53,500 bases of DNA, taken from Nemertoderma westbladi. Taxonomy: Eukaryota; Animalia; Xenacoelomorpha. The notes beneath the pieces were generated by a model that was given only the letters and a program-made list of their open reading frames with translations, was not told the DNA's origin and made no database searches. The DNA is taken from contig JAUCBJ010000958.1 in NCBI GenBank assembly GCA_032718475.1, positions 1-53,500 on the forward strand, in the 5' to 3' direction. Numbering within the stretch: position 1 is the stretch's first letter; each line of letters opens with the position of its first letter. Of the stretch, positions 1 to 53,500 are shown in pieces. Position numbers and translations under genes: made by a program.

Positions 1-329
1 AAACGAAAGCTTTAATACCAACATATGGTGTAAATAAAATAAACATGCACATAAAGGTAGGTAGGCCTACTGTAAAATATGAAAGTTGTTATGTGACCAT
101 ATAATACTGTATTGTATGACAGATAATGGAAAATGGGATACACATTATTTATAGGTTATTTGGAGATGGGGATATAATAAAATGAATATATAATATAATA
201 AAAAAAGGGAAAAAATATATATAATATAATAAAATGTCGTTGCATGGTTGAAATATTGTACAATTCAATGTTTGGTTATAGCGTGGCTGGGGGAAGTTTT
301 AAAATAGATCGTGTAAAAATTAGAATAGA

Positions 330-3266
330 TCATTTCACGGCGTACAGGAACAGTGAGCGTTTTACTGTTGTTAGTAGAGTCGGGACGCCAGTGCAACTGA
401 GGCCGTGGTCCTTGTCCGTCGCCTGGTCGTCGCAGAGACGGCAGACGCATGTGGGGGTCGGCCGCCAACACCCTTTACTGCGGCAGAGCTTGTGGTGCGA
501 GCCATTGGAGATGAATTGGGCTGCAGCGCGGCGCCTGTAGCCTGTGAGTTCGAGGAGGGAGAGCTCGCCGTTCTCTGCAGGGCGGTCGACCGCGTTTAGG
601 ATTGCCGTGGTGGAGGCGTATTTGCTCACCCCGCACCACAGTTTCCAGTAGAACGCGCGAACGAGCTCCACGTGTGGTAAGCTGGGCGCGTCGGCCGCGG
701 AAACGCCGTAGACGGAGCAACCGTATGTGGTAGACGGAAGGACAACCGCGCGCCACAATCGACCAGCTGTTACAATTGATATGTTATTGAAATTGACCCG
801 GGAAGCCAATCTCATGCAGGAGGAGATCCCTCGTTTATGCAGGTGAGTGTAGTGACCGGACGCACAAGCAGTGGTTGTCAGTACGACTCCGAGGTACTCG
901 AAAGAGTTGACGAACTCGAGAGGCGATCCTTGGTACATGAGGATGTCCGACTTACAAAGCCGACCACCGCGCCGGAATTTCATGGCCTTTGTTTTGGATT
1001 TATTAACGATCAGATCGTATTCTTTGCAATAGTCGGAGAGGTTGTCGAGTCCCGCTTGTACTTCTGCGATGGTGGTTCCGGTGATGGCTACATCATCAGC
1101 GTACATGAACAGGAGGCACCCAACAGCGAGTATTACAACTGGGAGATCGTAGAGAAATAGACTGAACAAGAGAGGTGACAGTTTATCTCCCTGGACAACT
1201 CCAATCGTTTGTGTTATGGGGTCCATGACGAAAACACCAAGGCAGATGCAGACGTAGTTGGTTGATAACAGTGCCCAGAGGGCAGCGATGAACGCCCGAC
1301 TGACGCCCAACTTGGAGAGTTTGAAGCATAGCTTCCTGCGGTTAACCGAGTCGAAAGCTTTTGAAAAGTCGACGAACACGCAGTACACGTGTCCTCCGGG
1401 GTTTCGCAAAGTCTCTCGGATTAGTGTAATCAGCTTCGTAGCCGCTTGTATCGTAGAACGCCCCTTGCGGAAACCGTACTGGCAGTTTGGGAGAATTCCT
1501 GAGGATTCGGTCCAGGGGTATAGCCGATTATATAATATAGTCGTGTATGTCTTTAGTAGGCAGGAAAGTAGAGCGATTCCCCGATACGAATTCGGGGAGA
1601 CTTTAGGGCCCTTTCCTTTATAAAGGGGGAGAAGATATGAGGTCAGCCAAAGGGCCGGGCAGGTTGCCGCCGACAGACACGTCGAGAACAGAGTGAGGAG
1701 AAATGGAAGGAGAAAACTGAAACCGAGTTTCATAGATTCATTAGAAACCCCGTCGGGACCCGCAGCTTTGTGATTCTTCTGTGAATGAACGGCGGAGGTA
1801 ACTTCATCTGCGTCTATCGGGTGGTCCAGGAATGGTATTGGTTGTTCCGGTAGGACGGGGAGTTTGGTGTCGACGTCGCGAGTAAGTAGACTGCTGAAGT
1901 GGGATGACCAGTCCTCTGAGGCAACCTGTTGCGGTGCGGAGTGTTGGCGTTTTGCTTTCGTTATATTCCAGAAGACCGTGTAGTCGGCCTCGCATCGGTC
2001 AATGAGGTTCTGTTCTTTCTGAGCCTCGTATGAACTCTTCTTGGATCGAAGGAGCGATATATAGGTACGTTTCAGTTGGCAGTATTCCTCTCGGTTCGAG
2101 TCATTCGGATGCACACGGACGCGTTGATGACTGGCCTTTACAGTACGTTGGAGCTCGTAGCAGTCTTTTGTAAACCACGGTTTAGACGTTTTCTTCTGGC
2201 GAGACGCTGCTGCGCCTCTCAACGCATCAGTAATGTAGTTGCAGGCACCGTCGATATCATGTTCTGCTAAATTGTTAAAGTCATTGATATTCATTGACAG
2301 TTTGTCTACGAGAACATCAGTGTCAATGTCATTGATTCGTTGAGCGCGTTCGTTCCGTGGGGGCGAGGCAGATAGTGTTGCGATACAGGTTGAAACCCGT
2401 TGATGTTTGCAGTTTATTGTGGTTAGAACTGACACATCTGTAATATCTATTAAACTGGGGTCAATAAACGTAAGGTCAATGACACTGTGGCCATTCCAGC
2501 AAATATAGGTTGGTGTATCCGGGTCGGTTATACAGACTAGACCCAGCCCGGCGAGTCCGTCGCATAGCAGGTCACCACGAGAACTGCTGTCCCCGTCGAT
2601 GCGGCAATTAAAATCCCCAGCGAGCAGGAGCGGCGCTGTAGAACGAACGCGAGTAGCCGTAATGATAGGGATGAGTTCTAGTAGGATATCGGTAACATCG
2701 GTTTTTGGCTTGTAGTACGCGGATATTATATTTAGACCAGGGATTGATATCGCAATTACGTTTTCGCTTTTATGATGGCATTTCGGAGTCCAGTTATTTC
2801 TCATATGAACCCCGATGGTTATACCACCGTACGGACGGCCGGTATCACCTTTTTCACTAGAAATGTTGAAACATTTGAAATCGGGGATATCAGGATCTTC
2901 CTGAAGAGTCTCGGTAAGAATGAGAATATCGGTATCAATAAATGTATTATCAGTCGTAGTGTCGATCGTACTTGTTATACCCTCAACATTCCATAGGAGT
3001 AAGGATATTCCGTTTGAGTTATTAGGCAACGGGGCCCTTGACATAAACTCCGAGTTAAATGGTAGCTCTTCGAAATAAGATAAACATTGTGATGATATGA
3101 AGCGTTGACAGAGTTTTTCGTGCTTTATAAGGCTCGCCATGTATCGGTAAGGCTTTTTGCAACCTGTACACAGGCGGGCTGTTGTTGCAGGTAAAAGTAG
3201 GTTTAGATTGGTATCGGTAGGGCCGGTGTCAGAGTTTGTTAGGGGAGTTATTACAGGTTCTCTTAG
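330..3266 (-). CDS. LINE ORF2: N-terminal zinc finger, APE endonuclease, reverse transcriptase and C-terminal Cys/His domain (intact frame; clade uncertain)
   Basis: APE motifs WNVEG, LTET, AGDFN, SVIDLTF; RT motifs YRGIALLS, QYGFR, FVDFSKAFDSV, QGDKLSPLLF, MYADD, YLG; C-terminal HHKLC..CVCRLC..H...C. The frame stays open upstream of the Met at 3140 to 3266 and includes CTGCKKPYRYMASLIKHEKLC. Confidence 0.93.
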   Translation of the reverse strand, partial: LREPVITPLTNSDTGPTDTNLNLLLPATTARLCTGCKKPYRYMASLIKHEKLCQRFISSQCLSYFEELPFNSEFMSRAPLPNNSNGISLLLWNVEGITSTIDTTTDNTFIDTDILILTETLQEDPDIPDFKCFNISSEKGDTGRPYGGITIGVHMRNNWTPKCHHKSENVIAISIPGLNIISAYYKPKTDVTDILLELIPIITATRVRSTAPLLLAGDFNCRIDGDSSSRGDLLCDGLAGLGLVCITDPDTPTYICWNGHSVIDLTFIDPSLIDITDVSVLTTINCKHQRVSTCIATLSASPPRNERAQRINDIDTDVLVDKLSMNINDFNNLAEHDIDGACNYITDALRGAAASRQKKTSKPWFTKDCYELQRTVKASHQRVRVHPNDSNREEYCQLKRTYISLLRSKKSSYEAQKEQNLIDRCEADYTVFWNITKAKRQHSAPQQVASEDWSSHFSSLLTRDVDTKLPVLPEQPIPFLDHPIDADEVTSAVHSQKNHKAAGPDGVSNESMKLGFSFLLPFLLTLFSTCLSAATCPALWLTSYLLPLYKGKGPKVSPNSYRGIALLSCLLKTYTTILYNRLYPWTESSGILPNCQYGFRKGRSTIQAATKLITLIRETLRNPGGHVYCVFVDFSKAFDSVNRRKLCFKLSKLGVSRAFIAALWALLSTNYVCICLGVFVMDPITQTIGVVQGDKLSPLLFSLFLYDLPVVILAVGCLLFMYADDVAITGTTIAEVQAGLDNLSDYCKEYDLIVNKSKTKAMKFRRGGRLCKSDILMYQGSPLEFVNSFEYLGVVLTTTACASGHYTHLHKRGISSCMRLASRVNFNNISIVTAGRLWRAVVLPSTTYGCSVYGVSAADAPSLPHVELVRAFYWKLWCGVSKYASTTAILNAVDRPAENGELSLLELTGYRRRAAAQFISNGSHHKLCRSKGCWRPTPTCVCRLCDDQATDKDHGLSCTGVPTLLTTVKRSLFLYAVK

Positions 3267-4058
3267 TCAGACGGGCGGCAGCTGCCCAGCGTCCGGCTGA
3301 GGGTTGAGAGCTCGTAGTTTAAGGTTGGCTCGATCAGCTGGACCGAGATAGTGCCGTGTGATCGTGGTTCCCATAGGCCAGTTGTCTGGAGCAAACACAG
3401 CACTGGAAGAAACCTCGTTAGGACACACAACGTGGAAGGCGGCCATGCTCGGCACGACGGTATCATCGGGGTTGGGCCCAATTTTGAAGACGTTTTCAAT
3501 TTGAATATGTTTACCAGCTAGATGTTTTTTGATCATTTCAGTGGATGTATCGGGATCCAGACGACCGACCCGAACATGGAAACGGGGAGGTGGCAGCGCA
3601 ATAGCCTTCAGACCTCCGGGGGAGGCCTCGGACGTTGCGGTATTACCGGTTGCGACTACAACCAGACGGCGCGGTTTATTCGCCGCCATCGGGGTTGCGC
3701 GTTGCGTGTTGGGGGGGTTCGCAGTGGGGGCAGACCCCGCCGCTCCCGCCAGAGATCCACGAACGGAGCTTTGCGGTTGCTTGGGCCGGGTGGCGGGTCC
3801 GGGTGGCGGCTGGGCCACCTTGGCCAACGCCTTGGCGTAGGGTGGTTTCTCTTTTTGTTCCAAAAGAGAGTTCTTTGCGGCGATCGTTTCCGCACGTGCG
3901 TCGCTTAGTTGGCCGAGTGTAATGGTGTACAACGAGGTCATTGCGGCGACATGTTCGGCGAACAGTTTCTCATCAACATGGTTGACGCACTTCTTCACCT
4001 TCACGGCCTTTACAAGGTCGAGAAGTTGATCTTGTAGGTTTATAAACTTCTCCGCCAT
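3267..4058 (-). CDS. LINE ORF1 (coiled-coil-like N-terminus, RRM-like C-terminal domain)
   Basis: Lies directly 5' of ORF2. C-terminal HVRVGRLDPDTS..IKKHL..FHV..NWPMG..RHY resembles the ORF1 RRM-type domain of invertebrate LINEs. First ATG is at 4058. Confidence 0.8.
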   Translation of the reverse strand: MAEKFINLQDQLLDLVKAVKVKKCVNHVDEKLFAEHVAAMTSLYTITLGQLSDARAETIAAKNSLLEQKEKPPYAKALAKVAQPPPGPATRPKQPQSSVRGSLAGAAGSAPTANPPNTQRATPMAANKPRRLVVVATGNTATSEASPGGLKAIALPPPRFHVRVGRLDPDTSTEMIKKHLAGKHIQIENVFKIGPNPDDTVVPSMAAFHVVCPNEVSSSAVFAPDNWPMGTTITRHYLGPADRANLKLRALNPQPDAGQLPPV

Positions 4059-5228
4059 TGTATCCGTAAATATAATAAGATCAAATATCAAATAAATTTA
4101 ATAATAAAATGTATTTTATTAACTAGTGCAGTAGTCTGGCTGTATTAACTGACTGGTCTAAAATTAACGGTGCCGTAACATAAGGCTACAAAGTGAATGC
4201 TAGCAGCAGCATTCAAAGAAACTTCCCCATTCTATCATTGCAGTGGACAAATAAGAGAGTTATGAGGTTTGCAATGCTCTGTGGCACCGGGTTGAACTGA
4301 GGTTCGAGGCGCGCTCTCTTTGGGCCCATCCCCTTTTCGGCACTGTAGCCCGATGAGCACCTTTTAGACATGGTGAAAACTTGGGGTCTATCGATATAGA
4401 GGGTCAGTGATTTCCTACTTTTTGATTTTTGTCGATTTTTATAGTTTACATTTAATGTTGCTTTGTTGCAAAAAAATTGTTCTAGAATGTTAAAAACTCT
4501 CCCTAGTGAATCCTAGTGAATCGATTGAATTGTTGCTGATATTGTACCCCTATCTATAGTCTATAGGCTACATAGGGTAAGTGTGGTACCCATGGACACA
4601 CTTTTTTCATTTGGGTCTCAAGAACTCAATATTCATTCAATTTATTTCAAAGTGGTTTTAAATGAAAGGAAACACCAAGAACAATATCCAGTTATGTAAA
4701 GGATTTAGAGGCTGACTACGGCCTTGTTAATTGCCCTATTTTTACGCCTTAATCTGATTTCATTACTGCTGTAGTAATATCCGCTATGTCTGTAGGAATG
4801 CAATTCTATCCCAGCAATGGCTCTGCAATATTAGTCATCCGTGGGTGTTACGTGTGTCCGCTGCTGGTGGTGAGATTAGTTGCAACTAGTATTACTGGTC
4901 GACTCATCTTGCCTACCAGCAATGCATTGTTTCCATAGAAACCACCCCCCAATATTATTGATAATCATTATTATGGGTCGAGCCTAGAAGAGGCAGAGAC
5001 TTGCCATATGGACATCAATAGCAATTGTCAGTCTGCAGTGTGTCAGACTGTTTGTATTTCAAATGCTTCCCATTTGGTTGCTCTTAATCTGATAGAGCTG
5101 AAGCTTGGAATGCATTAATCAGGCCGAAAGTTGAGGTTATCAGACACTCACAAATGGACAACTATATGGCGATATTCCATCCTTATCGACCACTCTATGC
5201 AAGAGACGGCTGAGGTTCAGTGGGCACA

Positions 5229-5490
5229 GCGAAGTCCCTCTAATATGTTGCATCCCTCTCGTGCGGCGCGAATTCCCTCTAATATGATGCATCCTTCTCG
5301 TGAAGCGCGAAGTCCCTCAAATATGTTGCATCCCTCTAATGCAGCGCGAAGTCCCTGTAATATGATGCATCCATCTCATGCAGTGCGAAGTCCCTCTAAT
5401 GTGATGCATCAATCTCGTGCGGCGCGAAGTCCCTCTAATATGATGAATCCCTCTCGTGCAGCGCGAATTCCCTCTAATATGATGCATCCT
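5229..5490. repeat. 39-bp minisatellite, about 6-7 copies
   Basis: Unit approximately GCGAAGTCCCTCTAATATGATGCATCCCTCTCGTGCAGC. Confidence 0.9.
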
Positions 5491-5571
5491 TACCGCAGGC
5501 GAGGCGGTACTGAACCTGCTTTAGTAAACGCCAAATTAATTATTTGAATCTAACCCTCTAAGCAAAAAGTT

Positions 5572-5637
5572 CTTACCCAGGATTCGAACCCGGTACCTCT
5601 AGAGTACAGTGCACGCGCCTTATCAACTGCGCTATTC
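5572..5637 (-). other. tRNA-derived (SINE-head-like) sequence
   Basis: Minus strand has A-box-like TAGCGCAGTTGA and B-box GGTTCGAATCC at tRNA-like spacing; no convincing acceptor stem. Confidence 0.6.
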
Positions 5638-6283
5638 CTCATTACCCTAACAGGCAGACAGGGTCCCACGCAAAATGGTGTCCATGGAACCCATGTCGCT
5701 CATTTTTTATTGTTTTGCTTCTAAGTCTTGGGAGGAGGCTGTGATGCAAATAAGGCCCTGGAATCTGTTTGCCCAGTAAATTTGCCATCAGTTGGATCAT
5801 CAATGATTTGGATACAGCACACATGGCGATCGCTATAAAAAAAGTTATGGGAGGGCAAAAAAGAAAATCAGTACCCCCAAAACCATTTCCCTCCAATAAC
5901 TCTGCACAATTCTATTTGTAGTGTATAAAAATTAGTGCCATGCAACATTCTAGATAAAACAACGCTATTTTTGGCCATTTGGTGTGCCTGCATCCCCAAG
6001 AGACTGAGATCGGATGGGTGGCCCTGGAACCCACATGGTCAGCGGATGCCACACTTACCCTACATACCGAGATGGCCTACTCTAAGTTTAACTGTCCGGG
6101 AAGGGCACATTGCGACTTTCATTGTGTGGAGGATCTGGACATCCACCAAACAACATAAGCGAAGATATGGACGTGGTGGTGTACTCATTGCCCTTAAAAA
6201 GTGCAGGTAAGTATACTTGACTACATTCCAGGTAAGTATGCAACGATATAAATGCATAGTTACCCAAATATTTAACAGGCTAA

Positions 6284-6507
6284 AGCCTGGTTCATACTTC
6301 AGTGAAACTTTTGTTACATGCAAAAGTTGAGTGACTAGCCAGTTCATACTTCATTTAAACGTTTGGATGCAACAAAAGTTTAACTGTAGTATGTACTGGC
6401 TAGTCGCTAAACTTTTGCATGCAACAAAAGTGTAACTGTAAGTATGAACTGGGTAGTCGCTAAACTTTTGGTACTAACAAAAGTTTCACTGAAGTATGAA
6501 CCAGGCT
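6284..6507. mobile_element. PIF/Harbinger-type MITE, 224 bp
   Basis: TIR AGCCTGGTTCATACTTCAGTGAAACTTTTGTTA with its perfect reverse complement at the right end; TAA on both flanks (6281-6283 and 6508-6510). Confidence 0.85.
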
Positions 6508-6828
6508 TAAGATTGTGTTATGGCAGAAGATTTAGCCTAACTTTGCAAAATACAGTTTTTGTTGGTCAAAATTGGTTAAAATCCACGACTAAATGCATGC
6601 TGCATGAAATCCTCTAGAAGTGTGGGAATTTATTGTACCAGACAATCACTCTTGCATCAGAGTGTCTGCATTTCTTGAATCAGACTATATTGCTTTCTTC
6701 ATCAGACAGTGTCTGTGTATGCAGTATGCACCACTTTTGTTGAATAGGCAAAATGTACTCCTCAGTTTCAGTTATGTACACAATTATCACTGTTGTGCTA
6801 ATCCTAGGGCTCTGATATGGTTGTTGTG

Positions 6829-9627
6829 CTAAGCAGACAGAGTGTGTGCTAACGTGATGATTCTATCTTTGTTCTTCTGTGGTGTTGTCTTTGTTCTTCC
6901 AACTTTCACTAGCAATGGAGACAGCACTGTGGACAAATCACAATGCATTTCCTCAACTTCTTTCTGCAAGAAATAACCATATACTGGTCTTGCAGATTCA
7001 CCAGCTTTATCCTGCAAATAGAGTATGTGACGCAATTTTCCCCTATAGTTTTGGTTCCAATATGCTATACACTTGTATTCGCCCTCTTCCAATTCAAGCA
7101 CTTTTCTCACACTCCTCTTTTCCTTCGCAGGATATTCAACCAAACACATGGACTTGGCCTTCTCATATTCAGTTTCTACTTTCTTCAATCTATCTTGGAT
7201 ATTTTGTTGTTCGCCTTCAATTGGGCTTCTCAATAATTTAATTGGATACCAAATGATTAACTGCTGCTTGTCATTTGTGAACTCTTTGGGTGCGTGAATT
7301 TCAATTTCCAGTTTTCCATCAACCAAAAAATAAATTTCTCTTGTTTTTTGTTCTTGTGCTCTGTGAAAAGCATCTCTCAATTCATCTAAAACACACTCCA
7401 AGCCTCCGTTAGAATATATCTTGGAAATTTCACCACCAATCGAAAGCAAAATTTCGTATCTTTGGTAGGGTCCAGTTGCTTGTCGAAATCCAAGCACTGT
7501 TACTTGTAATGGTTTCTTACCATCCAGCTCACAAATTTTTTTTATGGGAGTATTCTTCAATAGATGCAAAACATATTCCTTTTGTTCATTTTCATGTTGT
7601 TTTCTTTTCTTGAACTCCAGCAACCTTTTGTGTATCAGGGCTACTTCTTCTCGATTTCTTGCACTTCTTTGCAGTGCTTCTTGTCTCCATTTTTCACATT
7701 CTAAATAATCTAGAATATCTATGTTCCTCTGTGCTCTTTTCCAGGTTGACAACCAAGATACCTGATGTGTTTGCAAGTATTCAGGCACCTCTTGTAGTTT
7801 CCATTGCACCTTTGCTGTTCCCAATGATTTGCAAGGCTCTTGTCTCCAAGTCCATTCTATGAAATCTGTTGGTGGCAACATTTCTTCCAACGGAATTCTT
7901 GCTTGAACTGACCTACACTGTGTTGGTAGTTTCGATGAGCAAAGTATTGTTTTTGCAGTGGGGTCTTTGAAATAGCATTTCAGAGGTGCTATTTCTGTGC
8001 CCTTTTCAATTTCATTTTGATTTCTAATTTGGAAGCAAAATATAGGACAACCTCGAAATCCAAATTCTGAACAACTCCACAATATAGCCTTCTCCCATCT
8101 TTGTCTATTTTCTTGTATATCAAACTTACACTGCACTTTCACTCCAGAAACTTTCCCAGTTTTTGTGTGAGCATACCAAGCTACATATATTGTTCCTGTG
8201 GTCTTAGAGGCGATGACACAACACCTTGTCAGCTCTTTTGCTAGCCAGTGATTCCTCCCACTTTGCTAGAGCTAGCCAGTGATTCCTCCCACTTTTCTGT
8301 ACAAATAATCCCTCATATGGCTGTATGTTTTCCTGTCAGCTCTTTTGCTAGAGCTAGCCAGTGATTCCTCCCACTTTGCTGTACAAATAATCCCTCATAT
8401 GGCTGTATGTTTTCCTGTCAGCTCTTTTGCTAGAGCTAGCCAGTGATTCCTCCCACTTTGCTGTACAAATAATCCCTCATATGGCTGTATGTTTTCCTGT
8501 CAGCTCTTTTGCTAGAGCTAGCCAGTGATTCCTCCCACTTTGCTGTACAAATAATCCCTCATATGGCTGTATGTTTTCTAATGCACTTCTCATCACTTCT
8601 GCACCAAGATCTCTAGATATGTAATTCATAGAGTACAAGGATATCTCAACTCTTGTACATCCATATTTCTGGATCAAAGGATGTTCAAAGGTTTTCCGAA
8701 GAACAGGGTTTCTGCAATCAGCATAGTCTGCCAAATGACCACCAAAGTTCTCTAATACTTCCCCTGCTTCAAACTGGCAAACAATTTTGTTGTATAGCTT
8801 CACTCTCATTGTATTTCCATCCCATGATGTGATGTAGGTCAAAACATGATTTCCAACAGATGAAGTGTTTTCCAAAATCGTGGGCTGATCACCCTCCAAT
8901 GCTGCTTGAAATGTACCTTCCAACCTCCAACCTTTTGTTTCCACTAGATGTTTGACTATTGCCTTCCTATCGAGGGTTCCAGCAAAGTCCTTTGTGTAGT
9001 CAACAGAGTATATTCCCCATCCACATGTCTGCAGTACTCTGCCAAATTCAGCCAAGTGCTCCTGCAGATCATCTAGGTTGATTACAGATACATCCAACTT
9101 TGCAACAAAGACAGCAACAGGTTCTTTCTGTTCCAGGTTTTTCCAGTTTTTGATATATTTCTCATTCATCTCTCTTTCAATTTTATGCACTGTTCGCATT
9201 ATCACTCCATGCGATTGTAATGGTACAGAGGCTAAGTAAAGTCATCACAGTTCTTCCCGATTGTTTGTGTTGCCTCCCTCCTCAACTTCTCCACAATATA
9301 AGAGGCAGACCCAAATCTTCCAGTTGTCAACATGACAGAACTTTTGGTTCTCACAACTTGATCTTCTCGAAGATACCCATACACATAAAGATCGTCAACA
9401 AACATTTCCAATTCAGGCACATCTTGAAGCAACATACAACCTCCATTGCCTCCTAGGTAATCTACTTTTGATATATCAGTCAGAAGATTAGACTCATAGG
9501 CATTCTCTAACAGTAGATGCATGCAAGCTGACTTCGGTGCTCTCAATCCCATCTGTTCAAATGTCACGAACTGGGTAGTATCCATACTAGTTGGTTTATT
9601 GATGTTTTCACATATAGTAGTAGCCAT
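6829..9627 (-). pseudogene. Disrupted ~840-aa protein with Rep_trans-like (rolling-circle initiator) motifs; virus- or mobile-element-derived
   Basis: ORFs 9232-9627, 8477-9205 and 6829-8142 join into one frame after correcting a frameshift near 9240 and removing the 82-bp tandem duplication (..ALAKELT-RCCVIASKTTGTIYVAWYAHTKTGKVSGVKVQC..). Motifs SVDYTKDF, RVKLYNK and TRVEISL are in Rep_trans order. No introns are needed. Confidence 0.6.
8227..8578. repeat. 82-bp tandem duplication (about 4 copies) of coding sequence inside the Rep-like gene
   Basis: TGTCAGCTCTTTTGCTAG... recurs at 8227, 8334, 8416 and 8498; the first copy has an extra internal 25-bp duplication. Confidence 0.95.
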
Positions 9628-9662
9628 AGAAATTTTCTATTAGTTTTGATTTCATAAATAAA

Positions 9663-9670
9663 TCAATTTT
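9663..9670 (-). promoter_or_regulatory. AAAATTGA motif (nucleocytovirus early-promoter-like)
   Basis: TCAATTTT on the + strand, about 36 bp upstream of the ATG at 9627. Confidence 0.45.
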
Positions 9671-10091
9671 TTTACATAATCTTACTTATAGCAAGGCAAT
9701 AAATATATCGGACATAGGCCTACCATTTGGATTGGTGCAACATATACTACATTATATATATATATGAACTTCCAACCATATTGTGCTCATATATACAGTA
9801 GAGTCTGAACATATGAACAATTTTCAGGAAATTGGAATCCATCCATTTTTAAGCGAAAAATTTGGTGAAAATGATAATTATTTGTGATAAATCGGTGTAA
9901 AAAAGTAGTTGAAATTTTGCTGTAGTTTGACAATTTTTGTCAGTCTGGTAAGGTAATTTGTTGTCTTTTCATGTTAATAACAAACTTTGATGGCAAAAAA
10001 GATGAAGAAGTCAATATTCCATCAGCTCCCCCACTCTACTGCGAATAAAAGTTTTAATTTAAAGAATCAACCTCTAAATTAAAACTAATGG

Positions 10092-13000
10092 ATGGCTATC
10101 AAAGATGCAACCAATAAATGTAATTTATTTACTAAGGAACAATGGGCGTTTTTATCTAATATGCATGAACCTAAACAAGATTTCAAAAAGAAAATACAAG
10201 AAGGTTGTAAATCATGTAATGGAAAAGATTTTGAATTCATTAATCATAGGAAAGTCTGTGTTGAGTGTGGAGTTATAAAAGAATTCATGGAACTTTTAAA
10301 TTCTTCTTATAATAATAATAATTATAATAAACATAGTACAGAGTTTAAATATAGTAGAGAAGCTTATTTCAAATCTTGCATCAGACAGTATCAAGGACTA
10401 CAATTTTGTAGAATTCCAGATCATTTATTGAGAGAGATAACAAAAAAATTTCAAGAGAACAATCTATTGGTTGAGGATTCTGAAAATAGATACTCTTCTA
10501 TAACAAGAAAAGATATAACAAGATGTTTAAAAGAAATAAATTATGCTAAACATTACAAGAATGCTAATTTTATCTATCAAGTTATTACTAATAATCAAAT
10601 AGACAATATTAGTCATTTAGAAACAAAACTCTTATGTGATTTCAATAGATTCGTTGTGGAATATAATAAACTGCATATACAACGCAAGAACTTTCTCAGT
10701 TTACAGTACTTATTGTTTCAGTTTCTTTCAATAGATTCATTGTGGAATATAATAAACTGCATATACAACGCAAGAACTTTCTCAGTTTACAGTACTTATT
10801 GTTTCAGTTTCTTTCAATAGATTCATTGTGGAATATAATAAACTGCATATACAACGCAAGAACTTTCTCAGTTTACAGTACTTATTGTTTCAGTTTCTTT
10901 CAATAGATTCATTGTGGAATATAATAAACTGCATATACAACGCAAGAACTTTCTCAGTTTACAGTACTTATTGTTTCAGTTTCTTTCAATAGATTCATTG
11001 TGGAATATAATAAACTGCATATACAACGCAAGAACTTTCTCAGTTTACAGTACTTATTGTTTCAGTTTCTTTCAATAGATTCATTGTGGAATATAATAAA
11101 CTGCATATACAACGCAAGAACTTTCTCAGTTTACAGTACTTATTGTTTCAGTTTCTTTCAATAGATTCATTGTGGAATATAATAAACTGCATATACAACG
11201 CAAGAACTTTCTCAGTTTACAGTACTTATTGTTTCAGTTTCTTTCAATAGATTCATTGTGGAATATAATAAACTGCATATACAACGCAAGAACTTTCTCA
11301 GTTTACAGTACTTATTGTTTCAGTTTCTTTCAATAGATTCATTGTGGAATATAATAAACTGCATATACAACGCAAGAACTTTCTCAGTTTACAGTACTTA
11401 TTGTTTCAGTTTCTTTCAATAGATTCATTGTGGAATATAATAAACTGCATATACAACGCAAGAACTTTCTCAGTTTACAGTACTTATTGTTTCAGTTTCT
11501 TTCAATAGATTCATTGTGGAATATAATAAACTGCATATACAACGCAAGAACTTTCTCAGTTTACAGTACTTATTGTTTCAGTTTCTTTCAATAGATTCAT
11601 TGTGGAATATAATAAACTGCATATACAACGCAAGAACTTTCTCAGTTTACAGTACTTATTGTTTCAGTTTCTTTCAATAGATTCATTGTGGAATATAATA
11701 AACTGCATATACAACGCAAGAACTTTCTCAGTTTACAGTACTTATTGTTTCAGTTTCTTTCAATAGATTCATTGTGGAATATAATAAACTGCATATACAA
11801 CGCAAGAACTTTCTCAGTTTACAGTACTTATTGTTTCAGTTTCTTTCAATAGATTCATTGTGGAATATAATAAACTGCATATACAACGCAAGAACTTTCT
11901 CAGTTTACAGTACTTATTGTTTCAGTTTCTTTCAATAGATTCATTGTGGAATATAATAAACTGCATATACAACGCAAGAACTTTCTCAGTTTACAGTACT
12001 TATTGTTTCAGTTTCTTTCAATAGATTCATTGTGGAATATAATAAACTGCATATACAACGCAAGAACTTTCTCAGTTTACAGTACTTATTGTTTCAGTTT
12101 CTTTCAATAGATTCATTGTGGAATATAATAAACTGCATATACAACGCAAGAACTTTCTCAGTTTACAGTACTTATTGTTTCAGTTTCTTTCAATAGATTC
12201 ATTGTGGAATATAATAAACTGCATATACAACGCAAGAACTTTCTCAGTTTACAGTACTTATTGTTTCAGTTTCTTTCAATAGATTCATTGTGGAATATAA
12301 TAAACTGCATATACAACGCAAGAACTTTCTCAGTTTACAGTACTTATTGTTTCAGTTTCTTTCAATAGATTCATTGTGGAATATAATAAACTGCATATAC
12401 AACGCAAGAACTTTCTCAGTTTACAGTACTTATTGTTTCAGTTTCTTTCAATAGATTCATTGTGGAATATAATAAACTGCATATACAACGCAAGAACTTT
12501 CTCAGTTTACAGTACTTATTGTTTCAGTTTCTTTCAATAGATTCATTGTGGAATATAATAAACTGCATATACAACGCAAGAACTTTCTCAGTTTACAGTA
12601 CTTATTGTTTCAGTTTCTTTCAATAGATTCATTGTGGAATATAATACACTGCATATACAACGCAAGAACTTTCTCAGTTTACAGTACTTATTGTTTCAGT
12701 TTCTTTCAATAGATTCATTGTGGAATATAATAAACTGCATATACAACACAAGAACTTTCTCAGTTTACAGTACTTATTGTTTCAGTTTCTTTCAATAGAT
12801 TCATTGTGGAATATAATAAACTGCATATACAACGCAAGAACTTTCTCAGTTTACAGTACTTATTGTTTCAGTTTCTTTCAATAGATTCATTGTGGAATAT
12901 AATACACTGCATATACAACGCAAGAACTTTCTCAGTTTACAGTACTTATTGTTTCAGTTTCTTTCAATAGATTCATTGTGGAATATAATACACTGCATAT

Positions 13001-13264
13001 ACAACGCAAGAACTTTCTCAGTTTACAGTACTTATTGTTTCAGTTTCTTTCAATAGATTCATTGTGGAATATAATACACTGCATATACAACGCAAGAACT
13101 TTCTCAGTTTACAGTACTTATTGTTTCAGTTTCTATGTAGGCATGAACACCCCTGCAATATTGAAAATTTTACTATATTAAAAACAGAAAATGCTAAAGA
13201 GTTTCACAATGATATTTGCAAAAGAATTTTTAAAATCTTAGGTTGGAAATTTACACCTATGTAA
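10092..13264 (+). pseudogene. VLTF3-like viral late transcription factor (poxvirus A2L / iridovirus-like), interrupted by an 86-bp array
   Basis: CKSC..CVECG zinc ribbon, YSREAYFKSCIRQYQG, KHYKNANFIYQVIT, RKNFLSLQYLLFQFL, and after the array LKT..HNDICKRIFKILGWKFTPM*. Removing 28 repeat units (2408 bp) leaves 765 bp, an open 254-aa ORF. Confidence 0.88.
10641..13134. repeat. 86-bp tandem array, exactly 29 copies, nearly identical
   Basis: Unit TTCAATAGATTCATTGTGGAATATAATAAACTGCATATACAACGCAAGAACTTTCTCAGTTTACAGTACTTATTGTTTCAGTTTCT; 2494 bp / 86 = 29. Confidence 0.97.
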
Positions 13265-13355
13265 TATGATTTAAATATTATATTATATTATTATTGTAAA
13301 CTACAGTATATAGAATGCAAGTCATTATAAAAATTACTTTAATTAACATTCAATA

Positions 13356-13514
13356 CCTCGGAGGTTTCAATACCTTAGTTTCCAAACCAAAGCCTACTCA
13401 TACATTCACCTCGGAGGTTTCAATACCTTAGTTTCCAAACCAAAGCCTACTCATACATTCACCTCGGAGGTTTCAATACCTTAGTTTCCAAACCAAAGCC
13501 TACTCATACATTCA
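13356..13514. repeat. 53-bp tandem repeat, 3 copies
   Basis: CCTCGGAGGTTTCAATACC... at 13356, 13409 and 13462. Confidence 0.93.
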
Positions 13515-13519
13515 CAGTT

Positions 13520-16500
13520 TTTTTTTTATCTACAATGACCTTTGCTCAGCGTATGAGAACCTATTATTTTTTTATCTACAATGACCTTTGATCCGCGTGT
13601 GAGAACCTATTATTTTTTTATCTACAATGACCTTTGATCCGCGTGTGAGAACCTATTATTTTTTTATCTACAATGACCTTTGATCAGCGTGTGAGAACCT
13701 ATTATTTGTTTATCTACAATGACCTTTGATCAGCGTGTGAGAACCTATTATTTTTTTATCTACAATGACCTTTGATCAGCGTGTGAGAACCTATTATTTG
13801 TTTATCTACAATGACCTTTGATCAGCGTGTGAGAACCTATTATTTGTTTATCTACAATGACCTTTGATCCGCGTGTGAGAACCTATTATTTTTTTATCTA
13901 CAATGACCTTTGATCAGCGTGTGAGAACCTATTATTTGTTTATCTACAATGACCTTTGATCCGCGTGTGAGAACCTATTATTTGTTTATCTACAATGACC
14001 TTTGATCCGCGTGTGAGAACCTATTATTTTTTTATCTACAATGACCTTTGATCCGCGTGTGAGAACCTATTATTTTTTTATCTACAATGACCTTTGATCC
14101 GCGTGTGAGAACCTATTATTTGTTTATCTACAATGACCTTTGATCCGCGTGTGAGAACCTATTATTTGTTTATCTACAATGACCTTTGATCCGCGTGTGA
14201 GAACCTATTATTTTTTTATCTACAATGACCTTTGATCCGCGTATGAGAACCTATTATTTTTTTATCTACAATGACCTTTGATCCGCGTGTGAGAACCTAT
14301 TATTTTTTTATCTACAATGACCTTTGATCCGCGTGTGAGAACCTATTATTTTTTTATCTACAATGACCTTTCATCCGCGTGTGAGAACCTATTATTTTTT
14401 TATCTACAATGACCTTTGATCCGCGTGTGAGAACCTATTATTTGTTTATCTACAATGACCTTTGATCCGCGTGTGAGAACCTATTATTTGTTTATCTACA
14501 ATGACCTTTGATCAGCGTGTGAGAACCTATTATTTGTTTATCTACAATGACCTTTGATCCGCGTGTGAGAACCTATTATTTGTTTATCTACAATGACCTT
14601 TGATCCGCGTGTGAGAACCTATTATTTTTTTATCTACAATGACCTTTGATCCGCGTGTGAGAACCTATTATTTTTTTATCTACAATGACCTTTGATCCGC
14701 GTGTGAGAACCTATTATTTTTTTATCTACAATGACCTTTGATCCGCGTGTGAGAACCTATTATTTGTTTATCTACAATGACCTTTGATCCGCGTGTGAGA
14801 ACCTATTATTTGTTTATCTACAATGACCTTTGATCCGCGTGTGAGAACCTATTATTTGTTTATCTACAATGACCTTTGATCCGCGTGTGAGAACCTATTA
14901 TTTTTTTATCTACAATGACCTTTGATCAGCGTGTGAGAACCTATTATTTGTTTATCTACAATGACCTTTGATCCGCGTGTGAGAACCTATTATTTTTTTA
15001 TCTACAATGACCTTTGATCCGCGTGTGAGAACCTATTATTTGTTTATCTACAATGACCTTTGATCCGCGTGTGAGAACCTATTATTTTTTTATCTACAAT
15101 GACCTTTGATCCGCGTGTGAGAACCTATTATTTGTTTATCTACAATGACCTTTGATCCGCGTGTGAGAACCTATTATTTTTTTTATCTACAATGACCTTT
15201 GATCAGCGTGTGAGAACCTATTATTTGTTTATCTACAATGACCTTTGATCCGCGTGTGAGAACCTATTATTTTTTTATCTACAATGACCTTTGATCCGCG
15301 TGTGAGAACCTATTATTTGTTTATCTACAATGACCTTTGATCCGCGTGTGAGAACCTATTATTTGTTTATCTACAATGACCTTTGATCCGCGTGTGAGAA
15401 CCTATTATTTGTTTATCTACAATGACCTTTGATCAGCGTGTGAGAACCTATTATTTGTTTATCTACAATGACCTTTGATCCGCGTGTGAGAACCTATTAT
15501 TTGTTTATCTACAATGACCTTTGATCAGCGTGTGAGAACCTATTATTTGTTTATCTACAATGACCTTTGATCAGCGTGTGAGAACCTATTATTTTTTTAT
15601 CTACAATGACCTTTGATCCGCGTGTGAGAACCTATTATTTTTTTTATCTACAATGACCTTTGATCCGCGTGTGAGAACCTATTATTTGTTTATCTACAAT
15701 GACCTTTGATCCGCGTGTGAGAACCTATTATTTGTTTATCTACAATGACCTTTGATCAGCGTGTGAGAACCTATTATTTGTTTATCTACAATGACCTTTG
15801 ATCCGCGTGTGAGAACCTATTATTTGTTTATCTACAATGACCTTTGATCAGCGTGTGAGAACCTATTATTTGTTTATCTACAATGACCTTTGATCAGCGT
15901 GTGAGAACCTATTATTTTTTTATCTACAATGACCTTTGACCTTTGAACCTATTATTTTTTTATCTACAATGACCTTTGATCCGCGTGTGAGAACCTATTA
16001 TTTGTTTATCTACAATGACCTTTGATCCGCGTGTGAGAACCTATTATTTGTTTATCTACAATGACCTTTGATCAGCGTGTGAGAACCTATTATTTGTTTA
16101 TCTACAATGACCTTTGATCCGCGTGTGAGAACCTATTATTTGTTTATCTACAATGACCTTTGATCAGCGTGTGAGAACCTATTATTTTTTTATCTACAAT
16201 GACCTTTGATCCGCGTGTGAGAACCTATTATTTGTTTATCTACAATGACCTTTGATCCGCGTGTGAGAACCTATTATTTGTTTATCTACAATGACCTTTG
16301 ATCAGCGTGTGAGAACCTATTATTTGTTTATCTACAATGACCTTTGATCCGCGTGTGAGAACCTATTATTTGTTTATCTACAATGACCTTTGATCAGCGT
16401 GTGAGAACCTATTATTTGTTTATCTACAATGACCTTTGATCCGCGTGTGAGAACCTATTATTTGTTTATCTACAATGACCTTTGATCAGCGTGTGAGAAC

Positions 16501-16965
16501 CTATTATTTGTTTATCTACAATGACCTTTGATCCGCGTGTGAGAACCTATTATTTGTTTATCTACAATGACCTTTGATCAGCGTGTGAGAACCTATTATT
16601 TTTTTATCTACAATGACCTTTGATCCGCGTGTGAGAACCTATTATTTGTTTATCTACAATGACCTTTGATCCGCGTGTGAGAACCTATTATTTGTTTATC
16701 TACAATGACCTTTGATCAGCGTGTGAGAACCTATTATTTGTTTATCTACAATGACCTTTGATCCGCGTGTGAGAACCTATTATTTGTTTATCTACAATGA
16801 CCTTTGATCCGCGTGTGAGAACCTATTATTTGTTTATCTACAATGACCTTTGATCCGCGTGTGAGAACCTATTATTTGTTTATCTACAATGACCTTTGAT
16901 CCGCGTGTGAGAACCTATTATTTGTTTATCTACAATGACCTTTGACCTTTGAACCTATTATTTGC
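13520..16965. repeat. 46-bp satellite, about 75 copies
   Basis: Unit GAACCTATTATTT(G/T)TTTATCTACAATGACCTTTGATC(C/A)GCGTGTGA; the same phase recurs at 13741 and 15121 (30 x 46). Confidence 0.97.
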
Positions 16966-17025
16966 TTAATATATATTGAAGTAGCTCCACGTGCATTATA
17001 AGGAGTCAATTTTAACCTGGGGTAG

Positions 17026-20000
17026 TTGGTGGCCGCATTGAGCGGTTTTCTATACTACTGCCATACTACCTTACATACAAGACATGACAGACGTGTAACT
17101 AGTATGATAAGTCACAAGGAGCAGCTAATCCACCAGGTGAGTTTAGAACTTGGGGAGAAGACGAGTCAGCTAGAGATTCCATCGACGACAGATGATAACG
17201 CCGGAAGGCTTGCGAGTCTACCTACCCCAATAACCTCAACAATGCCCGTCGATATCGATGATGACGCGTTGAGAAATCATCAAGTGGAACAAGCTGCACT
17301 GGACAAAGAATTAACGGAGAAGACTATCAGGTGGTTAGAACAAGATACAGCTGAACCTGGTAGCTACGAACCATGTATGTCGGAACAGGAGAAACAATCT
17401 TTGAGGATCATGGAAGATACTATCCGCCAGACGAAAGACGGACATTATGAGGTGGGGATGTTATGGCGAAGCCAAAGTCCTAAACTTATAAATAACTACC
17501 CACTAGCTTTAAGGCGTCTACACTCAATACGGCAACGTCTATTAAAGGACGAGAAAGCCCATCTGCAGTACAACACTCAGATGGAGACGTATTTGACCAA
17601 GGGATACGCTATCCGAATGACTAACCCAGAGATAGTGACTGACCAGACGTACTACTTGCCACATCACTTCGTGAGACACCCCGACAAACCAGACAAAGTA
17701 CGTGTAGTCAATGACTGTGCGGCTCTGTTTGAGGGAATGTCCCTCAATAGCGAATTGATGGATGGACCAAACATGAATAATTATCTTATGGGGGTGATTA
17801 TGCGCTTCCGTCAGCGTCAAGTAGCCTTTACTTGTGACGTAGAAGCTATGTTTCACCAAGTGAGAGCGTTGGAGCGAGACAGAGACAGTTTGAGGTTCCT
17901 CTGGTACCCGGAAGGAGACTTAAGTCTACCACCGGCGACTTACCAAATGCAAGTTCGCGTTTTCGGTGCCAGAGACAGCCCAAACTGTACGATGTACGCC
18001 CTAAAACAAACCGCTAGGGATCAGAAACATTTATATGACCCAGAGATAATTAGGATTGTGGAGCGTGACTTTTACGTCGACGACGGTTTACAGAGTTGCG
18101 ACACAGTAGAACGTGCTACAACAGTAGCACATCAATTACGGGACTGCTTAGCGGGCGGAGGTTTTAACCTCACCAAATTCGCCTCAAACAGTGCTGAATT
18201 AGTAGACTCATTCGGAACGACTGAGCGTGGAGGTGGTGACATAGACCTAGAGTTCGAACCACTACCGACGACCAAGGTGTTGGGGCTCTTTTGGGACCCA
18301 AACACGGACAACTTTCGAGTGAAGGTGAGACTGGACAGTCAAGAAAACACACTGACAAAGAGATCATGCTTGTCAAAATTGAGCCGATTGTTCGATCCAT
18401 TAGGATTCATCAGTCCAATAATACTGCAAGCCCGCATTTATATGCGCAGTATTTGGAAAGATGGACTGACATGGGACGAGCCGATCTCATCAGACCAAGT
18501 GGACTTATGGAAGACCTGGGAGGCAGAATTATCTTCGCTAGAGGATTATTCCATACCCAGAGTCTACTTTCCATTACAAACAACGTTTCCTGACAACTTG
18601 GAATTACATTGTTTTTCTGACGCCAGTGACAACGGTTTTGGTGTGGCAGCGTACTTGCGCAGACAAGTAGACTCAGAAGAATTCGATGTTTCGCTCATTA
18701 CTTCTAAGGCAAAAACAATGCCTACTAAGTATATGACGACACCACGAGCTGAGCTACAAGCTGCAACCCTGTCAACCACCATCGTGAACCTTATACAGAC
18801 AGAACTACAGTCAAGTTTACAGATATTTTATTGGACTGACGCGACGTTGGTTTTATTTTACATAAACAACGACACACTTGAATTCAAGACATTCGTAGCT
18901 AACCGTCGCGCGGAAATTCTAGACCGTTCAATAAAGGAAGATTGGCGACATTGTCCCGGACCACAAAACCCAGCCGATATTGCGTCGCGAGGAATGATGC
19001 CTGAGGAATTCTGTAAACCGGAGAACAAAGAATTTTGGCAACACGGACCTCAATTCTTACAAAGATCAACACTAAATTGGCCACCACTATATGACAACAA
19101 GTCTAACACTATCCCTAAGGACGCCGAAATCAAGAAACCAAAAAAGGGGAAGGCAAAGAAAAGGACGACGGCGGCCAAACTTAAGAAGAAACCGAAGGCG
19201 AAATGGAAGGATATAACTTCAAAGGTCAAGAGAGGAAGACTTGCGAGCCTTTCTACACCAGACATATCGCCAGACGGTCAACCAGACACGTTACCAGACG
19301 GTCAACCAGACGTTTTGCCAGACATATCACAAAATGTTCTACCAGACACTAGTAACATACTGACAAACAGTAAAGCCGCAGTTTCTCTATTGGAGCGGCC
19401 TTCTTTTGACAAACAACCAGATACGTTACCAGACGTATCGCCAGACACGTTACTAGACGGTCAACCAGACGTTTTGCCAGACACGTCACTAGATATTTCG
19501 CCGGATGTTCCGCGAAACATTTTACCAGACATGTCACAAAATGTTCTACTAGACACTAGTAACATATTGACAAACAGTAAAGCCGCAGTTTCTCTATTGG
19601 AGCAGCCTTGTATTGACAAACTACCAAATTTGACACACTTGAGCAACGATAAGCACGGTGAAACCTCATGTATTACAGATGTGGGTAGTACCTACGCTAA
19701 TGTAAATACAGGTGTTACTTTGCGCTCAAGAGACATACCGAACTTGCAACCTATGGTGAGACCTGGGATTAATGTCGGCAGAAAAATAAGTTTACCGAAA
19801 CCCACTGACCGCATAGAGTTCAAACCACCATTAACGATCGACTTACAAAGTAGTGACAATCAAGGTAAGAAGACGAAGAAGGACAAATTACTTGTAGACC
19901 CAGACGGATCAACAGTCAACAAGGGAATACTTACCGGCGGACCCGTGGGCCCTTCTAGTAAATCAAAACCTTCCAAATTCTCCATTGACTTACCTGATGA

Positions 20001-21525
20001 CGTCACAAATACTTACGTCGACCGTATTGTAAACCTAACAGATTCTTGGACAAACGCTTGCCGAAAATTAGCGTGGATTGTACGTTTTGTACAATACGTT
20101 AAAGGCAAACGAGACTTTACACGTCGACTTACATTGGCTGAGATTGACAGGTGTGAAATTAAATTAATTCGCCATTACCAACTGCGATATTTCGCACGCG
20201 AATTCACATCTATAAATCAAGGTCAACCAATCAAGTCGTCACCAATATTGAGTTGGAGTCCGATAATTTATAACGGCTTAATTTGTCATAAATCTCGGCT
20301 TCAAAACATTGACTTTAACACAAACTTTAGATACCCAATAATAATACCGCAACATCACGAACTACAACGTGCAATGATACTGGACGCACATTTACATCTG
20401 AAACACGCTGGAAGACACCACTGTCTTTCGTACTTACGTACAAGATTTGTATTAATTAGACCCAGTAAAGCATTAAGTTCAGTGACACGTACGTGTATTA
20501 TTTGTAAAAAGGTACATTCTAGAATAGGTACCCAAGAAATGAGTGAACTTCCACAAGCACGACTTCAAGCATTCAGACCACCTTTTACAGAGACTGGAAT
20601 TGATTGCTTTGGTCCCATACATACGAAACGTGGACGTATACTAGTAAAACGCTGGGGACTGATTTTCACATGTATGTCCAGTAGGGCAGTTCATATTGAA
20701 CGTGTGATGGATCTTTCCACCAACGCGTTTATACTAGCATTGCGGCGATTTATCGCTAGACGCGGACTAGTGAAATGCTTGTACTCAGACCAAGGGACAA
20801 ACTTTGTTGGTGCTCGAAATGAGATTGCTAGAGCCTTTAAGAAATTAGATCATGATCAAATCTCGAACGAACTACAACCTCACAAGATTGTTTGGAAGTT
20901 TAATCCTCCAGATAGTCCTTGGAGGGGCGGAGTCTGGGAGAGATTGATTAGATCTATCAAAACGGCAATGGCAAAGGTCATTCCAGTAAACCACATATTA
21001 ACAGACGACCAACTGACAACATTGTTTGTTGAAATCGAGGCAATACTAAATACTAGACCAATAGTATTGGTACCCGATGACAAACAATCCCAGTTTGCAT
21101 TAACACCTGCACACCTGCTAATGCAGGCACCGACAACATTGACGCCTATTTCAATTCCAACAGAAAGCGATAGCTACGGTAGAAAAGCGTGGAAAATCAC
21201 GCAACTACTGGCTAACAAATTCTGGGAAATATGGCAAAACCATTATTTGCCCTCTATTTCTGCCAGAACAACTTGGTACAATAACACCCGCGCATTAAAG
21301 CCGGGAGATCACGTGCTGTTAGCGGAAGTGAATCTAAAAAGACGCTTCTGGATAACAGGTGTAATTTTAGCCACACATCCATCTATGGATGGAGTGACAA
21401 GAACTGTGACGGTACGGACAATTGACGGTCGTACAGTAGACAGACCGACTCAACGTCTCGTACTTCTTGAAGAGACTCGTAACGAGTCTCGAGACTACAA
21501 ATCTCCACCTAATATTAGTAAATAA
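17026..21525 (+). CDS. BEL/Pao pol polyprotein (RT, RNase H, integrase), 5'-truncated
   Basis: YYLPHH..KVRVVND, DVEAMFHQV, FYVDD, LFDPLG, FSDAS, PRAELQAA, WTDA, NPADIASRG, HHCC, GIDCFGP, SDQGTNF, GGVWERLI. Gag and most of the protease are absent; a remnant NLG*LVA (LGW-like motif) lies just upstream. Confidence 0.95.
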   Translation: MVAALSGFLYYCHTTLHTRHDRRVTSMISHKEQLIHQVSLELGEKTSQLEIPSTTDDNAGRLASLPTPITSTMPVDIDDDALRNHQVEQAALDKELTEKTIRWLEQDTAEPGSYEPCMSEQEKQSLRIMEDTIRQTKDGHYEVGMLWRSQSPKLINNYPLALRRLHSIRQRLLKDEKAHLQYNTQMETYLTKGYAIRMTNPEIVTDQTYYLPHHFVRHPDKPDKVRVVNDCAALFEGMSLNSELMDGPNMNNYLMGVIMRFRQRQVAFTCDVEAMFHQVRALERDRDSLRFLWYPEGDLSLPPATYQMQVRVFGARDSPNCTMYALKQTARDQKHLYDPEIIRIVERDFYVDDGLQSCDTVERATTVAHQLRDCLAGGGFNLTKFASNSAELVDSFGTTERGGGDIDLEFEPLPTTKVLGLFWDPNTDNFRVKVRLDSQENTLTKRSCLSKLSRLFDPLGFISPIILQARIYMRSIWKDGLTWDEPISSDQVDLWKTWEAELSSLEDYSIPRVYFPLQTTFPDNLELHCFSDASDNGFGVAAYLRRQVDSEEFDVSLITSKAKTMPTKYMTTPRAELQAATLSTTIVNLIQTELQSSLQIFYWTDATLVLFYINNDTLEFKTFVANRRAEILDRSIKEDWRHCPGPQNPADIASRGMMPEEFCKPENKEFWQHGPQFLQRSTLNWPPLYDNKSNTIPKDAEIKKPKKGKAKKRTTAAKLKKKPKAKWKDITSKVKRGRLASLSTPDISPDGQPDTLPDGQPDVLPDISQNVLPDTSNILTNSKAAVSLLERPSFDKQPDTLPDVSPDTLLDGQPDVLPDTSLDISPDVPRNILPDMSQNVLLDTSNILTNSKAAVSLLEQPCIDKLPNLTHLSNDKHGETSCITDVGSTYANVNTGVTLRSRDIPNLQPMVRPGINVGRKISLPKPTDRIEFKPPLTIDLQSSDNQGKKTKKDKLLVDPDGSTVNKGILTGGPVGPSSKSKPSKFSIDLPDDVTNTYVDRIVNLTDSWTNACRKLAWIVRFVQYVKGKRDFTRRLTLAEIDRCEIKLIRHYQLRYFAREFTSINQGQPIKSSPILSWSPIIYNGLICHKSRLQNIDFNTNFRYPIIIPQHHELQRAMILDAHLHLKHAGRHHCLSYLRTRFVLIRPSKALSSVTRTCIICKKVHSRIGTQEMSELPQARLQAFRPPFTETGIDCFGPIHTKRGRILVKRWGLIFTCMSSRAVHIERVMDLSTNAFILALRRFIARRGLVKCLYSDQGTNFVGARNEIARAFKKLDHDQISNELQPHKIVWKFNPPDSPWRGGVWERLIRSIKTAMAKVIPVNHILTDDQLTTLFVEIEAILNTRPIVLVPDDKQSQFALTPAHLLMQAPTTLTPISIPTESDSYGRKAWKITQLLANKFWEIWQNHYLPSISARTTWYNNTRALKPGDHVLLAEVNLKRRFWITGVILATHPSMDGVTRTVTVRTIDGRTVDRPTQRLVLLEETRNESRDYKSPPNISK

Positions 21526-22194
21526 TTAGGAGTTTACAAATAGATTTCCACGTACCTGTACACCGTAGTAAGGACAGCGGTAGAATTCCATTGTCTTTAT
21601 ATGTGAACATTGAGGGTAGTACCCTTATGTGTCACATAGGAGCGGGATTTGTAGGTATAAGAAATGGAATTCTACTTGGAACTCACAATATTGAGACATT
21701 TTCGAAATTTTAGACAATCCATTTGGATTTGAAAAAAAAAATTTTTTAAATTTTCTCCAGTGAATAGATTTCAGGGTACAGTCGGGTGGAACTTAAAATT
21801 AGAGAAACAAGAGAGGAAGACTTGCGAGCCTTTCTTAAAATTTTTTAATTAAATTTTACACGGTCTTGTTTCAATAAGTTACGTCAATAAATAGACTCCC
21901 CTATATTTATTACTAATTCTTGACTGCTTATTTTCTGATAATAGTTTGGGATCAAAAAGTGAGTATTTTAGACTCACAGCCAGTTTAGCCCAAATTCGTT
22001 TTTATTTCGGCAAAAAATTTTAGATAAGAAGCAGCGTGTCATTAAAGAAACCCTAGATCTTAGGCTATGGGTAGGAGGTTAGAGCGTTGTCGAGCCAAAA
22101 GGGCAGACGAAAACTCTCACGTCTCCTCACAACTAACAATAAACTCTGTTGTATTCCCTCTAGTAGTAATGATTATGTAACTACACCCCTAATT

Positions 22195-23798
22195 ATGGAG
22201 AAAGGGATACAAGGAGAGCCGAGATGGGGATATGATATCCAAGAGGAGGCAGCAGCGCCATTCGAACGATTTGGAGCTAAAGATTACACTATATTTGGAA
22301 TAAAGGAATTATCAGAAAGTACAGCGAAACTCGCAAACACTAAATATGACACGACGGTATCGTGGAGGTTACGAACGAATCACGGCAGACGCGTGCGCCT
22401 ATCGGTCACCTTGGTGATGATTTCGAAGTAACTACTACGATCGCTGACGATCCTTTAGAGGAACTTCTTGAGATAGAAAGGAACCTCCCGAAGAAATCTC
22501 AGACGGAGATTCGACAACTTGAAGCAACAGATGCTATAGTTTGTATACAACCTTCAGAAACCTACCAACCCATAGATCCAGATGATTACGATTATAGTGT
22601 GGGCGGAAGCGCTCGACCGATTGGAGATCTTATATACGAACGAGTGTGGTACCCTGCCAATACGATGTGTGGTAAATGTGGCGTCGCTGGACATCATATG
22701 ACCAAGTGCAGTGGAAAGCACATTACTACGACTCAGCTAATCTGTGGATGGTGTGGGGATCAAGGGTCTCATACCTTTTATACTTGCTGGAGATTTATGG
22801 CTCAATGTACTTATTGCAATATAAAAGGACATCGAGCATCCGAATGCCAACTAAGAGACATACCTTATGAACACGAATCTGTAAAACTCGTGAGGAAATT
22901 ATTTGATGAGTGGGAAGATTTAGCCGACGAACATGTATCGGCACAAAGAAGACGATTTCCGATGAGGGCGCATCTTGGATTTTGGGCGGTAAATCCCCAA
23001 ACGATGATGTCGGAAGGATACATCTCCGCTATGCCCCAATATGACGAACTTATCGAGGTAGTCGATATTTTGCCCCACGACAGTGGATTCCGAGTAGTGC
23101 GCGAGTATCTACTACAGATTCACCCGGATAACAAAAACACGTGGAATTTTCAGAAAGTCGTTAATCGCATCACGTATGGTGAATTCGATCGTTTCCGAAC
23201 TGAAAAGCGGAATAAAGGAGCTTGGTTAACCGTCGCATGGGCGTACCGAGCCGCGTTTTACCATAAACGTATACGAGCGAGCGTATTCGAGGAAGAGGAG
23301 GTCCTAGAGGCGACAAATATACCAGCCACTCCGGTTGCGCCGTCTGCACGTCACCCTCGGGAGGACGGACAGGGTAGGATCATACGGGTCCAGAAAGTGG
23401 GCCAACAGTTAAAGAAGTCTATTAATATAGAAGAACGCAAGGGAGTCGAGCCGACCATTCGAATTACTCGGGATACGGTATCGCTTCCTAGAGAACCAAC
23501 AGGAGGATCGGGACATACACCAGCTGATCAAAAGGGGGCGCAAGCTGCTCTTGGGTCTGCGTCGTCCGCTTCTCGCGCGTTCCCAGACGTTCTACCAACT
23601 GTAGTGACAACTGATCGGTCACGAGGAATCGGTCGAGGTTTTGGGATGCCAAATAGACGAATTTGCGAGGAAATAGTCGCACCGTCTCTCAACGTCCAAA
23701 CGAAACCAGTGACTCGCCCCACAAGTCCCATATCGCGAGCAAAGTCACCTGTGCGCAGTTTTCGAGGACGCGGCAGGGCTCGATCAACTAAGCGATAA
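22195..23798 (+). CDS. Extra ORF 3' of pol with three CCHC zinc knuckles (possible frameshift between 22350 and 22430)
   Basis: CGKCGVAGHHMTKC, CGWCGDQGSHTFYTC and CTYCNIKGHRASEC in the 22362-23798 frame, with a basic RG/SP-rich tail. That frame has no early ATG; an overlapping upstream frame has an ATG at 22195. Confidence 0.65.
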
Positions 23799-24457
23799 AG
23801 GAGGGCAAGGGTGGACGGAAGACTCGTGAGCCTTTCTTATGATTTTGTGATTTATTTGAATTTATATTTATATTTGTGTTTATTCCGAACTTAAGCAATT
23901 TGTATTGTTCCGAATTTATGAAATTTAGAAAGTTTATATTTAGAAGGAACTTATATTTGAAAGATTTATGTTTCATATTTGAGATGCAAAGGAGTTTATA
24001 TTATTCTAAACTTATGCAGTTTATATTTATATTTAGTAAAGATTTATATTTAGTAAGAATTTATATTTTATATTTGTGATTATTCCGAACTTATGCAATT
24101 TATATTGTTCCGAATACTATGCAATTTATATCTTATAAGCAGTATTTGTATTTACAGTGAAATAGAAAGATTTCATTTATTTGTATTTGTAATTACTTGA
24201 ATTTATGCAATATTGAGATGCAATAGATTTATATTGGTGAATTTAATTTAGATTGTATTGTACTTACTTAGTAAAGCCTTAACTACGTAAAGTTTGAATT
24301 TGTAATTATTTTGTATCGAATCATTATGTAGAAAGGAAGTATTGTTTGAAATTTAATTGTAAATATGTAAGTACGCCCTAAGTATTCTATAGTTTGATTG
24401 ATTATTGGTGAAAACCGTATATTTTATGCACGATAATATCCTGTTTTCATGGAGCGG

Positions 24458-25035
24458 TATAGAATTATATTCCCTAAATGCCGTGGATTTTCAAAATTTT
24501 ATTTTATTCGAATTAACTTTGTAAAAGATTACTTTGAGTCCTCATTTGTATTTATTATATCTATTGTACGACCTTTAGTCAAGTGGTTCAGTAGCTCAGT
24601 CGGTAGAGCGTTGGAAATTATATGTGTAGTAGGTATTGAGTTCGAATCCTAGTAAGTGCGAATTATTTTTTGTGCAGAATTTCAACTCATTTAAATTGAC
24701 CGCTACAAATTAAATTGCATTTGTTTGTACCTAGATTAACCAATGAGACTGCAGTTATTAGATTGTAACCAATGTCGTGCAAGTTATATATTAGCTGGAC
24801 CAATAGCTATCTTTAAAAACCTGTTAGAACCTATAGAACAATCGAGAATTTTCTCGATTGATTGCAGCACAAATTTGCTATATAAAGGTGCGATTTGTTC
24901 ATTAGTTATCTATCTTTATTCATTCTAATCTTCTGTATTATTCAATATTGTTTATTCTGTCATTAGTTTCAGATTACATTTTTGTATTATTATCTGCAAT
25001 AAATTCAGAAATACCGCTATCTGCTTTTCTTTTCA
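24458..25035 (+). repeat. Putative 3' LTR of the BEL/Pao element
   Basis: Follows purine-rich ATGGAGCGG; contains several CCAAT boxes (24740-24805), TATATAAA at 24879, AATAAA at 24998 and ends in TTCA. It starts TA rather than TG, and there is no 5' LTR to compare. Confidence 0.55.
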
Positions 25036-25352
25036 CCATGATTCACTACGGTGAACACCTTTAGGAACAGGATGGCCGGCTAGAGATCGGGCCGCAGCAA
25101 TGAACGGGAACATCACGGGAATGTAGACAAGAGGCAACCCGCAATATCATCTCAGTTATTCGCCCATCGCCTGAAAGGTTAGACAGCGTTCGACGCCTTG
25201 CTACCTAAGCGTAAGACCAAAGATCAAAAGGTAGAAGTAGTGACACGCTGTGAGCCTAAAATTACATCTTAGGGACTGTACTGTCTTAATTCAGGAAAAA
25301 ACCACAGTAGACCTTCACATTCCTACGGGGGGGAGAGCGCAGGCAGATACTA

Positions 25353-26743
25353 CAGTCCCGCTCACCAACAGAGTGCCATCGGATCCGATCGGATCCAACA
25401 CACTCCGACATCTTCAAACAAGCACAATGCTAACCTACGGAGATTTAGTACTGTTTGATTCTGTTGGAGAAAATATTTCCAACAAGTTTAGTCTGTTGGA
25501 GCCCATCTGAATCTGTCTGAAATCCGTCTGAAAGTGTTTGAAATTTCTGTTGGATGTTGTTGGAAGCTATCTGAAGTTGTTTGAAGTTGTCTGAAGTTGT
25601 CTGAAACTGTTTGAAGTTGTCTGAAGATGTTTGACGCCATCGGAATTTGTTGGAATTTGCCAATGCTTTACAAAAGCGTAGTTCATTAACAAAATGTCAA
25701 TCACTTTAACTCTCAATTTGAAGTGATTGTGAGGGTGTGCTATTGTCAATTATAAACCGAAACAAAGATTTGTTTCATTTAACAATTTTTATTTACATAA
25801 TTATGTCGTTAATTTTATCAATTAATTAACTAGAATGCATAAACGAATAATAAATTCCTATAATATAAATTCCGATTGAAATTCCGATATAAATTGACAA
25901 ATTAACCGCACAATTAATTAATTGACAAAACAAAAATCAAACTAGTAGAGATCATATCCAAACCTGTATAAATATAAATAAACGCAACGATATAACTAAC
26001 ACATGTACGTACACTATATTAACTGCAGAGGGGGATACTGTCCCTCCTGCGAAAAGCAAAATATATTTATCAGTATTTTAATTAATGTAACTTAAAGAAA
26101 TAGAGCCTTATTCAAAGAAATTCTACATGGGCATTTTGGACCTACTGTATACCGCCACTGCTTGACTCTTTGGAAGTGTATTTCCGTAAAGCTCTATTGT
26201 ATGGCTCTAGACCAACCCAAAGCAACATTAGTATGTGAACACAGAATTCCATTCCCCATTCATTTCAATGGTAGCCAACTTGTCTTTCTTGTATTGGGGG
26301 TAGACCACTGGTTAGCTTTCTGCTATTGTGTTATTCAAAGATAGCGGCAGGAATAAAGAGAAATACCGACCTCACTAATGGGCTGTTCCTTCAGGTCGGC
26401 TTAAGTTACAGTGTGAATGTTCAAGGGCGCCGCCAGTGGCCAGTCCACTCTGTCGTTATTGTGGCTTTATGAATGGAGTTCCTTTAGTAGTTTCAAACGC
26501 TTTCATTCTATCTGCACTCAAGAAGATGGGAGTTGAGTTGGGGTTGCGGTTGAGGGTGGGTGGAGTGATTGACAGGTTGTTGGAAGTTGTCTGATTCTGT
26601 TTGAAACTGTCTGAATCTGTTTGAAACTGTCTGAATCTGTTTGAAGTTGTTGGACTGTTGGAGTTTGTCTGAAAGTGTTTGAAGCTGTTGGATCCGATCG
26701 GTTCAGATCGGATCCGATGGCACTCTGTTGGTGAGCTGGACTG
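25353..26743. mobile_element. Non-autonomous Tc1/mariner-like element (about 1.39 kb)
   Basis: TIR CAGTCC(C/A)GCTCACCAACAGAGTGCCATCGGATCCGATC at both ends, TA on both flanks, 10-bp TGAAGTTGT(C/T)-type repeats inside, no transposase ORF. Confidence 0.8.
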
Positions 26744-27692
26744 TAGTACGCAGATAGGACGTAGGCACACCGGTACGAAGCATACACATTGGTAGGGTGC
26801 AGCAAACTGTACGCCTAACTCTTGCTAAGTGCAGGTGCGTTTGCGACTATTTGTAGTACAACGGTGTCCATTGCATTAGAACTTGTAGGCTAGGAGGGTC
26901 GCTGTGTTTCACCTGAATTGGGATTGTACCGTTCAGGCGGTAGGGCAGTTTACAACTAGGCGCAAATAAATTGAGGCTATTAGGGATATACTAACATCTA
27001 TCGTGTCCCCGCCAACGTCCTGATAGGAAGTTACCCAGCCTACCTAGGTGACTAAAATTCCAGATAAGAGCCAGGATAGCTATTAGTAACTGTACGCCTA
27101 CTGTAGTAAACTAACACATTTCTTCTTAGTATTAGGGACCTGGTAAATTACTCCTTCACACGACACATCCAGCAGAAAAAAGAAAGCGCCTCCATAGTAA
27201 CTGGTTCACTAAACCATCTCCATCTACTATCAATATCTACAGGTATATCAATATTCAATATGAAAATTGCCCCATTGGTTACTTATTCATTTAAAGAAAT
27301 CGGACGATTTTTCACTCTCGCTAATCTTAAAGAAATCGATAAAATTAAAAACAAATATTTAAAGCGAATGCTCTCTCTACACTCATCAACCTCTTCCACT
27401 CTAGTGCTGCATTTAACTCAAGAAAAATCATTCGTTGAGTCCATACTCACCTCCAGCCCCAATATATTCGACACCAATATCGTTTCGAATTACCGCAGTT
27501 ACCGCCGTGAACGCGAGCTAAACTTCCACGACGAAGGTTACCAGCGTGGTCCGGGTTTCCAATGCGAAATCTGGAAACGCGCCGGACAACGTAATCGACA
27601 CGTAGTTACGAGGGCAACCGCCCACGGGTTTCACTTCCGTGTCTGCTCAACCGCTACACCGTTCCACGAACTCACATCCACCTGCTGCTGTA

Positions 27693-29126
27693 CAGTGCTG
27701 CTCAAAAGTTTGGTCACACCAGGTGTTTTTAGGAAATTGAGATTTTAGTAATGTAAAGTAATATAGTTAACTATAATTCCTAATTTTAAATCAATGCAAT
27801 TTCACAATTAATACTTAGTGCTATAGTATTTGGCCGCGATACACAATTTAATACGTCTTGGCATACTACTTGCAAGATTTTTGCAAAGTTCACATGGTAG
27901 TTTGACCCATTCTGAAACTAGCGCTTTCTTCAAGCTATCAATATTACTCGCTTTATGTCGCCAAACTTTGAGTTTTAAAATTCTCCAAAGGTTCTCAATA
28001 GGGTTTAAGTCAGGTGAATTGCCTGGCCAAAACATTACATTAACATTGTTGTCGTTGAGGTAGTCCTTCCTTGACCAGCTTGGATGTGTGGCAAGGAGCA
28101 CCATCTTGCTGGAATGTGGTTGCTCCAAGTGACTCCATTGCTGGAATAAGACGTTCGGCCAGGACCTCTTTATAGCGGGGTCCATTCAGTGTTGTGCCCT
28201 TGGGCATAAACCACAATCTACCCCGCCCTGTTGCAGAGAAGCACGACCAAACCATAACCTTTGGTGGATTCTTCACAGTCTTTAGGGTATACTTTGGATT
28301 ATATCGCTGGCCAATAGGGCGTCGGACCCAACGACCAGTCGAACCAAACTGTGAAAACTGTGACTCATCGGAAAAGAGAACCTTGTCCCAATCGTTCTCT
28401 GTCCAATCTTTGTATTTTTGGCAAAATATTTTCCTATCCCTCAGATTCTTCTCAGATAGTTGAGGTTTTTGAGCTGCCTTTCGAGCTCGCAACTTAAACT
28501 CTTTAGAAAGTCTCCGTTGTACAGTTTGTGGACTTACTTGAACATGTCGGCGATCTTCCAGAATTGTCGATATTTCCTGTGATGTTGCAAACGGTTTAGT
28601 TTCACAAATGTTTCTAATCGATAAATCCTCCTTGCGAGTTGTAATTCTTGGTCTCCCAGAACGTTTCTTAGAAGAATATGAGCCTTCTTCCTTGAAGCGT
28701 TTAACAGTCCGTAAAACAGTTCGTCGTGTCGTATTGTATTTTTCAGCGATTTCTTGGGTTTTTATGCCTGTCTCATGAAGGGCAACAATGGCTGACCGTT
28801 TTTTAGGCGTTAATTCACATACTTTCCCCATTGGGTCTCCAAAATATTACAAAAAAATAATTACATGTATCAAAGCTCTGTTAAATATCAGGTCGGCAGC
28901 GTAAAAGCACGATATATTCCTGGTACCGGTAATGAAGCAAAAACTAAAGCAATTTTTATCAAATTTGAATTTCCCACAATTTTTGTATGAATTATTAACC
29001 GCAATTAAATAAGCTTTCAAATGATATACAATAAAGTGTACATGCTAAAGGTTTCTGATCACAATAGATGAAAAACATATTTTCCATCTATAAATATAGG
29101 TGTGACCAAACTTTTGAGCAGCACTG
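27693..29126 (-). mobile_element. Tc1 (DD34E) DNA transposon, 1434 bp
   Basis: Perfect 28-bp TIRs CAGTGCTGCTCAAAAGTTTGGTCACACC and TA TSD. Confidence 0.95.
27808..28831 (-). pseudogene. Tc1 transposase with one frameshift
   Basis: HTH region, GRPR, FSDES, QQDGAPCH and SPDLNPIENLW. A 4-bp duplication (CCTTCCTT, 28065-28072) breaks the frame; removing it gives D-34-E spacing. Confidence 0.93.
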
Positions 29127-29954
29127 TACATACTGCGGCGAGCCCTGCGATGACCGTTACCACGTGCTCGTCTGTGCGATGTGCCCACCGCTGTCACAAC
29201 TGGCTGCTTCATAGTCATCTTCCAGTTAAATAATAATAATAATATTTTATACTTAATATTTATTTTACAAGTGAACGACCTTTTACTGTGTGTTTTTATA
29301 ATTAATTTTACCGCATATTTACCCCGCCCGGGGTGTATTGAAATATATATTGGTAAATTAAAATTGCCGAATTCTGGGTGTAGCATTAACCTTATGCCTG
29401 AATTTGAGTCCTGGAAATACGCAAGAGGGGAAGGAACCTTATCATTCGTAAGTATTGGACCTACAAGTTACAAAATTAGAATATTCGTAAAATGCACACC
29501 GTACCCAGTAATTATATATGTGAAGGAGCAAAACTGCTTTTGACCGTTCAGAATTAACACACGCGCGTTAGAAATTATTTACACCTCAAAATATATAAAA
29601 TTAACTTTCGTCCTTACTGTGTTTTGCCCGCTAGTTAGACATCTCCAAATCTCTGCCTCTGTACCTAGCTAGCGTCCCTTTCGCCCAACCATATAAATCA
29701 CACCGCGGCAAAGTATACGAGCCCCTTAGTCCGTCAGTGAGTCAGCCTGATTTTAGGATTCGCTGCGCGGGATTTTGTTTTATCGAAGTTTGTCTGCTCG
29801 TAGACTGTTTTCTGCCTCACCGGTTATAAGAGATCGATACTGCAATATATTCACTTACTTAGAGTTTACTGTTTTGGTGAGAAGGTCGGATTATGATTTG
29901 ATTCACAAACTTTACAGTAGGATATTGCAGGTATTGTTACTGTCTCTTCCAATA

Positions 29955-31280
29955 TGTGTGTTTAATCATTACCGATACCGGGGTCCCGTTTGTGTGTTTA
30001 AGCATTACCGATACCGGGGTCCTATTTGTGTTTTTAATCATTACCGATACCGGGGTCCCGTTTGTGTGTTTAATCATTACTGATACCGGGGTCCCGTTTG
30101 TGTGTTTAATCATTACCGATACCGGGGTCCAGTTTGTGTGTTTAATCATTACCGATACCGGGGTCCCATTTGTGTGTTTAATCATTACCGATACCGGGGT
30201 CCCGTTTGTGTGTTTAATCATTACCGATACCGGGGTCCCGTTTGTGTGTTTAATCATTACCGATACCGGGGTCCCGTTTGTGTGTTTAATCATTACCGAT
30301 ACTGGGGTCCCGTTTGTGTGTTTAATCATTACCGATACCGGGGTCCCGTTTGTGTGTTTAATCATTACCGATACCGGGGTCCCGTTTGTGTGTTTAATCA
30401 TTACCGATACCGGGGTCCCGTTTGTGTGTTTAATCATTACCGATACCGGGGTCCCGTTTGTGTGTTTAATCATTACCGATACTGGGGTCCCGTTTGTGTG
30501 TTTAATCATTACCGATACCGGGGTCCCGTTTGTGTGTTTAATCATTACCGATACCGGGGTCCCGTTTGTGTGTTTAATCATTACCGATACTGGGGTCCCG
30601 TTTGTGTGTTTAATCATTACCGATACCGGGGTCCCGTTTGTGTGTTTAATCATTACCGATACCGGGGTCCCGTTTGTGTGTTTAATCATTACCGATACCG
30701 GGGTCCCGTTTGTGTGTTTAATCATTACCGATACCGGGGTCCCGTTTGTGTGTTTAATCATTACCAATACCGGGGTCCCGTTTGTGTTTTTAATCATTAC
30801 CGATACCGGGGTCCCGTTTGTGTGTTTAATCATTACCGATACTGGGGTCCCGTTTGAGTATTTAATCATTACCGATACTGGGGTCCCGTTTGTGTTTTTA
30901 ATCATTACCGATACCGGGGTCCCGTTTGTGTGTTTAATCATTACCGATACCGGGGTCCCATTTGTGTGTTTAATCATTACCGATACCGGGGTCCCGTTTG
31001 TGTGTTTACCTGTTTAATCATTACTGATACCGGGGTCCCGTTTGTGTGTTTAAGCATTACCGATACCGGGGTCCCGTTTGTGTGTTTAATCATTACCGAT
31101 ACCAGGGTCCTATTTGTGTTTTTAATCATTACCGATACCGGGGTCCCATTTGTGTGTTTAATCATTACTGATACCGGGGTCCCGTTTGTGTGTTTAATCA
31201 TTACCGATACCAGGGTCCCGTTTGTATGTTTAATCATTACTGATACCCGGGTCCCGTTTGTGTGTTTAATCATTACCGAT
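29955..31280. repeat. 36-bp satellite, about 37 copies
   Basis: Unit TTTGTGTGTTTAATCATTACCGATACCGGGGTCCCG. Confidence 0.97.
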
Positions 31281-31805
31281 TTGCGAGGCGGTCAAAGAAA
31301 AATTTCATTTAATGTATTGATAGTATTAATTAAAAAATAAAGCTAATAGATAATCTATATTCAACCTCACCAATATCTATATAGTATATATCAACTCTAA
31401 ATCCAATATTTGATACACCTATCTATCTATCAGTCTATAGCATGAGACCAAAATAAATGGGAACAGCAATGGATCAACTTTGCTATATACAAAATATACC
31501 TCTAGAATAACTAAACAGACTTACAAATAACCATATTAATTACAATTTGTTTTATATAATGTTATTAAATACTATCCTTATGTACCGGTAGATTCTAATT
31601 CGTAAAGTATCCTCGTTACTTTCCGTGACCAACATAATACGTACGAAAGCGAAAATAATAACAGCGATCTGGCTGTATAATATTAATATTGATAAATGAG
31701 ATAATTTTTCAGACATATTAAGATTTAAAAATTGTGACTGACGCGGTTGTCTCCTGTTTGAGCTATCGTACCTGGTTGATTATTTATGGAAACTGGCTGA
31801 CTATG

Positions 31806-32010
31806 GCGGTGGACTGTGGCGGTGGTGGTGGTGGACTGTGGTGGTGGACAGTGGTGGTGGTGGACTGTGGTGGTGGACGGTGGTGGTGGTGGACTGTGGT
31901 GGTGGACGGTGGTGGTGGACTGTGGTGGTGGTGGAGGACGGTGGTGGTGGACAGTGGTGGTGATGGAGGACGGTGGTGGTGGACTGTGGTGGTGGACGCC
32001 GGACGGTGGC
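31806..32010. repeat. Degenerate (GGT)n/GGAC low-complexity tract
   Basis: Runs of GGTGGTGG interspersed with ACT/ACG. Confidence 0.9.
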
Positions 32011-33374
32011 GTATTGCAGCTTTGTTTTGAATAGTGGCAGAACGAAAGTGGATTGGGTTATTATATTGGTTAGGGTTTGTTCCCCTCGTCATGCTTCACC
32101 CGTAATTAAAACTACCACGTAACCCTAATCCCAAGTCACAATCAATGGAATTAAGTCATTGCCATGCCATCACCATCGAGCAGAAAGGACTTTATATCTG
32201 AAAAGTTTACGCTATAATGTTGAGTTTATTAATCACTTTATTTCTTCGTTATTACTTCTTTAAAGTTACAAAATAGTTAAAATTAAAATTATTGAATTAA
32301 AATAAATAAATAAATAATTGATTTATGTCGTTTTTTTAATCAATGTATTGAAATAGCTTTAAAGGCTATTCTACTTATTACTATTCTACTTATTCGTAAT
32401 TAATTATGGATTAAATTATCAAATTATAACCTATCGGATCTTCAAATATTAAATATTTTATTAATTAATAGACATTGTCTATGGTAGTGTGTGACATTCA
32501 GTGCATTGGCTACTTGATTTATGCAAACTTCGTGGAACTGATCCAATTTATTTTATTTTAGAACTTATACTTACTTTAGGTGCCAATGATGGTGCTAACA
32601 AGCATGGTCGGGAGACTATTTGCGTTATATTTTAATTAGCCTATAAATCAGAAATCTTAAGTAAAGACTTGTAAATATCTTTAAATCTAATAATTAATAT
32701 TAAATCTCTAAAGTTCATATATCTAACATATATATTAATTGTTGTTTAAATTGTATTATTTTTACTCTGTTTAAGTTGTTTATTTTACTGTAATGTGTGT
32801 TCATGATATGGTCGTTAAACAAATTCAATTCAGTTCAGGCGCGAGTGCTCAAACAGGATATTAGGCCTACCGTTTTAGTTACCGAGTTAACTACTGCATC
32901 CCACTAAAAAGTGTACCTACTGGCTGACTGGTAACTTAGGGAGGTCAAACTATGTCGGTTTCACATTTAATACGATTTCATTAAGATTTTAGTAAAATGT
33001 GGGCCAAAAAAATTCCGAATTTCAACTTCTTCCTTGCATCACAAGTTCCTGTTAACTAGACCCCCAAATGAAAATTATAATATCAACCAAAGTTTGAACC
33101 CATTTGATGAAAGAAAGTGAAGTTCGAAAGAAAATTTGGACCACCCTAAACCGACAACTGGACAAGGACATGGTGAAGATTTTTTATGAGTAAATTGAGT
33201 ACACAGGTATGGTAGGCTGAACCTGTATAGGCCTATCTACATGAGTACCGGTACCGGTAGGTACTACACATACTAAGAAGGGTAGCACTCAGTATTACGT
33301 AATATAGGCCTACTTATAGGCCTGTCTGATACAGTCTAACTAATTAATTTATTGTTAATCTAAAAAATAAACAT

Positions 33375-33698
33375 TTATTCGTCATCTTCCTCTGTTGCGT
33401 TGGCTGCTCTAGCCGCTTCAAACTGTTTTCTGTAAAGGTCCCAACTACATTGGGGATTAGACCAGCCCCACCATCTATTAACTGTGACATTGACAGCTCG
33501 TTCGTAGAAGAATACACCAACTATCGCGCATAATACCCATGTAGATGTTCTCTTAAAGAATGTGTTCCGTACGAATTGTAAGATTCTCGTGTTTCCCGAA
33601 TCCGCGAATTTCCCAGCTCGTTTGGCCACCGCCGTTCTCTGGCTATCCCTTATGGCTTGATCGCGAGCGGCAATTTGTTCAGTAAGATTCCAGGCCAT
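33375..33698 (-). CDS. UQCR10: Cytochrome bc1 complex subunit 9 (QCR9/UQCR10)-like protein, intronless, N-terminally extended
   Basis: FVRNTFFKRTSTWVLCAIVGVFFYERAV..W..SN..SW matches the QCR9 pattern (F.R.STF...I..G..FFERA.....I....N.GK.W) with a single TM helix. AATAAA on the minus strand at the stop and about 25 bp downstream. Confidence 0.82.
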   Translation of the reverse strand: MAWNLTEQIAARDQAIRDSQRTAVAKRAGKFADSGNTRILQFVRNTFFKRTSTWVLCAIVGVFFYERAVNVTVNRWWGWSNPQCSWDLYRKQFEAARAANATEEDDE

Positions 33699-33953
33699 TT
33701 CATAAACGAGAACAAACAGGTATCCGTATATTCCAGTACTGCGGTACAGCAGTGGGGCCTATTCAATATTCAGTGTTTATTTACCGGTACAGCTTTAGCT
33801 GTTTAGTACTGCTGTACTGTGGTAGGCCTACTGCAGACCAGCTGTCTGGCACTATACATATAAGTTCCCGGCACCTAGCAACTGTACATTATTTAAGCAA
33901 GGAGTAACTACTGTATTACAGAACAATATTATGTTACCTGATCTCAGAAAGAG

Positions 33954-34900
33954 CTTTTCCTCTCTTTGGGCTTGGGGTTACATGAACAATAACCGGGCGC
34001 GGGGCGACGTTTTCCTCTCTTTGAGGTTACATGAACAATACCCGGGCGCAGGGCCACGTTTTCCTATCTTTGAGGTTACATGAATAATACCCGGGCGCGG
34101 GGCCACGTTTGCCTCTCTTTGGGGTTACATGAATAATACCCGGGCGCGGAGCCACGTTTTCCTTCCTATCTTTGAGGTTACATGAATAATACCCGGGCGC
34201 GGGGCCACGTTTTCCTTACTTTGGGGTTACATGAACAATACCCGGGCGCGGGGCCATGTTTGCCTCTCTTTGAGGTTACATGAATAATACCCAGGCGCAG
34301 GGCCACGTTTTCCTTACTTTGGGGTTACATGAACAATACCCGGGCGCGGGGCCACGTTTGCCTCTCTTTGAGGTTACATGAATAATACCCGGGCGCAGGA
34401 CCACGTTTTCCTATCTTTGAGGTTACATGAATAATACCTGGGCGCGGGGCCACGTTTTCCTCTCTTTGGGGTTACATGAACAATACCCGGGCGCGGGGCC
34501 ACGTTTTCCTCTCTTTGGGGTTACATGAACAATACCCGGGCGCGGGGCCACGTTTGCCTCTCTTTGAGGTTACATGAATAATACCCGGGCACAGGGCCAC
34601 GTTTTCCTATCTTTGAGGTTACATGAATAATACCTGGGCGCGGGGACCACGTTTTCCTCTCTTTGGGGTTACATGAACAATACCCGGGCACGGGGCCATG
34701 TTTGCCTCTCTTTGAGGTTACATGAATAATACCCGGGCGCAGGGCCACGTTTTCCTATCTTTGAGGTTACATGAACAATACCCGGGCGCGGGGCCACGTT
34801 TGCCTCTCTTTGAGGTTACATGAACAATACCCGGGCGCAGGGCCACGTTTTCCTCTCTTTGATGTTACATGAATAATACCCGGGCGCGGGACCACGTTTT
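33954..34900. repeat. 49-bp GC-rich satellite, about 19 copies
   Basis: Unit GGTTACATGAA(C/T)AATACCCGGGCGCGGGGCCACGTTTTCCTCTCTTTG(A/G). Confidence 0.95.
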
Positions 34901-36119
34901 AAACTTTAACCCTTTAAATTAATTACATTACAAAATGTCAAAATCGTCTGCTAACATATTTGCTGTTTAAATCTCCATCTATTTAATTAACTCGTTGTCA
35001 TAAATTTATGTATTACTAAATACATTATATACTAATAAATACTAAATATCTACTAAATATATTATATAGACATACAGTATTAACAAAAAATATTAAAAAA
35101 TCGCAGTCTGCCCCAGTAGTAGGTGTTTGCACGGCTCGGCGACAGTTGGACCACACTCATAACTCATCGATGAGTCATAGAACCATAGGGTGTCATTGGC
35201 GCCAGACTGTCTGGGTGACACCTCCCAATTAGGCTAATTAGACCCTAATTGACGGGTGTCATCAATTAATTAGTACATTTAATCCCTAATAGGTGTCTTA
35301 TGACTCCTAATTAGGGTTTAATTGATTATCCTAATTAATCAGACCAATTAGAACCCTAACACCAAATGTGTCATGAGTGTTGTCCAACAATCACCTAGAG
35401 GTCCTATAGGTCATAAGTGACACCTCTGATTATACTACCTTCTTAGGGCTATATCTAGGCAGCTGTAATGTTGACCTTTGATCCCAAGCAGCTTAAACAA
35501 AGCAGCAGGTTTTTAATATTGATTATATCCAAGCACGCTATATTAAATCAATGACCTTTAATCACCTATCAATGAGCCTTTAAACACCCATTCCTGTGTA
35601 AGCTCTAGTAATCCTATACTAATTAGCATATGGTCCTCTATTGTATCGGAACTTCTTATAACCTAATCTAATGACCCAGCGGTCCCCTTTTGTTAAAGAA
35701 ATCTCAAAGGTATTCTTCCTTTTGATATGTTTGTATTTTTGAATGAAACAATAGGGTTTAATCAAACTATAACATACCAGGCTAATCGCCCTAAGCACAA
35801 GCCGAAACAGAAATAACCAAAACAATAAATCTGATTTGGCTTCCCAAGCTACTTAATACGAGTGTCGGTGACTTAACACTCCAATTGTTCACCTTTCACA
35901 GAGAAAGAAAGCAGTTCGTCAGGCACTCAAATGTTGTTTGTGAGAGTATTTTAATGTTGCAAATAAAGGTAAAATCTTCACTTAACCCGGTGCCCATAGC
36001 GCTGACTGTAATCAGCTATTTTACTGCTTCGCTACGCTTGCGACTACTTTAAACTTGCGAACCCGCTATTTTCGGATAACCGCCAAGCGTTATAAAGACA
36101 CAAAAATCTTTTTTCGGGG

Positions 36120-37138
36120 ATCGTAAAACAGTAACTGTTAGGTCTATGAAAAATTACAGCAAGGAACGCTTTTTAAGTTTGTTAGTTAATTCTGACTGGG
36201 AACCCTGTTTTAAGGCCGCTGACATTAACCTTGCGTACACTGTCTTTAAAGATATATTTCTAAAGGCACTTAATACTGTAGCACCAATTAAAAAAATTAG
36301 TCTTAAACAACGCACTGAGCCCTGGATGAGCTCGGGTATTCTTAGTAATATCAGAGAAAGAGATAACTATTTGTATAAATTTAGGAAATACCGTGTTTTA
36401 GCAGATTATAATAATTACTGCAAATATAGAAACCTTGTCCAACGGGAAATAAAAAAAGCTAAATCTGAATATTTGTACAACAAAATAAGTGAGAATAAAG
36501 ATAATCCTAAAAGTCTATGGTCTACCCTAAAATCTTCAGGTTATAAAAACCTTAAATCTAAATCGAATATTGTTCTGCAAGATAACGGTGAGCTGATTCA
36601 TGATCATACTCTAGTTAGTAAATTATTTAATAATTATTTTACTAATGTTGCCTCTAATTTAGTTAAGACTACTACTACTCGTACCGGTCTAGACCTAATA
36701 CCTGCCCGTTTTCTTAAGTATGGTGCTGAAGTACTTAAAGTGCCTATTACTTTTATTATTAATTACTCTATCGTAGATAATGTAGTACCAGACGAACTGA
36801 AATTAGCTAAGGTTGTTCCTCTGTATAAAAAGAATAGTAAAGTAGAACCCTGTAATTACAGACTTGTTAGTATCTTAAGTATTGTATCTAAAATTCTAGA
36901 ACGTTCTGTTTTTCTACAGCTGGAGGCACATCTTAGTAGGCTAAATCTGATCTATGAACTTCAGTCCGGTTTTCGTAAATCATATTCTACAGACACCTGT
37001 CTTATTAACTTAACTGATACAATTAGATGTAATAACGCAAAGGGTTTATATACTGGTATGGTAATGTTGGACCTACAAAAGGCTTTCGATACTGTAGATC
37101 ACGAAATTCTGCTTGGTAAGTTAGGCCTGATGGGTGTA
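36120..37138 (+). mobile_element. CR1/L2-group LINE internal fragment (tether and N-terminal RT)
   Basis: PWM, YRNLV, NPKSLW, TGLDLIP, AKVVPLYKK, NYRLVSIL, QSGFR, LDLQKAFDTVDHEILLGKL; internal deletion at a (TAC)n run near 36667. Confidence 0.85.
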
Positions 37139-37826
37139 ATCGAGGTCAGCCCTACAAGGAAAATATATGACAAGACACTACCTATAGAAACAGGGGACTT
37201 CACACCTGCCGAACTTCAAAGAAGCATTAAAAGCATGTCCAATAATAAAGCGAGTGGATTAGATGAAATCCCAGCGGAGGTATGGAAAACAGGAGTGCTA
37301 AACAGACCATTATTGAATGTTTGCAACCGGATGTTAAAAGGGGAAAAGCCACCACCAATTTGGACTAAAGGTCAACTAAAGCCTCTCCCCAAGAGAGGAG
37401 ACCTCGGTATACAAACAAACTATCGTGGGATCTGTCTGCTTGTGGTAGCTGCCAAAATATACAATAAAATGATTCTATATAGGATTAGGCCTCACATAGA
37501 GAAACTACTGCGTAAGAGCCAAAACGGATTTCGACCAACTAGATCAACAATAGCTCAGATACTTGCACTACGGAGACTGATTGAAGGAATTAAGTCGAAG
37601 AATCTCCCCGCAGTCATGACTTTTGTGGACTTCAATAAGGCATTCGACTCCATCCATAGAGGCAAAATGCTTGAAATCCTAAGAGCTTATGGAATACCAG
37701 AAGTAATTGTTGCTGGCATTGGATTGTTATATTGTGACACAGAAGCGCAGGTACTCTCACCAGATGGTGAAACTGAGTTTTTCTCAATTCTGGCTGGGGT
37801 ACTGCAAGCTGACACATTAGCACCAT
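37139..37826 (+). mobile_element. Internal 688-bp fragment of the RTE family found at 43480-46990
   Basis: Near-identical to the reverse complement of 44352-45039. Confidence 0.93.
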
Positions 37827-37848
37827 AATAGTTTATTTGTTTACTCAT

Positions 37849-40057
37849 CGGAAATGCGGCATCTGTTCTCGGAACGTTTGATCAAACTACAGAGGAGACG
37901 GAAACGCGGCATCTGTTCTCGGAACGTTTGATCAAACTACAGAGGAGACGGAAACGCGGCATCTGTTCTCAGAACTTTTGATCCAACTACAGAGGAGATG
38001 GAAACGCAGCATCTGTTCTCGGAACGTTTGATCCAACTACAGGAGGGGATGGAAACGCGGCATCTGTTCTCGGAACGTTTGATCCAACTACAGGGGGGAC
38101 TGGGACGGAAACGGGCATCTGTTCTCGGAACTTTTGATTAGACTACAGGGGGGACGGAAACGCGGCATCTGTTCTCGGAACTTTTGATCCAACTACAGAG
38201 GGGATGGAAACGCGGCATCTGTTCTCGGAACTTTTGATCCAACTACAGGGGGAACAGAAACGCGGCATCTGTTCTCGGAACTTTTGATCCAACTACAGAG
38301 GGGACGGAAAAGCGGTATCTGATCTCGGAACTTTTGATCCAACTACAGAGGGGATGGAAACGCGGCATCTGTTCTCGGAACTTTTGATCCAACTACAGAG
38401 GGGACGGAAACGCAGCATCTGTTCTCGGAACTTTTGATCCAACAACAGAGAGGACGGAAATGCGGCATCTGTTCTCGGAACTTTTGATCCAACTACAGAG
38501 GGGAAGGAAACGCGGCAACTGTTCCCTGAACTTTTGATCCAACTACAGAGGGGACGGAAACGCAGCATCTGTTCTTCGAAGTTTTGATCCAATCAACTAC
38601 AGAGGGGACGGAAACGCGGCATCTGTTCTCGGAACTTTTGATCCAACTACGGAGGGGACGGAAACGCGGCATCTGTTCTCGGAACTTTTGATCCAATTAC
38701 AGAGGGGATGGAAACGCGGCATCTTTTCTCAGAACTTTTGATCCAACAACAGAGAGGACGGAAATGCGGCATCTGTTCTCGGAACTTTTGATCCAACTAC
38801 AGAGGGGACGGAAACGTGGCATCTGTTCTCGGAACTTTTGTTCCTACTACAGGGGAGACGGAAACGCGGCATCTGTTCTCTGAACTTTTGATCCAACTAC
38901 AGAGGGGACGGAAATGCGGCATCTGTTCTCTGAACTTTTGATCCTACTACAGAGGGGACAGAAACGCGGCATCTGTTCTCGGAACTTTTGATCCAACTAC
39001 AGAGGGGACGGAAATGCGGCATCTGTTCTCTGAACTTTTGATCCAACTACAGAGGGGACGGAAATGCGGCATCTGTTCTCTGAACTTTTGATCCAACTAC
39101 AGAGGGGACGTAAACGCGGCATCTGTTTTCAGAACTTTTGATCCTACTGCAGGGGGGACGGGAACGCGGCATCTGTTCTCGCAACTTTTGATCCAACTAC
39201 AGAGGGGATGGAAACGCGGCATCTGTTCTCGGAACTTTTGATCCAACTACAGAGGGGATGGAAACGCGGCATCTGTTCTCGGAACTTTTGATCCAACTAC
39301 AGAGGGGATGGAAACGCGGCATCTGTTCTCTGAACTTTTGATCCAACTACAGAGGGGACGGAAAAGCGGTATCTGATCATCGAACTTTTGATCCAACTAC
39401 AGAGGGGACGGAAATGCGGCATCTGTTCTCTGAACTTTTGATCCAACTACAGAGGGGACGTAAACGCGGCATCTGTTCTCGGAACTTTTGATCCTACTAC
39501 AGGGGAGACGGAAATGCGGCATCTGTTCTCTGAACTTTTGATCCAACTACAGAGGGGACGGAAATGCGGCATCTGTTCTCTGAACTTTTGATCCAACTAC
39601 AGAGGGGACGTAAACGCGGCATCTGTTTTCAGAACTTTTGATCCTACTGCAGGGGGGACGGGAACGCGGCATCTGTTCTCGCAACTTTTGATCCAACTAC
39701 AGAGGGGATGGAAACGCGGCATCTGTTCTCGGAACTTTTGATCCAACTACAGAGGGGATGGAAACGCGGCATCTGTTCTCGGAACTTTTGATCCAACTAC
39801 AGAGGGGATGGAAACGCGGCATCTGTTCTCTGAACTTTTGATCCAACTACAGAGGGGACGTAAACGCGGCATCTGTTTTCAGAACTTTTGATCCTACTGC
39901 AGGGGGGACGGGAACGCGGCATCTGTTCTCGCAACTTTTGATCCTACTGCAGGGGGGACGGGAACGCGGCATCTGTTCTCGGGACTTTTGATCCAACTAC
40001 AGGGGGGACGGAAACGCGGCATCTGTTCTCGGAACTTTTGATCCAACTACAGAGGGG
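37849..40057. repeat. 50-bp satellite, about 44 copies
   Basis: Unit GGAAACGCGGCATCTGTTCTCGGAACTTTTGATCCAACTACAGAGGGGAC; more diverged at the left end. Confidence 0.96.
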
Positions 40058-40243
40058 TTATAAGATTGTTATATTGAATTGTTTATTTTGTTGTTAAATA
40101 AGTAATCTTTGCTATATATATTAATGTTTTAATTTTTATTTTAATTGTAATTTTTTATTTAATTTGATATCATTTGATGAGTTGGTACAAATAAAGCTGA
40201 TGTCGAGATAAATCATATTTCAAGTTTATAGGATTCGATTTCG

Positions 40244-43200
40244 GTGAATGACCCCAATAAGCCCCCTCCAGTAACCCCAATTGTCTCAACACCCCCTCCA
40301 GTAACCCCTAATGCCCCAAACCGCCCTCCAGTAACCCAAACACGTCTACCAGCAACCACAATTGCTTCAACACGACCCCCTTCTAACCAAACTGCGCGTA
40401 CTACAATGTGCATTGGTTGCTTGAAGCCGTATCGCTACTTGGCCAGTCTGGAAAAGCACCACAAAGTCTGTTTACGTTTCCAGTCCGCTTCTAATCTGTT
40501 ACTGTTTAGCGAACTCCCTTTCTGTCACGAATCCAATATGAAATTTTCAAACAATAGCTCTGGTTACTACACATTAGTTGCATGGAATGTGGAAGGTGCG
40601 CGCTCTACGATCGACACAACGATGGATGACACCTTCATAGACACTGATATCCTTCTCCTTTATGAAACGTTTACGACAGACTTGGTCATCCCAGGCTTCT
40701 CATGTCACAATGTGTCTTGTGAGAAACGCGATTTAGGGCGCCCTTACGGTGGTATCACTATTGCCATTAATATGAAAACCGCAATGCGTCAGGAGCCCAT
40801 TCATAAAAGCTCAACAGCTTTAGCACTACTAACAAGTAACTTTGTGATAATATCTGCCTATTATCCCCCATCATCTGATGTCTCTGATATATTACTCGAG
40901 CTCACCACTATAATTGTAACTGCACGGGCAAAGTGCACTCTTCCAATACTGCTAACAGGTGATTTTAACTGCCGTTTAGATGGCCCTCATGATCGTGGAG
41001 ACACACTATGCAGTGGCCTACTTGGCGCAGGACTGAACTACATTAACGACCACTCAATCCCTACATTTTACTCCTGGAATGGTCAGAGCGTAATCGACCT
41101 CGTTTTTGTCGACCACCTATTGGCTGATAAGGTCTCAGTAAGTATCCGCCCAACTACAAACACTAAACACCAGCGCGTTTATATAAAATATGAAACAACA
41201 AGCCCCATCAACTATAGGAAAGATTCTAACGACAGGAGATTTTCAATCTGCTATAGCCAATGGAGTAGACGATGTCTGTTCTTACATAACTAATGCTATT
41301 ACAAATTCTTCGTTATCTAGTAAGCCGAGAAATTCCAAATCTTGGTTCAATCAAGAATGCTATCTGGCTAAACACGAACTCATGTCAAGTTTTCAGTTAA
41401 TGAAACGGGCGCCAACACCCCTAAACAAGCAAAGATATTCGGAGTTAGCTCGTTCATATAAGAAGTTGATGCATACAAAAAAGACATTGTACGAGGCCCA
41501 AAGAGAGTTTAAGTTAATTCAAGAGTGCGAGTCTGACAAACAGAAATTTTGGAACATTCTGAAGACCGGCGACCAAGTCAAACCAGTTGCTCAACAAGTG
41601 TCAGAACAATCTTGGTTCACACATTTCTCAGAGTTGCTTTCAACCAAACACTCACCCCAACTACCGCCAATTCCAGATCAACCAAATGATATACTAGATA
41701 AACAAATAGAGCCATCGGAAATAACGGTCGCTGTCAATAACGCCAAGCTCCACAAAGCAACGGGGCCAGATGGCGTGTCGAACGAGGCGCTAAAATCCGG
41801 TTTCGGTCACCTTCTTCCGTTCCTTCTGAGTCTGTTGTCCCTCTGTCTCACACTGGGAGTTTGCCCAATATCCTGGTTGACATCATATCTGATACCACTG
41901 TATAAAGGAAAAGGCAAAAAGACATCCCCTGACAGTTATCGTGGCATAGCACTCCTTTCGTGTCTACTAAAACTATACACCGCTATTCTGTTTGAACGTC
42001 TGTACGTGTTTGCCGAGATCAGTGGCATCCTTCCTGCTGCTCAATACGGCTTCCGTCGAGGACTCTCAACGGTGATGGCTGTCAAGAACCTATATGGTTT
42101 AATAAATATAGCTCTTCAGTCGGCCGGAGGACATACATATTGTGTTTTCGTCGACTTCACTAAGGCGTTCGACTCCATCAACAGAGAAACTCTCTGCCAG
42201 CGTCTAGTAATACATGGCATCAGTCGAAAATTTATCACTGCTATATGGGCACTAATCGCAGTTAACTATCTATGTATTTGCATTGGAACATATGTATTGG
42301 ACCCAATCACTCAATCGGTCGGAGTAGTGCAAGGTGACAAACTCTCTCCCCTTTTATTCAGCTTGTTCGTTGCTGACCTCCCATCTATCCTCATGGCCGC
42401 ATGCTGCATCGTCATAATGTACGCTGATGATCTCGTCATAGTCGGCGATTCGATCGCAGTCACCCAGGACGCTCTGGACAGATTATCAGAATATTGTCGG
42501 GTCAATGACCTGAAGGTCAATATAAAGAAAACTAAGGCAGTCAAATTCCGCAGAGGTGGCCGTTTAGCTTCTGGTGATAAATTATATTATAATGGCACTT
42601 TATTGGAGTTTCAAAATACGTTCAACTACTTAGGCGTAGTGCTAGCAACAAAAAATGGTCCCACAGCTCACTTCCAGCACTTATACAAAAAAGGCGTGGC
42701 CTGCTCTATTCGTATTGCAACTAAGGTAAATCTACATCATATATCGTTAGCCACGGCAAAACGTTTGTGGGCAACTGTAATCTACCCGTCGACAACATAC
42801 GGATGCACTATTTTTACGTCTAACGAAAACGTTCCGCGGCTGGAACACATCCATCGAGTGCGAGCATTTTACTACAAACTTTGGTGCGGCATCAGTAAAT
42901 ACTCGTCGTCAACTGCAATTCTTAACGCAATAGATAACTGCGATGACGCGGAAATTAATCTCGTGGACCTAACCGGTTTTCGTCGCCGCGCAGCAGCCCA
43001 GTTAATGGCGAACGGCTGCCACCATCGGATTTGTAAAATTTCGAACTGCTGGAGACCCACTGATCAATGTGTCTGCTGGTTGTGCAATAATAGTGCCACA
43101 TCTACCGCCCACTACCTGCAATGCACCGGAATGCCAGCCAACCTGTCTACATTAAGATGCGCGCTGTATCTGATGAGCGTAGACCAACCACTTCCCCATC

Positions 43201-43330
43201 CACCGTGACTTATTTATTATAGTTTAGTAACAGTATTTTAATATTTATTTTACATTATTATTTATTTTACGGAAATTTGTGCTTCAATTGATTAATTTTA
43301 CTAAGCTCCATATGTTGGAATAAAGAAGTC
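40244..43330 (+). mobile_element. 5'-truncated LINE (family B, related to family A): ORF2 with frameshift near 41235 plus 3' UTR
   Basis: Zinc finger CIGC..H...C, APE (WNVEG, GDFN, SVIDL), RT (FVDFTKAFDS, QGDKLSP, MYADD) and Cys/His tail, colinear with ORF2 at 330-3266. Stop at 43208 and AATAAA at 43319. Confidence 0.92.
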
Positions 43331-43488
43331 AATGATCAATAGTAATAATTAAATAGGGTGAATGTTCAATATTGATTTATGGTGTTTTTATTTCAAACTC
43401 TGTAGTAAAGTATATATTTATAAATATTTTGTTGTTTTCAATATTTAGTTTTAGAAATATTTCTAAATAAACAGGTTTACTACTACTA

Positions 43489-46400
43489 CTAGGTCGACCG
43501 AACTCGGACAGTGGAAATGAGATCCTTCCAGGCTTCCCGATTCTCCATAGTTGTCGCAATTTCGTTTCTCCTAAGTTCAGTATCCCTTTCAAGTTGATCT
43601 ATATATGTTATGGCAGGTCGTCCACGACTACGCTTTCCATGAGTTGGAAATAGAAGTAGATCTGGTATGACCTCGTCTTTACTTCGCCAGCAGTGCCCAC
43701 TGAATCTTAATCTGCGTTCACGGAGGGTGGTTGATACAGGTGGTATTGTACCATAAAGCTCGGCGTTTGTCATGTGTTGTCTCCAGCTGATGTTTAAGGC
43801 TGCCCTTAGTAGTCTGGTGTAGCAACCATCAATTCGTTGTTCAAGTGATTTAGTCAGTGTCCAGGTCTCACCCCCGTATAAAATTACACTTTCCACTGTG
43901 GCTCGAAAGAACTCAGTCTTCAGGTGCCTGGAGAGATCTGATTTCCAGATGGTATCCATTTTTGATAGAGCTACCCAAGCCTTTGCTTTCCTAACTTCTA
44001 TGTCCTTTTTGCTACTCTCTATCCATGATCCAAGGTACTGGAAGTCATCGACCTGCCTTAGTTGATTATTATCAATGGTTGTCAAGTTTCCATCAACATT
44101 AAAGGTCATGAATTCGGTCTTGGTAGCATTTATATGCAATCCAACCTCCTTAGCAGCCCTCTCCACTTTATTAAGTAGAAGCTGTGCATCTGCTAGCGTA
44201 TTAGAGAGCAGGGCGATGTCATCCGCAAAGTCGGTGTCTGTGACTGTAGTTGCCGGATATCTACTACTTCTGCGTTCTTGAAGTGTGAATCCCAGATCTT
44301 CACCCTTTGTGGCCGTCCTCATTGCGTAATCCAGCACAATTACAAATAGTAATGGTGCTAATGTGTCACCTTGCAGTACGCCAGCCAGGATTGAGAAAAA
44401 CTCAATTTCACCATCTGGTGAGAGTACCTGCGCTTCTGTGTCACAATATAGCAATCCAATGCCAGCAACAATTACTTCTGGTATTCCATAAGCTCTTAGG
44501 ATTTCAAGCATTTTACCTCTATGGATGGAGTCGAATGCCTTCTTGAAGTCCACAAAAGTCATGACTGCGGGGAGATTCTTTGACTTAATTCCTTCAATCA
44601 GTCTCCGTAGTGCAAGTATCTGAGCTATTGTTGAGCTACTTGGTCGAAATCCGTTTTGGCTCTTACGCAGTAGTTTCTCTATGTGAGGCCTAATCCTATA
44701 TAGAATCATTTTATTGTATATTTTGGCAGCTACCACAAGCAGACAGATCCCACGATAGTTTGTTGGTATGCCGAGGTCTCCTTTCTTGGGGAGAGGCTTT
44801 AGTTGACCTTTAGTCCAAATTGGTGGTGGCTTTTCCCCTTTTAACATCCGGTTGCAAACATTCAATAATGGTCTATTTAGCACTCCGGTTTTCCATACCT
44901 CCGCTGGGATTTCATCTAATCCACTCGCTTTATTATTGGACATGCTTTTAATGCTTCTTTGGAGTTCGGCAGGTGTGAAGTCCCCTGTTTCTATAGGTAG
45001 TGTCTTGTCATATATTTTCCTTGTAGGGCTGACCTCGATGTTTGGTGGCTGCCCAAGCAGGTTGCTGAAGTGATTTTTCCACTTCCCAACACGTTCTTCA
45101 GGACTATCGGCTTTGAGGCGCCCCTTTGCACAACTTTTCCGACCAGATACTTCATTTACAGTTTGCCAGGTAAGTCTTTATTGTTGCTGTATGTGAGCAG
45201 TTGTAATTGCTTCAGTTTTATCCTGTATGTACTTTTCCTGGCTGATGTTGTAGGCCAATTTAAGATCGTCCTTAGCTTTCTCAACCTTGTTAATGTTTTC
45301 GGTTGTTGGTTGTTCGGTTTTAACTTTGTAGGCTATCTTAAGATCTTCTCTCTTACAAGTAACCTCACAGTTTTGCCATGGCACATACTGTTTTCGTTTA
45401 GGTTTCTGGGGGATATGCCTCTTAGCTGATTCCTTGTGGGCTGTTATTATATTCTGGTATATTGAATCGGTAGATTGGTCTTCATCCATTGACTGAAGTG
45501 CTTCAAAGCGGTTTTGAACTTCTACTGTATAAGCATCCTTTACAGCATTGTCAGTTCTGAGTTTCTCCCAGTCATAGTTGATTTGCTTGCTTGTCCTGGG
45601 TTTGCTGGCTCTCAAACTGAGTCTGATCTCTGCAGTCACAATTCTGTGGTCCGAACCAATTAGGTTGAACGAGCTGTATGCCTCGCAGTTGATCATGCTA
45701 TTTCTCCACTTTTTGTTTATAAGGATGTAATCCAGTTGTGCTTTGGTTCCATTAGGGTATTGAAAGGTCCATAGCTTCCCCTTACTCTTTTCGAATGTGT
45801 TGTTTGTTGGTATCAATTCACATTCTTCCATTAGGTCTAAGAGTAAGTACCCATTTCTGTTAGAACTGGTGTTATAGGTGTAACCCTTGATGTCTTCTGG
45901 GCCAATTTGCGCATTCAGGTCACCAGCAATGACTTTAACATTGTGTTTCGGGATGTCCTTAATAAGTCCAGTCAGTTCTTCAAAAAACTTGACTGCTTGT
46001 TCTGGCTCTGAGGCATTGGTTGGACTGTAGCAACATATAACTGTTGTCTTGGGATTCCCATCAAATGTTGCGATCATAACCCTGGAATTTATAGATTCGA
46101 TGTTGTTTAGGGTCTTAAGTGCAAATGGGCTTAGCAGAATTCCTACTCCACCAATTGATGCATTGGCCGAGTTTCTTACTGCTGAGCTTGTTACTAACGT
46201 CCATCCATTTCCAATGTCATTGTACTTCATGGCAGTGTCTTCATGACAAATCCGATGTTCTTGGATGCAGATGATGTCGATGTTATATTCCATTGCCAGA
46301 GCGACCATGTCACCCTGTTTGCTCTGTGCTTTCAGCGTGCGTGCGTTCATTGTAGCAATCTTTAGTGTCTTTTTACATTTCAACAGGTTGGTTCTTCTTT

Positions 46401-46527
46401 CTTCTCTGTCTTCTGTTCCAGTAGCCAATTTATCGACCCCAGCCTGGTGTACCACTGAGGGACGCGGTCCTTGTTGACCCGGGCGACGACCGAGCCGGTA
46501 TTTCTCCTGGAGGGTTCTCATACTCAT
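43489..46527 (-). pseudogene. RTE APE-RT ORF with one in-frame TAA at 45178-45180
   Basis: ATMNART, IQEH, GDLNA, QLDYIL, SDH; DFKKAFDS, QGDTLAP, FADD, YLGS. The two ORF-track pieces are in the same frame (234 bp apart) and the linker reads RLTWQTVNEVSGRK. Confidence 0.92.
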
Positions 46528-46592
46528 ATCTTTCAGTTGCGGGGGTAAACCGCTTGTGGTCGCAACTCCTACAAGCGTCTTCGCAGTAGGTC

Positions 46593-46702
46593 GCCGTTGG
46601 TTGATTACCTTCCGCCGACCTTGTCAGCATGTCTAGCCGTTGGTTGATTACCTTCCGCCGACCTTGTCAGCATGTCTAGCCGTTGGTTGATTACCTTCCG
46701 CC
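46593..46702. repeat. 43-bp tandem duplication (about 2.5 copies) in the RTE 5' UTR
   Basis: GCCGTTGGTTGATTACCTTCCGCC at 46593, 46636 and 46679. Confidence 0.9.
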
Positions 46703-47091
46703 TATCCATGGCCTACAGCCCTGCTGCCGACTGTAGGGGTCCATTTGATACACCCTGAACCAAGTGTGCCTCCTGGGTTAGGTTACCTAACACTGGTAGA
46801 GGAGCATCCAGTATAGACAGGGCGGGGCTTGTATCATCTCTAATGCAGATGCGTATCAAGCCTTTGCCTTCAATGGTGCCCTAGGCGCTATAGCCCTCAA
46901 TGACTTATTTAGTTGACGGGGCTGAACCAACCCACTCTTGATCAACTAAATAATGAATAGGCTATGCTTATCGGGCCTGCCCTACTGGGCTAAACAGGTT
47001 TAAAAATTTAGAAATCACTATTTTTATTATTTAAAAATTTCACAAACATATTATTTAGAAAAAAACATGCGGGAAACAGGCAAGAAATTTA

Positions 47092-47795
47092 TAACTTTAT
47101 ATTACAACTGACTAAACTTATGTAACTGACTGACTATATAACTTTATATTACAACTGACTAAACTTATGTAACTGACTGACTATATAACTTTATATTACA
47201 ACTGATTAAACTTATGTAACTGACTGACTATATAACTTTATATTACAACTGACTAAACTTATGTAACTGACTGACTATATAACTTAATATTACAACTGAC
47301 TAAACTTATGTAACTGACTGACAATATAACTTTATATTACAACTGACTAAACTTATGTAACTGACTGGCTAACTTTATATTACAACTGACTAAACTTATG
47401 TAACTGACTGACAATATAACTTTATATTACAACTGACTAAACTTTTGTAACTGACTGACTATATAACTTTATATTACAACTGACTAAACTTATGTAACTG
47501 ACTGACAATATAACTTTATATTACAACTGACTAAACTTATGTAACTGACTGACAATATAACTTTATATTACAACTGACTAAACTTTTGTAACTGACTGAC
47601 TATATAACTTTATATTACAACTGACTAAACTTTTTTAACTGACTGACTATATAACTTTATATTACAACTGACTAAACTTTTTTAACTGACTGACTATATA
47701 ACTTTATATTACAACTGACTAAACTTTTGTAACTGACTGACTATATAACTTTATATTACAACTGACTAAACTTATGTAACTGACGGACTATATAC
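47092..47795. repeat. 47-bp AT-rich satellite, about 15 copies
   Basis: Unit TAACTTTATATTACAACTGACTAAACTTATGTAACTGACTGACTATA. Confidence 0.95.
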
Positions 47796-48789
47796 CTGAA
47801 ACTGATTAAGGTTCATCACGAATTCACTGAGAAAGGTTTTACAACAACTGCACTTTACCAAAATATCGCTATCGGGTTATTATTTAGGGGATCTTTCATT
47901 CTTTGTAACTCACTGCGTGGCAAACAGTAATTCTTCACAATATACAATTTCCATTTATTACATAATAAATATCTTATTAATAATTTCAAATTCCTATAGG
48001 GAATAATAATATGACACATGATATATACGACAACACAAATTATTTGGTATCATTGCACAAAAACATGACAAAAAAACTATTTAATTAAACTGTTTATCGA
48101 TATAATAACTACAATCAGCACAAATAGTATCCAAAAAACATCTATTTTGCAAAAAACGGCGCTTTAGTGAAGCCTGTTTAAATTGAGAGACTTAGACCAC
48201 GGAGTTCTACAAACGATGACTGCTAGTAGCAAATACAAGATAGAGTTGGATCGAAAATATTGGTTTAGTATTGGGACGAAGTAGTCAGACAAAATAAATA
48301 ACCGTAACTTAATCCACAATTTAACTGATTGGGTTTTTCTCACAAAAAGTGGCCAAGATTTAGAGAAAATAATGTCAATTTTTTTTTGTAAAAACTATAT
48401 AAATATATACATATTTTCGAGAGTTCTCGATGGGGCGACTTCGAAAACACTAGTGGGCCGTTTTTTTTAGTGAAGTCTTAAGATTTTATTCGTGAAAAAC
48501 GAATGTCCACAATGTAACATTTTGACCCTCCTGGTGTAACGCTACTTGTTAGCCAATCAGAAGCCTTCATTTCACAGAACGCCCATAATCTAACTTGTTG
48601 TCTCTAATGTAACGCTACTTGTTAGCCAATCAGTATCCAGGATTTGACATTTAAAATATATACCAGAAATTCAACAGTCACTTGTATGTCATGTAACGCC
48701 ACTTTCATTATTAACCGTAAACTAAGGATTTATCGACCCAATGGCTAAAAATAATATCTTTCAAATCAGCAAATTATTTTTTGTTGTAT

Positions 48790-49738
48790 CGCCATCACTA
48801 ACGTAATCTCTAAGTCCTTCACGTGTAACGCCATCACTAACGTAATCTCTAAGTCCTTCACGTGTAACGCCATCACTAACTTAATCTCTAAGTCCATCAC
48901 GTGTAACGCCATCACTAACTTAATCTCTAAGTCCATCACGTGTAACGCCATCACTAACTTAATCTCTAAGTCCTTCACGTGTAACGCCATCACTAACTTA
49001 ATCTCTAAGTCCTTCACGTGTAACGCCATCACTAACTTAATCTCTAAGTCCTTCACGTGTAACGCCATCACTAACGTAATCTCTAAGTCCTTCACGTGTA
49101 ACGCCATCACTAACTTAATCTCTAAGTCCATCACGTGTAACGCCATCACTAACTTAATCTCTAAGTCCATCACGTGTAACGCCATCACTAACTTAATCTC
49201 TAAGTCCATCACGTGTAACGCCATCACTAACTTAATCTCTAAGTCCATCACGTGTAACGCCATCACTAACTTAATCTCTAAGTCCTTCACGTGTAACGCC
49301 ATCACTAACTTAATCTATAAGTCCTTCACGTATAACGCCATCACTAACTTAATCTCTAAGTCCTTCACGTGTAACGATATCACTAACTTAATCTATAAGT
49401 CCTTCACGTGTAACGATATCACTAACTTAATCTCTAAGTCCTTCACGTGTAACGCCATCACTAACTTAATCTCTAAGTCCTTCACGTGTAACAATATCAC
49501 TAACTTAATCTCTAAGTCCTTCACGTGTAACGCCATCACTAACTTAATCTCTAAGTCCTTCACGTGTAACGATATCACTAACTTAATCTCTAAGTCCTTC
49601 ACGTGTAACGCCATCACTAACTTAATCTATAAGTCCTTCACGTGTAACGATATCACTAACTTAATCTCTAAGTCCTTCACGTGTAACGCCATCACTAACT
49701 TAATCTCTAAGTCCTTCACGTGTAACACATCACTAACT
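48790..49738. repeat. 39-bp satellite, about 24 copies
   Basis: Unit GCCATCACTAACTTAATCTCTAAGTCC(T/A)TCACGTGTAAC. Confidence 0.96.
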
Positions 49739-49895
49739 CTATCACTAACTTCAAACGAGAAGTTCTTACCAGACACAACACGCTTAATTCCGTTTGACAA
49801 TTGTAATCGCATGACGATTAAGAAGTACTGTTTTAGAACCGAAATGAAGAAAGGTAAACAAATCATGAGTTTTTCCTAAACCATTTAGGTAGTAC

Positions 49896-50576
49896 TGGTT
49901 CTGTCTGACCTGTGACCGGATGAGCATAAGCTCAAAGGATGGTATGCTTGAGCATGTGGACGACTTCTGTTACCTGGGATCATGGATCCGGAAGTCAGGT
50001 GAGGACCTTCGAATACGTAAGGGAAAGGCATGGGCAGCCTTGAATAGGCTTTCCAGGATTTGGAAGTCACCGATAATTAATCGGAAACTTAAGGTCCGAT
50101 TATTTAGAGCAGCAGTAGTTCCAGTACTCCTCTATGGGAGTCCATGCTGGGCTCTAACTGCTGAGGACACCAAATCTCTGGATGGCACATTCACAAGAAT
50201 GCTACGCTGGGTTCATTGTGTCAAGTACAATGCACACATCTCCAACCAGACACTATATAACATTGGAGGTGTCTCATTGGTTCCCCCAACCTTGACACTA
50301 GAACAAAATTGCCTCAGCTTTGCAGGACATTGCTTTCGCCGTGAGGACCAGCCAGTGCATAATCTTGTACTTTGGCAGCCTCATGGAGTTAATAAGCATG
50401 GTGGACAGCCCATGACTTTCTTGAGATGCATCTTAAAGGACACTGGCCTTGAAGATGCGGATGATCTAGCAAAAGTCATGGGTGATAGGGAGTTGTGGCG
50501 GCGCAATTTTGTCGACAAGCCGGCACAGCATTCTTAAAAATGCAGCTGCAATGCAGCATGCCGATCCTAGTAGTAG
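49896..50576 (+). mobile_element. 5'-truncated RTE (second family), C-terminal ORF fragment 49920-50537
   Basis: VDDFCYLGSWI, KAWAAL, LLYGS..W, FAGHCFR; short TAGTAG tail; possible TSD TAGGTA(G/A)TAC. Confidence 0.85.
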
Positions 50577-51166
50577 GTAATACAGACTACAGATACAATA
50601 ATACTACTACAGTAGTTTATACTAAATACTGAAATACAGAAACCATCGACTATTGTTAATTTGAACCTGACTGCCTGATTTGTAAAAAGAAACGCCACTC
50701 GCACTGCTAGGTATTTTCAGGCCCGACTGCGTTACATGGTGGACATGTCTCGAGTGTGACGCTATTGATTGTGACAGCGTTACATGCATTACATGATGGA
50801 CATTGAAGACATTTTTCATTAACATGGCGTTGACTATAGTTTGTTTTGAAATTATATTAAAATCAAATATGTTTTTCGATAGATCTGCGATTGCTCTTTC
50901 ATATGAGCCCGCAATGGTCTCGATATGATTAGTAAAGCAAAAGTTATCGCTATTCAAAGTAGCGTTACATTGAGGACATTCCTAATGACGGTATTTTATG
51001 TAGATTTACGTTTTCGCACAACGCTCGAGTTCTACTGAACGAATTCGTATAATTATTTTACCTGCTGATAGCTAAATAAATCGCCGTTTAGAAATATCTC
51101 ACTTGGAGATGTTGTGAATAAATAAAAAAAAACCATGTCATGATACGAGCGTTACATGGTGGACAA

Positions 51167-51260
51167 GTTGTGGCGGTGCAATTTTGTTGACAAGCCGGCA
51201 CAGCATTCTTAAAAATGCAGCTGCAATGCAGTATGCCGATCCTAGTAGTAGTAGTAGTAG
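51167..51260 (+). mobile_element. 94-bp 3'-end copy of the second RTE family with TSD
   Basis: Matches about 50492-50576, has a (TAG)n tail, and is flanked by TGGTGGACAA at 51157-51166 and 51261-51270. Confidence 0.88.
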
Positions 51261-52311
51261 TGGTGGACAAAATCGTAGTGCCGGCGTAACCGATTGTTAG
51301 TAAATAGTAAATATATAAAATGTGAGTAGCTTCGGTTGAAAACCACCAATAGTATGTGAAAGAGCATTAAATTTGCTTTATTTTTATGTATGGTATGTGG
51401 AACCTTTGCTTTCATTACTTTATAGCTCAGAAGCCAAATATTTAAAAATAATTTAATGTGACATTTCAAAAAACATGCATTTTTGATATTTGTAATGGTG
51501 TCATTATTTAGGTTGTGAATGGAAATTTGCTGAAATATGAGCAGATTTCCGCTCTTCCGATTCGTATATAGGTTCATGGGATTAAATCTGTGTCGTTTGG
51601 AAATATAACCATGCGAATCCGAATGCATGGCCATTTTGACATAAAAGTTTGGCCACTTTTTGTGAGAACGACCCAATTAAACTAATTAGAGTATTTTAGT
51701 AAGCGGGAACGATCACCTGATTTGTGAGAACGACCCAATTAAACTAATTAGTGTATTTTAGTAAGCGGGAACGATCACCTGATTTCTTTTGTTTGTTTTA
51801 TTCATTTAATTCTTGTAAATGTTATTCTGTAAAAGTGTAAAACGGTCTCGAATCGTTTAACGTAGAATTATTTAATTAGCTTTACAAGGAAAATATAATA
51901 TGGAAGTCGCGAAATATATAATATGTCAGGCGGGATGAAAAAGGTATCTATATACTAACTAACTAGGGGTGAGTTAGTACAATTATAAATATGGCTTTAA
52001 TGAAAAATACATATAAAGTAATGAAGGGGTAACACAAATAAACGTAAATAAATATAGGAAACCCGAGTTTTATTGGGAAAATATAAGTGAAAATCAACTT
52101 ATTAAACATATAAAAATCTAAATTGTTACTGAAATAAGATACCATAGTAACTAGGGATGAAGGAATGCACATTATGGGAAAAGGATAAGAAATAAAACCG
52201 ATAATAAACGGCGAGACTACGAACGAGGTTATAGGAACGGTGTGATTGCGGGCCGGTCCCGGACAAACATCTACCCAACATACACGGTTCGAGTGGAGTC
52301 GCTCGGCTCAA

Positions 52312-52559
52312 CTATTTGCGTTTCTTCCCTTTATCCTTGCCAACTACTACCGGCGGTGCCGGTTCGGCCTCCTCCAGTATCGCCCGGGTAGCGAACGTCT
52401 GTCTCGCCTGTCCCTGACTCACCGCCATCGCCAGGTACTCGTGTCCGCCCCGTTTCTCCCACTCCTCCTGGAACTCCAACTCGAGAATCTCGGCCCCTTT
52501 CTTCTTCGTCAGACCGGTTTCGTCCAGGGATAATTCGCACATGTGAAGGTCATCCTTAC
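52312..52559 (-). other. Possible terminal coding exon or TE ORF end, product unknown
   Basis: GC-rich open frame (..DDLHMCELSLDETG..KDKGKKRK*) preceded on the minus strand by a T-rich tract ending TTTAG. Confidence 0.3.
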
Positions 52560-52956
52560 CTAAAGTTTTGTCAAAATGTAAAATACCAAATAAATAAGTT
52601 TACAGTTCGGTATTGAATTGAATATTTTTTTTCGCATTGGCAAATTCATTGGATAAATTGTGGGGGAAATATATGTAGCAACTTTTTCGATACAGTGCCG
52701 AAAAAGTTAATAACTAAATTTATCCCCGAAACTTCAAATTGATCAGCAACCTGAGCTGCTCTCCAAGTTGCCCCAAAGGTTTTATCGTAAATGAGTTTCA
52801 TTCAGTTCAGCATAGTATCTAAATCGCATGTTACATATCGTAACTGATATGGAATGTGATTTGTATCCCAAGTATTATCTATGGAGCAGCAAGTCTACCT
52901 TCTAATAACATTGATGTTATTGCGAAACAGATAAGAAAGGATATGCGCTCGATTCT

Positions 52957-53290
52957 ACCCCCCCCCACCCCCCCCCCCCCCCCCCCCCCTACCCCCCCCT
53001 TAAGGCTACAACAATTCAATTTTGCTCGATTCGAAATGCGCTCGATTCTACATCTAGACAATAAGATATCAAACTATATGATATACAAGTTGTTTGACTT
53101 GAATGTAGAGATGCTACTGTATTAAGGGGGGAGGGGGGGGGGGGGGTATACCCCCCCCCCCCCCCCCCCCCAGATATGTTATCTTCTTATAAAATTTCGT
53201 CATGGGAATACGAGTTACCGACTTATTGTCCCTAGCTGTGTCCAGTTATTCTACCCTTAAGGGGGGGGGGGGGGGGGGGGGGGGGGGGGT
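52957..53290. repeat. Poly-C/poly-G tracts adjoining TTAA, possibly ends of non-autonomous DNA elements
   Basis: C-runs at 52957-52999 and 53151-53171; G-runs at 53125-53146 and 53261-53289; three of the four runs abut TTAA. Confidence 0.5.
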
Positions 53291-53500
53291 AGCGCATTTT
53301 CTGACCAAAAAGTCGAATTTTTGAAACATATCCTATCTGATGCAGAATTTCATGCTGAATCCAAATATGGAAACCGTTTTCCCATATCTTGTTTAGTTTT
53401 CGAGATATCTGGCATGGAAGATACTGGCTCCGATACATCGCGATATCGGTAAAGGAGATGAAGTTTGGGGTTTGCATTCAATTTCTGCAAATTTCTGTGC

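Follow-up and report, generated by a model that had tools for sequence, protein, structure and literature searches.

The analyzed window comprises 53,500 nucleotides of contig JAUCBJ010000958.1 from Nemertoderma westbladi and consists of repeat-rich, animal-type DNA, with LINE reverse transcriptases, a BEL/Pao retrotransposon, a Tc1-like transposase, the QCR9 gene, and many tandem arrays. Two genes in this window lie head-to-head, with start codons at 9625–9627 (minus strand) and 10092 (plus strand) separated by a spacer of 464 bp. A first-pass annotation of the DNA had described this divergent pair with exact coordinates and had named the products as a Rep_trans-like initiator (leftward) and a VLTF3-like late transcription factor (rightward). 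The second assignment was confirmed by the matches of two pieces of the gene to Pox_VLTF3 (PF04947; E 3.2e-26 and 1.5e-14; 92.5 and 54.5 bits, with a cut-off of 25). The 5′ part (10092–10724, plus strand) contains a zinc-ribbon-like CxxC pair and the core of the protein. The gene is split by a tandem array of 29 copies of an 86-bp unit (10640–13134), amplified from within VLTF3 itself and with its junction also present in contigs of sequencing runs X1 and X3 (described below), and the 3′ end of the gene follows at 13135–13264 (plus strand), with a TAA stop codon at 13262–13264. ESM comparison placed the protein at 0.96 to Nucleocytoviricota clusters, and the best viral matches to the 5′ piece shared 35–37% identity within a motif-selected set. 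The gene may derive from either a Polinton or a nucleocytovirus.

The leftward, Rep-like gene is distributed over three frames on the minus strand (9232–9636, 8477–9241, and 6829–8265) and is disrupted twice, by a frameshift near 9235 and by a tandem array of 3.9 copies of an 82-bp unit, 99% alike, at 8262–8578. The 5′ piece (9232–9627) starts with the ATG at 9627 and is 58% to its relative at locus L001. The middle piece (8579–9241) contains the predicted TBP-fold nickase core, and the 3′ piece (6829–8265) encodes an alpha/beta domain, a long helix, and beta-rich C-terminal domains and ends in a TAG stop codon at 6829. In other loci, each of the three pieces aligns to a single uninterrupted protein, and most unbroken relatives are 830–980 amino acids long, so an original length of about 840 amino acids is plausible. 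Searches with the middle piece identified 31 relatives with 36–59% identity among 1367 candidates, and none of the 31 carried a precomputed Pfam domain or name. A profile search of 1.84 billion representatives returned 1149 clusters at E≤0.001, the weakest of which may include coiled-coil noise, together with 788 at ≤1e-10 and 324 at ≤1e-30.

The D-x3-D (DYTKD, 8987–9001), K-L-Y-N-K (8786–8800, with the Tyr codon at 8792–8794), and R-V-E (8645–8653) motifs of the earlier description were found at precisely the positions and in the order given there, and they are near-invariant in the 31 relatives. A K-x-D lies at about 9098, and a Glu downstream of K-L-Y-N-K is encoded at 8768–8770. In the alignment, D, D, K, Y, N, K, E, G, and R were kept in 31/31 relatives and the last E in 30/31; this near-invariance, set against a mean column identity of only 28–29%, indicates that the motifs are not chance resemblances. 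Individually, both Asp residues of x-I-D-Y-T-x-D-F are present in 31/31; a Thr is invariant; K-x-Y-N-K occurs in 31/31 and is followed by an invariant Glu; and R-x-E has its Arg in 31/31 and its Glu in 30/31. A further motif, absent from the earlier list, is the N′ Asp of F-V-D-D (26/27 rows), which in the window is part of FVDDLY in the 5′ piece (codon 9394–9396). Another 145 Rep-like matches, many of them fragments, retain the motif residues in 85–93% of the rows covering them (Tyr, 75/88; motif-I Asp residues, 77/84 and 77/83; R-x-E Arg, 80/88, and Glu, 78/88).

Rep_trans proteins are described as having an N′ Asp and the motifs RxD, T/SxY/ExG, YxKxxE, and W/LxRxE and as carrying the Tyr on a beta strand, unlike HUH enzymes (PMC5714925). 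In the sequence rows of the window family, the residues corresponding to the metal triad occur in the Rep_trans order (N′ Asp, 26/27; motif I Asp, 31/31; motif IV Glu, 30/31), and the catalytic-type Tyr is located on a beta strand of a predicted model (strand 263–271). Two departures were evident. The Arg of the motif I RxD is present in 0/31 relatives, being replaced by S, C, Q, E, or A; a near-invariant Lys (30/31) on the neighboring strand may substitute for it. The invariant Glu after YxK is 8 residues past the Tyr, versus 5 in YxKxxE.

AlphaFold models of two natural relatives of the window protein (pLDDT 85.8 and, for a domain model, 89.7) were used for structural comparison. Foldseek with the domain model returned 4cij first (E 0.010) and 4cwc second (E 0.012), followed by TBP; 4cij and 4cwc are solved structures of Rep_trans proteins. 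A structure aligner run with the domain model against 48,161 chains also returned 4cij first, tied with TBP (Z 7.1, rmsd 6.6, 183 aligned residues at 16% identity). The full model gave a slightly higher score for TBP (Z 7.7) than for 4cij (6.8). The catalytic domain is thus predicted to adopt a TBP-like fold, with weak to middling structural scores, and Rep_trans itself is described as having this fold (PMC13595969, PMC13107129). The ESM neighbors were Phage_CRI (0.93) and Rep_trans (0.92), and 10/10 named matches fell in one clan, at shared-feature counts of 165–168, slightly below the typical 170. Searches by sequence gave no such link. Pfam Rep_trans (PF02486) or Phage_CRI was matched by 0/3 window pieces and 0/31 relatives; no PHROGs family was matched; a PDB sequence search gave nothing useful; and tblastn against phage records yielded only E≥2. 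In hhalign against a Rep_trans alignment of only 7 sequences, the best probability was 0.9%, and the score of 19.7 lay within the shuffled range (mean 14.3, maximum 25.3). No HUH family or DUF7845 match was found by Pfam in the relatives. Weak matches to OB-fold or ssDNA-binding structures in the PDB (E 0.015–0.06) were obtained for the C-terminal part of one relative's model.

On the motif order, the predicted fold, and the language-model neighbors, though without sequence-profile support, the Rep-like protein is very probably a Rep_trans-like nickase; by sequence it is not a PF02486 member. The first-pass assignment is supported with respect to motifs, predicted fold, and neighbors and is not supported by sequence profiles (hhalign under 1%), and the Foldseek comparison it had proposed did rank Rep_trans proteins at the top, weakly (E≈0.01), with TBP tying in structure alignment.

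The Rep-like family was located in 33 metagenome loci. Among 185,579 prokaryotic genomes, it was found in a single locus (L034), on a 1.5-kb contig of a symbiont MAG, and this is read as host contamination. Two scans of viral contigs, both needing exact short motifs, detected no members. Near-identical members (clusters of 30, 17, and 11) sit on many different long contigs, as expected of a repeat. The family is under purifying selection: dN/dS was 0.19, 0.27, and 0.13 in three unsaturated pairs, and the window pieces gave pN of 0.25–0.33 versus saturated pS. In the tree, the window piece groups with L001 (100/99), and the deep branches are without resolution. A small convergent ORF found in three families had no counterpart in the window.

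Copies of the gene and its surroundings were examined in contigs of three sequencing runs (X1, X2, and X3) of the window's species, drawn from two studies; X1 and X3 represent one sample, and one of the three may be the source of the window. Summed contig depth, which does not equal copy number, fell sharply across position 9951, from 2112/2474/1162 to 97/193/654 (X1/X2/X3). The low-side values hold from 9978 on, and a neighboring single-path contig had a depth of 22–38. Similarity ends at 9951 in three X1 contigs and four X2 contigs (for example, of 1665, 709, and 466 bp), which continue into differing DNA. The non-coding 5′ end of the element spans 9628–9951 (minus strand), with high depth and a steep drop beyond. 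Contigs of 2760 and 2174 bp hold 9948/9949–10357 and then DNA unlike the element, so the region upstream of VLTF3 exists in an element-free form; this region (9952–10091, plus strand) is part of a separate repeated unit that occurs without the element (X1 record 7, X3 record 22). A second junction, present in X1, X2, and X3, lies within VLTF3 (10328–10330, plus strand), where the element ends of other copies are joined to position 10328. The junction contigs have short sides of 26–39 bases. At both 9951 and 10328, the junction falls on TAA, that is TTA on the Rep strand, which is common to element and target and which occurs at 5% of positions in the junction region. In the window, the element end occupies 9949–9951 (minus strand), and the same triplet is present in the element-free form of the site. 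The leftward gene is what remains of one copy of a mobile element that is present in many copies and ends sharply at TTA.

The same behavior was seen in metagenome relatives. One family starts with TTA in 9/9 loci with 5 distinct flanks, and L002 and L003 are 96% identical from one point on, with differing flanks. For two junctions of family B, the homologous target allele, in L021, is TAA rather than TTA. The 3′ side is variable among the metagenome families. In the window, the 3′ end of the element is placed somewhere between the stop codon (6829) and about 6275–6516, where there is a MITE-like insertion with 77-bp inverted arms (6275–6516). For the window's element, neither a target-site duplication nor its absence, and neither circles nor the 3′ end, was seen, and an element-free flank sought on its far side was not found. 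Folding gave no significant terminal hairpin (z −1.2 and −1.0).

Flanks of the metagenome copies include Polinton DNA. In five loci of one family (L012, L017, L019, L021, and L024), the element adjoins, at two different junction points, the N-terminal portion of a PolB gene of Polinton type (E 2e-22 to 0.003 versus L035). The L035 contig encodes an A32 ATPase, an rve integrase, and a PolB-type ORF. The PF03175 profile did not match this ORF, which carries DTDS, N-LYG, and NSIFGK motifs and an Endonuclease_7 domain; from these features and its neighbors, we take it to be PolB. L010 probably adjoins the PolB gene of the five loci as well, at another point again (26/28 bases). Three junctions lie in a stretch of about 600 bp in one PolB gene. 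L025 has a weak PolB match (E 4e-5), and L022 abuts pPolB, relatives of which carry PF03175 and are annotated in a stony coral. Polinton flanks were found for only 2/11 metagenome families, and copies at L017, L027, and L028 lie beside host genes or ordinary host DNA. The element perhaps prefers viral or Polinton DNA, with the qualification that multicopy DNA assembles preferentially in metagenomes and so inflates the Polinton flanks. Several junctions in one target gene could reflect separate insertion events or one-ended deletions starting from a copy already in place; either way, an enzyme is needed at that end.

The first-pass annotation had offered the two genes as an integrated piece of an animal-infecting DNA virus or as a virus-borne element. 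The former, a single endogenous virus resembling the mriyaviruses with a non-HUH initiator, has in its favor the head-to-head layout, the multicopy state of both genes, the high depth of the junctions between element end and VLTF3, and the precedent of mriyaviruses, which pair VLTF3 with a rolling-circle initiator (PMC11253617). It is nevertheless largely refuted and we consider it very improbable. VLTF3 was found beside the Rep-like gene at 0/33 (0/34 in a second comparison) metagenome loci, on short contigs, and Rep was found within up to 6 kb at 0/103 motif-chosen viral VLTF3 loci, 23 of them with short flanks only; the linkage anticipated in the earlier description was thus not seen from either side. 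A word search for VLTF3 relatives gave 0/80 candidates, and neither the VLTF3 piece nor the L022 flank yielded anything useful in viral scans. The sharp element end falls in the spacer between the genes, with unrelated flanks elsewhere and an element-free form of the site. Nor did other viral genes turn up: PolB, integrase, ATPase, and capsid were not found in the window and no long inverted repeat spans the two genes; the long ORFs scanned included no HUH endonuclease, capsid, packaging ATPase, or VLTF2; and neither 11 L035 proteins nor 120 relatives of pPolB gave a tblastn match to Polinton genes. VLTF3 is part of a distinct endogenous viral unit, and the element likely inserted into that unit. 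Coral polintoviruses of one subgroup are reported to carry VLTF3 (PMC11131425), and a sea anemone genome is reported to contain isolated VLTF3 copies (PMC5294986), so the window VLTF3 could be one more such target. The notion of a virus-borne element fares better, in the modified form of a transposon inserted beside viral or Polinton DNA and perhaps preferring it.

A closer competitor, though still unlikely, is a satellite relationship to Polintons or large DNA viruses: the element would be a small rolling-circle plasmid replicating in infected cells and integrating into the DNA of its helper, and the genomic copies would be by-products of helper integration. Rep_trans proteins are described as replicon initiators and not as known transposases (PMC5714925), and the repeated junctions inside Polinton PolB genes, three of them in the same short stretch of one gene, and inside or beside VLTF3 would suit such a satellite. 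Against it are the ordinary host DNA at L017, L027, and L028, the several unrelated single-path contigs found as flanks, the lack of a viral-contig match in the two exact-short-motif scans, and the assembly bias toward multicopy DNA. The protein might instead be an enzyme or DNA-binding protein that has a TBP fold but no relationship to Rep_trans, in which case the element would move passively or by other chemistry. TBP does tie with or beat Rep_trans (Z 7.7 versus 6.8 with the full model), and a sequence-profile link to Rep_trans was not found; yet five conserved motifs follow the Rep_trans order on matching strands, 4cij aligns over more residues (183–186 at 16% identity) than TBP (140–165 at 7–10%), and the ESM neighbors are Phage_CRI and Rep_trans. 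We regard this alternative as improbable, more so than a satellite replicon.

The explanation we favor, and judge to be probably correct, is a decayed multicopy TTA-ended element encoding a TBP-fold, Rep_trans-like nickase and moving in rolling-circle fashion, with a separate VLTF3 unit as its insertion site. In such a mechanism, the Tyr of Y-N-K would nick one strand at the TTA end, and a metal would be bound by three residues, the N′ Asp, motif-I Asp, and motif-IV Glu. The element encodes no helicase, and strand displacement would fall to a host enzyme; the beta-rich C-terminal domains may hold the displaced strand, which would then be joined to a target resembling TTA; termination at the far end would be loose. 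Movement would amount to rolling-circle, single-strand copy-and-paste transposition. Less surely, a preference for Polintons or viruses may let the element ride between hosts. The element has a protein family with conserved residues, many copies, a fixed end with differing flanks, and an element-free site; its class is more likely that of a eukaryotic rolling-circle transposon with a non-HUH nickase, new, unnamed, and widespread in animal DNA. A bolder version is put forward tentatively, at somewhat less than even probability: that these elements form a new order of eukaryotic TBP-fold-nickase transposons, a eukaryotic branch of a Rep_trans/Rep-Arvir superfamily that inserts at TTA and has large DNA viruses of animals, Polintons among them, as parasitized hosts and vehicles.

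Among known systems, Rep_trans (PF02486; pT181 RepC, RepD, and RepSTK1) and Phage_CRI (PF05144; inovirus gpII) share the predicted TBP-like fold. Like Rep_trans, the window family has an N′ Asp, D-x3-D, Y-N-K on a strand, and R-x-E in identical order (RepC RLDLAFDF, IRIYNK, and WRVEIEL versus SIDYTQDF, VKLYNK, and TRVEISL). Unlike Rep_trans, it gives no HMM or profile match, lacks the RxD Arg, and is about 870 amino acids long with extra domains, versus about 315. It also occurs in animal chromosomal repeats, whereas Rep_trans is described as restricted to bacteria (PMC13107129). That 2026 paper describes Rep-Arvir (DUF7845) as a separate family of archaeal viruses and plasmids, tied to Rep_trans by structure only and with similarly weak Foldseek scores, as is the window family; Rep-Arvir differs in being archaeal and in its KHYYM motif, winged-helix domain, and role as a replicon initiator (PMC13107129). 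HUH rolling-circle transposons (Helitrons, Replitrons, IS91/ISCR, and IS200/IS605) are described as sharing copy-and-paste behavior and oriented insertion at short targets with one fixed and one loose end, and Replitrons and IS91 lack a helicase, as does the window element (bioRxiv 2022.12.15.520654). The fixed end, short oriented target, and many dispersed copies are present in the window family; the HUH transposons use an HUH (RRM-fold) Rep, and the window protein has no HUH match and a different predicted fold. Polintons/polintoviruses, MELD viruses with VLTF3, and mriyaviruses are connected through the relatives that abut Polinton PolB; unlike Polintons, the window lacks PolB, integrase, ATPase, and capsid genes as well as terminal repeats, and mriyaviruses are described as using an HUH initiator (PMC11253617).

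The eukaryotic rolling-circle elements in the literature found (Helitrons, Replitrons, CRESS viruses, and mriyaviruses) all use HUH enzymes, and no eukaryotic Rep_trans-type element appeared in the full-text literature matches listed; an unpublished entry for the element in a repeat library such as Repbase or Dfam is possible. With Rep_trans described as bacterial and Rep-Arvir as archaeal (PMC13107129), a large animal family would place TBP-fold nickases in all three domains and would give the eukaryotic classification one more transposase chemistry. The diverged clusters without a name number in the hundreds, so repeat annotation likely misses a whole class. Intact natural copies exist, making nicking and transposition directly testable, and a one-gene nickase targeting TTA could be a tool. 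A viral-DNA bias, if true, would provide a concrete route of horizontal transfer.

Long hairpins were found near L002/L003, L026, and L029, and these may be insertions in their own right. A 138-bp inverted repeat at L004 was considered as a cut-and-paste TIR and rejected; it also occurs in tandem and is absent from the other 11 loci scanned, so duplication of the 5′ end of the element is the more likely reading.

In metagenome loci with relatives of the Rep gene (the predicted TBP-fold, Rep_trans-like nickase gene, present in the window as a broken copy), small ORFs lie beside the gene. In three families, the Rep gene is closely followed on its 3′ side by a conserved, convergent ORF of ~95 aa (MELVR...F-FE-FR; L002:4225–4509, L004:3267–3542, L022:3281–3721, and L029:6821–7123; minus strand); this ORF has no Pfam match and was absent when looked for in the window. 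An ORF of ~100 aa, also without a Pfam match, is found 5′ of the Rep gene and is common to the closest relative of the window (L001:447–788) and L016 (631–972). Long perfect hairpins near the element ends in L002 (620–785), L029 (3994–4119), and L026 (2797–2901) are either the ends themselves or separate insertions. In the fold-back copies L008 and L011, the small ORF and the 3′ portion of the Rep gene lie in the opposite orientation to the gene's 5′ portion. In L021 (2–3499), the element frame stays open from the Polinton PolB fragment upstream, possibly forming a PolB–Rep fusion ORF of 1166 aa.

A ~76-bp piece of the VLTF3-like gene (window 10343–10418) sits within another high-depth repeat in all three sequencing runs of the species, and this embedding suggests gene-fragment capture. 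The window also contains numerous young, near-perfect tandem arrays with units of 36–86 bp (8262–8578, 10640–13134, 13355–13515, 13521–16945, 29955–31280, 33972–34900, 37849–40057, 47090–47794, and 48785–49738), two of which were amplified from within coding sequence. The arrays may reflect a rolling-circle or slippage habit of the host genome.

Other residents of the window include an intronless QCR9 (UQCR10)-like host gene (33375–33758, minus strand; Pfam E 8e-10) and a LINE with ORF1 and ORF2, a BEL/Pao element, a Tc1-like transposase, and further LINEs (330–4097, 17026–23798, 27808–28846, and 40232–46623). Two non-autonomous elements with inverted ends occupy 4573–6062 and 6275–6516; run contigs bridge the former, joining 4572 to 6061.
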